Counted from the stretch's first letter, positions 1 through 64,000 are shown. The stretch: DNA of 64,000 bases from Pseudomonadota bacterium (GCA_040388075.1 JAZKCN010000002.1:35382-99381); one strand, 5' to 3'. Translations and numbers: made by a program. Notes: generated from the letters alone by a model not told the origin.

Positions 1-626
1 TTACCAGTCAGCAGCTGGTACAGCACCACACCAGCCGCAAACAGGTCGGCACGCGCATCGATGGGCCGGCCCTGCAACTGCTCGGGCGACATGTACTTCA
101 AGGTGCCGACGATGGTGCCCTGGGTGCGGGTGGCCTCGCCGGAGTCCTGTATGCGCGCCACGCCGAAGTCGGCCAGCTTGACGCGGCCATCGGCCTCGAT
201 CAGCAGGTTGGCGGGCTTGATGTCGCGATGGATGATGCTCTGCCGGTGCGCATAGTCCAGCGCAGACAGCAGGTCGGCCATGATGCGCTGCGTCTGCTCC
301 AGTGTGTAAAGCTCGCCCTTGTCCAGGTGGTGCTTGAGGTCATCACCCTGGATGAACTCCATCACCAGGAAGGCAATGTCGCCGTCGCGGTCCGAGTCAT
401 AGACGCTGACGATGTTAGGGTGCTGCAGCCGCGCAGCTGAGCGGGCCTCGGTGCGAAAACGCTTTTCGTAATCGGCCGCCGATTCGTCGGACAGATTTTC
501 AACCTTGATGGTCTTGATGGCCACCCGCCGGTCGAGGTTGGGGTCGCGCCCTTCGTACACCAGCCCCATGGCGCCCTTGCCGAGCACGCGGATCAAATCG
601 TATCGGCCAAGCTTTTTGATACTCAT
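1..626 (-). CDS. Hanks-type Ser/Thr protein kinase (3' part runs off the window)
   Basis: Hand translation from ATG 626: MSIKKLGRYDLIRVLGKGAMGLVY (Gly loop), VAIK, HRDIKPAN, DFG, GTLKYMSPE; frame open to the window edge. Confidence 0.95.
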   Translation of the reverse strand, partial: MSIKKLGRYDLIRVLGKGAMGLVYEGRDPNLDRRVAIKTIKVENLSDESAADYEKRFRTEARSAARLQHPNIVSVYDSDRDGDIAFLVMEFIQGDDLKHHLDKGELYTLEQTQRIMADLLSALDYAHRQSIIHRDIKPANLLIEADGRVKLADFGVARIQDSGEATRTQGTIVGTLKYMSPEQLQGRPIDARADLFAAGVVLYQLLTG

Positions 627-730
627 GGGAGAAGGCGAAGGTAAGGAAGGCCGGGTGCAGCAGAACGCTGCACCGCTGACAAAAGATTCTATCTTGCAGC
701 CGCCACTGGCGGGCTGATTTCAGCCGCCGC

Positions 731-1621
731 TTAGCCTTTGACCGAAAAAGCAATCAGCGGCGCGTTCTCGTCAGCGCGCTCGCAGCCAGGCACCACATGG
801 CCGCTGCCGACCAGGTAACACTCGGTGCGCCGCAGCACCACCGGCTCACCCTGGTTGCCGAGATAGGCCCAGGTGCCGAAGCTGGAGGTGTCGGCCAGCA
901 CAAAATGGCCGCCCCGCCACTCCAGCGTCGCGTGAAAGCGCGAAACGCGCGGGTCGTTCACGCACAACGTGGCGTCCGTTGAACGCCCCAGCGAGAACTT
1001 GCTGCTTTTCGGGTCCAGCCGTATGGTCTGCCCTGCAAATTCAAGTTCGAGCACGGCCTCATGGTTGACAGCAAACATCGACTTGCCTGCCATCGTGGCG
1101 TCCTCGTCACGCCCGGTTTGCCATTCGACACGGTAGACATGGCTGGCCTCGGCCTTGCCGCGCAGGTACATCGGCCCCATGCTGCGCAGCGATGCTTTCT
1201 GCACCGCCATCAGGGTGGCCCAGACGTTGTCGGTCGTCAGGATCTGCGATGCGCCGGCCAGGTCGGCCAGCCGTGCGGCCGAGTTGACGGTATCGCCAAA
1301 GCAATCGCCGTCAATTTCGACCACCTCACCGCAATCAATGCCCATCTGCATCTGCACCGGCGCGCCGGTACCGCCGGGCTGTATCGGTTTTTCAAGCAGG
1401 CGCTTTTGTATGTTGATGCAGGCAGTGAGCGCATCGCCTTCGGCGGGGAACACAGCAAACAGGCCATCGCCCAGCACCTTGACCACACGCCCCCCGTGTT
1501 GCTCGAAGACCTGGCCCATCACACCCATCAGCTGCTTCACAAAACGCGACGCAGCGTCGTCGCCCAACCGTTCGTACATGCCGGTGCTGCCGACCAGATC
1601 AGCAAAGACGACGGTGGTCAT
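731..1621 (-). CDS. Class III adenylate/guanylate cyclase with C-terminal FHA domain
   Basis: VVFADLVGST, VKVLGDG and GDTVNSAARL cyclase motifs; FHA motifs LGR..VSRFHA. The ORF track extends the start to 1696; 1621 (MTTVVF) is my preferred start. Confidence 0.9.
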   Translation of the reverse strand: MTTVVFADLVGSTGMYERLGDDAASRFVKQLMGVMGQVFEQHGGRVVKVLGDGLFAVFPAEGDALTACINIQKRLLEKPIQPGGTGAPVQMQMGIDCGEVVEIDGDCFGDTVNSAARLADLAGASQILTTDNVWATLMAVQKASLRSMGPMYLRGKAEASHVYRVEWQTGRDEDATMAGKSMFAVNHEAVLELEFAGQTIRLDPKSSKFSLGRSTDATLCVNDPRVSRFHATLEWRGGHFVLADTSSFGTWAYLGNQGEPVVLRRTECYLVGSGHVVPGCERADENAPLIAFSVKG

Positions 1622-1934
1622 GGATTTGGGTAAAGGACAAGCAGGGCCCTGAGGCAAGGTATGTGGCGAAGGGAACAAAAAGTTGTTGCCAGCCAATATA
1701 TCAGCACCCCTTCAGAGCCAGACAGGCGGGCATCTTTGAAGGGCAAAAAAGAACACTTGCACACCTACAGTAGATCGGGCGCTTGTGGACTGGCCTTGAT
1801 AAAAATTTGGCCATAGAATGAAAGCTGTCAGTTTCATCAAATAAATCGCAAATATCAATTTATCTGCTGTACGGCAGTTTTTTGACGATTCAGTCCTGCA
1901 TCGGGTCATCAGCCCGCCGTTTCCGAGGTCCGCC

Positions 1935-3188
1935 ATGAATCAAGACCAACCCCCTGTGCCGGCCCCGTTCCAGGGAGCGGGTTCCGCACAATCCCTGCCA
2001 AAGTTACGTGTGCTCGTTGTCGATGACACCGAGGACAACCTGTTCCTGATGACAGGGCTGCTTGAAGACAAATATGACCTGTTGCTGGCGTCATCCGGCA
2101 AGGATGCCCTCGCCATCATCATGTCGCAAGCCCCGCCCGACCTGATCCTGCTCGACATCATGATGCCCGAGATGGATGGGTATGAGGTGCTGCGGCGCAT
2201 ACGCCAGCACCCGCCGACAGCCACCATTCCGGTCATCTTCCTGACAGCGCTCAGCACCATGGAAGAAGAGCAGCTCGGCCTGGACCTGGGCGCCGTGGAC
2301 TACATCACCAAGCCCATCAGCCCGCCCCTGCTTTTAACGCGGGTGCAATCACACCTGGAGCGCAGCGGTAACGCCAGGAGGCTGCTGGCCCTGTCGGAAA
2401 AGCTGTCGCGCTACCTCGCGCCACAGGTCTACCAGTCACTGTTTGACGGCTCGCAGCAGGCAGAAATACATACCGAACGGAAAAAACTCACCGTGTTTTT
2501 TTCCGACATCAAGGACTTCACGGGCTCCACATCGAAGTGGCAACCGGAAGACATTACACGACTGCTCAACAACTATTTCTCGGAGATGTCGCGCATTGCC
2601 GCCGAGTATGGCGGCACGGTGGACAAGTTCATCGGGGACGCCATGGTGATCTTTTTCGGTGATCCGCACAGCCTCGGCGTGAGGGAAGACGCGCTGCAGT
2701 GCGTCAAGATGGCCATCGCCATGCAACGCGCCATGGCCGACCTGCAGACGTTGTGGCGTGACACCGGGGCCGGCAAGTCCTTCCGCATCCGCATCGGCAT
2801 CAACACCGGCTTTTGCGATGTCGGCAACTTTGGCAGCGACCTGCGCATGGACTACACCATCATCGGCCCTGAAGTAAACCTGGCGGCGCGCCTTGAACAG
2901 GCCGCAGAGCCCGGCGGCATCCTGATATCAGGCGAAACCTATGCACTTGTAAAACACGACATTGAGACCGAACCCTCCGTGCCAATAGACGCCAAGGGGT
3001 TCTCGGAACCCATCACCGCCCATGCGGTACGCATCACCCCCGACACAGCGGATGGCGGCATACGGCAGTTGTTCCAGCGTGAGCTGCAGGGAATCAGCAC
3101 ACGGCTTGACCTCCAGGGAAGGCCGATCGCAGACCGCTCCATCGTGGCGGAAGAGTTGCGGGCCCTGGCGAACCGGCTCAGCACCTGA
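1935..3188 (+). CDS. Response regulator receiver fused to class III adenylate cyclase
   Basis: REC motifs VVDD, LLDIMMP, FLTA, ITKP; cyclase motifs [30 protein letters not shown]. Confidence 0.92.
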
Positions 3189-3202
3189 TCCCGGACCGCG
3201 AG

Positions 3203-6200
3203 ATGCGTGACGCTGTAAATAAACACCTCGGGCGCATACCGCTGCTGCAACGCCTGCTCGGACTTCCCTCACCCACCGAACGGGCCATGGCGCTCACCTT
3301 GCAGGCTCAGGAAAAGCACATCAAGCACCTGACGGCATCGCACACCTTCCTGAGCAATACCCTGAATTCGGCTCCCGATGGTTTGCTGGCCATCCACTTT
3401 GCCAGCGGCGCGAAATACATCAATCCACGCTTCACCGAAATGTGGGGAAAGGCGCCCGACGCACTCATGGCGCCCGGCCAGGAAATCGCCCTGATGACCA
3501 TGCACGCAACACTGGTGAAGGATGGCGCGCAGTTCATTGCCCGCGCCACGGAACTGTGGGCGCGCATGGACGGCGAAGTTTTCGACGAAATCGAGATGAA
3601 GGACGGCCGCCTCCTTGAGCGGGTCATCACCCCCGTCGAGTCCAACGGCAAACGCACGGGCCTGATCTTCAACTTCCGCGATGTGACCGAGCGCAGCCGC
3701 GCCGAGCGCAAGATACTGTTCAACCGGCTGGTGGTTGAAAACTCGGGGCCGCTGTTCTGGCTGGACCCGGTCGAGCGGCGGGTGGTTTATGCCAACAAGG
3801 CCGCCTGTGAAGAACTCGGGTATCCCATCGAGGAGTTTGTCGGGCTGGAGCTGTCGGTTCTTGACGTCGATACCAGCAACGAAGCCGTAGAGAAAATCAA
3901 GGCCGACCTTGAAGAATCCCCCAAACCCCGGCATTTCGAGAGCCGCTTTCGCTGCAGCGACGGCAGCCTGATTGATGTCGAAATCACAGTCTTCATGGCG
4001 CGGGATGAAGACCGTTCATTGCACGTTGCCGCGTTCAAGGACATCACTGAACAAAAACGTGCAGCAGAGGAAACACGAACGCAGCAAGCCACCATGACCG
4101 CGCTTATCAATGCGATTCCCGACCTCATCCACTACAAGAACCCACGCGGCTATTACCTGGGTTGCAACGAAGCCTTTGCGCAGGTGATCGGCCGCCCTGT
4201 CAACGACATCATCGGCCACAACGACCACGAACTGATAGACAAGGACTGGGCGGATTCGATTTACGCGCTGGACCAGGAAATCCTTGCCAGGGATGAAAAA
4301 CATTTACGCGAACACTGGGTTTATTACCGGGATGGCCGACAGGAGCTTTTTGAAACCGTAAAGGTGCCGTTCCGGAGCCAGAACGGGGCGCTTCTTGGCG
4401 TGATGGGCATAGGGCGCAACGTCACCCAGCGCAAGAAGACCGAGGATGAAGTGCGCCTGGCCAAAGAGGCAGCCGAGGAGGCAACACGGATGAAGTCGGA
4501 CTTTCTGGCCAACATGAGCCACGAAATCCGCACACCCATGAACGCCATCATCGGTATGTCATACCTGGCCCTCAAGACCGACCTCACGCCACGCCAGCGC
4601 GACTACCTTACGAAGGTGCAGAGTTCGGGCCAGCACCTGCTCGGCATCATCAATGACATTCTCGACTTTTCCAAAGTCGAAGCCGGCAAGCTGACGATTG
4701 AAAAAATGGATTTCGAGCTCGACAAGGTGCTCGACAACGTGGCCAATCTCATCAACGAAAAATGCAGCGCCAAAGGACTGGAGCTGGTCTTCAACATCGC
4801 GGCCGATGTGCCGCCCGCACTTGTCGGAGACTCATTGCGCGTGGGGCAAATCCTCATCAACTACGCCAACAATGCCGTCAAGTACACGGAGCGCGGTGAA
4901 GTGGTGATTGCAGCGCGCGTCCAGCAGCGCACAGCCCACGATGTGCTGCTGCATTTCTCGGTCAGCGATACCGGCATAGGCCTGACCGACGAACAGATCT
5001 CGCGCCTGTTCCAGAGCTTTTCGCAAGCTGACAGTTCCACCACGCGCAAATTCGGCGGCACAGGCCTGGGCCTGGCGATTTCCAAAAACCTGGCGGGGCT
5101 GATGGGCGGCGAAGTCGGCGTGACCAGCGTGCCTGGTTCCGGCAGCACGTTCTGGTTCACGATCAGGCTGGGCATCAGCACCCTGCCCCGGCGAGTGCTG
5201 CTGCCCAATCCCGACCTGCGGGGCCGAAGGGCGCTGGTCGTCGACGACAACGTGCATGCCCGCACTGTTCTGCGCGGCATGCTGGAGGGCATGACCTTCA
5301 GGGTAGACGACGTGGCGACCGGGGGTGCGGCCCTGCGCGCCCTGCAGTCTGCGCAAGCCAGAGGCGAACCCTTTGATATCGTCTACCTCGACTGGCGCAT
5401 GCCGAACATGGACGGCATGGAGACGGCCCGGCACATCCGCGCGTTGGGGCTGATACCCGACCCGATATTGCTGATGGTCAGTGCCCATGGCCGTGAGGAA
5501 ATGATTCACGAGGCAGAGTCGCTGGGCCTGACTGCTGTACTGGTCAAGCCCGTCAGTCCGTCCATGCTGTTTGACACCACCATGCAGGCGCTCGGCGAGG
5601 GACGCTCCGAAAGCCGCTTCGGCGCCCTTGGTGCTGCCACCGGTATCGAACAGCTCGAAGGCGTGCAGGGCGCACGCATCCTGCTCGCCGAGGACAACGA
5701 CATCAACCAGCAGATCGCCTGCGAACTACTGGAGGACGCCGGCTTTTCGGTCGAGGTGGCCGTCAACGGGCAGGTGGCACTCGAGATGGTTCAGCAGTCG
5801 CACTATGACCTTGTGCTGATGGACATGCAGATGCCGGTTATGGACGGCATTGATGCAACGCTCGCAATACGCCGCATCTCCCGTTTGCACGAGATGCCCA
5901 TTGTGGCCATGACGGCAAATGCCATGGCCGAAGATCGCCAGCGCTGCCTGGATGCCGGCATGAACGACTTCCTGTCGAAACCGATAGACCCGGACGGTTT
6001 GTGGCGCATGCTGATCAGGTGGATACCGGATCGCGGCACTGCGGGCAAAGTTCAGGACAACACAGCCTCCATGACGACAGGCCTTGAAACTGCGCTTGCA
6101 ACGGCCAGAACGCCAGCGGAAAGCAGCGGCCTGCCCGAAGGTATAGCCGGCCTCGATGTGCAGGCGGGCCTGTCGCATACGATGGGGAAGAAAACGCTCT

Positions 6201-6496
6201 ATATCGCGATGCTGCACCGCTACGTGACGGGTCAAAGGGACTGCCCCGACATCATCCGTCTGGCACTGGCGGCCGATGATGCGGCAACTGCGCAGAGGGC
6301 GGCTCACACGCTCAAGGGCGTGTCGGGCACGATAGGGGCAAAAAATGTGTCACTGCTGGCTGCTGCAGTCGAAACCGCCATCCGCGAAAAGCAGGACAGC
6401 GATCAGGTGGCGCAGGCCATCAGCGAACTGGCCGACCCGCTATCCGCATTGACGGCCACGCTGCACGCCTGGCTGGCCCTGCACGCCCCGGCCTGA
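3203..6496 (+). CDS. Hybrid sensor histidine kinase (PAS x3-HisKA-HATPase-REC-REC-HPt)
   Basis: [32 protein letters not shown], two REC domains (LDWRMP, LMDMQMP), HPt motif AHTLKG. Confidence 0.95.
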
Positions 6497-6519
6497 GGCG
6501 TGCAAACTGCGGCATCGCG

Positions 6520-7509
6520 TTATTCAGGCTTGATGTTCAGCTTGTCCAGCACGCCCTGCCACGTCCTGCGGTCCTGGTTGATGTACTGCACCAGTTGCTC
6601 CGGCGTGCCGGGGCGTGGGTAAGTGCCCAGTTCACGCGACTTGGCAATTACGTCCGGCATGCGCAGCACCTCGCCCATGTCCTGGTTCATCTTCGCGAGC
6701 TGGGCAGGATCCACGCCCTTTTTCGCGATCACGGCAAACCAGCCGTAAGCGACGGCGCCCGGCACCGTCGCGTTGGCCAGCGGGAATTGCTCCAGACCCG
6801 GTTCAACGCGGTCGCCCATGGAAGCCAGCACACGCATCTTGCCGCCCTGCACATTGCCGGCAACCACGTTGTAGGTCTCGACCATCATCTTGGTCTGGCC
6901 GCCCAGCGTCGCCTGCATGGCTTGCGCACCACCGGGGTAATGCACTTCAAGGAACTGCGCGCCCGACTGCAGGCCCAGCAAGGCAGAGGCGAGGTGCGGG
7001 GCGGTGCCGCGGCCGTTGTCGGCCACTTCAATGCTGCCCGGCCTGGCCTTGGCTGCAGCGATGAACTCGCCCAGATTTTTGTACGGTGAATCTGCAGGCA
7101 CGGTCAGCACAAAAGGCAGTACGGCCGCAAGCGTGACCGGCACGAAGTCCCGGCTGAAGTCGTAGTTCACGCCCTTGATGGTGCTCGGTGCAACAGAAAT
7201 GGCCGAACCCTGCACAAAACCGAACACGCTGCCGTCGGTCGGCGAGGTCAGGATGGTGTTCATGCCAATGACACCGCTGCCGCCCGGCTTGTTGTCGACG
7301 ATGACGGCCTGGCCCCACTTTTCAGTCAGCTTGACGCCGACCACACGGATCAGCACATCGGGTGCGGAGCCAGCAGGGAAAGGCACTACAAAACGCACAG
7401 GGGCGGTCGGCCATTTGGCGGCCGTCTGGGCCTGCGCCACCGGCCATGCGGCGATGGCCGCTGCGGCCAGAACCAAAGCCTTGCGGCGTGCCTTCAATAC
7501 TGAAATCAT
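6520..7509 (-). CDS. Bug/TctC tripartite tricarboxylate transporter substrate-binding protein
   Basis: VPFPAGSAPD, DNKPGGSG, signal peptide; CAGGAG RBS before ATG 7509. Confidence 0.9.
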   Translation of the reverse strand: MISVLKARRKALVLAAAAIAAWPVAQAQTAAKWPTAPVRFVVPFPAGSAPDVLIRVVGVKLTEKWGQAVIVDNKPGGSGVIGMNTILTSPTDGSVFGFVQGSAISVAPSTIKGVNYDFSRDFVPVTLAAVLPFVLTVPADSPYKNLGEFIAAAKARPGSIEVADNGRGTAPHLASALLGLQSGAQFLEVHYPGGAQAMQATLGGQTKMMVETYNVVAGNVQGGKMRVLASMGDRVEPGLEQFPLANATVPGAVAYGWFAVIAKKGVDPAQLAKMNQDMGEVLRMPDVIAKSRELGTYPRPGTPEQLVQYINQDRRTWQGVLDKLNIKPE

Positions 7510-7778
7510 CTTGTCTCCTGGTTGGTACTTGCTCAAAAAAACTTCAGGACTGCGCGAGTGATGCACGCAAAAAGTCCAGAATAAATCGATGATAGGCCAG
7601 CGCCGGACAGCGTGTCCATACGCCCGCATGAATGATGACCATTGATGCCGCAGATTGTGCCCTGCAGGAGGACGATCTTCGCAAGCAGAGCCGTGGAACA
7701 GGCTTCGCTGGGCCACAGGCGGGCGGCCCCTCGGGGGGCATGGCGCTACACGCAGTGAGCAACCGTGGGGGCCATATT

Positions 7779-8537
7779 TCAACGCAGGAAGCCGTCCCAG
7801 ACCAGCTTGCAGCCAGTCAGCAACATGCCCGCATACAGCAGCCGGTAAAACAGCACGGCACTCATTGTTTTGGCCATGCGCACGCCAACCCATACGCCCA
7901 ACGGCGCCAGCGGCATCAGCACCAGCGCGGTCACCATGTTGCGTGCATCAATCAGCCCCAGCCAGGCATACGGAATCCATTTGGACAGGTTGATGACAAA
8001 AAAGAAATAGGCCATCGTCGACGCAAAAACCAGCGGGGACAGGCGCATCGGTATCACGTAAAACGCCACCGGCGGCCCGCCCGCATGGGCGACAAAACTG
8101 GTGAAGCCGGAAGTCACCGTGAGCATGCCGCCCAGCCAGCGCGGCGGGTGCGGGCTGTCTTCACGCGGCGGAAACAGCAGGCGCTGCGCCAGAAAAATCA
8201 GGATCAGCACACCGACGATGCCGGCCACCATGCGCGCGTCCAGCACCTTGAACAACAGCGCACCAATGACGATGCCGAGCAGGCCAAAGGGCAGCAAAAA
8301 TTTGAGCAGTTTGAAGTCAACGCTCTTGCGAAAGGCCGCCAGCCCCAGCAGGTCTATCAGCAACAGTATCGGCATCAGGATGGCAGCTGCCTGCGGCACC
8401 GTGACGGCGAGCGCCATCAGCGGCGCGGCAAGCGAACCAAAGCCAGCGCCAAAGCCGCTCTTGCTGATGCCCATCAGCAGAACGGCAGGAATGGCGACCG
8501 CATAAAAAAACGGGTCGGTGATGACCGGGAAACTCAA
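7779..8537 (-). CDS. TauE/SafE family (sulfite exporter-like) membrane protein
   Basis: GISKSGFG, TSFVAHAGGPP, NLSKWIPY; multiple hydrophobic helices; TTG start. Confidence 0.85.
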   Translation of the reverse strand: MSFPVITDPFFYAVAIPAVLLMGISKSGFGAGFGSLAAPLMALAVTVPQAAAILMPILLLIDLLGLAAFRKSVDFKLLKFLLPFGLLGIVIGALLFKVLDARMVAGIVGVLILIFLAQRLLFPPREDSPHPPRWLGGMLTVTSGFTSFVAHAGGPPVAFYVIPMRLSPLVFASTMAYFFFVINLSKWIPYAWLGLIDARNMVTALVLMPLAPLGVWVGVRMAKTMSAVLFYRLLYAGMLLTGCKLVWDGFLR

Positions 8538-8558
8538 ACCGGCTGCTTTTCTTCAGAG

Positions 8559-8590
8559 CCCTCCCCTCGAGGGGAGGGTTGGGAGGGGGG
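8559..8590. repeat. Short GC palindrome CCCTCCCC-TCGA-GGGGAGGG with a G-rich tail
   Basis: Perfect 20-bp palindrome at 8559-8578 in the nitroreductase-tauE spacer; resembles proteobacterial CCCTCTCCC-type intergenic repeats. Confidence 0.6.
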
Positions 8591-8622
8591 AACGTCAGTA
8601 GCGCTGAAAGCGTGTTTCGTGC

Positions 8623-9213
8623 TCAAAGCACGGAACACGCTTGCTCGAACGACAGGCGCGGGTTACGGTCAAACAGCTTGCTGTTGTCACCGTAACCGAG
8701 GTTGATCAGAAAGTCGGTCTTGAAACGGCCGTCCCGGAAAAACTCTGCATTGACCTTGGCCAGGTCCACGCCGCTCATCGGTCCGCAATCCAGGCCCACA
8801 GCGCGTGCGGCAATCATGAAATAGGTACCACCCATGGTGCCGTTGCGCACGGCGGTGCCGCCAGCCATGGGCGCATTGCCTTCGAACATTTCCTTCGCGC
8901 CCGGCTTGTGCCAGACCTCGGGCATGTGTTCAAAAAAGCGGGTGTCGTGGGCGACGATGACGGTGACCGGCGCTTCGCGGGTCTTGTCGAGGTTGCCGGG
9001 TGACAGCGCTGGCAGCAGGCGTGCACGCGACTCGGCGCTGTTCAGGAAGACATAACGCGCAGGCTGCGTGTTCATGGATGTCGCACCCATCTTGGCGATG
9101 TCATAAACCTCTTTCAGCAGTTCCAGCGGAACCGGCTTGTCAATAAAACCGTTAGCCGTGCGGGCCTTCAGGAACAGCTGGTCCAGGCAGGCCTGGGCAA
9201 TTTTTGTCGTCAT
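8623..9213 (-). CDS. rutE: Nitroreductase family, RutE/YcdI-like (malonic semialdehyde reductase-like)
   Basis: LFLKART, GATSMNTQPARYVF, GLDCGPMSG, LINLGYG, RNPRLSFEQAC. Confidence 0.8.
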   Translation of the reverse strand: MTTKIAQACLDQLFLKARTANGFIDKPVPLELLKEVYDIAKMGATSMNTQPARYVFLNSAESRARLLPALSPGNLDKTREAPVTVIVAHDTRFFEHMPEVWHKPGAKEMFEGNAPMAGGTAVRNGTMGGTYFMIAARAVGLDCGPMSGVDLAKVNAEFFRDGRFKTDFLINLGYGDNSKLFDRNPRLSFEQACSVL

Positions 9214-9331
9214 GTGTTGTACCTGGAAAAAAAGTAAAAAATACAGGGGCGATTAAACCACCGCCGGCGGTTTGGCGCTCGCGCGGCGGCCATGCAGGTT
9301 TTATCCCGCCCATGCCTTTTTTTGTATGGGC

Positions 9332-10333
9332 CTATTCAGCCTTGATGTCCATCTCGCGAATCAGTTTGGACCAGAACTCGGTATCGCGCCTGACCAGCGC
9401 GCGCGTCTCCGGCAACGACAGGCTCAGTGAGCGGCCGCCGGCCTTGCGGAAGGTATCGCTCACATCACGCGAGGCAATGATGGCGTCCATCTCCTTGCGC
9501 AGGCGCTCCAGCACCTTCGGCGGCGTCTTCGCTGGCGCAAACAGGCCAAACCACGATTCCAGTTCCAGCCTGGCGGCGCCGGTTTCACGGATGGTCGGCA
9601 CATCCGGCAGCGTCGGCTGCCGCGTTGCGCCGGACACCACCAGTGCCCGCACATTGCCGCTGTCGATCTGCGGACGAGCGGTTGGCGACAGGTCAAAAAA
9701 CATGTCGACCCGCCCGCCGATCAAATCCTGGTAAGCCATCTGGGCGCCGCGATAAGGCACGTGGGTGACGTTGACACCGGCTTGCTGCCATAGCGCCGCT
9801 GCCAGTACGTGCTGGCCGGAACCAACACCCGCTGATGCATAGGTCAGCTTGCCCGGATTGGCCCTCGCGTAAGCAATCACCTCCTGCAGCGATTTGTAGG
9901 GCAGGTCCTTGCGGCCCATCAGCGTGTAGCTGTATGAGACAGCCAGGCCCAGCGGCTCGAAGTCACGCAGGCTGTTGTACGGCGGGCTCTTGTACAGGCC
10001 CATGTTGAGCGCGATGTTGGAGATCGAACCCACTACCAGCGTGTAGCCGTCCGGTTCGGCCTTGGCGGCCAGGTCGGTACCCACCAGCGTGCCGGAACCG
10101 GTGCGGTTTTCAACCACCACCGGCTGCTGGAGGGCCTTGCTTAAACGGTCGGCCAGGATACGGCCTACCACGTCAAAACCGCCGCCGGGCGGCTGCGGCA
10201 CGATAACGCGCAGCGCCTTGCTGGGGAAGGCAGCGGCCTGTGCAAACACGGACGTTGCTGAGGCGGCGCTGCAGGCAGCCAGTGCTGCAAGCGCCGTCCT
10301 GCGGCTGGTCATGTGGTCAAAAAAATGGCTCAC
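9332..10333 (-). CDS. Bug/TctC substrate-binding protein
   Basis: VPQPPGGGFD, VENRTGSG, HVPYRG; GTG start with CAGGAG RBS. Confidence 0.9.
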   Translation of the reverse strand: MSHFFDHMTSRRTALAALAACSAASATSVFAQAAAFPSKALRVIVPQPPGGGFDVVGRILADRLSKALQQPVVVENRTGSGTLVGTDLAAKAEPDGYTLVVGSISNIALNMGLYKSPPYNSLRDFEPLGLAVSYSYTLMGRKDLPYKSLQEVIAYARANPGKLTYASAGVGSGQHVLAAALWQQAGVNVTHVPYRGAQMAYQDLIGGRVDMFFDLSPTARPQIDSGNVRALVVSGATRQPTLPDVPTIRETGAARLELESWFGLFAPAKTPPKVLERLRKEMDAIIASRDVSDTFRKAGGRSLSLSLPETRALVRRDTEFWSKLIREMDIKAE

Positions 10334-10384
10334 GGTTGTCTCCTGTAAATCCTGTATGAATTATTCGAAGCGTTCTTCAACAGC

Positions 10385-11014
10385 TCAGCGTTCCAGCGCG
10401 CCGCCGGCCAGCCAGCGCGCACCGCGCTTGTAGAGTTCGTCGACCACCGGGCCCTGCAGCATTGGCATGTCCATCTTTACGGTGTAGCCAATGCGGGTCT
10501 GGATGTAGGCCAGGTGGCGGTAGCCGGCTGGCATCGACGCCAGCACTTTTGCATCCAGCTTCAGCTGTGCGGTGGAATCGAGTGGGTCTATGCGGTCTTT
10601 CTCGTAAATCGGCTGGCGGTGCAGCACCTTCCACTCGCCTTCGTGTTTTGTCATGAAGTCGTAGAAGCGGCCAGTGCAGACCACGTCACACATCACCGGG
10701 CCGTCTTCACCTTCGACCATGCCGCGCTGCGAAATCGTCATCTTGGTCTGGGCAATCGCGCGCTCACCGTTGACCTCAATCGCCGAACCACCAAGAAAGT
10801 GCAGGATGCTCACGCCCTTGGCCCAACCCTCCTGCGTCACGCGAATGAAATCGGCAAACGGGCCCTGGAACCAGGTCGCTTCCATGCGCCCTTCCGGGTG
10901 CCAGACGGTGGCAAAACGCGCCCAGTCGCCGGCATCACGCCAGACGGCCCAGCGTTCTATGGTCTGGCGTATGCGAAGTTCGTCCATCAGGGTATCGGTC
11001 ATGGGAGCTTTCAT
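10385..11014 (-). CDS. SnoaL/NTF2-like protein
   Basis: RDAGDWARF..WHPEG, HFLG, GRFYD pattern typical of NTF2-fold enzymes. Confidence 0.75.
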   Translation of the reverse strand: MKAPMTDTLMDELRIRQTIERWAVWRDAGDWARFATVWHPEGRMEATWFQGPFADFIRVTQEGWAKGVSILHFLGGSAIEVNGERAIAQTKMTISQRGMVEGEDGPVMCDVVCTGRFYDFMTKHEGEWKVLHRQPIYEKDRIDPLDSTAQLKLDAKVLASMPAGYRHLAYIQTRIGYTVKMDMPMLQGPVVDELYKRGARWLAGGALER

Positions 11015-11240
11015 TAAGGCGGGTTAAACGGCGCATTTTCTTCGTTCACGTCAAGAAACCAGTTCTTGTATATGAACTTTAAACAATCAAACCTGCTGAA
11101 GCGGCAAGGGTTTTTACTTATTTTCGACATCAAAGCTGAAAAAATCATTTGTGAAATACGGAAATCCCGCTCTGGCACGAACTGCCGGGCTGCGGTTACT
11201 ATCAGCCTCATCTGTTCACATATATAAACAAATATCATCC

Positions 11241-12023
11241 ATGAACGAGCCCTTCCCTTCCACGGCCGCTGTCAAGTCTGCAGACCGGGTGCTTGATGTG
11301 CTCGAGCTGCTGGCGCAGCGCGGCCAAGATATGTCGCACACCGACATGGCAGTGGCTCTTGGCATTCCAAAGAGCAGCCTGAGCCAGTTGCTGCGCAACC
11401 TGACGGCGCGCGGTTACCTCGACTACTCTGCCGTATCACGCGGCTACCGGCTCGGCGAAGCTGTATCGCGCCTGGCCGGCCGCGCCCTGCAGGGCCGCAG
11501 CATCCTCGGCATCGTCGAACCGGTGCTCCACGAGATCACCGCCGCCTGCCATGAGTCCAGCGCCTTCAACCAGCTGTCGGGGCTTCAATCGGAAGTGGTG
11601 GCATCGGTCAGCAGCTCGCAGCGGCTGGTCTCGCACATGCGCAAGGGCGACCTGGCACCGCTGTATGCCACATCGGGCGGCAAGGCCCTGCTGGCCTTCA
11701 TGCCTGAAGCTGAACGTGAAGCCTGGTTGCGCAAGGTGAAGTTCGAGGCCGTCACGCCCAACACCATACGCAGCGAAAAAGAACTGCGCCGCCAGCTCAA
11801 GGCTGTTCGCGAAACGGGTGTGGCCTATGTAACGGAAGAGTTCACGCCCGGCATCTGCGGCGTGGCCATGCCGGTGCTGTCGAGCGCAGGCATGGCGCTG
11901 GGGTCGATCAACGTCGCAGTACCAGCGGTTCGTTTTGATGACGTGGCTCGCGAACGGATTTTGAAGGCCCTGAACAAGGCGCTGGTCGCCATACAGCGCA
12001 GCCTGGCCGCGCAGGCTGGCTAG
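11241..12023 (+). CDS. IclR family transcriptional regulator
   Basis: KSADRVLDVLELL HTH, LYATSGGKALLA, TPNTI, EEFTPGICGVAMP; ATG 11241 preferred over the longer ORF. Confidence 0.92.
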   Translation: MNEPFPSTAAVKSADRVLDVLELLAQRGQDMSHTDMAVALGIPKSSLSQLLRNLTARGYLDYSAVSRGYRLGEAVSRLAGRALQGRSILGIVEPVLHEITAACHESSAFNQLSGLQSEVVASVSSSQRLVSHMRKGDLAPLYATSGGKALLAFMPEAEREAWLRKVKFEAVTPNTIRSEKELRRQLKAVRETGVAYVTEEFTPGICGVAMPVLSSAGMALGSINVAVPAVRFDDVARERILKALNKALVAIQRSLAAQAG

Positions 12024-12029
12024 GCCCTG

Positions 12030-12725
12030 TCAGTCCTGCGCGGCAGGTTCCAGGTCATGCTTTCCCAGTGAATAGGAAAGCGCATAGATGTCGTGTGTCA
12101 TGATCTCAAGGGCGCCTGCAGCCTTGAGGCTCTGCGGCGACAGCTCTTTCGCCAGGGCGTCCTGCAAGACCTGTGTGTCATAGGCCGACAACAGGACAAT
12201 CCAGTCGGCGACGGAATCCCCGCCCCGGATTTTTTGCTCGTGCGTCATGGCTGCGTCCGGCGTTCTGGTTTGCAGCAGGTGTGCCCCGACGATGCCTCTG
12301 CTTGCCGCCTGGCGGGCCAGCAGCTTTTCCAGCCCGGCCAGTAAAGGTTCTGCCTGCCCATCCGCAGGTGACAGGCGAATCGTCAGCACCGCCCTGCCCA
12401 GCCCGGTGCCGAAACTGCCGAGCAGCTTGCACTGGCTGCGCACCATGTGCAGGTGGTGCGGCATCATCTTGACCGACCATGGCGTCGGGTTGTTCAGGCT
12501 CTGCAGGTAACCGGGAGAGGTCAGGGTTTCATACGATGCCAGCTCGTACATCACAAAAAAACCGGTGCCGCCGTCAATGTTGGTCCAGCGTGAGCCGCGC
12601 AGAAAGCCTTCAATGCCCATGCGCTCCGGAAAGTGCTCGCGGGAGTGCCACTCCTGGAACTCCTCGCGTTGCGCGGGCAGGATGTCCCACCACATGGCGA
12701 CTGCCGCATTGCCTAAAAGTGCCAT
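12030..12725 (-). CDS. Hypothetical protein, EthD/DUF4286-like dimeric alpha-beta barrel
   Basis: EEFQEWHSREHFPERMGIEGFLRGSRW motif; last gene of the TRAP operon. Confidence 0.6.
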   Translation of the reverse strand: MALLGNAAVAMWWDILPAQREEFQEWHSREHFPERMGIEGFLRGSRWTNIDGGTGFFVMYELASYETLTSPGYLQSLNNPTPWSVKMMPHHLHMVRSQCKLLGSFGTGLGRAVLTIRLSPADGQAEPLLAGLEKLLARQAASRGIVGAHLLQTRTPDAAMTHEQKIRGGDSVADWIVLLSAYDTQVLQDALAKELSPQSLKAAGALEIMTHDIYALSYSLGKHDLEPAAQD

Positions 12726-12732
12726 GTCAACC

Positions 12733-14010
12733 TCAGTAGAACCAGCTTGCCGGCACGGTGACCAGTTTGGGGAAAGCCACCATCAGGAACATCACCGTGA
12801 ACTCGGCAATCATGAACGGGATGACACCCTTGGTGACGTCATCCATGCTGATCTTGCCGACACCCGCCACCACATTGAGCACAGTGCCCACCGGCGGCGT
12901 CACCAGTCCGATAGAGTTGTTGATGATGAACAGCACGCCGAAGTAAACCGGATCGATCCCTGCGGCCTTGACCACCGGCATCAGTACCGGCGTCAGTATC
13001 AGGATGGTGGGCGTCATGTCCATCGCTGTGCCGACGACCATGACCAGCACCATGATTGCGGCCATCAGCAAAATGGGGCTGTCCATGAAGGGTTTGAGCA
13101 GGCTCACCACCATCGCCGGCAGGTTGGCCACCGTGATCAGCCAGGCACTGACCATCGCCGCGGCAATCAGGAACATCACCATGGCGCTGGTCTTGGCCGA
13201 CGCGACGAACACGCCGTAGAGCTGCGGGAGCTTGAGTTCCCGGTAGATGACGGTGGAGACGAACAGGGCGTAGACGGCGGCCACCACGGCCGCCTCGGTA
13301 GGCGTGAACACACCCATGCGCAGGCCCACCAGGATGATGACCGGAAGGAACAGCGCCCAGGTGGCTTCGCGAAAGGCTTTCATGATCTCGATGGCCGACT
13401 TGCGCGGCGGCGGCACGATGTCCTCACGCCGCACCAGCCACGCCCAGGTGATCCAGAGCGCGCCGCCTATCATCATGCCCGGCACGATGGCCGCCATGAA
13501 CAGCTTGGAGATCGACACGTTGGCCGCCACGCCGAAGATCACCAGCCCGATGCTGGGCGGGATCACCGGACCGATCACGCCCACGGATGCGATCAGGCCG
13601 CCAGCGCGTGCCTTGTCGTGCCCGGCCTTGACCATCATCGGGAGCAGCAGCGCGGTGAGTGCCGCGGCGTCGGCAACGGCCGAGCCCGACAACGCCGACA
13701 GCAGGCAACCGGCCATGATGGTCACGTAGCCAAGCCCGCCCTTGACATGGCCGACCAGCGCCAGCGCCAGGTTGACGATGCGCCGCGACAGGCCACCGAC
13801 GTTCATGATCTCGCCCGCCAGCATGAAGAAAGGCACGGCCAGCAACGGGAAGCTGTCGGCACCGCCGACCAGGTTCTGCGCGAGGATCTGCGCATCGAAC
13901 AGCTGCAGGTGCCACATCAACGCGACACCGCTGGCCAGCAGCGCAAAAGCGATGGGAATGCCGAGGGCCATGGCGCCCAGCAGAGAGCCGATAAAAATGA
14001 AAATGGTCAT
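12733..14010 (-). CDS. dctM: TRAP transporter large permease
   Basis: LLAVPFFMLAGEIM, SGSAVADAA, IPPSI, GVFTPTEA, TPPVG. Confidence 0.93.
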   Translation of the reverse strand: MTIFIFIGSLLGAMALGIPIAFALLASGVALMWHLQLFDAQILAQNLVGGADSFPLLAVPFFMLAGEIMNVGGLSRRIVNLALALVGHVKGGLGYVTIMAGCLLSALSGSAVADAAALTALLLPMMVKAGHDKARAGGLIASVGVIGPVIPPSIGLVIFGVAANVSISKLFMAAIVPGMMIGGALWITWAWLVRREDIVPPPRKSAIEIMKAFREATWALFLPVIILVGLRMGVFTPTEAAVVAAVYALFVSTVIYRELKLPQLYGVFVASAKTSAMVMFLIAAAMVSAWLITVANLPAMVVSLLKPFMDSPILLMAAIMVLVMVVGTAMDMTPTILILTPVLMPVVKAAGIDPVYFGVLFIINNSIGLVTPPVGTVLNVVAGVGKISMDDVTKGVIPFMIAEFTVMFLMVAFPKLVTVPASWFY

Positions 14011-14579
14011 GGCCGCGCTCCTGCTGTGTGGTCTGGCTGGCGCGCATCATCCAGCACCTGCTTGAGCTGCACGGCCTCTTCAGACTCCTGCACCATCACC
14101 AGTTGCTCGTCCGACAGCTGGCCGGTCACGACCTTCCACAAATCCAGCAGCAGCAAGCCGCAGGCCAGCACGCCGAACACCAGACCCGACAGGTAGACGA
14201 TGGACATGGTCCAGCCGGTCGTCGGCGCTGTCACGTCCCAGTTGATCTTGACCTGCTCCCAGCTGCCCATGGCCAGCAGTACGACAATGAAGATCATCAA
14301 CAAATGGCCCACGACAAGGCAGATCTTTTTGCCGATGACGGGCAGCCGCCCGACCACCATGTCGATGCCCAGGTGGCCGTGTTCCCGCAGCGCCACAAGG
14401 GCGCCGAGAAACGTGCACCAGATGAAGAGCCAGCGCGAAACTTCTTCGGACACCGTGATGCCCGAGTTGAAGCCGTAGCGCAACACGACGTTGCCGAACA
14501 CCAGCACGACCATGATGGCCAGGCCGAGCGCGATCAGGAACTCGATGCCTTTGCAGGCCTTGTCGACGAGCTTGTCCAT
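14007..14579 (-). CDS. dctQ: TRAP transporter small permease
   Basis: NVVLRYGF, EEVSRWLFIW, HLGID; 4-bp overlap with dctM. Confidence 0.9.
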   Translation of the reverse strand: MDKLVDKACKGIEFLIALGLAIMVVLVFGNVVLRYGFNSGITVSEEVSRWLFIWCTFLGALVALREHGHLGIDMVVGRLPVIGKKICLVVGHLLMIFIVVLLAMGSWEQVKINWDVTAPTTGWTMSIVYLSGLVFGVLACGLLLLDLWKVVTGQLSDEQLVMVQESEEAVQLKQVLDDARQPDHTAGARP

Positions 14580-14580
14580 C

Positions 14581-15039
14581 TCAGTTCTGCGCGGCAAGGG
14601 CCTGCGCTTCGCGCGCGATGTCGGCCACTACCCGAAGACCCTGCAGGTACGAGCGCGGGCCGAACCCCTGGATCGTTCCTTTCACGGCCGGCGAGATGAT
14701 TGAGTGGTGGCGCCAGGGCTCACGTGTCGCGAGGTTCGACATGTGCACCTCGACGACCGGGAACGGCATGGCCTTGATGGCGTCGTGCAGCGGCACGCCG
14801 TGCTGGGTCAGCCCGGCGGGGTTGACCAGCGCGCCCTGCGCCGTATCGATGTGCTGGTGCAGGAAATCAATCAGCGCCCCTTCGTGGTTCGACTGAAGGG
14901 TCTCGAGCGTGACGCCCAGTTCCTCCGCCAGTTTTGCCAGCATGTCGTTGATCTGTGCGAGCGTCGTGGTGCCGTAGATGTGCGGCTCGCGGCGGCCGAA
15001 CAGATTCAGGTTCGGCCCGTGGAGAACAAGTATTTTCAT
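14581..15039 (-). CDS. aroQ: Type II 3-dehydroquinate dehydratase (divergent paralog)
   Basis: HGPNLNLFGRREPHIYG, QSNHEG, VEVHMSN, R-E-x-x-R-H. Confidence 0.88.
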   Translation of the reverse strand: MKILVLHGPNLNLFGRREPHIYGTTTLAQINDMLAKLAEELGVTLETLQSNHEGALIDFLHQHIDTAQGALVNPAGLTQHGVPLHDAIKAMPFPVVEVHMSNLATREPWRHHSIISPAVKGTIQGFGPRSYLQGLRVVADIAREAQALAAQN

Positions 15040-15043
15040 TGGC

Positions 15044-16060
15044 TCAGAACTTGGACACCCGCTCCAGCTCGGACTTGAAGAGGGTCACGATGGCAGGGTC
15101 GTAGGCAGCGGAGAACTTGTCGTAAACAGGGCGCACTTCGACGCGCATCTTGGCCAGCTCGGCTGCCGGCACGTCGTTGTACAGCATGCCCTTGGCCGTG
15201 AGTTCACCCAGGGCCTTGGCCGAGACTTCACGGCTGACCACGCGCTGCCAGTTTTGTGCTTCGATGGCGGCATCCGCCAGAATCTTCTGCTCGGCGGCCG
15301 AGAGGCGGTCCCAGAAGCGCTTGCTGATCTGGATAGGATTCGTCGCGTAGACGTGATTGGTGCCGCTGACGTACTTCTGCACTTCGTAGAACTTGCTCGA
15401 CGCGATGACCGCGAACGGGTTTTCCTCGCCATCCACAGCCTTGCTCTCCAGCGCGCCGTACAGCTCTGCAAAGGGCATCGGCACCGGGTTGGCCTTGAAG
15501 GTCTTGAAGGTTTCCAGGAACACCGGGTTAGGGATCACGCGCAGCTTCAGGCCTTCCAGGTCCGCGCCCTTCATGATGGGGCGCTTGCTGTTGGTGACGT
15601 TGCGAAAGCCCAGGTCGAAGAAGCCCAGTACGATCACGCCCTTTTCCGGCAACCTGGAGGAGAGCATCTTGCCCAGAGGGCCATCGACCAGCGCGTCGGC
15701 CTGTTTGGCATTGGCGAAGAGGAAGGGAAAGTCGAGCAGGCCGAACTCCTTGACGATGCCGTTCAGCGACGTGGTCGACGCAACCAGCATTTCCTGAACA
15801 CCGCCCTGCAGCGCCGATTGCTGCTGCAGCTCGTTCCCCAGCTGGGAGGCCGCGAATTCCTGCACCTTGATCTTGCCGCCGGTCTTGGCTGCAACGATCT
15901 CGGCGAACTTGCGCACGCCGAGACTGGTCGGGTGGTCAGGGTTGTTCAGATGGCCGAACTTGATCGTGCGTTCCTGGATCTGGGCCATTGCAGGCAAGGC
16001 AAAAGCCAATGACAGGGCTGCTGCAAGGCCAAGAGCGAGCGGGCGGCGGGTGAGTTTCAT
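15044..16060 (-). CDS. dctP: TRAP substrate-binding protein
   Basis: GFRNVTN, DLEGLKLRV, PMPFAELYGALE..VDGEENP; RBS CAGGAG before ATG 16060. Confidence 0.92.
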   Translation of the reverse strand: MKLTRRPLALGLAAALSLAFALPAMAQIQERTIKFGHLNNPDHPTSLGVRKFAEIVAAKTGGKIKVQEFAASQLGNELQQQSALQGGVQEMLVASTTSLNGIVKEFGLLDFPFLFANAKQADALVDGPLGKMLSSRLPEKGVIVLGFFDLGFRNVTNSKRPIMKGADLEGLKLRVIPNPVFLETFKTFKANPVPMPFAELYGALESKAVDGEENPFAVIASSKFYEVQKYVSGTNHVYATNPIQISKRFWDRLSAAEQKILADAAIEAQNWQRVVSREVSAKALGELTAKGMLYNDVPAAELAKMRVEVRPVYDKFSAAYDPAIVTLFKSELERVSKF

Positions 16061-16109
16061 GAAGTGTCTCCTGGTGAGTTTTTGAAGATGTGGCGGGATT
16101 TTGCAGATA

Positions 16110-16128
16110 TATGGAAAGTCTTTCCATA
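16110..16128. promoter_or_regulatory. Candidate IclR-type operator TATGGAAAG-T-CTTTCCATA
   Basis: 19-bp palindrome fitting TGGAAA-N3-TTTCCA (E. coli IclR box pattern), lying between dctP and a divergent IclR gene. Confidence 0.65.
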
Positions 16129-16183
16129 ATGGAAAACCATTACCATTAATCAATTGCAGCCCTGCTTTTGTCATGGCCCAATC

Positions 16184-16449
16184 AGGGCCTGTCATCATAT
16201 AAATCGCCTCCGCGTGGCCCCCGGAAAGGGCTGCAATCTAGGCGCGAAACGAAGCCGGGGTAATCCCCGGTGAGGCTTCGCAACAACGAGTGCAGTCTTT
16301 TCCGGGGGTCACCCGGAGGGCTGGGGCTGCAAGGGATGCCCCGCGTCGTTGCAACCCTTGACCGGGGATGACCCCGGCCTGCGGTCTGCGCCTAGCGCTG
16401 CACCCCTTGCAGCCTCAGCGCGGAGGTGATTTATATGATGACAGGCCCT
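16184..16449. mobile_element. MITE-like non-coding element, 266 bp, 31-bp terminal inverted repeats
   Basis: Left AGGGCCTGTCATCATATAAATCGCCTCCGCG matches the reverse complement of the right end with 1 mismatch; nested internal inverted repeats; no convincing ORF; no clear TSD. Confidence 0.7.
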
Positions 16450-16490
16450 AGCCAAATGAATAAAAACACACGCCAGAACGCAATCACGAC

Positions 16491-17270
16491 ATGAGTAACC
16501 TGCTGGAAAGAAGCTTCAAAACGCTGGAACAACTCGCGGCACACCCCGAAGGGCAAACCGTCTCGACCATCGCTGCGACCCTGGATATGCCGCTGAGCGC
16601 CACGCACCGGCTGCTGGCCGAACTGGTCCGCTGCGGCTATGTACGACAGGTGAAAGAGCAAGGTGAGTATGTGCTCACCATCAAGCTGGTATCGATGGGT
16701 CTCGGCTTCCTGAGCGCCTCCGGTGTGGTCGATGTGGCCCAGCCCTTGCTCGACAACCTGGCCGAAGAATCAGGCGAGCTGGTGCGTTTGGCCGTGGTGG
16801 ATGGCGACGACCTCACTTTTGTCGCCAAGGCCCAGGGCGCGCGCCGCGGTTTGCGTTACGACCCGGACATGGGCCTGTCGGTCAGCCTGTCCTGCAGCTC
16901 GGCCGGTCATGCGTGGTTGTCGACCATGACGGATGAAGAAGCGCTGCAACTGGTCGCCAGACAGGGTTTTGGCCAGCCACAAGACTTCGGGCCCAACGCG
17001 CCGACGACTATGAAGGCACTGCTGTCTTATGTGCACACCGCACGCAAACGCGGTTTTGCCACCATCAGCGAGGTGTTCTCACCGGCCATGAGCGCGATGG
17101 CCGCGCCCATACGTTCGCCCTCCGGCACGATTGGTGTGGTGACAATTGCCGGCCCGCTGATACGGCTGACCGAGGCGCGCATGGAAGACCTGTCCAACGC
17201 CCTCATCAGCACCGCCGAAGACATACGCGCTGCCAGCGGCGCGTCAGCGATGTTTAAAAAACGCGCCTGA
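16491..17270 (+). CDS. IclR family transcriptional regulator
   Basis: LERSFKTLEQL HTH, SATHRLL, SCSSAGHAWL, AAPIR..GVVTIAGP. Confidence 0.92.
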   Translation: MSNLLERSFKTLEQLAAHPEGQTVSTIAATLDMPLSATHRLLAELVRCGYVRQVKEQGEYVLTIKLVSMGLGFLSASGVVDVAQPLLDNLAEESGELVRLAVVDGDDLTFVAKAQGARRGLRYDPDMGLSVSLSCSSAGHAWLSTMTDEEALQLVARQGFGQPQDFGPNAPTTMKALLSYVHTARKRGFATISEVFSPAMSAMAAPIRSPSGTIGVVTIAGPLIRLTEARMEDLSNALISTAEDIRAASGASAMFKKRA

Positions 17271-17274
17271 GCAA

Positions 17275-17577
17275 CTAGGCCGGGACGTAATCGACCTGGT
17301 GCCGCGCAGTGCGCATGTCGCCCAGCTCGCCCTTCACGCGCAGGTGCTCCGGGTGCACCGCATAGGCTTCGAGTGCGGCCTGCGACTCAAACTCTGAATA
17401 CAGCACCACATCACAGGCGTAATCGATGCGGCTGGTGTCCACGCCCACCTCGATGGCCAGCAGGCCCGGCACCTTGCCGCGCAGGCTTTCAAACGATTGT
17501 TTAAGCCTGGCGGCATTGATGGTTTTGTCCGCGGCGGTGTCGCCGCGCACATTCCACATGACGATGTGTTTGATCAC
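17275..17577 (-). CDS. Dabb family (stress-responsive A/B barrel) protein
   Basis: MIKHIVMW, LEAYAVHPEH, VDY. Confidence 0.85.
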   Translation of the reverse strand: MIKHIVMWNVRGDTAADKTINAARLKQSFESLRGKVPGLLAIEVGVDTSRIDYACDVVLYSEFESQAALEAYAVHPEHLRVKGELGDMRTARHQVDYVPA

Positions 17578-17590
17578 GCCCGGGTCACGC

Positions 17591-18445
17591 TCACGCTTTG
17601 GCCGCCTGATTGACGGGCGTCTTCGGATTCAGCACAAAGTCGTACTCGAGGTCATAAGTGCCGTCCGGTTTTTTCTTCCAGTCGGCTACCAGCGAAGAAC
17701 GCACGCCGAACACCACGTCAGATTCCAGGTACTGGTCGTGATCGCGAAATACGTGGGTGATGAGCTTCTCGTAACCCGGCGCGTCGATCATGAAGTGCAG
17801 GTGGGCCGGCCGCCACGGGTGGTTTTTGGTCGCGTTCAGCATCGCGCCGACAGGGCCATCAGTCGGTATCGGGTAGGCCTCGGCCAGTATGGTCTTGAAG
17901 TGGAAGTTGCCGTTTGCGTCGGCATGGAGGATGCCACGCGCCTGCGGTTTGGCCAGGTGCGCGTACTGCACGTCGTAGTTGCCGTCGGCATCGGCCTGCC
18001 AGACATTGATCAGCGCATTCGGCACCGGCGTGCCGTCCAGCGACTTGATGGTGCCGTGCACAAAACAGGGCTCACCGGTGGCACCGCCGGAGACGTCGTC
18101 GCCGAGATTGAAACTGGGCGCGTTCTCCAGGAAGAACGGTCCGAACACGGTCGGCTCGGTGCAGCCGGCAGGCTTGTCGTTGTTCATCGCCACCGTCAGC
18201 ATCGACAGCCCCAGCGTGTCGCTCAGCAGGATGTATTCCTGCCGCTTGTCGTCGCACTTCTGGCCGGTTGCGGTCAGGAACTGGATGCCCTGCATCCATT
18301 CTTCTTCGGTCAGCTTCACCTCGCGCGCAAAAGAATGCAGGTGCTGCACCAGGCTGGTCAGGATCTCCTTCAGGCGCGGGTCGGGCGTGGTGGCCAGCCG
18401 TGCAATAACGGCCTGGGTGATGGTGTCCTGGTTGAGGTTTCTCAT
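17591..18445 (-). CDS. Intradiol ring-cleavage dioxygenase, hydroxyquinol 1,2-dioxygenase-like
   Basis: Fe ligand motifs YDVQY, YPIP, WRPAHLH; EYILLSDTLG; TVFGPF. Confidence 0.9.
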   Translation of the reverse strand: MRNLNQDTITQAVIARLATTPDPRLKEILTSLVQHLHSFAREVKLTEEEWMQGIQFLTATGQKCDDKRQEYILLSDTLGLSMLTVAMNNDKPAGCTEPTVFGPFFLENAPSFNLGDDVSGGATGEPCFVHGTIKSLDGTPVPNALINVWQADADGNYDVQYAHLAKPQARGILHADANGNFHFKTILAEAYPIPTDGPVGAMLNATKNHPWRPAHLHFMIDAPGYEKLITHVFRDHDQYLESDVVFGVRSSLVADWKKKPDGTYDLEYDFVLNPKTPVNQAAKA

Positions 18446-18563
18446 GGCTTGTCTCCTGTTCGTGGGGGTTGGCTTGTGTTTGTCGGGAGTGAATATAGAC
18501 TGCTAAAGGCGGAACAATAGCCGCAAGGCGAAAATCAGTTTTCCGCCAAACGAAAAACAGACC

Positions 18564-19493
18564 ATGGATCGCTGGACCGAAATCGAATTGTTTGTACAGG
18601 TAGCCGAGGCCGGCAGCCTGAGCCGTGCCGCGGCTACGCTGGGTCTTTCAAACGCGGCAGCCAGCCGCCACCTGTCGGCACTCGAGGCGCGACTGGGTGC
18701 CCGGCTGGTCGAGCGCAACACCCGCAGGCTCTACCTGACCGACACCGGCAAGGAATTTTTCACCCGCGCCAAAAGCATATTGGGCGACCTCAACGATGCC
18801 GAGTCCGCCGTCAACGCCACCTCGCTCAACCCCAGCGGCGTGCTTCGCATCACTGCCTCGCTGTCGTTCTCGCTCAACCATGTGGCGCCGCTGGTGCGCG
18901 AGTACACCAGCCGCTACCCCAACGTCACCGTGCATGTCGAGTCGGGCAACCGCTACATGGACATCATCGACAACAACATCGACGTCGCCATCCGCACGCG
19001 CGAGGTGGAGCCCGACTCCAACATCACGATACGCCGGCTGGCCGAAACCCGCCGCATCCTGACCGCCTCACCGCGCTACCTCGCGCAGCACGGCGTGCCG
19101 AAAACACTGGAAGACCTGCAGCGCCACAAGCTGCTGATCTACACACTGGCCAACAACCCGAACGAGTTGCGCTTCACGCGCGGCGGCCAGACCACCACAC
19201 TTAACTTCAAGGGTGTGCTCGAAGCCAACGACGGACAGATACTGCGCGCGGCTGCCCTCGATGGCATGGGCATCCTCGTGCAGCCGTCATACATCGTCTA
19301 TGAAGACATCGTCGCCGGGCGGCTGGTGCCGCTACTCGACGAATGGGACCTGCCCCGCCTGACCATCAACCTCGCCTACCCCAGCCGCAAACACCTGTCG
19401 GCCAAGGTCCGCACCTTCATCGACTTCATGGCCGAACACTTTGAGAAGATGAACTACGAAAAGAAGTGGACCGGGCGCTTCGGGATGCACTGA
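18564..19493 (+). CDS. LysR family transcriptional regulator
   Basis: GSLSRAA..LGLSNAAASRHL..LE..LGARLVERNTR HTH plus substrate-binding domain; divergent from the dioxygenase. Confidence 0.95.
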   Translation: MDRWTEIELFVQVAEAGSLSRAAATLGLSNAAASRHLSALEARLGARLVERNTRRLYLTDTGKEFFTRAKSILGDLNDAESAVNATSLNPSGVLRITASLSFSLNHVAPLVREYTSRYPNVTVHVESGNRYMDIIDNNIDVAIRTREVEPDSNITIRRLAETRRILTASPRYLAQHGVPKTLEDLQRHKLLIYTLANNPNELRFTRGGQTTTLNFKGVLEANDGQILRAAALDGMGILVQPSYIVYEDIVAGRLVPLLDEWDLPRLTINLAYPSRKHLSAKVRTFIDFMAEHFEKMNYEKKWTGRFGMH

Positions 19494-19529
19494 AGACCTG
19501 CCTCCACAAGCACGTGGCGCAAGCCTAAA

Positions 19530-19638
19530 ATGTAAAGCATGCTTTACATCAAGGCCGATTTGCAGGTTTGCAGACCGTTCCAGAGGCTTGCAAAGGCATC
19601 AAAAAGCCCGGGAAAGGCCTTTTTTGACCATAAAAAAG
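19530..19638 (+). repeat. 158-bp dispersed element, copy A, left part (split by the IS1595 element)
   Basis: ATGTAAAG-CATG-CTTTACAT palindrome plus A/T-tract core; joins 22510-22558 to give 158 bp. Confidence 0.85.
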
Positions 19639-19651
19639 GCGAAGTATGTAT

Positions 19652-19679
19652 TTGACAAACCCTAATAAATAGGGATAAT
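19652..19679 (+). promoter_or_regulatory. Putative sigma70 promoter of the transposase
   Basis: TTGACA (19652-57, inside the left TIR), 16-bp spacer, GATAAT (19674-79); ATG follows at 19703. Confidence 0.6.
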
Positions 19680-19702
19680 AGAGCCATTCCCGAAAGAAAC
19701 AA

Positions 19703-20635
19703 ATGGCCGCAATATTCGAACACCCCCACTTCCAAGACGCAGACGCAGCACGCGCTTATCTGGAAAACCTCCGCTGGGCCAATGGTGTTGTCTGCCCTCA
19801 TTGCGGCGTTATCGGTGGTCATTACGAACTCAAGGGCAAGTCAACCCGCCCCGGTGTTTACAAGTGCGGCGCTTGCTCTGACCAGTTCACCGTTACTGTC
19901 GGCACCGTGTTTGAGCGCTCAAAAATCAAGCTGCACATCTGGCTTCAAGCTGTTCACCTGATGAGCGCTAGCAAAAAGGGCGTCTCTGCCAAGCAGATCG
20001 AGCGCATGTTGGGCGTGTCTTACAAGACTGCATGGTTCATGTGCCATCGCATCCGTGAGGCCATGACTCCAGACCACACCACCAGCGGCCCTATGGGCGG
20101 CCCTGACACCATCGTTGAAGCCGATGAAACCTATTGGGGCAATCTGTACAAGGCCCGTGCAGGTTCCGGCCACAAGATGAAGGTTGTTTCCCTTGTCGAG
20201 CGTGAGTCAGGCCAAAAGCGTTCTTTCCACGTTGCCAATGTGACCTCTGAAACCGTGGGCGCTGTTCTGAAATCACAAGTGCATCCAGACACGCACCTGA
20301 TGACCGACGAATCAGCCGTTTACAAGCGCGTAGGTAAAGAGTTTGCCGCTCACAGCACTGTGAACCACGGCAAGAAAGAATATGCCCGTGGCAACGTCAC
20401 CAGCAACACCGTAGAGGCTTCATTCGCTATCTTGAAGCGTGGCCTTAACGGTACTTTCCACAGCGTCTCAGAGCGCCATCTGCAACGCTACGCTAACGAG
20501 TTCGACTTTCGCTGGAATTTTCGCTCTGCCAACGGCTTTGATGACGTTATGCGTGCTGATGCAGCGCTCAAGGGTATCGCAGGCAAGCGCCTCACGTATC
20601 GGCGGACTAGTGGGCAGCAAGAAGCCCACGCTTGA
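19703..20635 (+). CDS. IS1595 family DDE transposase
   Basis: Zn ribbon CPHC..CGAC, VEADETYW, LMTDE, NTVEASF, C-terminal GKRLTYR. Confidence 0.95.
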   Translation: MAAIFEHPHFQDADAARAYLENLRWANGVVCPHCGVIGGHYELKGKSTRPGVYKCGACSDQFTVTVGTVFERSKIKLHIWLQAVHLMSASKKGVSAKQIERMLGVSYKTAWFMCHRIREAMTPDHTTSGPMGGPDTIVEADETYWGNLYKARAGSGHKMKVVSLVERESGQKRSFHVANVTSETVGAVLKSQVHPDTHLMTDESAVYKRVGKEFAAHSTVNHGKKEYARGNVTSNTVEASFAILKRGLNGTFHSVSERHLQRYANEFDFRWNFRSANGFDDVMRADAALKGIAGKRLTYRRTSGQQEAHA

Positions 20636-20697
20636 TAGCCTGCTAACCCTCCTGATGAGGCTTGACATCAAGCCTTAAAACCGTGTGGGCTTGAATA

Positions 20698-20725
20698 TTG
20701 CTTTGTTAGGCATACCTAATATAAT
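20698..20725 (+). promoter_or_regulatory. Putative passenger-gene promoter with an overlapping palindrome
   Basis: TTGCTT-16 bp-TATAAT; TTAGG-CATA-CCTAA (20706-20719) in the spacer. Confidence 0.5.
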
Positions 20726-20775
20726 GAATGGCTACTGAGCAGCTTGTCCAACCCGTCTTTGAAAGGAGCCTCGCC

Positions 20776-21249
20776 ATGGAAACTAGCGATACATCTCCCG
20801 CAGGCTTGGCACATCTGTATCTCGCTCGTTATTGGGATGGCAACCTCCCTGTTAACCCCAAGAAAATCGCTGAAGATCTTTCTCTTGAAGTTATACCTAT
20901 GTATGGCTGGGAATTCAGCGGATATTACGACCCATCTTCAAAGCATATTCTTTACAACGGAGATGAGCATCTTGTGAGGCGTCGCTTCACGATTGCCCAT
21001 GAGCTTGGGCATTTCGCGTTGAAACATCCAGCTGCACCGCGTGACAAGTTGGATAGCTTTTCAGCATCTATCCGGTCGCCGATTGAATCTGCTGCCAATA
21101 GATTTGCGGCGGAGCTTCTCATGCCGAAAGAGTCGGTAAGAATTGTTGCCCGTGCGCGGGGGATGTCATCCGTAGATGAAATGGCACAGGCATTTGGCGT
21201 GTCAAAGTTGGCGATGGCATTTCGCTTAAACAATCTGAAGCTTGACTAA
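20776..21249 (+). CDS. ImmA/IrrE family (peptidase M78) metallopeptidase
   Basis: RRRFTIAHELGH (HExxH), ESAANRFAAELLMP, AFGVS..AM..RL; AAGGAG RBS 7 nt before ATG 20776. Confidence 0.9.
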   Translation: METSDTSPAGLAHLYLARYWDGNLPVNPKKIAEDLSLEVIPMYGWEFSGYYDPSSKHILYNGDEHLVRRRFTIAHELGHFALKHPAAPRDKLDSFSASIRSPIESAANRFAAELLMPKESVRIVARARGMSSVDEMAQAFGVSKLAMAFRLNNLKLD

Positions 21250-21647
21250 TGAGTGCCGTTCCGCCTGATGATCTAAGTGGCGATGGCAACCCGGACCAAA
21301 GCGTTATAGACAACGCTAACGCAGCCCTTCGTGATCAGAAATGGCGGTCTACTTATAGAACAGTTGCCACTCTTTGCGCTGTACTTGTGATGGGGTTGCT
21401 TGGCTTACTTCTTTACGCGCTGATATGCGCAGTTACCAATGAACTATCGCGTGTGAACAATGCGGTGGTCGCTGTGGTTGCGTCTCTTGTCATTGCTATT
21501 ACCGTTCTAGCAATAGCATTGTTGCGCGCTACGTTTCAGTCTGCAAAAACCACCGATAAAGAATCGGAGTTCTCCCTGCCGAATATGGAAGTAATAAAGG
21601 CCCTGAGAGACGCCTTCGATTTAGTCATAAAAGGCAAAACCGGCTAA
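21249..21647 (+). CDS. Hypothetical two-TM membrane protein
   Basis: Two long hydrophobic segments; TAATG stop/start overlap with the peptidase gene. Confidence 0.7.
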   Translation: MSAVPPDDLSGDGNPDQSVIDNANAALRDQKWRSTYRTVATLCAVLVMGLLGLLLYALICAVTNELSRVNNAVVAVVASLVIAITVLAIALLRATFQSAKTTDKESEFSLPNMEVIKALRDAFDLVIKGKTG

Positions 21648-21668
21648 ACCCGCTCAGGCGGGTTTTTT
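21646..21668. terminator. Intrinsic terminator, possibly bidirectional
   Basis: AAACCCGC-TCAG-GCGGGTTT followed by a T run. Confidence 0.75.
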
Positions 21669-21788
21669 CTTGTCCGCTGGTTTCCCACTAGTCTTAGGCT
21701 TAGGCGGTGCGTCTAGCATCCGTTTAAGCACGTCATCAAACTTCGGAGATTCATCCGAGGGTGGGGGCTTAGGGGGAGTTTTTGTCAT
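21654..21788 (-). CDS. Possible 44-aa Pro/Lys-rich small protein (below the ORF-track cut-off)
   Basis: MTKTPPKPPPSDESPKFDDVLKRMLDAPPKPKTSGKPADKKKPA; its stop lies in the terminator hairpin. Confidence 0.45.
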   Translation of the reverse strand: MTKTPPKPPPSDESPKFDDVLKRMLDAPPKPKTSGKPADKKKPA

Positions 21789-22410
21789 GAGTCCTACCGA
21801 GGAAATGGTCGCATTCTATTTTGAGCTTGGGCTAGCAATCACACAATGGGCAAACGTAGAGTTAACTCTTTTCGAGGTTGCATCTGCTTGCATGAGCAAG
21901 CGGGATAGAAAACTTCTTGCACTTGGTTATTTCAATCTTGAAAGTTTTCGCGGGAAGTTGGACTTTGTTGATGGCGTAGTCGAGGGGAAAATCAAAACAA
22001 AAAATCCGCGAATTTATACCGAGTGGAGAACTTTGTACGACAAAACCAGCCAACTCTCTGTGACTAGAAACAAACTAGCTCACAACTCCGTTATGGGCTT
22101 CTTGAATGGTTCTGCAGGCCGACACATCGGCATAGTTCCGTGGATAACAAAAGACAACCCAAAGATCAAAAAGAAAGCCGCACCAGGAGTCGCACCTTCG
22201 GACGCCTTGTGCGTAAGAGACATTATTTCTTTCAGGTTCGAAGGCTTTCACACGCGGATGCGGATTGAAAACTTGGCTCACAAGATAGCCCGTAAGCCAG
22301 TGCCGTTTTCAAGACTCGCTCCACAACCAAATAGTCCCCCTCCGATTCACGAAATAAGCGCCCAGATGCGCGCAATGATTCAACCCCAGCGTCAATCATC
22401 TCGGGCGTAA
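21787..22410 (+). CDS. Hypothetical protein with a HEPN-like R-x4-H motif
   Basis: LGLAITQWANVE...EWRTLYDKTSQLSVTRNKLAHN; helical pattern; start 21787 or 21805 (GAGGA RBS before 21805). Confidence 0.55.
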   Translation: MSPTEEMVAFYFELGLAITQWANVELTLFEVASACMSKRDRKLLALGYFNLESFRGKLDFVDGVVEGKIKTKNPRIYTEWRTLYDKTSQLSVTRNKLAHNSVMGFLNGSAGRHIGIVPWITKDNPKIKKKAAPGVAPSDALCVRDIISFRFEGFHTRMRIENLAHKIARKPVPFSRLAPQPNSPPPIHEISAQMRAMIQPQRQSSRA

Positions 22411-22438
22411 TTTCAATGGGCGTGTCTGAATTCAGCAT
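22232..22438 (-). CDS. Possible small hypothetical protein (IEITPEMIDAGV...)
   Basis: 68-aa ORF reading inward from the right TIR; protein-like N-terminal 45 aa; overlaps the 3' end of the HEPN-like ORF. Confidence 0.4.
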   Translation of the reverse strand: MLNSDTPIEITPEMIDAGVESLRASGRLFRESEGDYLVVERVLKTALAYGLSCEPSFQSASACESLRT

Positions 22439-22509
22439 AATTCAGATATATTAGCGAAATCCAGCCAAACCGTTAGAGGGTTTGTTAGATACATACTTCG
22501 CTAAAAAAG

Positions 22510-22558
22510 GCCTGCAGCCCAATCTGGACTAACGCGACCAGCTATTAATTTGGTAGCA
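22510..22558 (+). repeat. 158-bp dispersed element, copy A, right part
   Basis: GCCTGCAGCCCAATCTGGACTAACGCGACCAGCTATTAATTTGGTAGCA aligns with positions 110-158 of copies B, C and D. Confidence 0.85.
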
Positions 22559-22634
22559 AAAACAACCCGGGTGTTGCCGTGGATTCACAATCAGCGCATG
22601 GCAGCCTGTCCCGGGCAGCGATTGAAAGGCAAGC

Positions 22635-23306
22635 ATGAACATCCTGATCTTTGGCGCGACCGGCATGGTCGGTCAGTCCGTGTTGCGTGAGTGCCTGGAG
22701 GCGCCTGACGTCGAGGGTGTGGTGGCGGTGGGCCGCAGCGCTACAGAAGTGCAGCACCCGCGCCTGAGCAACATCGTGACGCCCGACCTGTACGACCTCA
22801 GCACGATCGAGGGCCAGCTGTCGCCTTTCGACGCCTGCTTTTTCTGCCTGGGCGTGTCGTCAATCGGCATGAGCGAGGCCGACTACACCAGGGTCACGCA
22901 CGACCTGACGCTGAATGCAGCACGCCTTCTGGTCAAGGCCAATCCGCAGATGACATTCACCTACGTCACCGGCGCCAGCACCGACAGCAGCGAAAAAGGC
23001 AGTTCGATGTGGGCACGCGTGAAGGGCCGCACGGAAAACGAATTGATGGCACTGGGCTTCAAGGCCGCCTACATGTTCCGCCCCGGCATCATCCAGCCCC
23101 TGCACGCCGTGCGCTCAAAAACACTGGCCTACCGCGCAGCCTATGTCGTGGCCGCACCGCTGTTCGGCCTCATCAAGGCATTCAGGCCGCAGTCCATGGT
23201 GACCTCGGTAGAAGTCGGGCAGGCCATGCTGAGCGTGGCGCGCCATGGCTATGTGCGGCCGATTCTGGAGGTGACGGATATTCAGCAGGCTGCGCGGGTG
23301 GCGTGA
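22635..23306 (+). CDS. NAD(P)-binding Rossmann protein (epimerase/dehydratase, YraR-like)
   Basis: IFGATGMVG, FFCLG, WARVKGRTEN, FRPG. Confidence 0.85.
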   Translation: MNILIFGATGMVGQSVLRECLEAPDVEGVVAVGRSATEVQHPRLSNIVTPDLYDLSTIEGQLSPFDACFFCLGVSSIGMSEADYTRVTHDLTLNAARLLVKANPQMTFTYVTGASTDSSEKGSSMWARVKGRTENELMALGFKAAYMFRPGIIQPLHAVRSKTLAYRAAYVVAAPLFGLIKAFRPQSMVTSVEVGQAMLSVARHGYVRPILEVTDIQQAARVA

Positions 23307-23351
23307 AGGCTGGCGGCCAAGGCCCCGAGCTACATTTCCCCGCGTATTTGG

Positions 23352-23741
23352 CTAACCGTCTGCACCGTCCTTGCGCGCCTTGCGGGTTGCCGGGGTCTCC
23401 CATTCCACCGCCCTGAAAGGCGAATCTTTTCGGGCTGACGGATTAGGCGGCGTCTCAAGCGCCGTACGCGACTTCTGCTCGATCACGAGCCGTTCCGCCG
23501 ATTTGTCGCTCGTGCGCCTGGCGCGCGGGCGCACCGCAGCCTCGTCAGTTTCCGGGTAGCCGTGTCGCATGTCGGCCGTATAGCGCCAGGTCAGAAAATC
23601 ATCGATTCCGGGGCGTTTTCCCTCGCCCAACTCATACGCTGCAATCTGGTTGAGCAGCTGACTGCAGCGGGATTCGTTCTCGATATCGGCCAGCTCCTGC
23701 GCAATGGCAAACTCCAGCCTCCCGAGCTTTTCGCTCTTCAT
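23352..23741 (-). CDS. Hypothetical protein
   Basis: 129-aa ORF with a strong AGGAGGT RBS 6 nt before ATG. Confidence 0.6.
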   Translation of the reverse strand: MKSEKLGRLEFAIAQELADIENESRCSQLLNQIAAYELGEGKRPGIDDFLTWRYTADMRHGYPETDEAAVRPRARRTSDKSAERLVIEQKSRTALETPPNPSARKDSPFRAVEWETPATRKARKDGADG

Positions 23742-23951
23742 AAGATCACCTCCTGTATTTTTATGGAGGTACTTTAGCCAGCGGTTTCGCGCTTTCCTAT
23801 GTCAATTTTCGAACGCGAATGTAGGATTTTTTTGACACTGCGGGCCAGAATTTGGGAAACATCCAGATGCATCAGAGCTGGCAAAGCTCCTGTCGCGATA
23901 ACCCGTCAAAGGAGTGCATCCCCGCAGCCGCCCACTGAAGCTGACGCAAGA

Positions 23952-24245
23952 TCAAACCTTGCGCGGGTCCCGCGGGATCCAGTGTTTGACGCTACCGTCG
24001 TTCGCCGTGAATGCTGCGAAGGCTGCATCGGCCAGAACCTGGCGGCCCGCCGGGGTTAATGCCAGCACCCTCGCGCTGTCGATTTTTTTGCTGACCTTGT
24101 AGACCAGGGTCAACAACAAGCCAGCCTCGCGCAAGGCCTTGATGTCCATGACCCTGGCTTGTTCAGTGATGGTGACGGGCAGGGGCAACGCTGCCAGTTC
24201 GCGCAGCAGCTCAAGGTCGAGTCCATGGGTAACGGTGTTTGCCAT
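23952..24245 (-). CDS. Small hypothetical protein (possible winged-helix-like)
   Basis: LELLRELAALPLPVTIT..IKALREAGLL..ARVLALTPAGRQVL; start chosen at MANTV. Confidence 0.55.
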   Translation of the reverse strand: MANTVTHGLDLELLRELAALPLPVTITEQARVMDIKALREAGLLLTLVYKVSKKIDSARVLALTPAGRQVLADAAFAAFTANDGSVKHWIPRDPRKV

Positions 24246-24471
24246 GCGCAGCAGATTGCGGCACTGGCGTGGCACTCAAGTTCCGGGTGTGTAAATCACA
24301 CGCAAAGTCTGCCTGTTTCCTACAAAAGCATGGAGGACAGAAGCGTGATCTCAAGTTGCAGTGGACCAGTTTCCCACCGCTGCTTACAAGGGAAAGTTGT
24401 GCTGGCTTCAAGCCGGCACTTTTTTGTCAGGTAGGCGAAGAAAGTGTCACGAGGGCGCTTGCCAATGCGTA

Positions 24472-24493
24472 ATTGTAGGAAATTACCTACAAT
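24472..24493. promoter_or_regulatory. Palindrome ATTGTAGG-N6-CCTACAAT in a divergent promoter
   Basis: Perfect 8-bp arms between the hypothetical gene (-) and the GAF gene (+); regulator unknown. Confidence 0.5.
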
Positions 24494-24584
24494 ACATATC
24501 GGATGAATAGCCATAGACAACAGCGGTTCGTACCAAGGAAGCCGGCCAGGTTTTTCTGTTCATTCGCCAACTCGAAGGTGCCCC

Positions 24585-25250
24585 ATGGAAACATTCGCTG
24601 TCGATCTCGCCGAAGTCCCCGCGCCGGTCCACAAGGTCATTGCCAATCGTCTTCTGGCAGAGCGGCCGTCACGCACGCCCGACTACAAGTCTGAAGTCGA
24701 AGCCACCACTGAGGTCATCAAGGCACTGCGGGAAACACCGGGTACGGTGTTAAAGAAGCTTTCGGATGCAGTCAGGACGCTGACCAATGCCGACTCTGCT
24801 GGCGTCAGCTTGTCAGGGCGTGATCAGGGCAAGCAGATTTTTCTGTGGCAAGCGGCTGTTGGACTATTCGAGAAGTATCTCGGCAGCGTGGTTCTTCATG
24901 AAGAAAGCCCTTGCGGCTGTGTGCTCGAAACCGACTCGACGCTGTTGATGGTGAATCCTGGAGACGCGTATAAAACCGCCGCCCAGGTGCAGCCTCCGAT
25001 TCGTGAAGTCCTGCTGGTCCCGTTTCACGTTGAAGGCCGGGTAGCGGGGACGGTGTGGGTCATCTCACAATCGGCAAAAACTTTCGATGCTGAAGACGCG
25101 CGTATCGTCAAGAACATTTCAGAGCTGGCTGCACTGGCCTACCAGACACTGATCAAACTCGACAACCTTGAGTTGCTAAGCAAGACAGTGCAGCTGGTCG
25201 CCGACGATCAGTTCAAGGAGCGCGAGCTCGTTTTCACGGCACGCAATTAG
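24585..25250 (+). CDS. Stand-alone GAF domain protein
   Basis: ADSAGVSL, ESPCGCVLE, EVLLVPF..VAGTVWVIS...FDAEDARIV. Confidence 0.8.
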   Translation: METFAVDLAEVPAPVHKVIANRLLAERPSRTPDYKSEVEATTEVIKALRETPGTVLKKLSDAVRTLTNADSAGVSLSGRDQGKQIFLWQAAVGLFEKYLGSVVLHEESPCGCVLETDSTLLMVNPGDAYKTAAQVQPPIREVLLVPFHVEGRVAGTVWVISQSAKTFDAEDARIVKNISELAALAYQTLIKLDNLELLSKTVQLVADDQFKERELVFTARN

Positions 25251-25337
25251 ATAGTCCTCGCGCCCCTGACAAAGAGGCGTGGAGATGCAGAACCTGCAAC
25301 AGGCCTGCCTTGAGCGACAAAATGCAGCAACCTCGAA

Positions 25338-25495
25338 ATGTAAAGTCTACTTTACATCGACTTGCTTTAATGGGTTCGGAATGCGCCGCGATGGCGTCCT
25401 GAAGCTCTGAAAAGCCCAAAAAAAGCCATTTTTGACCATCAAAAAGGCCTGCAACCCAATGTGGACTAGCGCCACCTGCTACTGATTTGGTAGCA
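25338..25495 (+). repeat. 158-bp dispersed element, copy B
   Basis: ATGTAAAG-TCTA-CTTTACAT ... ATCAAAAAGGCCTGCAACCCAATGTGGACTAGCGCCACCTGCTACTGATTTGGTAGCA. Confidence 0.88.
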
Positions 25496-25552
25496 CGTCA
25501 AATCCAGGCATCAGCGCACTAGTGGGCGGGCCTCAAGGCTGCGGTCATTCAA

Positions 25553-26611
25553 TCAGCCCGGCCGCATCCCGTCAAACGCATCCTGGAACAGCTGGCGTAT
25601 TGCCGTGCGCTCCAGCGGGCGCGGATTGGCGTACTGGTTTTGCATCGCGATATCGCAGGCCTTGTCGAGGTCCGCTTCCTTCATGCCGATGTCTTTCAAG
25701 GCAACCGGTGCGCCGTTGTTTTTGGCGAGGTCGTACACAGCCTGGGCGGCGTTGTTGCTGCCCAGTGCATCGGCCACCATCTGCATCGCCTGTGGCGCCG
25801 CGGCGGCGTTGTAGGCCAGTGCATGCGGCAAGACGATGGTGTGCGTTTCGGCATGCGGCAGGTTGAAGCTGCCGCCCAGTGTGTGGCACAGCTTGTGGTG
25901 CAGCGCCATGCCGACGTTGCCCAGCACCATGCCGCACAGCCAGGTGCCGTAGAGCGCGTCGCTTCGGGCCTGCATGTCATTGGGCGCCTTCCTGATGGCG
26001 GGCAAGGCGCGGCCCATCGCCGCTATGCCCTCTTTGGCCATCAGGTCCATCACCGGGTTGCTGTCGGTGGCGTACAGGCCTTCGGCGGCATGGGCAATCG
26101 CGTTGATGCCGCTGGTGATGCTCATGCCGACTGGCAGGCCGACGCTGAGTTCGGGGTCGTAAATCGTGGTGCGCGGCAACACGCGGGCGTCCTTGCCGGT
26201 CTTCTTGATGCCCGCTTCGGTGATGCCGTAAATCGGCGTCATCTCGGAGCCGGCATAGGTCGTGGGAATCGCGAGTATGGGCAAACCGGAATCCAGCGCA
26301 ATCGCCTTGCCGAGACCGGTGGTGGAGCCGCCGCCTATCGCCACCGCGCAGTCGGCACCCAGACGGTTGGCGACCTCCCGGGCTTCGCGTGCGGTCTCAA
26401 TCGGCACGTGCATCACCGCACGGTCGAACACACCGGCAGCGCGTGCGCCCAGCAGGTCGGCAACCATCTCGGCTGATTTGCGCTGTTCGGGCGTGGACAG
26501 CACGAGCGCCTTGGTGGCGCCGAGGAACTCAATCTCGCGCAGCAGGTGCTGCAGGCTGCCGGCACCGAACACCACACGCGAGGGCTGGCCGTTGTAAACA
26601 AAACTTTTCAT
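25553..26611 (-). CDS. Maleylacetate reductase (Fe-ADH family)
   Basis: RVVFGAGS, AVMHVP, GGGSTTGLGKAIAL, PTTYAGSEMT, NAIAHAAE, LHHKLCHTLGG, HAETH. Confidence 0.92.
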   Translation of the reverse strand: MKSFVYNGQPSRVVFGAGSLQHLLREIEFLGATKALVLSTPEQRKSAEMVADLLGARAAGVFDRAVMHVPIETAREAREVANRLGADCAVAIGGGSTTGLGKAIALDSGLPILAIPTTYAGSEMTPIYGITEAGIKKTGKDARVLPRTTIYDPELSVGLPVGMSITSGINAIAHAAEGLYATDSNPVMDLMAKEGIAAMGRALPAIRKAPNDMQARSDALYGTWLCGMVLGNVGMALHHKLCHTLGGSFNLPHAETHTIVLPHALAYNAAAAPQAMQMVADALGSNNAAQAVYDLAKNNGAPVALKDIGMKEADLDKACDIAMQNQYANPRPLERTAIRQLFQDAFDGMRPG

Positions 26612-26647
26612 GGCCAGTGCCCCGGTTGCGGTCAGGTGATCAGCGAA

Positions 26648-27850
26648 TCAGACGCGCTCGATGATGAGTGCAATGCCCTGGCCCACGCCAATGCACATCG
26701 TGCACAGCGCGTAGCGGCCGTTGGTCTTGTGCAGCTGGTTGACGGCGGTTGTGACCAGGCGTGCGCCCGATGCGCCCAGTGGGTGGCCGAGTGCGATCGC
26801 ACCGCCATTGGGGTTCACGCGCGGGTCGTTGTCCTGCAGGCCCAGTTCACGCAGCACGGCCAGGCCTTGCGCAGCGAACGCTTCGTTCAGTTCGATGACA
26901 TCCATCTGCTCGAGCTTGAGGCCGGTCAACGCCAGTACTTTTTGCGTGGCGGGTGCGGGGCCAATGCCCATGATGCGCGGTGCCACACCGACGGTGGCCA
27001 TGCCGACGATGCGGGCGCGCGGCGTGAGGCCGTTTTTCTTTGCGGCTTCTTCGTTGCCAATCAGCATGGCGCAGGCGCCGTCGTTGACGCCGGAGGCATT
27101 GCCTGCCGTCACGGTGCCGTCAGGGCGCACAACACCCTTGAGTTTGGCCAGCGTTTCCATCGTGGTTTCGCGTGGGTGCTCGTCCTTGCTGACGACGACG
27201 GCGTCGCCCTTCTTTTGCGCAATGGTGACCGGCACGATTTCCGAATCAAAGAAGCCGGCCTTCTGCGCGGCGACGGCCTTGAGCTGGCTGGCGAGGGCCA
27301 TTTTGTCCTGGTCTTCGCGGCTGATCTTGTAATCGGTGGCGACGTTTTCTGCCGTCTCGGGCATGGCGTCGACACCGTACTTTTCCTTCATCAGCTTGTT
27401 GATGAAACGCCAGCCGATGGTGGTGTCATACATCTGCACATTGCGGCTGAAAGGGCTGTCGGCCTTGCCCATCACGTACGGTGCACGGCTCATGCTTTCA
27501 ACACCGCCGGCAATCATCAGCGATGCTTCGCCGGACTTGATGGCGCGCGCAGCGGTGCCCACGGCATCCATGCCGGAGCCGCACAGGCGGTTGATGGTGG
27601 CGCCGGGCATTTCAATCGGCAGGCCTGCCAGCAGGGTCGCCATGTGGGCGACGTTGCGGTTGTCTTCACCGGCCTGGTTGACGTTGCCGTAAATCACATC
27701 GGTCACGGCCAGCCAGTCGACATTGGGGTTGCGGGCCATCAGTGCCTTCAGCGGCACGGCGCCGAGGTCATCGGTGCGCACGCTGCTGAGCGCGCCGCCG
27801 TAACGGCCAAAAGGGGTGCGCACTGCGTCGCAGATAAATGCCTGGTTCAT
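26648..27850 (-). CDS. pcaF: 3-oxoadipyl-CoA thiolase
   Basis: RTPFGRYGGALSSVRTDDLG, NRLCGSG, NEAFA, GHPLGASG, CIGVGQG. Confidence 0.92.
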   Translation of the reverse strand: MNQAFICDAVRTPFGRYGGALSSVRTDDLGAVPLKALMARNPNVDWLAVTDVIYGNVNQAGEDNRNVAHMATLLAGLPIEMPGATINRLCGSGMDAVGTAARAIKSGEASLMIAGGVESMSRAPYVMGKADSPFSRNVQMYDTTIGWRFINKLMKEKYGVDAMPETAENVATDYKISREDQDKMALASQLKAVAAQKAGFFDSEIVPVTIAQKKGDAVVVSKDEHPRETTMETLAKLKGVVRPDGTVTAGNASGVNDGACAMLIGNEEAAKKNGLTPRARIVGMATVGVAPRIMGIGPAPATQKVLALTGLKLEQMDVIELNEAFAAQGLAVLRELGLQDNDPRVNPNGGAIALGHPLGASGARLVTTAVNQLHKTNGRYALCTMCIGVGQGIALIIERV

Positions 27851-27893
27851 GAGGGTCTCCGGTTAATGCAGAAATTGAAATGGAAAATTTGGG

Positions 27894-28535
27894 TCAGACA
27901 GCTATTGGCAGGCCGACCAGCTTCTCGAGCTCGGCATGCTCCAGGCCATCGACCTTGTCGATAAGTTTGAGGCCGTCGGGCGTGCAGGCCAGCGTGGCGA
28001 GGTCTGAATAAATGCGTTTGACGCAGCCGATGCCGGTCAGCGGATAGGTGCATTTGTCGACGACCTTGCTCTCACCCTTTTTTGTCAGCAGGTCCATCAT
28101 GACCCAGGTCTGCTTGGCGCCAATGGCGAGATCCATCGCACCGCCCACGGCAGGGATGGAGCCGGGTTCGCCGGTGCTCCAGTTGGCCAAGTCGCCGGTA
28201 GCGGAAATCTGGAAGGCGCCCAGCACGCAGATGTCGAGGTGGCCGCCACGCATCATGGCGAAGCTGTCGGCATGGTGAAAGAAGGCGCCGCCCTTGAGCA
28301 GCGTCACCGGCTGTTTGCCGGCATTGATCAGGTCGTAGTCTTCCTGCCCTTCAGCAGGCGCAGGGCCCATGCCGAGGATGCCGTTTTCGCTGTGCAGTAG
28401 CACTTCGCGGCTGGACGGGATGTGGTTGGCCACCAGCGTGGGCTGGCCTATGCCGAGGTTGACGGTTGCGCCTTCAGGAATGTCCTGGGCAACACGTGCT
28501 GCGAGCTGGTCTTTGGTGCGTTTCTGGTAGGTCAT
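27894..28535 (-). CDS. pcaJ: 3-oxoadipate CoA-transferase subunit B
   Basis: NLGIGQPT, SENG (catalytic Glu), GGAMDLA. Confidence 0.9.
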   Translation of the reverse strand: MTYQKRTKDQLAARVAQDIPEGATVNLGIGQPTLVANHIPSSREVLLHSENGILGMGPAPAEGQEDYDLINAGKQPVTLLKGGAFFHHADSFAMMRGGHLDICVLGAFQISATGDLANWSTGEPGSIPAVGGAMDLAIGAKQTWVMMDLLTKKGESKVVDKCTYPLTGIGCVKRIYSDLATLACTPDGLKLIDKVDGLEHAELEKLVGLPIAV

Positions 28536-28554
28536 GGTGTGTCGTTCCAAAGAT

Positions 28555-29271
28555 TTACGCTGCTTTTTTGGCGCCACCCGACTGGGTGGCCACGCGGTCG
28601 ATTTTCACGATCTGGCTGACGAAGATGCCCGGGGTCACCACCGCTTCGGGGTCCAGCCCGCCCAGCTCAACCACCTCATGCACGGTGGCCACCGTTTTCT
28701 TTGCAGCCATCGCCATCACCGGGCCGAAATTGCGCGCCGCCATGCGGTAGGTCAGGTTGCCCCAGCGATCGCCACGCTCTGCACGAATCAGTGCCACATC
28801 GCCGTGGATGGGCATCTCCAGCACATAGTGTTTGCCATTGATCTCGCGGGTTTCCTTCGGCGAGCCGTCGGCATTTTTGGCAAGGTCGGTGCCGTAGCCG
28901 GTCGGCGAGAAGAAGGCGCCGACACCCGCACCGGCGGCGCGTATGCGCTCGGCCAGGTTGCCTTGGGGTACCAGTTCAAGTTCGACCTTGCCGCTGCGGT
29001 ACAGGCCGTCAAACACATAGCTGTCGGCCTGGCGCGGGAAGCTGCAGATCACCTTGCGCACCTGCCCGGCCTTCAGCAGCGCTGCCAGCCCCGCCTCGCC
29101 ATTGCCAGCGTTGTTGTTGACGAGGGTCAGGTCTTTGGCGCCCTGCGCAATCAGGCCGTCAATCAGTTCTATCGGGATGCCGGCAGTGCCGAAGCCACCA
29201 ATCAGCACGGTCGAGCCGTCCTTGACGTCGGCGAGCGCATCGGCCACCGAGCGGGCTATCTTATTGATCAT
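28555..29271 (-). CDS. pcaI: 3-oxoadipate CoA-transferase subunit A
   Basis: GGFGTAG, NNNAG, PQGNLAER, GNLTYRMAARNFGP. Confidence 0.9.
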   Translation of the reverse strand: MINKIARSVADALADVKDGSTVLIGGFGTAGIPIELIDGLIAQGAKDLTLVNNNAGNGEAGLAALLKAGQVRKVICSFPRQADSYVFDGLYRSGKVELELVPQGNLAERIRAAGAGVGAFFSPTGYGTDLAKNADGSPKETREINGKHYVLEMPIHGDVALIRAERGDRWGNLTYRMAARNFGPVMAMAAKKTVATVHEVVELGGLDPEAVVTPGIFVSQIVKIDRVATQSGGAKKAA

Positions 29272-29332
29272 TTTGGGTTGTCTCCAGTCACCTGCCCGAC
29301 AGCTTGAAGCCCGGCAGCCGAATCACTAAAAA

Positions 29333-29366
29333 GTTCGACATAAGAACAATAGTTCGTATAATGAAT
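29333..29366. promoter_or_regulatory. Two PcaR/PobR-like operator sites
   Basis: GTTCGACATAAGAAC (29333-47) and GTTCGTATAATGAAT (29352-66) resemble the GTTCGATAATCGCAC PcaR/PcaU/PobR box; located between pcaI and pcaR. Confidence 0.65.
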
Positions 29367-29386
29367 TTTAGGAGATTTTGTACCCC

Positions 29387-30190
29387 ATGGCAAACGCCGC
29401 GTCCAAGCGCATCGCAGACCTCAAACCGGGCGACGGTTATGTGCAGTCGTTTGCGCGCGGCCTGGAGGTCATACGCTCTTTCAGCGCCGACGCGCCCAGC
29501 CAGACGCTGACGGAAGTGGCAGAACGCAGCGGCCTGACCCGGGCCGGCGCACGCCGCATCCTGCTGACGCTGCAGGCGCTGGGTTACGTGGTGGCCGATG
29601 GAAAGCTTTTCAGCCTGACACCTCGCATCCTCGATCTCGGTTTTGCCTATCTGTCGTCAATGCCGATGTGGAACCTGGCTGAGCCCGTGATGGAGGCGCT
29701 GGTGGCAACGGTCAAGGAGTCCTGCTCCATCGCCGCGCTGGAAGGCACCGACATCGTTTACGTGATGCGCATACCGACGCACAAGATCATGAGCATCAGC
29801 CTGGGCGTCGGCTCACGCCTGCCGGCGTATTGCACTTCATTGGGACGGGTGTTGCTTGCAGCGCTGCCCGAAGCAGAACTGCCGGAGCGGCTTGAAGCCG
29901 CCGACATTACCAGCCGGACCCGCTACACGGTGACAGACATGAAAGAGCTGACAGCCAGAATCGCGCAAGTGCGAAAGCAGGGCTGGTCGCTGGTGAATCA
30001 GGAGCTTGAAGAGGGGTTGGTGTCGATGTCGGCACCCCTCACCAATCGCGCGGGTCAGGTGGTGGCAGGCCTTAATATCAGTGGCCAGGCCAACCGAACC
30101 AGCGCAAAAACAATGCAGGAGACAATGCTGCCGCCACTGCTGTCAGCGGCGAAAGAGATCTCCCGCATGCTGGCTGTTCAACGGGCTTAA
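29387..30190 (+). CDS. pcaR: IclR family regulator, PcaR/PcaU/PobR type
   Basis: YVQSFARGLEVI, RAGARRILLTL, GSRLPAYCTSLGRVLL, QELEEGL; divergent from pcaIJF. Confidence 0.88.
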   Translation: MANAASKRIADLKPGDGYVQSFARGLEVIRSFSADAPSQTLTEVAERSGLTRAGARRILLTLQALGYVVADGKLFSLTPRILDLGFAYLSSMPMWNLAEPVMEALVATVKESCSIAALEGTDIVYVMRIPTHKIMSISLGVGSRLPAYCTSLGRVLLAALPEAELPERLEAADITSRTRYTVTDMKELTARIAQVRKQGWSLVNQELEEGLVSMSAPLTNRAGQVVAGLNISGQANRTSAKTMQETMLPPLLSAAKEISRMLAVQRA

Positions 30191-30213
30191 TCAAGCAGGA
30201 AATGGCAACCCGG

Positions 30214-30312
30214 TGCCTTCGCAAGCGGGCGCCGCGGGACTGCCTTCGCCAGACCGCGGGCGCAGCGCCCCCTCGAGGGCGGAGAGCGACACGCAGTGCG
30301 TGAACGTGGGGG
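30214..30312 (-). repeat. Palindromic repeat family 2, diverged copy
   Basis: Reverse complement CCCCCACGTTCACGCACTGCGTGTCGCTCTCCGCCCTCGAGGGGGCGCTG resembles the 84-bp unit at 34012. Confidence 0.65.
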
Positions 30313-30320
30313 TTGTCAGC

Positions 30321-30542
30321 TCAGGATTTACGGAAACCGGCGACCAGGACGATGGCGCCCAAGGCCACAGCACCAATGCTGAGCCACTGTGGAATGTTGA
30401 TTGACTCACGCTCCTTCACGGTCAGCTCTATGGGGCCGACCTTGGCAGCGGTCTTGTCTTTGGTAAAGCTGAAACCACCGGTGAAGAAGCCGGCCAGGCC
30501 GATCACCACCAGTACGATGCCTGCAATTTTTGCTGCGTTCAT
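30321..30542 (-). CDS. Small membrane protein (DUF3185-like)
   Basis: Two hydrophobic ends around TAAKVGPIELTVKERESINIP; AGGAG RBS. Confidence 0.7.
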   Translation of the reverse strand: MNAAKIAGIVLVVIGLAGFFTGGFSFTKDKTAAKVGPIELTVKERESINIPQWLSIGAVALGAIVLVAGFRKS

Positions 30543-30742
30543 GTCAATCACTCCTCGCCGGGGTCAGTTAATAAATTAGAACTTTTTCAGTGGCGTGGCC
30601 CGGAACCACGTCACCTGAGCCGTAATGTAGAGATCACTCTCAAAACCGTCTGTAGGACTCTGCCGGGCAGCCGCGTCAAGGAAGCGCCTGATACAAAACA
30701 CCAGCGCTGCAACGGGAAAACACTGCGTGATAACCTTCCGGC

Positions 30743-31177
30743 ATGTTCACGCCGTCACAAGCCGATGTCCGCCGCTTCTTCTGCTCTGTCCATGCCAAAA
30801 GCAGGGCGGGTCAGCCCATGGAAGCTATTGAAACCATAGCAAGCCAGTGGATTGCCGAGCACCCTGAATACCACGCCGACTTTGAAGACGCCGATTCCGC
30901 ACTGGAAAAGATGTATGACGTGGAAGGCGGCAAGACCAACCCTTTCCTGCACCTGTCCATGCATTTGTCGATCAGTGAACAATGCTCGATAGACCAGCCG
31001 CGCGGCATCCGTCAGGCGGTGGAACTGCTGACGGCCAGGCGCGATTCGCTGCACGATGCCCACCACGAAACCATGGACTGCCTCGGCCAGATGGTGTGGG
31101 AGAGCCAGCGCTCAGGCCGACCACCAGATGGCGCCGCCTACATCGACTGCGTGCAGCGCCGCGCAACAAAGGACTAG
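30743..31177 (+). CDS. DUF1841 family protein
   Basis: VRRFF, HPEYH, NPFLHLSMHLSISEQ..IDQPRGI, HDAHH..MDCLG. Confidence 0.85.
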   Translation: MFTPSQADVRRFFCSVHAKSRAGQPMEAIETIASQWIAEHPEYHADFEDADSALEKMYDVEGGKTNPFLHLSMHLSISEQCSIDQPRGIRQAVELLTARRDSLHDAHHETMDCLGQMVWESQRSGRPPDGAAYIDCVQRRATKD

Positions 31178-31248
31178 CCCCCGCGGTTGCTCACTGGGTG
31201 TAGCGCCCTGCCCGCAAAGTGGTCCGCTACGCGTGCTTGCGAAGGCAT
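31178..31248 (+). repeat. Palindromic repeat family 2, degenerate copy
   Basis: CCCCCGCGGTTGCTCACTGGGTGTAGCGCCCTGCCC directly after the stop codon; shares GCTTGCGAAGGCA with the 30214 copy. Confidence 0.5.
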
Positions 31249-31284
31249 CTCTGTGTTAGAGGCCACCACTAATCTTCAGAAAAT

Positions 31285-31313
31285 AAAAAAGCCGCTGTTT
31301 CAGCGGCTTTTTT
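31285..31313. terminator. Bidirectional intrinsic terminator
   Basis: A6-GCCGCTG-TTT-CAGCGGC-T6 between convergent genes. Confidence 0.88.
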
Positions 31314-31335
31314 GCAGGTGAAAGCTCGCAGCTTC

Positions 31336-32007
31336 TTAACGAAAGCGGCTTTCGGGCACGGTCTTCAGGTCGCCTTCCAGCGACGAGAGGTAGCCGGACA
31401 GCGCCTTCAGTTCGGCGTTGGTGTACTGCTTGGCCATACCGGCCATGATGGCGTTGCTGCGGCCGACCTTGGCATTGCTCGGATCCACCTTGTAGGCTTT
31501 CAGCGCTACAAACAGGTAATCGGCGTGCTGGCCTGCAATTTTTGGATAGCTAGGGTCAATCGGCTTGCTGAAATTGGCGCCGTGGCAAGACACGCAATTG
31601 GCCTTGTTCAGCAGGGCCTGGACTGCAGGGCTGGGCTGTTTCGATGGAGCGGCAGGCAGTGCAGCAGCATTTGCAGCAACACCACTGGCGCTGTAGTACG
31701 CGGAAAGGTCGGCAATGTCCTGGTCGGTCAGGCTTTCGGCGATGCCGCGCATGGTGGGGTATTTGCGCTCGCCCTTTTTGTAGGCGTGCAGTGCGTTCGA
31801 GATATAGGTGGCGCTCTGGCCGGAGATCATCGGAACCTTGTAGATCTCGGGAAAGGACGACTGGTACCCCTGGATGCCGTGGCAGCCAATACACATGGCA
31901 TTTTTGGTTTCACCCGCCTTGGCGTTGCCCTTGATTTCCTGGGCCTGGCCCGAGGCCGTCGCAAATGCGACAGCCACAGCGAATATCGTAGTAAAAAGCT
32001 TGTTCAT
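31336..32007 (-). CDS. Diheme cytochrome c4-type protein
   Basis: Signal peptide; CIGCH and CVSCH heme-binding motifs. Confidence 0.92.
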   Translation of the reverse strand: MNKLFTTIFAVAVAFATASGQAQEIKGNAKAGETKNAMCIGCHGIQGYQSSFPEIYKVPMISGQSATYISNALHAYKKGERKYPTMRGIAESLTDQDIADLSAYYSASGVAANAAALPAAPSKQPSPAVQALLNKANCVSCHGANFSKPIDPSYPKIAGQHADYLFVALKAYKVDPSNAKVGRSNAIMAGMAKQYTNAELKALSGYLSSLEGDLKTVPESRFR

Positions 32008-32173
32008 TTTGCGCGCACAATCAGTGGGATTCAGATGGGGGATTGTTGTTATAAACAGCCTGTGATTATATCTGGGCGCGCCCAGCCAAAGCCCTTACCG
32101 ACCGAAACACGACAGATTAGGGCCTGCCACGCACCCCGTACACCCGCAAACAGCCAAGAAACTCGTCAAGAAC

Positions 32174-33028
32174 ATGAAATTCCAAGGTTCCCAAAACTAC
32201 GTCGCCACCCAGGACCTGATGCTGGCGGTCAACGCCTCTGCCACCCTCAAGAAGCCGCTGCTGGTCAAGGGCGAACCCGGCACCGGCAAGACCATGCTGG
32301 CCGAGGAAGTCGCCTCGGCGTTGAACATGCCGCTGTTGCAGTGGCACATCAAGTCGACCACCAAGGCGCAGCAGGGCCTGTATGAATATGACGCGGTGTC
32401 CCGGCTGCGTGATTCGCAGCTCAGCACCGTCGATGGCGGCGACAAGGTCAAGGACATCCACAACTACATCGTCAAGGGCGTGCTGTGGCAGGCCTTTACC
32501 TCCGAAACACCGGTCGCGCTGCTGATCGACGAAATCGACAAGGCCGACATCGAGTTCCCGAACGACCTGCTGCGCGAAATCGACCGCATGGAGTTCTATG
32601 TCTATGAGACGCGCGAGCTGATCAAGGCCAAGCACAGGCCGCTGGTGTTCATCACCTCGAACAATGAGAAAGAACTGCCCGACGCCTTTTTGCGCCGCTG
32701 CTTTTTCCACTACATCAAGTTCCCGGATGCCGACACCATGCGCCAGATCGTGGACGTGCATTTCCCCGGCCTTAAAAAGGAACTGCTGGCCGCAGCGATG
32801 AAAACTTTTTACGACGTGCGCAACCTGCCGGGCCTGAAGAAGAAACCATCAACCAGCGAACTGCTGGACTGGCTCAAGCTGCTGGTCGCCGAAGACATCC
32901 CGCTGGAAGCGCTGCAGAGCAAGGACGACAAGGTCGCCGTGCCGCCGCTGGTGGGTGCGTTGCTGAAGAACGAACAGGACGTAACCCTTTTCGAAAAACT
33001 GGTGTTCATGCAGCGCAATAATCGTTGA
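32174..33028 (+). CDS. MoxR family AAA+ ATPase
   Basis: GEPGTGKT Walker A, LLIDEIDKA Walker B, LPDAFLRRC. Confidence 0.93.
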   Translation: MKFQGSQNYVATQDLMLAVNASATLKKPLLVKGEPGTGKTMLAEEVASALNMPLLQWHIKSTTKAQQGLYEYDAVSRLRDSQLSTVDGGDKVKDIHNYIVKGVLWQAFTSETPVALLIDEIDKADIEFPNDLLREIDRMEFYVYETRELIKAKHRPLVFITSNNEKELPDAFLRRCFFHYIKFPDADTMRQIVDVHFPGLKKELLAAAMKTFYDVRNLPGLKKKPSTSELLDWLKLLVAEDIPLEALQSKDDKVAVPPLVGALLKNEQDVTLFEKLVFMQRNNR

Positions 33029-33082
33029 ACCGCACGCAGACGCACTCCCGCACAAAGCCCAAGAGCACAGAGAGACAAATCA

Positions 33083-33319
33083 ATGAACCAGCCCAACACC
33101 AAATCCCTGCTTGTTGAAGGCCTGTCGGATGCCATCGGTTTTCTCGGTGGCGCGCTGCTCGGCTACTGGATAGGACGGCTGCTGGGTCTGGATCTTTTTG
33201 CTGCCGGCTACGGCAACAGGACCCTCGTGGCCATCGTGCTGGTCGGCCTGGGTGGTGGCCTGGGGCTGCAGGCAGCACGGCGCTGGCGCAAGCGCAATCA
33301 GGCCAAGGCAGAAGAGTAA
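33083..33319 (+). CDS. Small membrane hypothetical protein
   Basis: Two Gly-rich hydrophobic helices; operon position. Confidence 0.7.
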   Translation: MNQPNTKSLLVEGLSDAIGFLGGALLGYWIGRLLGLDLFAAGYGNRTLVAIVLVGLGGGLGLQAARRWRKRNQAKAEE

Positions 33320-33334
33320 GGAACGCAGGTCAAC

Positions 33335-33931
33335 ATGAGCTTTCTGGAACCCGTTACCCTGACCGGCCGCAACTGGGTGGTACTGGAACCCCTGCAGCCC
33401 GAGCATGCAGACGAACTGCTGGAAGCGGCCAAGGACGGCGAGCTGTGGAAGCTCTGGTACACCCATGTCGGTGACGCCGCTGCAGTTTTTGGCTATATAG
33501 ACCAGGCGCTGAAGATGCGCGAAGACGGCAGCGGCCTGCCCTTTGTCATACGCCGGAAGTCGGATAGCAAGGTGGTAGGGTCGACCCGTTATTTCAATGT
33601 CGACGCAAAAAACCGCCGGCTTGAAATCGGCCACACCTGGTTCGGCAAAAGCGCACAGCGCACCGGCATCAACACCGAAGCCAAACTGATCATGCTCAAG
33701 CATGCGTTTGAAACCCTGAACTGCATCGCGGTCGAGTTTCGTACCCACTGGTTCAACTTCGACAGCCGCGCCGCCATCGCCCGCCTCGGCGCCAAACAGG
33801 ACGGCGTGCTCCGCAACCACCAGCTGACGGCCAACGGCACGCTGCGCGACACCGTGGTCTTCAGCATCATCGCCAGCGAGTGGCCGACGGTGAAGGCGCA
33901 TTTGCGTTTTCAGCTCAACAAGCCTCGATAG
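33335..33931 (+). CDS. GNAT N-acetyltransferase (RimJ/RimL type)
   Basis: LEIGHTW, QRTGINTEAK, SRAAIARLGAKQDGVLR, RDTVVFSII. Confidence 0.9.
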   Translation: MSFLEPVTLTGRNWVVLEPLQPEHADELLEAAKDGELWKLWYTHVGDAAAVFGYIDQALKMREDGSGLPFVIRRKSDSKVVGSTRYFNVDAKNRRLEIGHTWFGKSAQRTGINTEAKLIMLKHAFETLNCIAVEFRTHWFNFDSRAAIARLGAKQDGVLRNHQLTANGTLRDTVVFSIIASEWPTVKAHLRFQLNKPR

Positions 33932-34011
33932 CCATGACCTCCACGCCTTTCACTTCGGGTAATACGCTGCCCCACAAGGCGGTGTTGCTTGCCAGGGGCG
34001 GTCCGGCGCTG

Positions 34012-34179
34012 AATACACTTGCCCCCACGCTCGGCACTGACGTGTCCTCCCTGCCCCCCGAGGGGGCGCTGCTTGCTTGGGGCGGCCCGGCGCTGAATAC
34101 ACTTGCCCCCACGCTCGGCACTGACGTGTCCTCCCTGCCCCCCGAGGGGGCGCTGCTTGCTTGGGGCGGCCCGGCGCTG
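34012..34179 (+). repeat. Two exact tandem 84-bp units (palindromic repeat family 2), preceded by a degenerate partial copy at 33961-34011
   Basis: 34012-34095 is identical to 34096-34179; contains the GCCCCC-CGA-GGGGGC hairpin. Confidence 0.92.
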
Positions 34180-34209
34180 CGCACTCGTCTTTTGTAGCGG
34201 GGAGAAAAA

Positions 34210-35430
34210 ATGCTCATCGACTTCTTCTACACCCTGCGCTCGGCCAAGCTACCAGTGTCCGTCAAGGAATACCTGATGCTGCTCGAAGCGCTGGAGGCTG
34301 GCGTCGTCGGCCCCAACAGTGGCAAGCCCGACGCGGCGGGCGAGATTGGCGATGGCGCGTACAAGATTGATGACTTCTACTACCTCAGCCGCACGGTGCT
34401 GGTAAAGGACGAGAAACACTACGACAAGTTTGACCGCGCCTTTGCGGCCTACTTCAAGGGTGTGGAGATGATCGTCGACTTCACCAAGGATGTGCCGCTC
34501 GAGTGGCTGCGCAAAAACCTGGAGCTGGAACTCAGCCCCGAGGAAAAAGCGAAGATCGAGAAGATGGGCTGGGACGAGTTGATGGAAACGCTGAAAAAGC
34601 GTTTTGAAGAGCAGAAAGAGCGCCACGAAGGCGGCAGCAAGTGGATAGGCACGGGCGGTACATCACCCTTCGGCGCCAACGGGTTCAACCCGCAAGGCAT
34701 ACGCATTGGCCAGGAAAAAAGCCGCAACAAAAGCGCGGTGAAAGTATGGGACCAGCGCGCCTACAAGGACTATGACGACACGCAGGAGCTGGGCACGCGC
34801 AACATCAAGGTCGCGCTGCGCCGCCTGCGCAAGTTTGCGCGCGAAGGCCACATCGAGGAGCTGGATCTCGACGACACCATCAAGTCCACCGCGGCCAATG
34901 CGGGCTGGCTGGACATCAAGATGGTGCCCGAACGCCACAACAACGTGAAAGTGCTGCTGCTGATGGATGTCGGCGGCACCATGGACGAACACATCGCCCG
35001 CGTGGAAGAGATGTTCTCGGCCGTCAAAACCGAGTTCAAGCACCTGGAGTTCTATTACTTCCATAACTGCGTCTATGACTTCATGTGGAAGAACAACCGC
35101 CGCCGCTTCAGCGAAAAGTTTGCCACCTGGGACATCATCCGCAAGTACAACAAGGACTACAAGCTGATCTTCATAGGCGACGCGACCATGAGCCCCTATG
35201 AAATCCTGCAGCCCGGCGGCAGCGTTGAGTACAACAACGAGGAAGCCGGCGCCGAATGGATGCAGCGGCTGACCAACGCCTTCCCCAAGTTCGCCTGGAT
35301 CAACCCCGAGCCGCAAGGGGTCTGGCAGTACCGGCAGAGCATTGGCGTGATCCAGCAACTGGTGAACCAGCGCATGTACCCCCTGACCATCAAGGGTCTG
35401 GAGGAAGCCATGCGCATGCTGTCCAAATAA
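34210..35430 (+). CDS. VWA domain protein, CoxE-like (MoxR partner)
   Basis: LLLMDVGGTMD MIDAS-like motif, WIGTGGTSPFG, YFHNC, GDATMSP. Confidence 0.88.
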   Translation: MLIDFFYTLRSAKLPVSVKEYLMLLEALEAGVVGPNSGKPDAAGEIGDGAYKIDDFYYLSRTVLVKDEKHYDKFDRAFAAYFKGVEMIVDFTKDVPLEWLRKNLELELSPEEKAKIEKMGWDELMETLKKRFEEQKERHEGGSKWIGTGGTSPFGANGFNPQGIRIGQEKSRNKSAVKVWDQRAYKDYDDTQELGTRNIKVALRRLRKFAREGHIEELDLDDTIKSTAANAGWLDIKMVPERHNNVKVLLLMDVGGTMDEHIARVEEMFSAVKTEFKHLEFYYFHNCVYDFMWKNNRRRFSEKFATWDIIRKYNKDYKLIFIGDATMSPYEILQPGGSVEYNNEEAGAEWMQRLTNAFPKFAWINPEPQGVWQYRQSIGVIQQLVNQRMYPLTIKGLEEAMRMLSK

Positions 35431-35512
35431 ACGTTTCGCCGCTGCGGGCAAAAGCTGAAATCGCGCTGGCCTCCTACGGGCCGGCATCACAACGCTCAAG
35501 TAAACTGCCCCG

Positions 35513-37507
35513 GTGATCCAGACCGCCTGTCTCGCGGCACTTGCCTCCTTCTGTTTATGCATGACGCCGGCCAGAGCCCAGGTCTCTTCGCCACCCTCAG
35601 TCACGCCCACACTTTCCGCCCCGCAAGCGGTGCTGCAGAACACGGCCCCGGCCTCGACATCGATGACGGCGGTCAGCACACCGGCCTCGGGCGTCACGCA
35701 AACCGCGCCGCCGCCGGAACCCCCACCGGCCAGCGTGCAGGCGCCGCCTACACCGGAAGGCGCGACAGGCCCGACCAGCGCTACACCCGAGGTCACAGCC
35801 TTCGACATCGTGGTGCGCGCACCGGCCGAAATAAAAGACCTGCTCGACAAACACATCGAACTGCAACGTTACCGTGCCGTCACCGACCTGGACGAGGCGG
35901 AGCTGGCGCGCCTGGTGGTGCTGGCGGAACGCAACGTGCGCAACCTCGTCGGCACGCTTGGCTATTTCAGCCCCGTCATCAACATCACACGCGAAGGCGC
36001 CGCAAACCAGCACCCAACTATCGTGGTGGCGGTGCAACCCGGGCCCCTGACCCGCTCGCAGCAGGTAACGATTGACTTCGGCGGCGACATTGCCACATCG
36101 ACCGAACGCGACGCGATTGCCCAGCGCAACGAGATACGCCGTGACTGGCGGCTGCCCGCTGGCCAGCGCTTCACGCAGGACGCCTGGGACGGTGCCAAGA
36201 CACAGGCGCTGCGCGAGCTGGTGGCGCGCCGCTATCCGGCGGGCAAACTGGCCGATAGCCTGGCGGACATCGACGCCGAGACGCAGGCTGCGCGGCTGAC
36301 GCTGAAGCTGGATTCCGGTCCGCTCTACAAACTGGGGCCGATGCAGGTCACCGGCGTGGAGCGCTACGACCCGGTGCTGGTGCCCCGGCTGGCGCGCCTC
36401 AGTGAAGGCGCTGTCTATGACCAGAAGCAGCTGGCCGATGCGCAGTTGCGGCTGGCTTCGAGCGGATATTTCGATTCGGCTTATATCTTTGTAGACCCTG
36501 AAAGCGACCCGGCTGCAGCGCCGGTGCAGGTACAGGTGCGCGAGACCCGCTTGCAGAAAGTCGTGCTGGGCGTCGGCGCCAGCACCGACAACGGCCCGCG
36601 TGTCTCGCTGGAGCACACCCATAACCGCGTGCCCTTCACCAACTGGCGGGCAGTCACCAAACTGCAGTTGGAGCGCAAGTCCCCGTTTGCGCAAACCGAA
36701 TGGACATCGATACCCGATACCGATAACTGGCGCTGGGTTGCGCTGGGCCGCACCGAGCAGGTCAAGGACGACCGGCTGATCACGCGCTCGCAACGCCTGC
36801 GCTTCGGCCGCACACAATCCGGCGATGGCATAGACCGCAACGTCTACGCACAGTACGACCGCGCCCGCGCACAAAGCGCCACCGGTACCGCGCTGCTGCC
36901 CGAAGAAATTGGCGACGGTTCGGCATTGAGCGGCAACTACGTCTGGACCGGCCGCTACTTCGACAGCCTGCCCTTCCCCAGCAAAGGCTACGGCCTGGGT
37001 TTTGAAGCCGGTGGCGGCGTCACGCTGGGCGGCAAGCGGCAACCCTTTGCACGTGCGGTTGGCCGCTGGCTCGGCATCAAGTCATTTGCCGAAAGCCGCA
37101 TCGCCACACGCGCAGAAGCTGGTGCCGTTGTTGCAGCCGACAGTGCCCGCGTACCCAGCACGCAGCTGTTCCGCACGGGCGGCGACAGCACCGTTCGCGG
37201 TTACGGCTACCGCACCATTGGCATCCCGCTGGCGGGCGGCGTGGTCGGCCCCGGGCGCTACATGGCGGTCGGAAGCGTCGAGTGGCAGCGCCCGATCAAA
37301 AAAGACGGCCTGCCGACGGAGTGGGAACACACCGTCTTCATGGACGCAGGCGCCGTGGCCGACACCCCAAAGGACATGAAGCCATCGGTTGGCATAGGCA
37401 CAGGCCTGCGCTGGCGCAGCCCGATAGGCCCGCTGCAGATTGACCTCGCCTATGGTGTCAAGGTCAAGGCCCTGCGGCTGCACGTCAACGTGGGGTTTGT
37501 TTTCTGA
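35513..37507 (+). CDS. tamA: Autotransporter assembly outer membrane protein TamA (Omp85)
   Basis: POTRA region, GGD..VRGY motif, SPIGP..DLAYG, terminal Phe; start uncertain. Confidence 0.88.
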   Translation: MIQTACLAALASFCLCMTPARAQVSSPPSVTPTLSAPQAVLQNTAPASTSMTAVSTPASGVTQTAPPPEPPPASVQAPPTPEGATGPTSATPEVTAFDIVVRAPAEIKDLLDKHIELQRYRAVTDLDEAELARLVVLAERNVRNLVGTLGYFSPVINITREGAANQHPTIVVAVQPGPLTRSQQVTIDFGGDIATSTERDAIAQRNEIRRDWRLPAGQRFTQDAWDGAKTQALRELVARRYPAGKLADSLADIDAETQAARLTLKLDSGPLYKLGPMQVTGVERYDPVLVPRLARLSEGAVYDQKQLADAQLRLASSGYFDSAYIFVDPESDPAAAPVQVQVRETRLQKVVLGVGASTDNGPRVSLEHTHNRVPFTNWRAVTKLQLERKSPFAQTEWTSIPDTDNWRWVALGRTEQVKDDRLITRSQRLRFGRTQSGDGIDRNVYAQYDRARAQSATGTALLPEEIGDGSALSGNYVWTGRYFDSLPFPSKGYGLGFEAGGGVTLGGKRQPFARAVGRWLGIKSFAESRIATRAEAGAVVAADSARVPSTQLFRTGGDSTVRGYGYRTIGIPLAGGVVGPGRYMAVGSVEWQRPIKKDGLPTEWEHTVFMDAGAVADTPKDMKPSVGIGTGLRWRSPIGPLQIDLAYGVKVKALRLHVNVGFVF

Positions 37508-40500
37508 TGCAGGCAGAAGAATCGTCACCACCCGTCCGGCAACGGCGATGGCTCAAGGCACTTGCTGCTGTTCTCGTTTCGACTGTACTGCTGGCCGTGC
37601 TGGCCACCACTGCGCTGTGGGTTTGGGCAGGCACAGACGGTTCGCTGGCCACCGGCCTGCGCTGGGTCGCGCAATACCAGCCACTGCGATCTGAAGGGGC
37701 CGCCGGTTCGCTGCGCAAGGGCGGTGAAGTCAAACGCCTGCTGTGGCAAAAAGATGGCATGACAGTTGAGGCCAGCAACGTGACGTTGTCATGGCAACCG
37801 TTTTCATTGCTGCAGGGCACACTCAAACTCAACCGTTTTGGCGCCAGCAGCGTACGGATTGACGACCAGCGCGCGCCATCGACCACACCGCTGCTGCCAC
37901 CTGTGGCGCTGGACCTGCCGCTACGCATCGCCCTTGATGATTTTGCAATCGGTGTACTGCAATGGGCCGGCCCACCTGCATGGGAAGTCAAAGGCATTTC
38001 TGGCAACTACCTGTATACCGGCCTGAGCCATGAACTGAAGTTGGGCCATGCGCAATTCGCCAGCGGCCACTACGAGGGCAAAGCCACGCTGGGCTCGCTG
38101 CAACCGTTGCAGCTGGATGCATTGTTCTCGGGCACGCTGGATGCGCCGGTGCCCGGTCGTACCAGCACATTGCCGCTATCCTTCACGGCCAGCGCCAAAG
38201 GCCCGCTGGTGGAACTGGCAGTCAGGGCCGCCATGCAGATGCAGGCCACCACGACCACCAGGAAAATCACGGCCAATGCACCTCACGCAACCGCCACGGC
38301 ACGCATCACCGCATGGGCGGCGCAACCCGTGACCGAGGCAGATGCCAGCTTCCGCTCGTTGAACATCGCGGCTTTGTGGCCCGATGCACCACAAACCGCA
38401 TTGACAGGCCAGGCCAGCGTGCGACCATCGGCAACAACGACCAGCGTGACAACTGCAGCGTGGGTACTGAACACAAAAATCACCAACGAACTCCCAGGCC
38501 CCTGGGACAAAAAGCGCTTGCCGTTGGAAAACCTGCAGGCTCAGGGTGAATGGCGCAATGGCGCAGCGGTGATACGCACACTGAAGGCCGGTGTCGGTGG
38601 CGGTGAGTTGCTCGCCAGCGGCGAGTGGCTGGGCACGCCGCCATCCAGCACGCCCACCTCCAAATCCACATCCACTAGCGCCACCATCAAGCAGGACTGG
38701 GCACTGCAAGCCACACTGCAGCGCATCAACCCTGCGCTGCTTCACACACAGCTGGCGGCCCTGCCGCTGGATGGCAAGGCGACTGCGCGTAGCCTGGGGC
38801 CGCTGATTTCATTTGATGCCGGGGTTCAATCAGCAGGCGGCGCGGCTGCGAAGACCAATCCGCTGGCGCAACTACGTTTGCGCGACGCCACGGCTACCGG
38901 CAGCTGGAACGCAGCCCAGGCTGGCGGCACCTTGTTGCTGTCTGCACTGCGCATTCGCACTGACGATGCGGAACTGGCCGGCACACTGCAAGCACAAGCC
39001 GCAGCGCGCGGCGGCAACGCACAACTCAAACTCGCGGCACCCGGCATTGATGCGCAGTTGCAGGGCGAGCTGCGCCCGGCCAGTGGCGCAGGCACGCTGA
39101 AAATCGATGCACGCGACGCACAACAGGCCCTGCGCTGGCTGCAGCGCCTGCCGGGCATACCAGCAGCCTGGATGCGGGCATCGGCAGCGGGCAAGGCAGA
39201 CCTTAACCTGAACTGGCAAGGCGGCTGGCAAGACCCGGCACTGCAGGCCAGACTTGACGTGCCTTCGCTCGACTGGCGCACGCCGGGCGCCGCAGTGATG
39301 CCGGCCAGCGTTGCCCTATCTACCTCTACAACGTTCGTGAACACAACGACCGCAGCACCGCCCGCCACCCTCAAGTTCCGCAATGTGCAGGCCTCCGTCG
39401 CCGGCAAACTCAGCCAGGCGCAGATTGCCGTCAACGGCAGGCTGGAGGCCGATCAACGCCGCTACAACATGCAGCTGGCAGCCGATGGCGGACGCATCAC
39501 TTCAGGCAGGCAAGACGCGACGCAGGGCTGGGACACCGCGGCATGGCAGGCCGTCATCAAACAGTTCAACGTCTCGGCAGAAGATCCGGCTCTGGGCGAA
39601 GGTACATGGCGACTGGCGACTCGCAACAGCTTCAACCTGCGCTGGACACCGGCATCAACAGGCAGCACCCTTGAAACCAGCGCTGGTGAAGCCGTGCTGA
39701 TTGCACCGACACGTACCAACGTTGCAGCTTCACAGGCTGTCATCCAGTGGCAGCCCGTGCGATGGCGCGGCAAAGAGCTGCTAACGGCTGGCAAGATCAC
39801 AGGCCTGCCATTGGCATGGATAGAACTGTTTGCCGGCCCGCAGATGGCGGGAGCAGGACTGACGGGCAACCTCGTCTTTGATGGCGCATGGGACGCCACG
39901 CTGGGCGACAAACTCAGCGTCAAGGCCAGCCTCGCGCGCGCCAGTGGCGACATCACGGTACAGGGCGAAGTAGCAGGCGGCGCGGCAACCCGTGTCGCGG
40001 CCGGTGTGAAGGAAGCGCGCCTCACACTTGACACAAACACTGACGGTAGCGGCGATGCGCTCAACCTCGCGCTGCGCTGGGACAGCGAACGCGCCGGTTC
40101 CGCAGACGGCCAGTTAAGCACACGGCTGTCACGCGATCCGGCAGGCGGCTGGGCCTGGCCTGCAGATGCACCGCTACGCGGGCAGTTACGGGCGCAGCTT
40201 CCGCGCATAGGCGTCTGGTCGGTGCTGGCACCGCCGGGCTGGCGTTTGCGCGGCACCCTGGGTGCCGATGTCGCCATCAGCGGAACACGCGGCCTGCCGC
40301 AATTCGCGGGTGACCTGACGGCCAATGATCTGGCGCTGCGATCCGTGGTGGATGGCATCGAGTTTGGCAATGGCCGCCTGCGCGCACAGCTGGACGGCAC
40401 ACGCATGCGCATCAGCGAATTCACACTGCAGGGCGCGGGCACCAACAACACGGGCGGCACACTCACTGCACAGGGCGAAGCGGCCTGGGTGGACGGCAAG

Positions 40501-41508
40501 CCGCAGGCGCAACTCGATGCAAAGCTCGACAAACTGCGCGCCAGCATACGTACCGACAGGCAGGTCACGCTCTCGGGTGACCTGCAGGCAAAACTCGATG
40601 GCAAGCTGGCGCAGTTCACCGGCAACCTGAAGGTCGACCAGGCCCGCATCCTGCTGCCTGATGAAGGTACACCGCAACTTGGCGATGACGTCGTGGTGCG
40701 CAGCGCCTCGGGCGCAGCCGCCGGTCAAAAAGCCCCGGCAGAAGCGAATGCACCAAGAGCAGCCAGGCCAGCCACATCAGCCGATGCCCGTGCATTGAAG
40801 ATCGCCGTCAACATCGATCTGGGCCAGGACTTCCGGGTGCAGGGCAAGGGCATGGACACCCGCATACGCGGCACGCTGGCACTGACTGGCGATTCCATCA
40901 CCGAACCGCGTCTGGTCGGCACCGTCAACACCTTTGGCGGCCAGTACCGGGCCTATGGCCAGCGCCTTGATGTCGAGCAGGGCATGCTGCGCTTCAGTGG
41001 TCCCATAGACAACCCCGCACTCGACATACTGGCGATACGCCCCAACCTCACGCAACGCGTCGGCGTGCAGATCACCGGCACCGCCCTGCTGCCCCGCGTG
41101 CGCCTGTACGCACAACCCGAACTTCCCGACGCCGAGAAACTTTCATGGCTGGTGGTGGGCCGTGCAGCTGCATCGGGTGGCGCAGAAGCCGCCCTGCTGC
41201 AGCAGGCCGCGCTGGCATTGCTTGGCAGCAAGAGCGGCAGCATGTCGGGCGGGCTGGCCGCATCGCTGGGCCTGGATGAGTTGTCATACCGCGGCGCGGC
41301 CAACAACACCGACGGCACCACGACTGAAGGCGCTGTCACACTGGGTAAACGCTTCTCGCGTAACTTCTACGCCGCCTATGAACGCAGCATCTCGGGCGCC
41401 CTGGGCACCCTGTTTGTGTTCTATGACCTGTCGCAGCGCTTCACGGTACGCGCCCAGGCCGGCCAGCAAAGTGCGGTCGACCTGATCTATACATTCCAGT
41501 ACGACTAG
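37507..41508 (+). CDS. tamB: Translocation and assembly module TamB
   Basis: N-terminal TM, C-terminal DUF490 features (Y.AYGQRL, DNPALDI, LGKRFS, DLIYTF); coupled to tamA. Confidence 0.9.
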   Translation: MQAEESSPPVRQRRWLKALAAVLVSTVLLAVLATTALWVWAGTDGSLATGLRWVAQYQPLRSEGAAGSLRKGGEVKRLLWQKDGMTVEASNVTLSWQPFSLLQGTLKLNRFGASSVRIDDQRAPSTTPLLPPVALDLPLRIALDDFAIGVLQWAGPPAWEVKGISGNYLYTGLSHELKLGHAQFASGHYEGKATLGSLQPLQLDALFSGTLDAPVPGRTSTLPLSFTASAKGPLVELAVRAAMQMQATTTTRKITANAPHATATARITAWAAQPVTEADASFRSLNIAALWPDAPQTALTGQASVRPSATTTSVTTAAWVLNTKITNELPGPWDKKRLPLENLQAQGEWRNGAAVIRTLKAGVGGGELLASGEWLGTPPSSTPTSKSTSTSATIKQDWALQATLQRINPALLHTQLAALPLDGKATARSLGPLISFDAGVQSAGGAAAKTNPLAQLRLRDATATGSWNAAQAGGTLLLSALRIRTDDAELAGTLQAQAAARGGNAQLKLAAPGIDAQLQGELRPASGAGTLKIDARDAQQALRWLQRLPGIPAAWMRASAAGKADLNLNWQGGWQDPALQARLDVPSLDWRTPGAAVMPASVALSTSTTFVNTTTAAPPATLKFRNVQASVAGKLSQAQIAVNGRLEADQRRYNMQLAADGGRITSGRQDATQGWDTAAWQAVIKQFNVSAEDPALGEGTWRLATRNSFNLRWTPASTGSTLETSAGEAVLIAPTRTNVAASQAVIQWQPVRWRGKELLTAGKITGLPLAWIELFAGPQMAGAGLTGNLVFDGAWDATLGDKLSVKASLARASGDITVQGEVAGGAATRVAAGVKEARLTLDTNTDGSGDALNLALRWDSERAGSADGQLSTRLSRDPAGGWAWPADAPLRGQLRAQLPRIGVWSVLAPPGWRLRGTLGADVAISGTRGLPQFAGDLTANDLALRSVVDGIEFGNGRLRAQLDGTRMRISEFTLQGAGTNNTGGTLTAQGEAAWVDGKPQAQLDAKLDKLRASIRTDRQVTLSGDLQAKLDGKLAQFTGNLKVDQARILLPDEGTPQLGDDVVVRSASGAAAGQKAPAEANAPRAARPATSADARALKIAVNIDLGQDFRVQGKGMDTRIRGTLALTGDSITEPRLVGTVNTFGGQYRAYGQRLDVEQGMLRFSGPIDNPALDILAIRPNLTQRVGVQITGTALLPRVRLYAQPELPDAEKLSWLVVGRAAASGGAEAALLQQAALALLGSKSGSMSGGLAASLGLDELSYRGAANNTDGTTTEGAVTLGKRFSRNFYAAYERSISGALGTLFVFYDLSQRFTVRAQAGQQSAVDLIYTFQYD

Positions 41509-41572
41509 GGCTGCCGCAAGCCCAATCGCCACCGAATACAATCACCCTTTCCCCGCTGCAACGGCGGGTGCT

Positions 41573-41647
41573 GCGGCCATAGTTCAATGGATAGAACGGC
41601 CCCCTCCTAAGGGGCAGATAGGGGTTCGATTCCCTTTGGCCGCACCA
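41573..41647 (+). tRNA. tRNA-Arg (anticodon CCT)
   Basis: Acceptor stem GCGGCCA/TGGCCGC, anticodon arm GCCCC-CT-CCT-AA-GGGGC, GGTTCGATTCC T-loop, encoded CCA. Confidence 0.97.
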
Positions 41648-41723
41648 GTATTCGCATGCAGGCCACATCGCCACAAACAACCGGCGGCATTACGCGCGTG
41701 TCGGCATCAACGACGCAGACGTA

Positions 41724-41939
41724 TCACTGATCACTTGTATCTACCGGCTGATCCACAAAGAGGTTACAAATAACCCGTCTCATCCATTTATTGGCTGGAT
41801 CCTGGTGACTTCTTTCATGCCAGAACAGGCGCACCTCGAATTTCGGGATATCAATTGGCAGATTAAAAATTCCCAGTCCCCTCAGTTGCCTGCCGATCGC
41901 GGCCATCTGGGGCAAAACTGCAAGCAAGTCAACTTCATG
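41724..41939 (-). pseudogene. Remnant of a LysR-family C-terminal domain (NodD/NahR-like)
   Basis: EVDLLAVLPQ..LPIDIPKFEVRLFWHERSHQDPANKWMRRVICNLF-stop; similarity ends at a C11 run; no HTH upstream. Confidence 0.7.
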
Positions 41940-42056
41940 CCCCCCCCCCCTCTCGGCGCGAACATACCGCCGGGGTGTCGGGGTGCCGGGGTGCCGGGGT
42001 TCGGTAGGATTGACCAGCCAAGACATTGAATGACTGAATATGGAGGCCGAAAACCC

Positions 42057-43226
42057 ATGAATTTTGAGATCCCCGAAGAACTGCGGATGCTGCGTGAATC
42101 TGTACGACGTTTTGTAGACGAAGAGCTCATGCCGTACGAAAGCCGGTATGCGAACGATCCGGATATACCTGATGATTTGAGAAAGACCCTGCAGGACAAG
42201 GCGAAGGCACTCGGATTCTGGGCTTTTGACCTGCCCGAGGATGTGGGTGGCGGCGGCGTCGGCTATCTCGGCATGTGTGTGGTGATGGAGGAACTTGCGC
42301 GATGCACCGTTCCTTCGTTCCGCGCGCCGACTGTTTTCACACCGTACCTCGGTTCGGTTCTGTTTAGTTGCAATGCCGAACAAAAACAGAAGTATCTTCT
42401 TCCGGTTGTGCGCGGCGAGAAGCGAACCTGCTTTGCGCTGACGGAACCTAACGGCGGTTCCGATCCCTCGCAAATGAGGACAACGGCCGTGCGCGAAGGG
42501 GACAACTACCGGATCAACGGAAACAAGATTTTCATCACCGGCGCAGACAAGGCCGACTTCGTTCAACTTTTTGCACGCACCGGCGATGGGCAAAAAGGGG
42601 CAGCAGTCTCCTGCTTTCTTATTGATCGAGACACACCAGGCATGCGCCTGGGGCAAAATTTTGAGCTCATGTCACCTGACCGTCCGTGGGAACTGGTGCT
42701 GGACAACGTTCTGGTGCACGAAAGCCAGATGGTGGGTTCTCCGGGTCAGGGGTGGGAACTTGCAAGGAGTTTTCTGGACGTTGGCCGGTTAATCCACGGC
42801 CCCAAAGCGATCGGAAGGGCCGAGCGTGCGTTGGGCATGGCCATCGATTATGCAAAGCAGCGACATACGTTTGGCCAAGCACTATCGAACAGGCAGGCCA
42901 TTCAATGGATGATCGCCGACTCGGCAGTAGAGCTTCATGCAGCACGCCTGATGACTTATCACGCTGCCTGGAAAGCGGATCAGGGCCTGAACTTCCACGC
43001 AGAAGCATCCCAGGTCAAACTTTACGCCGATGACGTCTACATGCGAATTGTCGACAGGGCGATTCAGATCCACGGCGGGCTGGGCCTTTCCAGGGAACTT
43101 CCTCTCGAACTGATGTACCGGGATGCCAGAAGCCGCACCATCACCGAAGGCTCGTCCGAGATGCAAAGAACAATCATTGCAAAGGAGATGCTGGGCGGCA
43201 AATCTCCAATCAACCGATTCTCATGA
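42057..43226 (+). CDS. Acyl-CoA dehydrogenase family protein
   Basis: CFALTEPNGGSD, INGNKIFIT, RHTFGQAL..RQAIQ, QIHGGLG, ITEGSSEMQR; TGGAGG RBS. Confidence 0.93.
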   Translation: MNFEIPEELRMLRESVRRFVDEELMPYESRYANDPDIPDDLRKTLQDKAKALGFWAFDLPEDVGGGGVGYLGMCVVMEELARCTVPSFRAPTVFTPYLGSVLFSCNAEQKQKYLLPVVRGEKRTCFALTEPNGGSDPSQMRTTAVREGDNYRINGNKIFITGADKADFVQLFARTGDGQKGAAVSCFLIDRDTPGMRLGQNFELMSPDRPWELVLDNVLVHESQMVGSPGQGWELARSFLDVGRLIHGPKAIGRAERALGMAIDYAKQRHTFGQALSNRQAIQWMIADSAVELHAARLMTYHAAWKADQGLNFHAEASQVKLYADDVYMRIVDRAIQIHGGLGLSRELPLELMYRDARSRTITEGSSEMQRTIIAKEMLGGKSPINRFS

Positions 43227-43389
43227 AACGGATTTTTTGCGAATGCCACCGACTGCAACCCGACTAGACAGCGGAAGTCCAGAATGAACCTGGCAATGGC
43301 CAGGCGGAAAACCCAGGAAGTCGAAAAAGACCTGGTGGTGTGACAGACACGGCAGCCCTGGAAAAGCTGCCGGCTATCGCACAAGGGGA

Positions 43390-44370
43390 TCAGTTGTCCA
43401 GCCTTGCGCCGGCTTCGCGCACCTTCTTTTCGGCCAGCTTGCGGTCGGTCACCAGGAAGGTTGCGAATTGTTCCGGCGTTTCTGCTTGTGGTTCAAAGGC
43501 AAACGGGTCCAGGGTTTTTTCGACGAAGGCCGGATCGGCCAGCACCTTGCGGTTGGCGTTGACCATCGCGTCGATCACAGGCTTGGGTGTGCCCTTTGGC
43601 ACGGTCAGGCCGATGAAGAAGTAGGACTGGGTATTGGGAAAACCAGCTTCCGCAAAGGTCGGCACGTTCGGGACCATCTTGGCGCGCTTGCTGCCGTTGA
43701 TGGCGAGGATCTTCATCTTGCCGTTGGCCAGATAGGGCGTGGCTGCGGTGATGCCGGCCATCATGGCCTGCACCTGCCCACCCAGCATGTCCTGCACCGC
43801 TGGAGCAATGCCCTTGTAGGCGATGTGGGGCATGTCCAGGCCTTCCTGCCGCAGGAAGGCATCGAAGTGCACGTGAACCGCGCTACCCGTGCCTGCCGAT
43901 CCGTAGTTGTACTTGCCAGGGTTGGCCTTGATCAGCGCGACGAACTCCTTCATGTTGTTGACGGGCAGCTTGCCGTCGACGATGAGTGCCATGTTGACGA
44001 AGGTCACACGGCTGACCGGAACCAGGTCGGTCAGTGGGTTGTAGGGCAGTTTCTTGAACAGGAACTGATTGGTGGAGAACGTCGGGTCGGCACCCCAGAG
44101 CACCGTGTAACCGTCGGCAGGTGACTTCGCCACCAGCTCTGCGGCAATCACCTCATTGGCGCCTGCGCGGTTGTCGACCAGCACGGGCTGACCCCATTCT
44201 TTCGACAGGCGTTCTGCGTAACCACGCGCCACACCATCAACCGGGCCGCCGGCAGAGTAGGGCACGATCAGTTTGACGGGCTTGTTCGGAAAGGCCTGCG
44301 CCATTGCCTGTGACGACAGCAGACAGGCTGTGCCGAGCAGCAGGGATTTGATGAATGTCTTCGTTGTCAT
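43390..44370 (-). CDS. Bug/TctC substrate-binding protein
   Basis: VPYSAGGPVD, DNRAGAN, HIAYKG. Confidence 0.9.
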   Translation of the reverse strand: MTTKTFIKSLLLGTACLLSSQAMAQAFPNKPVKLIVPYSAGGPVDGVARGYAERLSKEWGQPVLVDNRAGANEVIAAELVAKSPADGYTVLWGADPTFSTNQFLFKKLPYNPLTDLVPVSRVTFVNMALIVDGKLPVNNMKEFVALIKANPGKYNYGSAGTGSAVHVHFDAFLRQEGLDMPHIAYKGIAPAVQDMLGGQVQAMMAGITAATPYLANGKMKILAINGSKRAKMVPNVPTFAEAGFPNTQSYFFIGLTVPKGTPKPVIDAMVNANRKVLADPAFVEKTLDPFAFEPQAETPEQFATFLVTDRKLAEKKVREAGARLDN

Positions 44371-44513
44371 GGTTGTCTCCGGTTACGGGTGGTTTTTATT
44401 GACGATAGGGACATGAGTAGCCAAAAAGGCTGGCCCGGACAGCCCTCATAAATTTCCGGGCAGCGACCGGCAAGGATGCGTCACGCGCATCCAGATGCGT
44501 ACGGTTTGAGGCT

Positions 44514-45497
44514 TCAGTTTTCCAGGCGCGCACCCGCTTCGCGAATGCGTTTTTCCGCGACCTTGCGGTCCTCGACCAGGAACCTGGCGAATTGCTCAGG
44601 GGTTTCGCTGACCGCTTCATAGCCAAACGGATCGAGCGACTTCTCGATGAATTCAGCGTCGGCTGCCACCTTGCGGTTGGCAGTGGCAATTGCGTCGATG
44701 ATGTTTTTGGGCGTGCCTTTCGGGACGGCAAAGCCAACGTAGAAGAAAGCCTGGGTATTGGGGAAACCCGCTTCAGCATAGGTCGGCACATCGGGCAGGG
44801 ATTTGGTGCGCTGTTTGCCGTTGACAGCCAGCAGCTTCATTTTTCCTGACGCAAGGTGGGGTTTGGCCACGGTGATGCCGCCCATGGTGGCCTGTATCTG
44901 GCCGCTCAGGATGTCCTGCAATGCAGAAGCGGTTCCCTTGTAGGCGATGTGGGTCATCTCCAGGCCCTGCTGGCGCAGGAAGGCATCGAACTGGACATGC
45001 GCTGCAGTCCCGGCGCCTGCGGAGTAGTTGAACTTGCCGGGGTTGGCCTTGACCAGCGACACGAACTCTTTCAGGTTGTTGGGCGGGAAGGCGCCGCTCA
45101 CGATGATGCCCATGTTCACGATGGCGATACGGCTGACGGGCACGAGATCCCTGACCGGGTCATAAGGCAGTTTCTTGAAGAGGAACTGGTTGGTCGCAAA
45201 AGTCGGGTCGGCCCCGAAGAGGATGGTGTAGCCGTCGGTGGGACCCTTGGCGACAAAGTCGGCCGCGATCACTTCATTGGCCCCGACCTTGTTTTCAACC
45301 ACCACGGGCTGGTTCCAGATCTTGGACAGCCGGTCCGCTGCGCCACGGGCCACACCGTCTACGGGGCCGCCCGGTGGGTAAGGCACCACAAGTTTGACCG
45401 GCCTGTTCGGGTAGCCCTGCGCCATCGCCTGCGTGGCAAGCAGGCATACGGCCGTCAATGCGCAAGCGCGAAAAAATACGTTCAGTTTTTCTTTCAT
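44514..45497 (-). CDS. Bug/TctC substrate-binding protein (tandem paralog)
   Basis: VPYPPGGPVD, ENKVGAN, HIAYKG; CAGGAG RBS before ATG 45497. Confidence 0.9.
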   Translation of the reverse strand: MKEKLNVFFRACALTAVCLLATQAMAQGYPNRPVKLVVPYPPGGPVDGVARGAADRLSKIWNQPVVVENKVGANEVIAADFVAKGPTDGYTILFGADPTFATNQFLFKKLPYDPVRDLVPVSRIAIVNMGIIVSGAFPPNNLKEFVSLVKANPGKFNYSAGAGTAAHVQFDAFLRQQGLEMTHIAYKGTASALQDILSGQIQATMGGITVAKPHLASGKMKLLAVNGKQRTKSLPDVPTYAEAGFPNTQAFFYVGFAVPKGTPKNIIDAIATANRKVAADAEFIEKSLDPFGYEAVSETPEQFARFLVEDRKVAEKRIREAGARLEN

Positions 45498-45568
45498 GTT
45501 CGATGTCTCCTGTTGTGGAAAAGGTCTTCGGGTTGTTGTCTGCGTGTGTCTCTTGGTGCCACCGGGTC

Positions 45569-46522
45569 TCAAAGCCCGACCAGCGTGGCGGCGTTGGTCG
45601 ACACCATCTTGCGAACGTCGGCTTCGCTGTAGCCGAGATCGAGACAGGTTTCGATCACGTCGAGGAAACCGTCGACAAGTCGGGGGTTGCCCACCTGGCC
45701 GAGGTCGGAGCCGAGGATGGTGCTGTCCACCCCCGCGGCCTTTATCAGGCTGTCGAGCGTTGCGGGTTCGTAAATCCGCCACTTCGCCAGTTCTGAAAAC
45801 ATACACATCGAATGCTCGATGGCCACACCCATGCCCGCGAGACGAGTGATGTCTTCCAGCGTGGCATCGATCACATAAGTCGGGTGGTTGCAAAGCAGGC
45901 GTTTCACGCCGCGACGTTTTGCTTCGTCGAACAGCGGCCAGATCTCGCTGATGTGCAGATGGCCCGATGACAACACCACATCGTGCTCGGCAATCGCATC
46001 AAGGATGGCAAACACCTCGGGCAGCAGCTTGCCTGCGGCGTCCAGCACGGTCAGCGGCGTGGCTGCCTTCATGGGTTTTTTCGAATAAGGAAAGCCGGGT
46101 GTGGCGCCGTTCTTGTGGTGCTCGATGTGGTTCTTCGCCGAGAACGTGGGCATCCACACCAGCTTTGCGCCGAGAGCGATGCCGTGCTCCACCGCATAGA
46201 TGTTCAGGCCGCCCGCCTGGTTGTTCAGCGGCACGCCCGACAACAGCGTGACCTTCATGTGGCTGAAGTGCTTGTTGAGCAATTCCGTCACCGGGGTGGC
46301 CGAGTAGTAATGGTCCTTGATGAGCAGCGCGCGCACGCCGGCTTCCGAGGCCTCCTGCATGGCCTCGTAGTGGTCGAAGTAACGCGGCATCACCGAGGGG
46401 CCGCTGTGGCAATGCAGATCGACTGCGCCCTTGAGCAACAACCGGCTGAGGCCGGGGTTGCTGGTGCGCCACTCACCCCTGGGCGGGGTGCCTGTTCTGG
46501 CGTTTTGAATCACTTGCGTCAT
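45569..46522 (-). CDS. Amidohydrolase-like metal-dependent TIM-barrel protein (DUF6282-like)
   Basis: DLHCHSGP, IKDH, VWMPT, SSGH, NHP, LGSDLGQ. Confidence 0.75.
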   Translation of the reverse strand: MTQVIQNARTGTPPRGEWRTSNPGLSRLLLKGAVDLHCHSGPSVMPRYFDHYEAMQEASEAGVRALLIKDHYYSATPVTELLNKHFSHMKVTLLSGVPLNNQAGGLNIYAVEHGIALGAKLVWMPTFSAKNHIEHHKNGATPGFPYSKKPMKAATPLTVLDAAGKLLPEVFAILDAIAEHDVVLSSGHLHISEIWPLFDEAKRRGVKRLLCNHPTYVIDATLEDITRLAGMGVAIEHSMCMFSELAKWRIYEPATLDSLIKAAGVDSTILGSDLGQVGNPRLVDGFLDVIETCLDLGYSEADVRKMVSTNAATLVGL

Positions 46523-46541
46523 GGCTGTCCTTTGCGGCGAT

Positions 46542-47294
46542 CTATCGCTGCGCGCCCATCACGTTGAGGCAGGCGCCTGTCACCAGCGATGCCTTGTCGG
46601 ACAGGAACCAGACGATGGTTTCAGCCACTTCTTCAGGACGGCCTGCACGGCCCAGCGGGGTCGCGGCGCCGGCTTCGGCAACGCGGTCGCCCTGGCCGGT
46701 CTTGCCATGCATGGGGGTGTCCACCATGCCGGGACGAATAGAGTTGACGCGAATGCCTTCACGCGCCAGTTCGACCCCCATGCCCATGGACATGGTGTCA
46801 ACGGCCGCTTTCGAACCTGCGTAGTGGATGAAGCGTCCCGGTGAACCAGTGAGCGCACCGATGGACGACACATTGACGATGGAGCCACCCTTGCCGCCGG
46901 TTTTTGTCGACATGCGCTTGACCGCCTCGCGGCATGAAATCAACACGCCGGCAGCGTTGACACCCAGCACCCGCATGACCTCTTCAAACGTGTAGTCCAC
47001 CATTTTTGTATGCGTTGGCGAATTGACGCCCGCGTTGTTGACGACACCAGTGACCGGGCCAAAGGCCTTGTCGGTTTCTGCATAGAGGCGAACGATGTCG
47101 GCTTCCTTGCCCATGTCGGCCTGCACCGCGATGGCTTTGCCGCCCAGCGCCTTGACTTCGGCGACTACACCCTCGGCCAGCGCCTTCGAGCTGACGTAAT
47201 TGATGACGATGCTCGCGCCCTGCGCCCCAAGAATGCGGGCCGTGGCCGCGCCAATGCCGCTGCTGGCGCCGGTGATGATGATGACTTCAGACAT
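46542..47294 (-). CDS. SDR family oxidoreductase
   Basis: TGASSGIG, VNNAG, YAGSK, IRPGMVDT. Confidence 0.92.
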   Translation of the reverse strand: MSEVIIITGASSGIGAATARILGAQGASIVINYVSSKALAEGVVAEVKALGGKAIAVQADMGKEADIVRLYAETDKAFGPVTGVVNNAGVNSPTHTKMVDYTFEEVMRVLGVNAAGVLISCREAVKRMSTKTGGKGGSIVNVSSIGALTGSPGRFIHYAGSKAAVDTMSMGMGVELAREGIRVNSIRPGMVDTPMHGKTGQGDRVAEAGAATPLGRAGRPEEVAETIVWFLSDKASLVTGACLNVMGAQR

Positions 47295-47370
47295 GTGTTT
47301 ACCTTGAGAAAAATTTGGCTGCTGTTCAGGCACGGATTAAAAATTGCGGTGGCCTGTGCCGCGCTGCAAT

Positions 47371-47847
47371 TCAGGCCTTGCCATCCAGGTTGGGGTTGGT
47401 GATAGGCGCACCGCCTTCAAACCAGTGCTCGAAGCGGCGGTAGGTGCAGAGCCAGCGGCCGTCTGCCGCACGCTTGTAGCGGTCCGTCGCCAGGGAAATC
47501 GTGATCGGTGCGTGCGTCGGCAGGATGCGCACGCCGTTGGCCGCATACAGGCACAGGTAGTTGGTGGCTTCCGCCGTGTCTGCACCGGTGAACCAGGCCC
47601 TGAAGTTGGTGAAGCTGTGGACCGACAGGCGCGGGCCCTGCGCGATGCGCCAGTCGTAGAACTGCTGGATCTTCGGCTTGCCCAGGTAGGACGCAGCCTG
47701 GCCGTGAAATTCGGCATCGTCGGTGTAGTAACTGTGGGCGTTCTTGCCACCATTGACATCGATCTCGTTCCAGTATTCAGACAGTTGCAGCGATAGCAGG
47801 GCGTTAAGTTTCAGGGTGTCGTCGTTGACCATGGGCGGTAGTTCCAT
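47371..47847 (-). CDS. SnoaL/NTF2-like protein
   Basis: YWNEID...YYTDDA, H..TNF, GRWL..YRRF; start at 47847 or 47832. Confidence 0.7.
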   Translation of the reverse strand: MELPPMVNDDTLKLNALLSLQLSEYWNEIDVNGGKNAHSYYTDDAEFHGQAASYLGKPKIQQFYDWRIAQGPRLSVHSFTNFRAWFTGADTAEATNYLCLYAANGVRILPTHAPITISLATDRYKRAADGRWLCTYRRFEHWFEGGAPITNPNLDGKA

Positions 47848-47890
47848 CAAAAAAAAAGGTAGATGCGTAAAAAGCGGCTGCCGGCCCGAA

Positions 47891-48850
47891 CTACTCGGGC
47901 TGGAATTTTGATTTTGCGGCAACCGCTTTCCAGCGGGCGGCATCGCTGCGGCTCAGGGCGGCCAGTTCTTCGGCACCGGAACCCGCTGGCTCTACGCCGA
48001 TGTCCAGAAACTGTTTGCGCACCTCAGGGTCTGCCATGACGCGGGCCATGGCGCTCCTGATTTTTGCGAGGCGGTCTGGCGGTGTTCCTGACTTGATGAA
48101 CATGGCCTGCCAGGTGTCGATGTCGAAGCCCTTGTAGCCCTTCTCTGCAACGGTGGGCACGTCCGGAATGTCCCTGTCCCTCGTCGCGCCGGTAACCGCA
48201 ACAGCCCTGCCATGGCCGGCGATCTGCGCCTTGTAGACGCTTGGCCGGTCGATCATGACCTGGACCTGGCCACTGAGAAAATCATTCATGCTGGCAGGCT
48301 GGCTTTTGTACGCAATCACAGGCATGTCGATGCCGACGGTCTGCATGAAGTACTGGATCAGCAAGGTGACCGAGCCACCCGTCGATGCAAAATTGAGCTT
48401 GCCCGGGTTCGCTTTTGCATAGTCGACAAAGGTCTTCAGGTCGGTAACCGGCACCGAGTTATGGACGATAACCACCGCATTGGTACGCCCGCCCAGGGTG
48501 ATGGGGTCAAAGTCTTTCAAGCCGTCGAAGGGCACATTTTTGTTGGTGACCGCAGCGGCAAAAATGCCGCTGGTTGTCCACAGCAAGGTGTAGCCGTCAG
48601 CAGGTGCGGCTTTGACAGCACCGATCCCGATGACCTGGTTGCCGCCGGACCGGTTTTCAACAACGACCGCCTGCTTCAGTTCTTCGGAGAGCTTGCGGGC
48701 AACCAGTCTCGCGCCCAGATCCGAGGAGCCGCCAGCGCCCAGCGGCACGATGATCTTGATAGGCTTGCTTGGGAATACTTCCTGCGCTGCCACGGGCATG
48801 ACCGACATGCACAGGGCGATGCAGGTCGCGTATAAAAAACTTTTGTTCAT
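47891..48850 (-). CDS. Bug/TctC substrate-binding protein
   Basis: VPLGAGGSSD, ENRSGGN, WQAMF. Confidence 0.9.
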   Translation of the reverse strand: MNKSFLYATCIALCMSVMPVAAQEVFPSKPIKIIVPLGAGGSSDLGARLVARKLSEELKQAVVVENRSGGNQVIGIGAVKAAPADGYTLLWTTSGIFAAAVTNKNVPFDGLKDFDPITLGGRTNAVVIVHNSVPVTDLKTFVDYAKANPGKLNFASTGGSVTLLIQYFMQTVGIDMPVIAYKSQPASMNDFLSGQVQVMIDRPSVYKAQIAGHGRAVAVTGATRDRDIPDVPTVAEKGYKGFDIDTWQAMFIKSGTPPDRLAKIRSAMARVMADPEVRKQFLDIGVEPAGSGAEELAALSRSDAARWKAVAAKSKFQPE

Positions 48851-48876
48851 GGTTATCTTTTGACGATGTCTTTGGG

Positions 48877-49659
48877 CTATTTCTTTTCCAGCGCTGCCTG
48901 GTAGTCTTTCAGCGTCGCAGTCGCCGCAGTCCGCATGAATCCCTGGTCAGAACCCGTGACAAAACCGCTGACGCCCAGCGCCGCATATTCCGCCGCTTCC
49001 TTCGCATTGGCTGTCAGCAGAAAACACGGTTTGTTGACCCGCTTGCAGGCCTCGATGATCTTCAGCGTCGCGGATTTCACTTTCGGCGCGCCCGCTTCCC
49101 TGTCCCGGTAAGCCGCCGTCAGGTCACCCCGGCCGATGAAGACTGCATCCAGTCCTTCAACCGCCACGATCTCGTCCACCTTCTCCACCGCCTCCGGGTC
49201 TTCGATCATTCCCAGCAGCAGCACCTCCTTGTCAGAAGCGTCGATGTGCTCCCAGGTCGTGCGTACGCCGTAGTCACCGGCACGCGGTGAATTCGAGAAG
49301 CCGCGTTTGCCCGAATAGCGGCACAGGTCGACGAAATCTTTCGCAGTTTTGGCAGACGTGATGTGCGGCACCATCACACCAAAGGCGCCATCATCCAGCG
49401 CGCCCAGGATGTCGTTGGGCGATGCCACGCGCACCAGCGGTGCAGCACCTGCAGCGCGGGCTGCCAGGATGCAGGTGTCGGTGGTGACGCGGTCAAAGGG
49501 GGCGTGCTCTGCATCAATGAGCACAAAGTCGTAACCGGCACCGCCGATGATCTCGATGCTGTGGGTGGTCGAGGTCTTGATGAAGGTACCGTAGACGGTG
49601 TCTTTCCTCAGGACACGGTCGCGGAAGGCTGCGGCTTTGGGGCCTTGTGATTGATGCAT
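48877..49659 (-). CDS. HpcH/HpaI class II aldolase family protein
   Basis: GYDFVLIDAEH, LVRV, GVMVPH, MIED, VFIGRGDL. Confidence 0.88.
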   Translation of the reverse strand: MHQSQGPKAAAFRDRVLRKDTVYGTFIKTSTTHSIEIIGGAGYDFVLIDAEHAPFDRVTTDTCILAARAAGAAPLVRVASPNDILGALDDGAFGVMVPHITSAKTAKDFVDLCRYSGKRGFSNSPRAGDYGVRTTWEHIDASDKEVLLLGMIEDPEAVEKVDEIVAVEGLDAVFIGRGDLTAAYRDREAGAPKVKSATLKIIEACKRVNKPCFLLTANAKEAAEYAALGVSGFVTGSDQGFMRTAATATLKDYQAALEKK

Positions 49660-49686
49660 GGTTGTGTTTGGATCGTGGAGTGACGG

Positions 49687-50622
49687 TTAAACAGCGACGG
49701 CCTGTTCAGACGGCATCGGGTATTCAGCAGCGTTGAGCACCCAGCCCGGCTTTTGCGAGAAGTCGATGCGTGGTGGGCAGAACACGTCGACCATCAGGCG
49801 CAACTCGGTTCCCGTACCGTTGGAGGTGTGGATGGCCGGTGGCGGGATCACGGCCAGCGACGGGCTGCCGCAGTCCATGTGCTCGTCGGGCAGCCAGTTG
49901 CGCATGTTGGTGGTCCAGGGCCAGCGGACGTGGTGGCTCATGGTGCCGGTCATCAGCAGCGAGCCCTGCTCGAAGTCGTCGTGGTAGTGCGGCGAGACCT
50001 TCTCGACATCACGCGGAGCAGTCTCGACAAAGAGGTTGACCATGAAGGTGGAGCAGCGCCAGATGCGGCCGAAGCGGCCAGGCTCGTTGGCGACTTCCAT
50101 GCTGTAGCGACGTACTTTGGGGCCATCGACCGGTGCTGGCCAGGGCGCCCACGGCGCGACATGGTGGCGCGGGTCTGCATAGGCTGCCGCATTGGAGGCC
50201 TTGGCTGCGAGGTCTTTGCTCTGCGTGGTGTAGAGGATAAAGAAGCTACCGGCGGTCTTGACCTCAACCGTGCTGCTGCCTGCGGGCACCACAACGACCG
50301 AATAGCCGGGGATGTCTTCAGAGCCATGCTCGGACTCAACGCGCAGCTCGGTGCTGTGCTGGTAGGACAGGATGACAAATTCGTCAGGCTGCGCCTTGCG
50401 GACAATCCTTGCGCCGGCCTTGGCTTCGACGTAGCAAACCATGAAGTTATGGCCGCGGCCTATCCACTGGGTGTACAGCGGGTCTTCAACGGCAGGCTTG
50501 TCCTGCTTGAAGTGGATGCAGGACGCGGTGCCGTAGTTTTTGCTGGGGTCTGCGACGGCAGCAGATGCAATGGCCGGTGCTGCTGTTGACAGCGAGGAGC
50601 GGAGATCGGATTTGTCGTACAT
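49687..50622 (-). CDS. Hypothetical bicupin-like protein
   Basis: C-terminal HYHDDFEQ and IPPPAIH cupin metal motifs; degenerate N-terminal cupin. Confidence 0.6.
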   Translation of the reverse strand: MYDKSDLRSSLSTAAPAIASAAVADPSKNYGTASCIHFKQDKPAVEDPLYTQWIGRGHNFMVCYVEAKAGARIVRKAQPDEFVILSYQHSTELRVESEHGSEDIPGYSVVVVPAGSSTVEVKTAGSFFILYTTQSKDLAAKASNAAAYADPRHHVAPWAPWPAPVDGPKVRRYSMEVANEPGRFGRIWRCSTFMVNLFVETAPRDVEKVSPHYHDDFEQGSLLMTGTMSHHVRWPWTTNMRNWLPDEHMDCGSPSLAVIPPPAIHTSNGTGTELRLMVDVFCPPRIDFSQKPGWVLNAAEYPMPSEQAVAV

Positions 50623-50666
50623 GGGTTTTGCTTTCTTTCAAAGACTGTTGTCAGAAGTCCGCGTGT

Positions 50667-51590
50667 TCAGAACGCGACGTTGTCCTTGCCCTTGAGCTTG
50701 AGTGCCGCACGCGCATCGGCCGGTGTGGCTACTTCGAGTGACAGCGCCTCGATGACGCTAACCAGGCGCTTGACCTGTATCGCATTGCTCTCGGCCAGCT
50801 TGCCCGGGCCGTCCCACAGGCTGTCTTCGAGGCCGACGCGGGCATTGCCGCCGACCACGACAGACGCCGTCGCCAGCCGCATCTGCGAACTCCCCGATCC
50901 CAGCACCGACCACACATAGTCGCTGCCGAAGAGGCGGTCTGCGGTGCGCTTCATGTGCATCAGGTCTTCCACATCGGCGCCAATGCCGCCACGTATGCCA
51001 AACACCGACTGAATCATCATCGGCGCCTTGATCAGGCCGCGGTCCAGGAAGTGTGCCGCCGTGTACAGGTGGCCGATGTCGTAGCACTCGATCTCGAAAC
51101 GGGTGCCGTTGTCGCTGCAGGATTCGAGGATGTAGGCGATGTCCTTGAAGGTGTTCTTGAACACGCGGTCATCACTCTCGGCGAGGTAAGGCTTTTCCCA
51201 GTCGTGCTTGAAGTCCTTGTAGCGACCCAGCATTTCATACAGGCCGAAATTCATGCTGCCCATGTTCAGCGAGGCGACTTCGGGTTTCATCTCCAGCGCG
51301 GGCCTGAGCCTTTCCTGGATGCTCATCGTCGACGCACCGCCGGTGGTCAGGTTGACCACCACATCGCAGGCGCTCTTGATCTGCGGCAGGAACTGCTTGA
51401 ACAGCTCTACGTCCTGCGATGGCCGGCCATCCTTCGGGTCACGCGCATGCAGGTGCACGATGGATGCGCCGGCGGCATGCGCCTCAATGGCCGCGTCGGC
51501 GATCTCTTGTGGCGTGACCGGGATGTACTTCGACATCGAGGGCGTATGGATGGAGCCGGTGACGGCACAGGTGACGATGACTTTGCGCAT
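50667..51590 (-). CDS. Beta-keto acid cleavage enzyme (BKACE/Kce, DUF849)
   Basis: VTCAVTG, IVHLHARD, SLNMGS, ECYDIGH, RVGLEDS. Confidence 0.9.
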   Translation of the reverse strand: MRKVIVTCAVTGSIHTPSMSKYIPVTPQEIADAAIEAHAAGASIVHLHARDPKDGRPSQDVELFKQFLPQIKSACDVVVNLTTGGASTMSIQERLRPALEMKPEVASLNMGSMNFGLYEMLGRYKDFKHDWEKPYLAESDDRVFKNTFKDIAYILESCSDNGTRFEIECYDIGHLYTAAHFLDRGLIKAPMMIQSVFGIRGGIGADVEDLMHMKRTADRLFGSDYVWSVLGSGSSQMRLATASVVVGGNARVGLEDSLWDGPGKLAESNAIQVKRLVSVIEALSLEVATPADARAALKLKGKDNVAF

Positions 51591-51649
51591 GAATTCGTTT
51601 CGGGTTGCGGGTAAAAGAATGAGGCCGGTTTATTCAGGCTTGCCTGGGC

Positions 51650-52630
51650 TTATTCAGGCTGGATTCCGGCGGCCGAGATGATGGCTTTCCACTTGACGGC
51701 TTCGGCCTGCTGGAACTTCATCAACTCCTCGCCAGACAGCGGAAAAGGCTCGACGCTGACGGTGTTCATGAACTTCTGCGCCGCCGGGCTGTTGATGGCT
51801 TCGGTCAGCAGTGCAGCGGCGCGTTTGACCACGGCGTCGGGCGTTCCCTTGGGCGCGTAAATGCCTTGCCAGAAAGTCATCGAATAACCGGGCAAGCCGG
51901 ACTCCTGCATCGTCGGCACATTGGGGAAACCGGACATCCGTTTTTCGCTGGTGACGGCAACCGCACGCATGCGGCCGCTGCTGATCTGCGGGGCAGCCGT
52001 CAGCGCGTCCAGCACCATGAAGTCGAGCCGGCCGCCTATCAGGTCGACCACCGCCTGCCCATTGGTCTTGTAGGGCACGGACACAAAGTCCAGCGATTCC
52101 ATCTGGCGGTACTGCTCTACAGCCACCCGCACGGCCGATGCACCCCAGCCAAAGGACAGCTTGCCGGGCTGCTTTTTGGCCAGCGCCGTCAGATCGCCTA
52201 CCGTCTTGACAGGTGAAGCGCTGCTGACCACCAGCATCAGGCCACCGCGCAGCACACCGGTGACGGGAATGAAGTCTTTCACGTAGTCGTAAGGCAGCGT
52301 CTTGAACAGCGACTGGTTGGCGGCGTGCGTGGTGTTGGTGGTGTGAAACAGCACATAACCATCGGCCGGCTGCTTGAGCACGTATTCAGCCGCGATGATG
52401 CCGCTGGCGCCGGCCTTGGTTTCGACCACCACCGGGGTGCCGTTCTTCGCGTTGATAGCCTCGCCCAGCACCCGGCCCATCTGGTCCGTCATGCCTGCAA
52501 ACGAAGCCACCAGCGTGATGGGCTTGGCCGGGTAGGCTGCAGGAGCCTGCGCCAACGCGCTGCCTGCGCCCAGCCCGGCCAGGCCTGCTGCCAGGCCGCC
52601 CAATGCGATGGTGAGTTCTCTGCGTTTCAT
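51650..52630 (-). CDS. Bug/TctC substrate-binding protein
   Basis: ETKAGASG, SVPYK, WQGIYAP; N-terminal signal. Confidence 0.88.
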   Translation of the reverse strand: MKRRELTIALGGLAAGLAGLGAGSALAQAPAAYPAKPITLVASFAGMTDQMGRVLGEAINAKNGTPVVVETKAGASGIIAAEYVLKQPADGYVLFHTTNTTHAANQSLFKTLPYDYVKDFIPVTGVLRGGLMLVVSSASPVKTVGDLTALAKKQPGKLSFGWGASAVRVAVEQYRQMESLDFVSVPYKTNGQAVVDLIGGRLDFMVLDALTAAPQISSGRMRAVAVTSEKRMSGFPNVPTMQESGLPGYSMTFWQGIYAPKGTPDAVVKRAAALLTEAINSPAAQKFMNTVSVEPFPLSGEELMKFQQAEAVKWKAIISAAGIQPE

Positions 52631-52669
52631 GTGTGTCTCCTGTAAGTGAAAGTGGTTCGGTTGAGGGCT

Positions 52670-53452
52670 TCAGTCCGGGCGCCGTGCGGCCAGTTCGCGG
52701 CGCAGGGTGCCGCTGTCGCCAAACGCCTCGATGACCGGCGAGATGCGTTTGAATGACAGCTGTATGTGGCGCTTCATTGCGCTGCGGGCGCGGTCGGCCT
52801 TGCCGGTGATCAGCGCCTCCAGCAGCTCTTCGTGTTCCTTGATGGCTTCTTCAGTCACGCGTGAATGAAACAGCACGCGGAACAAATGCATGTGGGTATG
52901 CAGGCGGTCCAGCACTTCGGCCATCACCTGCCCGCCACCCGAGATTGCAATCAGCCTGTGAAAGTGCGCGTCCCAGTGGGCAAACTTGCCGTAGGCCAGT
53001 TTTTCATCGTCCTTTGATGGCTCGAACATGGTGTTGACCAGGCTGCGCAGGTCTTCGCGCTCGTTCGCGCTCAGGCGTGTGGCAGCCTGCGCGGCGGCAT
53101 GCGGCTCCAGCAGCAGCCGCATCTGGAACATCTCGTGAAAGTGCTGTGCCGACGGCATGGCGGTTGCGTTGTAGCCAATCAGGTGCTGCTTGACGATCAG
53201 GCCCTCGGCCTCCAGCCGGATCAGGGCCGCGCGTATCGGCGTCTGCGATGCGCCCAGTTCGCGGGCCAGCTTGTCTATCGATATACGGGCTCCGGGCGGA
53301 ATCTTCAGCGAGATCAGCCGCGACAGCAGCACCTCATAAATATCGTCACCCACCGAGCGGCGCGAGCGCAATTGCAGCTCCAGCTCTTCTGCATCTGCAG
53401 GCGGGCTGAGGTCTGTCTGGGCGGTCTGGGGCGCGGTCTTGCCGGAGGTCAT
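52670..53452 (-). CDS. GntR (FadR/FCD) family regulator
   Basis: LARELGASQTPIRAALIRLEAEGLI; FCD domain with FH..IA, EH. Confidence 0.92.
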   Translation of the reverse strand: MTSGKTAPQTAQTDLSPPADAEELELQLRSRRSVGDDIYEVLLSRLISLKIPPGARISIDKLARELGASQTPIRAALIRLEAEGLIVKQHLIGYNATAMPSAQHFHEMFQMRLLLEPHAAAQAATRLSANEREDLRSLVNTMFEPSKDDEKLAYGKFAHWDAHFHRLIAISGGGQVMAEVLDRLHTHMHLFRVLFHSRVTEEAIKEHEELLEALITGKADRARSAMKRHIQLSFKRISPVIEAFGDSGTLRRELAARRPD

Positions 53453-53482
53453 GGGCTGGACTTTAAGGTCATGGAATAAAAT

Positions 53483-53536
53483 ATCGTATCGGATTTACCC
53501 TAATTGATTGATAAATAAAATACGATACGATACGAT
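53483..53536. promoter_or_regulatory. Candidate GntR operator array
   Basis: ATCGTATCG (53483-91) is inverted relative to a (TACGA)x3 tandem (53521-35) in the divergent promoter. Confidence 0.5.
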
Positions 53537-53577
53537 TTTTATTCCAGCTTTTATTCCCCTACAAGAAAGTCCTATCT

Positions 53578-54798
53578 ATGTCAGTTGATGCCGGGTTTCT
53601 GCGCTCGCCGCGGGCCATCCTCTTCGGCGATGGCCAGCGCCATGCACTGGGAACCGTTGCCCGCAGCCTGGGCAAACGCGCCCTGATCTGCACCGACGAG
53701 CGCCTTGCCGCCGACGCGATGTTCAAGGCCATGGTCACCGACCTGCAGGCCTCGGGCCTGGAAACCATGGTCTATGACCGCACCCAGGCCGAGCTGCCCA
53801 TCGCAGGCGTTTTTGAATGCACCGACAAGGCCCGCGCCTTCGCGCCCGATGTGCTGATAGGCATAGGCGGCGGTAGCTGCATGGACATGGCCAAGCTGGT
53901 CGGCATCCTGTTGACGCACGGCGGCGACCTGTCTGACTACTACGGCGAGCTGAAGGTGCCCGGCCCCATCATGCCGCTGATAGCGATACCCACCACCTCG
54001 GGCACCGGCTCTGAAGTCACCGCCGTTGCCGTCGTGGCCGATGACAGGCGCGACCTGAAGGTCGGTGTCTCCAGCCCGCACCTGATTCCACACACCGCCA
54101 TCTGCGACCCCGAACTGACACACAGCTGCCCGCCCATGCTGACCGCCTGCTCGGGCGCCGATGCGATGACGCACGCGATCGAAGCCTTCACCGCCATCCG
54201 GCGCGAGGCAGCGCCTGACCTCGCCACGGGCCGCGTCTTCGTCGGCAAGAACGCACTGACCGATGTGCACGCCCTGTCGGCCATCTCGCTGCTGGCCAAA
54301 CACCTGCCCGCCGCCGTGGCCGACGGCAGCGACAGACGCGCGCGCGCCGGCGTGATGATGGCCGCACTGCATGCCGGCATGGCATTCGGCACTGCAGGCA
54401 CCGCCGCCGCGCACGCCATCCAGTACCCGGTGGGCGCCTTGACCCACACCGCGCACGGCATAGGCGTGGCCGTGTTGATGCCTTATGTGATGGCCTTCAA
54501 CCGCCCCGCCTGCACACAGGAGTTCGCGCAGATCGCCAGTGCGATGGGCGTGGAAGGCCATGACGAAGAAAAGCTCGCCGACGCTGCCGTCGAGGCTGTT
54601 CGCAAGCTGTTCAGCAGGATAGGCATACCGGCCACGCTGAACGACATCGGCCTGGCGGGCAAGGACCTGGCGCATGTGGCCAGCCAGTCCATGCTGGCGG
54701 CGCGGCTCGTCAACAACAACCCGCGCCTGCTCGACGAAGCCGCGATGACACTGATCACCGAGTCCGCTCACCAGGGCCGCATGCCGGCCACGGCGTGA
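53578..54798 (+). CDS. Iron-containing alcohol dehydrogenase
   Basis: GGGSCMD, PTTSGTGSE, DAMTHAIE, AHAIQY, HG..VA. Confidence 0.9.
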   Translation: MSVDAGFLRSPRAILFGDGQRHALGTVARSLGKRALICTDERLAADAMFKAMVTDLQASGLETMVYDRTQAELPIAGVFECTDKARAFAPDVLIGIGGGSCMDMAKLVGILLTHGGDLSDYYGELKVPGPIMPLIAIPTTSGTGSEVTAVAVVADDRRDLKVGVSSPHLIPHTAICDPELTHSCPPMLTACSGADAMTHAIEAFTAIRREAAPDLATGRVFVGKNALTDVHALSAISLLAKHLPAAVADGSDRRARAGVMMAALHAGMAFGTAGTAAAHAIQYPVGALTHTAHGIGVAVLMPYVMAFNRPACTQEFAQIASAMGVEGHDEEKLADAAVEAVRKLFSRIGIPATLNDIGLAGKDLAHVASQSMLAARLVNNNPRLLDEAAMTLITESAHQGRMPATA

Positions 54799-54844
54799 TT
54801 CACGCTACCCTGAGCACCTTCCGTCCAACTTTTTTCCAGCAGCC

Positions 54845-56293
54845 ATGACCACGACACCCCGCATTCCCCCTACCCAGCTTTTCATCAATGGCCAATGGCG
54901 CCATGCCAGCGCCGACCGCCGCCTGGAAGTGATCGACCCTTCCACCGAAAAACGGATTGCAGAAGTGGCCGATGCCAGTGTCGAAGACGGCCTTGAAGCC
55001 GTAGCCGCCGCCAGCCGCGCCGGCAAATCGTTTGCACGCATCCCCGGCCGCGAACGCGCCGAAATGCTGCGCCGCTGTTTCGAGTTGATGATGCGCGACA
55101 AGGAATACTTGGCCCAGCTGATCTCTTATGAGAATGGTAAATCGCTGGCCGATGCACGTGGTGAAGTGGCTTACGCGGCCGAGTTCTTCCGCTGGTTCTC
55201 CGAAGAAGCCGTGCGCCTCAACGGCCAGCTCGGCACGGCGCCCGGCGGCGCCAACCGCATCCTGGTGCAGTACCAGCCGATAGGCGTGGCCGTGCTGATC
55301 ACGCCGTGGAACTTCCCCGCCGCGATGGCGACCCGCAAGATCGCGCCCGCACTCGCAGCCGGCTGCACCTGCGTGCTCAAGCCCGCTTCAGAAACACCGC
55401 TGACGGCCTTTGCGATGGCCGCGCTGATGGCCGAAGCCGGCGTGCCGAATGGTGTCGTCAACATCGTCACCACATCACAGCCCGGCCCTGTCATCGACGC
55501 CATGCTGGCCGACGCGCGCGTGCGCAAGCTGTCGTTCACCGGCTCTACCAACGTCGGCCGCGGCCTGCTGCGCAGCGCAGCCGGTCAGGTCATTTCATGC
55601 TCGATGGAGCTCGGCGGCAACGCGCCCTTTGTGGTGTTTGACGATGCCGATATTGATGCCGCCATCGAAGGCGCGATGATCGCCAAGATGCGCAACGGCG
55701 GCGAGGCCTGCACTGCAGCCAACCGCTTCTATGTGCAGCGCGGTGTGTATGACAGCTTCGCCAAAAAGCTGGCAGACCGCATGGGCGCCATCAAGGTCGG
55801 CAGCGGCCTTGATGCCGCCACCGGCTGCGGCCCGCTCATCACGACCAAAGCCGTCAACAAGGTCAGCGATCTGGTCGACGACGCCGTCGGCCGCGGCGCA
55901 CGCGTGCTGACAGGCGGCACCCGGCCCGAGGGCAAAGGTTACTTCTACACACCCACCGTGCTGGCCGATGTGCCGCGTGATTCAAAAATGCTGGACGAAG
56001 AAATCTTCGGCCCCGTCGCACCACTGGTCGTCTTCGACACCGAAGAAGAAGCCATCGACATGGCCAACGCCACCGAGTACGGCCTGGTCGCCTACGTCTA
56101 CACCAAAGACATGGCCCGCGGCCTGCGCGTCAGCGAACAGATAGAAAGCGGCATGGTCGCCCTCAACCGCGGCCTCGTCTCGGACCCCGCAGCCCCGTTC
56201 GGTGGCGTCAAACAAAGCGGCCTCGGCCGCGAGGGCGCGCATGAAGGCATTCTGGAATTCTGCGAAGCAAAATACATCGCTACCAACTGGTGA
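54845..56293 (+). CDS. gabD: NAD-dependent succinate-semialdehyde dehydrogenase-like aldehyde dehydrogenase
   Basis: PWNFP, RKIAPALAAGC, FTGST, MELGGNAP, GEAC, EEIFGP, PFGGVKQSGLGREG. Confidence 0.85.
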   Translation: MTTTPRIPPTQLFINGQWRHASADRRLEVIDPSTEKRIAEVADASVEDGLEAVAAASRAGKSFARIPGRERAEMLRRCFELMMRDKEYLAQLISYENGKSLADARGEVAYAAEFFRWFSEEAVRLNGQLGTAPGGANRILVQYQPIGVAVLITPWNFPAAMATRKIAPALAAGCTCVLKPASETPLTAFAMAALMAEAGVPNGVVNIVTTSQPGPVIDAMLADARVRKLSFTGSTNVGRGLLRSAAGQVISCSMELGGNAPFVVFDDADIDAAIEGAMIAKMRNGGEACTAANRFYVQRGVYDSFAKKLADRMGAIKVGSGLDAATGCGPLITTKAVNKVSDLVDDAVGRGARVLTGGTRPEGKGYFYTPTVLADVPRDSKMLDEEIFGPVAPLVVFDTEEEAIDMANATEYGLVAYVYTKDMARGLRVSEQIESGMVALNRGLVSDPAAPFGGVKQSGLGREGAHEGILEFCEAKYIATNW

Positions 56294-56328
56294 GGGGTTG
56301 AAGGCTGCAGGCCCTGGCTGAAGCGAGG

Positions 56329-56486
56329 CGCTACGCTTTTAGTAGCAGGTGGCGCTAGTCCAGATTGGCCTGCAGGCCTTTTTGATACCTGAAACAGGCC
56401 TTTTTTGGGCTTTTTGGCGGGTTTTCAGGCTTCCTGGCGACCTCCCAAGCATCGCAAGCAAACTCAATGTAAAGTCCACTTTACAT
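56329..56486 (-). repeat. 158-bp dispersed element, copy C
   Basis: Reverse complement ATGTAAAG-TGGA-CTTTACAT ... ATCAAAAAGGCCTGCAGGCCAATCTGGACTAGCGCCACCTGCTACTAAAAGCGTAGCG. Confidence 0.88.
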
Positions 56487-56511
56487 TTACACCACCACGC
56501 CCGGCAGGGCT

Positions 56512-57075
56512 TTAACTCCGCCCCACAAGCTTGGTAATCAGCTCGCTGCTGCTGGACACACCAAACTTGCGCATCAGCCTGGCCCGGTGGGATTCGATGG
56601 TGCGAAAACCAATGCCGAGTTCTATGGCGATCTGTTTGCTGCTTTTGCCATTGACGAGGAACTGGGCGATCTCGCGTTCGCGGGTGGTCAGTTCTGTGGT
56701 GACGGGGCGGGCGGAGGAAATGTCTTCGAAAACCCATACCGCGACATCGAACGGGTTCTCGCGGTCGGTGGTCCGGCCTGTCACGTGGCACCAGAACAGC
56801 TGCCCGTTGGCCTTGCGCATGATGCGGTCGTCGGCGTAGGTGCCTGTGGCATGCATCGCGGCGAAGGCGCGTTCGCCAGTGTGCTGGAACTCCTGCTGCG
56901 ACGGGTAGATGCGCTCCAAGGATTCGCCGCGCAGGGCTTCGGGGCCGTAGCCGTAGATGTCGCAGAAGGTCTGGTTGTACGACTGGATCACGCGGTTGCG
57001 GCTGACCATGAGTCCGACGGGTGCGATGTCGAACACCAGCAACAGGTCATCATCGTTGTACTTGGAGGGAGTCAT
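56512..57075 (-). CDS. PAS + LuxR-type HTH regulator
   Basis: PAS (GYGPEALRG, RKANG) plus LTTREREIA..GKSSKQIA..TIESHRARLMRK. Confidence 0.92.
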   Translation of the reverse strand: MTPSKYNDDDLLLVFDIAPVGLMVSRNRVIQSYNQTFCDIYGYGPEALRGESLERIYPSQQEFQHTGERAFAAMHATGTYADDRIMRKANGQLFWCHVTGRTTDRENPFDVAVWVFEDISSARPVTTELTTREREIAQFLVNGKSSKQIAIELGIGFRTIESHRARLMRKFGVSSSSELITKLVGRS

Positions 57076-57211
57076 GTCTTTCGGGAACTGGTTAAACGGT
57101 TGTTTTTGACGCGGAACTACAGGGAAACCCTAGCGTATTTTGACGCCTGTTCGAATCGTTTCCACAGGCCTAAAGTCCTGCCTCTGACTATACATAGCGC
57201 AGGAGCTTTTT

Positions 57212-58378
57212 TTGACCGTATCCATCGTGGGTTGGGGCCATCTCCCCTTCGGCAAATTCGACGCCATGCGCCTGGAAGACCTGATCGTGAAAGCCGCCGC
57301 CGAGGCGCTGGCACATGCGGGCATCACCGGGCGTGAGGTAGACGGCACCTGGCTGGGCAACCTGAACGGCGGTTTTGCGCCTGACATCTTTGCCTCGTCA
57401 CTGGCTTTTGGCGCTGATGCCGGCCTGCGCTGGAAGCCCGCGACCCGGCTGGAAAACGCCTGCGCTTCAGGCTCGGCCGCCATCTACGCGGCCTGCGATG
57501 CGATTGAATCGGGCCGGGCAAAGATTGCGCTGGTGGTGGGCGCCGAGAAGATGACCGATGTCAGCGGTGCGGATGTCACGCGCATCCTCGGCGACTGTGG
57601 TTATTCCGGCGAGACCGGCTCGCCTCCCGGTGGCTTTCCAGGCATCTTCGGCGAGGTGGCTGAAGACTACTTCAAGAGCTACGGCAACCATTCTGAAACG
57701 CTGGCGCGCATCGCCGCCAAAAACCACGCCAACGGCGCCGTCAACCCGTGGGCGCACATGCGGCGCGACCTGGGTTTTGACTTCTGCAACACCGTGTCCG
57801 ACAAGAACCCCATCATTGCCGGGCCGCTGCGCAAGACCGATTGCTCGCTGGTGTCGGACGGCGCAGCCGCGCTGATACTGGCCAGCGACGATGCCGCCAA
57901 GGATTTTGCACAGGCCGTGGCCATCCGCTCGCGGGTCCAGGTCAATGACTACCTGCCGATCAAGGGGCGCCGCACGGTGGACTTTGAAGGCCCGCGTCGC
58001 GCCTGGCAGGCCGCGCTGCAGCAGGCAGGCAGCACCATCAACGACCTGTCATTTGCCGAAGTGCATGACTGCTTCACGATTGCCGAACTGCTGAGCTACG
58101 AGGCGATGGGCCTGGCACCTGCAGGCCAAGGCGCACGCGTGATCAATGACGGCACGGTGATGAAGGGCGGCAGGCTGCCGGTCAATGCATCGGGCGGGCT
58201 GAAGTCCAAGGGCCACCCGATAGGTGCAACCGGTGTCTCCATGCATGCGATATCGGCGATGCAGCTCTGCGGCAAGGCCGGTGACATGCAGATCCCCGGT
58301 GCGACGATGGCCGGCGTCTTCAACATGGGTGGTGCGGCCGTGGCCAGCTACGTCAGCATCCTGGAGCGCCGCCAGTGA
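57212..58378 (+). CDS. Thiolase-like protein (SCP-x/Ltp2 type)
   Basis: ENACASG, EVHDCF, GHPIGATG; TTG start with CAGGAG RBS. Confidence 0.85.
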   Translation: MTVSIVGWGHLPFGKFDAMRLEDLIVKAAAEALAHAGITGREVDGTWLGNLNGGFAPDIFASSLAFGADAGLRWKPATRLENACASGSAAIYAACDAIESGRAKIALVVGAEKMTDVSGADVTRILGDCGYSGETGSPPGGFPGIFGEVAEDYFKSYGNHSETLARIAAKNHANGAVNPWAHMRRDLGFDFCNTVSDKNPIIAGPLRKTDCSLVSDGAAALILASDDAAKDFAQAVAIRSRVQVNDYLPIKGRRTVDFEGPRRAWQAALQQAGSTINDLSFAEVHDCFTIAELLSYEAMGLAPAGQGARVINDGTVMKGGRLPVNASGGLKSKGHPIGATGVSMHAISAMQLCGKAGDMQIPGATMAGVFNMGGAAVASYVSILERRQ

Positions 58379-59910
58379 ACATTGCCCAGTTGCTGCGCCG
58401 GTCTGCGGAGGTCTTCCCGGACCGCCCCGCCGTGTACGAAGGCGCGCAACTGCTGCTGGACTACCGTGCGCTGGCGCAGCGTGCGGCATCATTGGCAGGC
58501 TACCTGACACAGCAATGCGGCGTCAAACCCGGCGACCGCGTGGCAATTTTTTCAGCCAACTGCCCCGAGTACCTGGAGGCCATGAATGCCATCCTGTGGG
58601 CCGGTGCGATTGCGGTGCCAGTCAACTACAAACTGCATGTAAAAGAGCTGGACTACGTGCTGAAGGACTCGGGCGCGCAGGTGCTGCTGGTGTCGCAGGC
58701 GCTGGCGGCTGATGCGGCAACCGTGACCGGCGCCGGTGTGCACGTGATCAACTTCGCATCCGGCACTTATGCGCTGGCAGTGCAGCACCAGCCGATGACC
58801 ATGCAGGACCGCAGCCCCGACGATGTGGCTTCACTGTTCTACACCTCGGGCACGACCGGCCGCCCCAAGGGCGTGATGCAGACGCACCGCAACCTGCTGG
58901 CGATGACGGCCTGCTATTTCACCGATGTCGATGAAGTGGCCGAAGACGACGCGATGGTTTATGCCGCGCCCATGTCGCACGGCGCGGGCCTGTACAACTA
59001 CGCTTTCACGCTGCGTGGTGCACGCCATGTCGTGCCGGCCTCTGGCGGTTTTGAGCCGGCAGAGCTTGTGGCGCTGGCGCGCGATGTGGGCAGGCTGTGC
59101 TTTTTTGCGGCGCCCACCATGGTCAAGCGGCTGGTTGACCACATCAGCGCCGCGAAGGCCGATGTCAGCGGCTTCAAGACCATCGTCTACGGCGGCGGGC
59201 CGATGTATGCAGAAGACATGAAGCAGGCACTCGACGTGATGGGGCCGTGCTTTGCACAAATCTACGGCCAGGGCGAAAGCCCGATGACCATCACCGCCCT
59301 TTCGCGCACGCAATTGATTGACAACACCCATCCAGACTGGGAGCAGCGCATCGCGTCGGTCGGCGTGGCGCAGGCGCTGGTGGAAGTGCGTGTGGTCAAT
59401 GACAGCGGTGAAGCGGTGGAGGCCGGTGTGATCGGCGAAATCGTGGTGCGCGGCGACACCGTGATGCCGGGCTACTGGAACAAGCCAGAAGCCAGCGCCG
59501 ACACATTAAAAAACGGCTGGCTGTACACCGGCGACACCGGTTGCATGGACGGCCACGGCTTCCTGACACTGAAGGACAGGTCCAAGGACCTGATCATCAC
59601 CGGCGGCTCCAATGTCTACCCGCGCGAGATAGAAGAAGTGCTGCTGACGCACCCTGCGGTATCGGAGGTGGCGGTGGTTGGCCAGTTTGACGCCGAATGG
59701 GGCGAGGTGCCAGTAGCGTTTGTCGTATTGACAAGCGGTAGCCTGCCCTGCGATAAAGAGCTGGAAGCCTGCTGCCTGCAGGCCATTGCCCGTTTCAAGC
59801 GGCCCAAAATCTACCGCTATGTACAGGCGCTGCCGAAGAACAGCTACGGCAAGGTGCTGAAGACGGATTTGCGTGCACAACTGGTGCCAGCGCAAGCCCT
59901 TGTACATTGA
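58375..59910 (+). CDS. AMP-dependent acyl-CoA ligase
   Basis: YTSGTTGRPKG, YGQGE, TGD, GGSNVYP, GKVLK. Confidence 0.92.
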   Translation: MNIAQLLRRSAEVFPDRPAVYEGAQLLLDYRALAQRAASLAGYLTQQCGVKPGDRVAIFSANCPEYLEAMNAILWAGAIAVPVNYKLHVKELDYVLKDSGAQVLLVSQALAADAATVTGAGVHVINFASGTYALAVQHQPMTMQDRSPDDVASLFYTSGTTGRPKGVMQTHRNLLAMTACYFTDVDEVAEDDAMVYAAPMSHGAGLYNYAFTLRGARHVVPASGGFEPAELVALARDVGRLCFFAAPTMVKRLVDHISAAKADVSGFKTIVYGGGPMYAEDMKQALDVMGPCFAQIYGQGESPMTITALSRTQLIDNTHPDWEQRIASVGVAQALVEVRVVNDSGEAVEAGVIGEIVVRGDTVMPGYWNKPEASADTLKNGWLYTGDTGCMDGHGFLTLKDRSKDLIITGGSNVYPREIEEVLLTHPAVSEVAVVGQFDAEWGEVPVAFVVLTSGSLPCDKELEACCLQAIARFKRPKIYRYVQALPKNSYGKVLKTDLRAQLVPAQALVH

Positions 59911-59955
59911 AGATGTTTTACCACTGTGATTTTTGTTGATTAAAAAGGAGACTCC

Positions 59956-60588
59956 ATGACAAGCAGCGTAGCCACCAAACCAGAGACCACGACCGCCAGC
60001 GCAGCCGCCGGTAATGACGCGCCCAACCTGATGTTCAGCCACATGGGTTTTGCCGTGAAAGACATGGCGAAGATGGAGGACTTCTACACCCGCGTGATGG
60101 GCTTCACCGTCACCGACCGGGGCCACGCCGTCGGCATGGACCTGATCTTCCTGTCACGCGACCCCGGTGATCACCACCAGCTGGTACTGGTCTCGGGCAA
60201 GCCTGACAACATTCCACCCAACCCGTTCAACGCACAGTTCGGCAGCGTGATCAACCAGATTTCCTTTCGCGTCGGCTCACTCGACAGCCTGCGCAAGCTA
60301 CAGAAAATCCTGGAGAAGGAAAACATCCAGAGCGTCTTCCCGGCCAACCACGGCATCGCCTGGAGCATCTACTGCCACGACCCCGATGGCAACAACCTGG
60401 AACTGTTTGTCGACACCGAGTGGTACTTCCCGCAGCCCTTCCTGATCCCGCTGGACCTGACCCTGTCGAACGAAGCTATCTACGAGCAGACCAAGGGCAT
60501 GGCCGTCGAACAGCCCGGCTTCGAGATGAGCACCGACTGGAAAAAACGCATTGGCGCGCGCATGAACCTTTACAGGCCTGGCGTCTGA
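59956..60588 (+). CDS. VOC (glyoxalase/extradiol dioxygenase fold) protein
   Basis: SHMGF, HHQL, NHG, DPDGNNLE. Confidence 0.85.
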   Translation: MTSSVATKPETTTASAAAGNDAPNLMFSHMGFAVKDMAKMEDFYTRVMGFTVTDRGHAVGMDLIFLSRDPGDHHQLVLVSGKPDNIPPNPFNAQFGSVINQISFRVGSLDSLRKLQKILEKENIQSVFPANHGIAWSIYCHDPDGNNLELFVDTEWYFPQPFLIPLDLTLSNEAIYEQTKGMAVEQPGFEMSTDWKKRIGARMNLYRPGV

Positions 60589-60607
60589 AGAAAGCAGGAC
60601 AGCACTC

Positions 60608-61210
60608 ATGACCACACTGTTCAAGCTCACCAACAGCATCTTCGGCCCCCAGGGGCAATCGACCCAGCTGGTAGAGCGCTTTGTTGCTTCCTGGCTGGAG
60701 AAAAACCCGGGCACAAAAGTCATCGCGCGCGACACCGGGGTCAACCCTCCGCACTACCTGGAAGTACCGGCCTTCATGGCATCCCGCGTGCCAGCCGCAG
60801 ACCGCACACCGGAGCAGAAAAAGCTGCTCGAGTATTCGGACTCGCTGGTCGAGGAGCTTCGCCAGGCAGATGTCATCGTGATTGGCCTGCCTATGTACAA
60901 CTTCGGCATGCCAGCCGGCATGAAGTCCTGGTTTGACCACATCGCGCGGGTGGGTGTGACCTTCATGTACACGCCAACCGGCCCCAAGGGCCTGCTGCCT
61001 GCCGGCAAGAAGTGCTACATCCTGGCGACACGCGGCGGCCTGTATGCCGGTACGACCAAGGACACGCAGACCCCCCACGTGACCAACTTCCTGAACCTGA
61101 TCGGCATTACCGACATCCAGTTCATCTACGCAGAGGGCCTGAACATACCGGACCTCAAGGGGCCGGCCATCGAAGGCGCAGGCGCGAAGCTGTCGCAGTG
61201 GCTGGGCTGA
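60608..61210 (+). CDS. azoR: FMN-dependent NADH-azoreductase
   Basis: PMYNFG.P, WFDHIARVGVTF.YT..GP.GL, TRGG. Confidence 0.85.
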   Translation: MTTLFKLTNSIFGPQGQSTQLVERFVASWLEKNPGTKVIARDTGVNPPHYLEVPAFMASRVPAADRTPEQKKLLEYSDSLVEELRQADVIVIGLPMYNFGMPAGMKSWFDHIARVGVTFMYTPTGPKGLLPAGKKCYILATRGGLYAGTTKDTQTPHVTNFLNLIGITDIQFIYAEGLNIPDLKGPAIEGAGAKLSQWLG

Positions 61211-61283
61211 AAGCGCCAGCAGGATCGTGACAGGGAACGACTTCGAGGGCGTTCCCGATTTTTAACAAAAGGAAAACAGACAC

Positions 61284-61613
61284 ATGTTCATGCGATGCGC
61301 CTACCTGATAGGCCAGCCCAAACCCGGCAAGGATGCCGAATTGCAGAAGGCACTGCGCGCCGCGCTGCCGATGTACAAGGGCTTCGACGGCCTGCAGTCG
61401 GCCAGGCTGCTGCTGGGCCAGGACCACGAAGAAGGTGCACCCGCGATTTATGCAACGCTGGAGTTCTGGTTCAAGGACGAGGCAGCGCTAAATGCCGCAC
61501 TGGACAAGCCCTACCGTCAGGAGTTCCGCACCTGGTTTGCTGCCAATGTGACGCCACTGTTTGACGGCGTGATCAAGCACATCAACCAGGACCTGATCGA
61601 ACTGGCAGCCTGA
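61284..61613 (+). CDS. EthD-like small alpha-beta barrel protein
   Basis: LEFWFKDEAALNAAL pattern; operon position. Confidence 0.65.
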   Translation: MFMRCAYLIGQPKPGKDAELQKALRAALPMYKGFDGLQSARLLLGQDHEEGAPAIYATLEFWFKDEAALNAALDKPYRQEFRTWFAANVTPLFDGVIKHINQDLIELAA

Positions 61614-61710
61614 GACTCTTTGCATTCAAGGCTTCTGCTGAAGCCTCGGGCCTGCCGGCACCGGTGGGCCATCGATACCCCATAACTACTCCAACACAGA
61701 AAGGTTCTTC

Positions 61711-62697
61711 ATGATCCGACGCAAACTACTGGCTGGCGCAGCCGCCGGCCTGGTTCTTCCCCTGACATTTCCGACATCCGTTTTTGCGCAGGCAAACAAC
61801 AAGGTCGCCCGGCTGATCGTGCCCTTTCCGGCTGGCGGCGGCACCGACGCGGTTGCCCGCATGACGGCCGAAAAAATGCGGCCCGAATACCCGGCCGGCC
61901 TGATCGTAGAGAACCGCGCCGGTGCCTCGGGCCGTCTCGGCGCCGAGTACGTGCAGGCCAGCGAAGCCGACGGCATGACCCTGCTGTTCACGCCCGACTT
62001 CGTGATGACCATCTTCCCCTACAGCTTCAAAAAGCTCAGCTATGCACCGCAACAGGACTTCGCGCCGGTCGCGCTCTGCTCCAAGACCGGCTACGCACTG
62101 GTGGCCGGCCCCGGCCTGCCTGCCAGCGTGACCAACCTGCAGCAGTTCGTGGCCTGGGCCAAGGCCAACCCGAAACAGGCAGCCTTTGCATCGACGTCGG
62201 CCGGTAGCGCTTCACACTTCGGCGGCATCATGCTGTCGCGCGCCATAGGCGCCGAGTTGCTGCATGTGCCTTACAAGGGTGGCGCGCTGGCGCTGCAGGA
62301 CGTGATGGGCGGCCAGGTACCCATCAGCATCAACCCGATTGGCGAGGTGCTGCCGCACATGAAGACCGGCCGCGTTCGCGTGCTGGCCACCACAGGCGCG
62401 CAGCGCAGCCGCTTCATGCCCGATGCGCCTACGCTCGTCGAAGCCGGCCTGAAAGACATGGTCGTCGAATCCTGGCTGGGCGTGCTGGCACCGGGCAAGA
62501 CACCGGCCGCGACGATTGCAAAAACGTCAGCCACGATCAACGCCGTGCTGCAACGCCAGGACATCAAGGACGGCTACGCCGGCATAGGCATGGAAACCGT
62601 GCAAAGCACGCCTGCCAGTTTTGCAGCCGTCATCAAGGCTGACATGGAGCGCTGGGCGCCGATTGTGAAGGCTTCGGGCTTTACGGCTGAAGAGTAA
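61711..62697 (+). CDS. Bug/TctC substrate-binding protein
   Basis: VPFPAGGGTD, ENRAGASG, HVPYKGG. Confidence 0.92.
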   Translation: MIRRKLLAGAAAGLVLPLTFPTSVFAQANNKVARLIVPFPAGGGTDAVARMTAEKMRPEYPAGLIVENRAGASGRLGAEYVQASEADGMTLLFTPDFVMTIFPYSFKKLSYAPQQDFAPVALCSKTGYALVAGPGLPASVTNLQQFVAWAKANPKQAAFASTSAGSASHFGGIMLSRAIGAELLHVPYKGGALALQDVMGGQVPISINPIGEVLPHMKTGRVRVLATTGAQRSRFMPDAPTLVEAGLKDMVVESWLGVLAPGKTPAATIAKTSATINAVLQRQDIKDGYAGIGMETVQSTPASFAAVIKADMERWAPIVKASGFTAEE

Positions 62698-62722
62698 TCG
62701 GGCTGCGGCATAGAAAGCGGCA

Positions 62723-62880
62723 TGCTACTCTTTTGATAGCATGTCACGCTAGTCCATATTGGGCTGAGGGCCTTTTTGATGGGTAAATCAGGCCATTTTT
62801 AGCTCAAAAAACGCATTCCAAGCGTCCCTGGCCCTGCGCCAAACCGTCAAAACCCCCTCAATGTAAAGTCCACTTTACAT
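62723..62880 (-). repeat. 158-bp dispersed element, copy D
   Basis: Reverse complement ATGTAAAG-TGGA-CTTTACAT ... ATCAAAAAGGCCCTCAGCCCAATATGGACTAGCGTGACATGCTATCAAAAGAGTAGCA. Confidence 0.88.
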
Positions 62881-63039
62881 AGTGGACTGGTGCACCGCCC
62901 CAACGCCCGGCTCTGACAGCCGGGTTTTGCCTTGTCCTACTGACGGCTGCTGCGGCCTTCTGTACCTTTGACAGCTTGATACATTGACCAGCCGGGCGCC
63001 CATGCGCTCTGGTGGAAGCTGACAAACACAGGGGCAACC

Positions 63040-63981
63040 ATGGCAGAAGCATCTTCACGCACGCTCTGGAAAGGGGCCATCACCTTCGGGCTGGTGCACA
63101 TACCGGTAGGGCTGCACTCGGCCACCTCCGAGCAGGGGCTGGACTTTGACTGGCTGGACAAACGCAGCATGGACCCGGTCGGCTACAAACGCATCAACAA
63201 AAAGACCGGCAAGGAAATCACCAAGGAAAACATCGTCAAGGGCATTGCCTATGAGCAGGGCGAGTATGTAATCCTGAGTGAAAAGGAAATTGCCGACGCC
63301 TACCCCAAGACCACGCAGACGATAGAGATTGAATCGTTTGTCGATGCAGCGGATATTCCCTTCGTCTACCTGGAGCGGCCCTACTACGTCGCACCCATCA
63401 ACAAGGGCGCCAAGGTCTATGCGCTGCTGCGCGAAACGCTGCTGAAGACCGGCAAGGTGGGCGTGGCGCGCGTGGTCATACAGACCAAACAGCATCTGGC
63501 CGCGCTGATACCTTCCGGCAACGGCATGGTGTTGAACCTGCTGCGCTGGGGCGACGAGATACGCCCCTGGACCAACCTGGAGCTGCCGGCTGCTGGCATC
63601 AAGGGGGCAGGCATTCGCGAAGGCGAAATGAAGATGGCCGAGCAACTGGTGAAAGACATGAGCGCGAAGTGGGACCCCGAGAACTACAAGGACGAGTTCA
63701 AGGACGCCATCATGAAGCTGGTGCACCAGCGGGTAAAGGCCGGCAAGACCGAGACCGTGACACCGCTGGAGCATGTGGAGGAAAGCGACAGCAAATCCGG
63801 CGGTGCGCAGATCATCGACCTGACCGAGCTGCTCAAGCGCAGCCTGAAAAAGCCGGGCGCCAGTGCACCGGCAAAAAAGACAACGAAGGCTGCGGCAAAA
63901 ACACCTGCCAAAACCACAAAGATCACCAAGGCCCGCAGCGCCGCGCACAAGACAGCCGCACCACGCCGCAAGGCAGCATAA
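63040..63981 (+). CDS. ku: Ku protein (non-homologous end joining)
   Basis: WKGAITFGLVHIPV, IVKG, IEIESFV, ERPYY, IIDLTELLKRSL, Lys/Ala-rich tail. Confidence 0.95.
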   Translation: MAEASSRTLWKGAITFGLVHIPVGLHSATSEQGLDFDWLDKRSMDPVGYKRINKKTGKEITKENIVKGIAYEQGEYVILSEKEIADAYPKTTQTIEIESFVDAADIPFVYLERPYYVAPINKGAKVYALLRETLLKTGKVGVARVVIQTKQHLAALIPSGNGMVLNLLRWGDEIRPWTNLELPAAGIKGAGIREGEMKMAEQLVKDMSAKWDPENYKDEFKDAIMKLVHQRVKAGKTETVTPLEHVEESDSKSGGAQIIDLTELLKRSLKKPGASAPAKKTTKAAAKTPAKTTKITKARSAAHKTAAPRRKAA

Positions 63982-64000
63982 AGCCACGCTGACAGTCCAT

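Follow-up and report, generated by a model that had tools for sequence, protein, structure and literature searches.

The window analysed here is a 64,000-nucleotide stretch of DNA from a Pseudomonadota bacterium (GCA_040388075.1 JAZKCN010000002.1:35382-99381). At positions 19639-22501 it contains an IS1595-family element of 2,863 bp, in which five ORFs, all intact (ORF2, ORF3, C1, ORF4 and REO), lie as cargo between the transposase gene (tnp) and the right terminal inverted repeat. The features of the locus, with positions counted from the first letter of the window, are:

19560-19638, plus strand: left half of the target repeat, an intergenic repeat of about 100 bp that is interrupted here and continues in its right half at 22502-22580
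19631-19638, no strand: left copy of the target site duplication (TSD), TAAAAAAG, read directly and identical to 22502-22509
19639-19663, plus strand: left terminal inverted repeat (IRL), GCGAAGTATGTATTTGACAAACCCT, 23/25 complementary to the right one
19652-19679, plus strand: promoter-like site of tnp, with a -35 TTGACA within IRL, a 16-nt spacer and GATAAT (11/12 match)
19703-20635, plus strand: tnp, IS1595-family transposase of 310 aa, with an N-terminal Zn ribbon and a DDE domain according to profile matches
20776-21249, plus strand: ORF2, stand-alone ImmA/IrrE (Peptidase_M78) metallopeptidase of 157 aa (Pfam PF06114, 7.6e-20)
21249-21647, plus strand: ORF3, two-transmembrane (2-TM) protein of 132 aa, helices at about aa 38-62 and 69-93, amphipathic C-terminal tail
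21646-21672, no strand: terminator-like G+C-rich hairpin (21646-21665) and T-run, between ORF3 (plus) and C1 (minus)
21654-21788, minus strand: C1, basic Lys/Pro-rich peptide of 44 aa, core FDDVLKRMLDAPPKPK, homologues in 51/65 delimited elements
21787-22410, plus strand: ORF4, basic (net +13), HEPN-like protein of 207 aa, predicted all-alpha, with invariant R94-N95-x3-H99 (22066-22083)
22232-22438, minus strand: REO (right-end ORF), acidic protein of 68 aa (net -5), motif IEITPEMIDAGV, recognised by HMM and codon signature
22477-22501, minus strand: right terminal inverted repeat (IRR), pairing with IRL at 23/25 positions
22502-22509, no strand: right TSD copy, TAAAAAAG, 8 bp

The preliminary description of this DNA had presented the element as a recent insertion with intact 25-bp inverted ends, a perfect 8-bp TSD and an uninterrupted transposase. 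The ends are indeed present on both sides, but they are imperfect, with two mismatches; the chance expectation for the pair is zero matches, and no further copy of the inverted ends was found elsewhere in the window. The TSD is perfect, as described. The insertion lies in an A/T-run of an intergenic repeat, and upstream of it is a gene for a LysR-type regulator. Two intact copies of this repeat in the window, at about 25370-25520 (plus strand) and 56290-56440 (minus strand), cross the insertion point without a break, each holding a single (T/C)AAAAAG there in the alignment. These repeats are paralogous empty sites, supporting a true transposition event. With ends, TSD and transposase confirmed, and with uninterrupted repeat copies in the same window, we identify the element as an intact IS1595-family transporter IS (tIS) that transposed recently. 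The locus was found only in metagenome DNA contigs, and multi-copy depth was seen at 22384-22665 in run X1. Contigs of the source metagenome showed no joint of an empty site, a role for which the paralogous repeats of the window were used. Searches with the DNA of the whole element gave no match in plasmids (megablast) or phages (blastn).

The transposase covers the NCBIfam IS1595 profile (NF033547) end to end (2e-58, 198 bits, with a cutoff of 75). In Pfam it matches Zn_ribbon_IS1595 (PF12760, 9.2e-15, aa 14-61) and DDE_Tnp_IS1595 (PF12762, 4.5e-35), and related transposases are 305-321 aa long. Its ADETY (aa 140), TDES (aa 201) and NTVEA (aa 235) are candidate catalytic stretches, which we take to form the DDE triad. 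The promoter-like site of tnp is the best-scoring one of the region. The cargo had also been credited with a promoter-like box, and a perfect -10 TATAAT does exist at 20720-20725, but this candidate is weak overall, having a poor -35 (TTGCTT, 3/6) and being absent from the listing of the promoter scan. The terminator reported in the cargo was found after the membrane-protein gene, and the DNA sequence of this hairpin of about 30 bp is kept in sister elements L002-L005. The AT-richer composition of the cargo was also verified (GC 0.48, versus 0.60 and 0.59 in the flanks; 0.552 in tnp).

We delimited 65 related elements in alpha-, beta- and gammaproteobacteria, 48 of them with a perfect 8-bp TSD; the IRL core TATGTAyTTGACAAAC is common to 64 related elements. 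Because they measure 1.9-3.7 kb each, all 65 carry cargo, and the extra genes amount to 1-2.7 kb per element. Beside C1 lies a toxin slot, occupied by a HEPN-like protein in some elements and by a PIN protein in others: sister elements have DUF433/HTH and PIN_10 pairs or PIN pairs in the same slot, and one slot protein is named "VapC family toxin" in RefSeq. No resistance genes were seen among the clustered passenger ORFs of the clade. Judged by sequence, its cargo is of a toxin type, and the data suggest that related elements routinely carry "selfish" toxin-type modules of their own.

For the present element, the cargo had been described as a minimal module of three genes: a peptidase, a membrane protein and a HEPN-like protein. 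The peptidase, the 2-TM protein and a protein with an RNxxxH motif are all there, but two conserved minus-strand genes (21654-21788 and 22232-22438) had been overlooked. The word minimal does not apply to the resulting five genes, which form two separable modules, C1/ORF4/REO on one side and the M78 peptidase with its 2-TM partner on the other.

The first of these modules has a fixed overlapping architecture. C1 and ORF4 are divergent, their ATG codons overlapping within TCATGA, and REO is convergent with ORF4, covering its last 179 nt. In 23 of the 31 elements with a minus-strand C1, this peptide is head-to-head with an ORF of 170-270 aa, the starts overlapping in CATG, and most of these ORFs bear R[NDH]xxxH at about aa 82-120. 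A single-linkage cluster ("C2") was inflated, since N-terminal ORF extensions antisense to C1 had joined unrelated proteins, and for this reason we assembled the HEPN-like set anew, with the CATG start and the motif as criteria. Variation in C1 is dominated by the third codon position (entropy 0.94/0.64/1.55 over 44 distinct sequences), and C1 must therefore be under selection for coding on the minus strand; the same pattern led us to reject the possibility that C1 is a conserved DNA or RNA site instead of a gene. Its homologues have Lys/Pro tails, in some cases with an AT-hook-like GRKRGRP. As C1 occurs with both PIN and HEPN-like modules, it is no dedicated antitoxin.

REO was recovered by its HMM at 27 loci, reading inward from IRR in every one, and in sister elements it begins inside or beside IRR. 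Its codon-position entropy (0.85/0.77/1.50 over 22 distinct sequences) is again dominated by the third position, a coding signature. REO and the HEPN-like ORF co-occur in 21 of 22 cases (Fisher p = 4e-8), and the elements that carry PIN genes are devoid of REO. The Pfam scan returned no match for either C1 or REO. The charges of ORF4 and REO fit a toxin/antitoxin pattern. The layout of type II toxin-antitoxin systems, in which a toxin and a small neutralising protein come from an adjacent, co-transcribed pair of genes, was not seen here, the genes being arranged as stated above. Moreover, two ORF4 homologues that lie outside IS (L085 and L169) are accompanied by neither REO nor C1, and the absence of REO from them weakens the case for REO as an obligatory antitoxin.

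ORF4 belongs to a family of at least 1,291 cluster representatives, all of about 200 aa, unnamed and without a Pfam entry. A longer start at TTG (21670) was ruled out by homologue alignments and ribosome-binding sites. R94, N95 and H99 are invariant across 80 sequences of the family, N being the polar residue after R. An AlphaFold2 model based on the alignment of these 80 sequences reached a pLDDT of 94.4, superseding an earlier, poor prediction from three sequences (pLDDT 57). In this model, RNKLAH ends helix 74-99, the third long helix, which is followed by a hairpin and a loop and then by helix 143-167. This recalls the definition of HEPN domains (PMC3710099): two alpha-hairpins make up a core of four helices, and Rx4-6H, with a polar N, D or H after R, closes helix 3 just where the loop to helix 4 starts. 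The ORF4 family is related to other IS-borne RNxxxH proteins (hhalign probability 97.1%, E = 5e-11), and weak matches of ORF4-type proteins include HEPN_RiboL-PSP, HEPN_Swt1 and CARF_HEPN/Csx1. Searches of ORF4 against Pfam, NCBIfam, PADLOC and PHROGs gave no match, and sequence searches of the PDB were equally empty for it; the five profiles put through such PDB searches in all (A1, A2, A7, A8 and A9) gave chance-level matches only. Foldseek with the model found nothing significant in the PDB (best E = 2.1; AbiV, E = 6.2) or in BFVD, where the best hit was an unnamed viral protein of 159 aa (E = 0.017). The earlier assignment as HEPN-like thus stands as far as the HEPN-type RNxxxH motif is concerned, but no significant profile or fold match ties ORF4 to an established HEPN family. 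We keep the term HEPN-like, which refers to the motif and the predicted topology only. ORF4 lies within an IS1595 tIS in seven of nine resolved contexts. We conclude that C1, ORF4 and REO, as judged from comparative sequence data, are close to standard in this IS clade and not something picked up by chance.

The second module, an add-on, is the operon of ORF2 and ORF3. ORF2 scores 71.4 bits against PF06114 (cutoff 22), has an intact HEXXH zinc site (HELGH, aa 75-79, 20998-21012) and is preceded by a strong ribosome-binding site, AAAGGAG. An alternative start at ATG 20728 conflicts with the alignment of homologues, with the ribosome-binding sites and with the gene start called at L088, and was ruled out. 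ORF2 matches IrrE and CapP in the PDB (3.5e-6 to 7.5e-4). The start of ORF3 overlaps the ORF2 stop (TAATG). No family match was found for ORF3 in Pfam, NCBIfam, PADLOC or PHROGs, and tblastn of ORF3 and ORF4 against plasmids returned nothing. The closest homologues of ORF2 (40-43% identity) are all short M78 proteins, each directly followed by a 2-TM gene. No ORF with an HTH was found within the element that could serve ORF2 as the cognate XRE/HTH repressor, the protease substrate by which ImmA/ImmR, IrrE/DdrO and CapP/CapH are defined; these closest homologues likewise have the 2-TM partner in place of XRE/HTH, an upstream XRE gene being seen only at more distant M78 genes. Homologous M78 and 2-TM pairs sit in a prophage, with an Ogr-like regulator on one side and, on the other, the portal/terminase genes, of which the portal gene adjoins, on a Vibrio plasmid that also bears repL and icd-like genes, and in chromosomes as two-gene islets. 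Such contexts indicate that the pair also moves on its own, among IS, prophage, plasmid and chromosomes.

In several respects the element is a typical IS1595-family tIS. Passenger genes unrelated to transposition, enclosed by the ends of an element that is otherwise IS-like, are the core of the tIS concept (Siguier, Gagnevin and Chandler 2009, as cited in PMC3129680), and an N-terminal Zn ribbon is found in all groups of the family except IS1016 (PMC8101967). The present element shares the Zn ribbon and DDE_Tnp_IS1595 transposase, the 8-bp TSD, the short inverted ends and the passenger genes that follow tnp up to the right end. It differs from known tIS in that its clade has cargo in 65/65 delimited elements, part of it (C1, the HEPN-like protein and REO) conserved in a fixed overlapping arrangement of which the papers searched gave no description. 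A parallel exists in the Tn3 family, whose transposition modules contain toxin-antitoxin pairs acquired independently multiple times, with a proposed role in maintenance or transposition (PMC7157771). There too, toxins of RNase type (PIN, HEPN, ParE/RelE), a type only predicted here, lie beside transposition genes, but in another transposon family with another mechanism and as recognisable type II pairs in an operon, for instance HEPN-MNT, whereas ORF4 matches no known family, has no MNT partner and is flanked by two small genes on the opposite strand.

Compared with HEPN toxins such as HepT/MntA, RnlA/LsoA, AbiV and PrrC (PMC3710099), ORF4 has in common Rx4H with a polar residue after R, a basic character and a mobile or conflict context, and going by the predicted all-alpha model its motif would likewise close the third core helix. 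It differs in a beta-hairpin and long loop between helices 3 and 4, in a C-terminal extension and in lacking a nucleotidyltransferase partner. ORF2, in turn, resembles the ImmA/IrrE (COG2856) regulators of ImmA/ImmR, IrrE/DdrO, CapP/CapH of CBASS and RmrA of RosmerTA in its M78 domain with HEXXH and in its residence on a mobile element. Unlike these regulators, it is a short stand-alone domain with no fused or adjacent XRE/HTH and no CBASS genes, and its translation is coupled to that of a 2-TM protein, an arrangement shared by its closest homologues. A true CapH/CapP context was seen in L090.

We give even chances to the view that this intact tIS carries a toxin-type addiction module (C1/ORF4/REO) together with a conflict module made of the peptidase and the 2-TM protein. 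ORF4 would be a metal-independent RNase toxin of HEPN type, kept in check by something that the element itself encodes. For this role REO is the leading candidate, acting through its protein or through antisense transcription from the IRR side. C1, with its Lys/Pro-rich tail, may be a DNA-binding accessory or regulator. Together the three would act as a module of the addiction or abortive type, under which losing or silencing the element carries a penalty; PIN-toxin pairs presumably occupy the equivalent slot in sister elements. In the second module, sensing or switching may fall to the protease and the effector role to the membrane protein. The preliminary proposal of a mobile defence or addiction module is thus plausible from sequence, in view of the PIN/VapC-type pairs in the slot, the M78 and 2-TM pair beside a prophage portal gene and the PADLOC results for the peptidase, whose best matches were capP (6e-28) and RmrA (1e-15 to 1e-7). 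The same PADLOC run, however, had no model matching ORF3 or ORF4. More tentatively, and with less than even odds in our judgement, the clade may have made the three-gene unit of C1, RNxxxH protein and antisense REO a part of the IS itself. This would be a new IS-embedded toxin/immunity system with expression wired to the element ends (e.g., REO read from outside or from IRR), possibly linking the RNase to survival of the element or to its choice of A/T-run (terminator-like) targets.

It is possible, though we find it rather doubtful, that the cargo serves mainly in abortive-infection defence against phages and not in addiction, with M78 sensing infection and releasing the 2-TM effector, the HEPN-like RNase acting as a second Abi effector and the IS just spreading defence genes. 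The CapP and RmrA matches and the prophage and Vibrio plasmid settings of the pair are consistent with such a role, as is one ORF4 homologue in an island adjoining a type I restriction-modification methylase, and HEPN domains are frequent Abi effectors (PMC3710099). Nevertheless, ORF3, ORF4 and 22 diverse sister proteins have no significant PADLOC match, the trio goes with the IS in most resolved contexts and not with defence islands, and the PIN/VapC-type pairs of the same slot are classical addiction modules. Abortive defence and addiction are, in any case, compatible. A role of C1, REO and perhaps the HEPN-like protein in transposition itself (selecting targets at A/T runs, binding the ends or regulating transposase expression) seems to us quite improbable. 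It would account for the presence of C1 irrespective of cargo type, for tails suggestive of binding to AT-rich DNA, for TSDs with 65% A+T versus 36% in the flanks, for REO starting in or beside IRR and for the -35 of tnp inside IRL. Perfect 8-bp TSDs, however, also occur in elements without C1, REO or the HEPN-like gene (e.g., L002, L004, L022, L034 and L061), REO is missing where PIN is carried, and the HEPN-like proteins (14-29% identity) diverge far faster than the transposases (53-91%), a pattern typical of conflict genes. That the extra ORFs arose by chance, or are inert DNA carried along, in a composite element under decay is hardly credible: only the peptidase matches an annotated family and the cargo differs in GC from both host and tnp, but the five ORFs, the ends and the TSD are intact, C1 and REO vary mostly at third positions, and the full length and invariant residues of the ORF4 family already contradict such decay.

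The usual picture of an insertion sequence is a transposase gene with an end on either side and nothing more. In the present case a whole IS1595 clade has extra genes, with candidate RNase-type toxins beside a conserved 44-aa peptide. If these are toxin/immunity units, addiction or abortive defence of the toxin-antitoxin kind would be routine in IS biology, as proposed for Tn3 transposons, and three protein families now without annotation would gain names and testable functions. The stand-alone M78 peptidase and 2-TM pair would be a further compact candidate conflict module. In the literature searched on IS1595 in connection with HEPN, toxin-antitoxin, ISNwi1 or DUF6548, we did not find the C1/HEPN-like/REO architecture described. 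As to its place in the family, the clade probably belongs to the ISNwi1 group with passenger genes, for which we assume the ISfinder ends "GGnnATTAT"; the relatives end in GGnAATTATATACTTGACAAA, which we take to resemble the ISNwi1 ends.

The element at 19639-22501 is an intact transporter IS of the IS1595 family that transposed into an A/T run, and we consider its anatomy, as described here, practically certain. The 25-nt inverted ends reported in the preliminary description are present at 19639-19663 and 22477-22501, but they match at 23 of 25 positions and are not perfect; no further copy of them was found in the 64-kb window, where none would be expected by chance. The 8-bp target duplication is indeed identical on both sides (TAAAAAAG at 19631-19638 and 22502-22509), and the transposase gene (tnp), an ORF of 310 aa at 19703-20635, is uninterrupted, as had been claimed. 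Profile searches revealed an IS1595 Zn-ribbon (9e-15) and a DDE_Tnp_IS1595 domain (4.5e-35) in its product, which matched the NCBIfam IS1595 model along its full length (2e-58). Its relatives number in the thousands (305-321 aa), and the nearest, with 89-93% identity, belong to Polaromonas and other Comamonadaceae. The locus is present in contigs of one watershed-metagenome run, among which no joint of an empty site was observed.

The insertion is independently proven by a ~100-bp intergenic repeat, one copy of which was split by the IS into two halves (19560-19638 and 22502-22580), since two unbroken copies in the window (~25370-25520, plus strand; 56290-56440, minus strand) continue across the site of insertion, where (T/C)AAAAAG is present just once. 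The repeat belongs to the host and is of REP- or MITE-like type; one copy received the IS. It has a hairpin core, GGCC-T-run-GACCAT-A-run-GGCC, and the window contains three or more copies. Assembler depth at 22384-22665 in the source metagenome run is ~6-8 times the value elsewhere in the stretch, with several contigs terminating there. Across the clade, 48 target duplications showed 65% A+T against 36% in the 500-bp flanks, suggesting that these elements target T-runs, terminator tails for instance; 18 of the 48 contained at least five A or at least five T. Among these duplications TTTCTTTT was found twice, and TTTTTTTT, AAAAAAAG and CTTTTTTT are further examples.

The cargo is AT-richer, as previously proposed, with a GC content of 0.48 against 0.60 and 0.59 in the flanks (tnp, 0.552), and forms the lowest-GC 2-kb block in the window. 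A terminator does lie 3' of the membrane-protein gene (21646-21665, then a T-run). The suggested cargo promoter has a perfect TATAAT at 20720-20725, but its -35 is poor and the site is weak overall; the top promoter-like site is at the left end of the element, with TTGACA at 19652, within the left terminal inverted repeat (IRL), 16 nt and GATAAT. Instead of the three cargo genes initially recognized, we count five:

20776-21249, ORF2, 157 aa: stand-alone ImmA/IrrE Peptidase_M78 with an intact HELGH (Pfam, 7.6e-20)
21249-21647, ORF3, 132 aa: two-TM protein; start overlaps the ORF2 stop (TAATG)
21654-21788, minus strand, C1, 44 aa: small basic peptide, net charge +5, core FDDVLKRMLDAPPKPK
21787-22410, ORF4, 207 aa: HEPN-like protein, net charge +13
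22232-22438, minus strand, right-end ORF (REO), 68 aa: net charge -5, motif IEITPEMIDAGV

The peptidase and the membrane protein were correctly assigned. The top PADLOC matches of ORF2 are CapP (6e-28) and RmrA, and its PDB matches are IrrE and CapP. ORF3 combines two transmembrane helices with an amphipathic tail and has no family match in Pfam, NCBIfam, PADLOC or PHROGs. With 40-43% identity, the nearest ORF2 homologues are without exception short, stand-alone M78 proteins; directly 3' of each, a 120-205-aa protein is encoded that has two TM helices and a comparable amphipathic tail at its C terminus. Such pairs were found on a Vibrio plasmid with repL and icd-like genes, in a prophage, flanked by an Ogr-like regulator and the portal/terminase genes, as a chromosomal two-gene islet and adjoining metG, a range of settings that marks the pair as an autonomous module. 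In more remotely related M78 genes the usual XRE/HTH partner lies upstream instead, and one locus examined for comparison showed a genuine CapH/CapP-CBASS context. Because the repressor partner that defines ImmA/ImmR- and CapP/CapH-type switches is absent from the ORF2 pair, which has a 2-TM protein instead, this pair is not a switch of either type.

A transposase scan with one genome per species yielded 80 related loci, 65 of them delimited by inverted ends and 48 of these 65 bordered by a perfect 8-bp duplication. All 65 delimited elements measure 1.9-3.7 kb, and a bare IS of ~1.1 kb was not found among them. Hosts of sister elements include Caulobacter sp. UC70_42 and Ramlibacter aurantiacus. 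The tnp of the window element is 79-87% identical to those of its nearest relatives at the nucleotide level; DNA similarity ends with tnp, and the terminator hairpin/C1 and the right terminal inverted repeat (IRR) are the only places where it returns, which indicates that the cargo was swapped wholesale. Counterparts of the M78 peptidase and ORF3 were found in none of the other 80 loci. The hairpin, of ~30 bp (AAACCCGCTCAGGCGGGTTTTTTC at 21646-21672), shows conservation of its DNA sequence among the nearest sisters (element coordinates 2048-2076 in L002, 2689-2718 in L003, 2830-2859 in L004 and 1627-1719 in L005), even amid unrelated cargo and without C1, and is a possible recombination or boundary point in cargo exchange.

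C1, spotted through a similar small ORF in the homologous element L001, is present in 51 of the 65 related elements (tblastn and clustering). Among 44 distinct sequences its codon-position entropy is 0.94/0.64/1.55, and this concentration of variation at third positions indicates that it is protein-coding on the minus strand. Its ATG and that of ORF4 share two bases in TCATGA (21785-21790). REO converges with ORF4, overlapping its final 179 nt; its HMM recovered 27 loci, always directed inward from the right end, with a coding signature in the codon-position entropy (0.85/0.77/1.50). The genes of both modules of the element are under purifying selection. In many sisters, including L040, L049, L051, L068, L077, L006 and L019, the REO frame opens inside IRR (for example GTGACAAAGCAG, giving MTKQ, and ATGTACTTGACAAAC, giving M-Y-L-T-N), so that the transposase-binding end doubles as coding sequence; the REO transcript may in these cases need to start outside the element.

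Two layouts were recognized. In the first, which is that of the window element, tnp and optional genes are followed by C1 (minus strand) head-to-head with a 170-270-aa ORF, and REO lies antisense at the right end. Both start codons overlap in a palindromic CATG in 23 of the 31 cases of minus-strand C1, and the ribosome-binding site and promoter of each gene must therefore lie inside the other. A HEPN-like ORF is present in 21 of 22 REO-bearing elements (Fisher p = 4e-8). In the second layout, tnp, a partner, a toxin and C1 (plus strand) adjoining IRR follow one another, the toxin being an ORF4-like protein (L167, L168 and L170) or a PIN protein; the latter cases comprise DUF433/HTH_66 + PIN_10 pairs and PIN pairs, and one such protein is named "type II toxin-antitoxin system VapC family toxin" in RefSeq. 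The metagenome contig L170 carries, at 2773-8663, three IS1595-family tnp within 6 kb with different cargo after each (an ORF4 homologue, C1 and REO in one copy, 229-aa and 50-aa ORFs in the next), and represents tandem or nested transporter ISs. Another sister (tnp, 100-aa ORF, ORF4 homologue, C1, REO) lies at 4511-6742 between cinA and lexA-recA-recX, identically in three independent assemblies (L082-L084).

Transporter ISs of the IS1595 family were reportedly treated by Siguier and colleagues in 2009, and the kind of element is therefore known. In the literature searched we found no description of a clade with universal cargo and a slot dedicated to RNase-type toxins, nor of a constant three-gene architecture in which start codons overlap and the gene at the right end is antisense. 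This architecture centres on a large, unnamed protein family, that of ORF4. A word-indexed search returned only two homologues; when 1.84 billion cluster representatives were scanned in full with HMMER, 1,291 passed E <= 1e-3 and 116 passed E <= 1e-30. The matches listed were all near full length and mostly of ~200 aa, with no name or Pfam domain among the family representatives. Residues E6, W21, E25, F54, R55, K57, L58, W80, R94, N95 and H99 are invariant. Seven of nine resolved contexts are IS1595 transporter ISs (the window, L001, L082, L086, L167, L168 and L170), and two, L085 and L169, lie outside any IS, with neither C1 nor REO. At L085 (5683-7055) a 90-aa ORF comes before the homologue and a Staphylococcal-nuclease-like gene after it; HD-domain, HTH_17 and type I methylase genes belong to the same island.

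As to the HEPN-like nature of ORF4, the motif is present and the predicted topology is compatible, but no significant profile or fold link was found. HEPN domains are defined by an Rx4-6H motif in which a polar residue (N, D or H) follows the R and which ends helix 3 of a core of two alpha-hairpins in which inserts are frequent (PMC3710099). In the AlphaFold2 model (80 sequences; pLDDT 94.4, pTM 0.88), long helices span 3-34, 38-68 (broken) and 74-99, and the third ends exactly with RNKLAH; a beta-hairpin, a loop and a helix at 143-167 come next, a predicted topology that fits this definition. By hhalign, ORF4 and its family share homology with further RNxxxH proteins carried by ISs (97.1%, E = 5e-11) and are weakly similar to a third subgroup, with motifs aligned (55.6%, E = 1.2e-4). 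ORF4 had no match in Pfam, NCBIfam, PADLOC or PHROGs; weak profile matches were to HEPN_RiboL-PSP (0.039), HEPN_Swt1 (0.1) and DUF6548 (1.5e-4), and, for one sister protein, CARF_HEPN (2.7e-4). Foldseek against the PDB gave nothing significant (best E = 2.1). Since these searches yielded no significant link, HEPN membership is not established, and "HEPN-like" is a reasonable label.

ORF4 would be a basic HEPN-type RNase toxin. The leading candidate for neutralising it is REO: this protein is acidic, and its gene overlaps ORF4 in antisense, reads from the IRR side and, as far as ISs are concerned, is strictly linked to ORF4. C1, with a Lys/Pro tail and, in some homologues, an AT-hook-like GRKRGRP, may bind DNA as an accessory or regulatory protein shared by every toxin type of the clade; it is not needed in cis, as elements without C1 show fresh target duplications. 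Together the three could form an addiction or abortive unit, similar in action to what is thought of toxin-antitoxin pairs in Tn3 transposition modules (PMC7157771), and the M78 + 2-TM pair may be a second conflict module, with a protease switch and a membrane-protein effector. Against this toxin/immunity reading of the cargo, to which we give slightly less than an even chance, stands a gene arrangement that differs from a type II operon, and the homologues outside ISs, which lack REO and C1, are another weak point.

Two further stretches fall below the window mean GC of 0.605. One, at 23600-25000, has 0.51-0.61 in 300-bp windows, the 2-kb blocks spanning 22001-26000 having 0.568 and 0.570. 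The other, at 42000-44000 (0.567), lies just downstream of tRNA-Arg(CCT) (41573-41647) and may therefore be an island.
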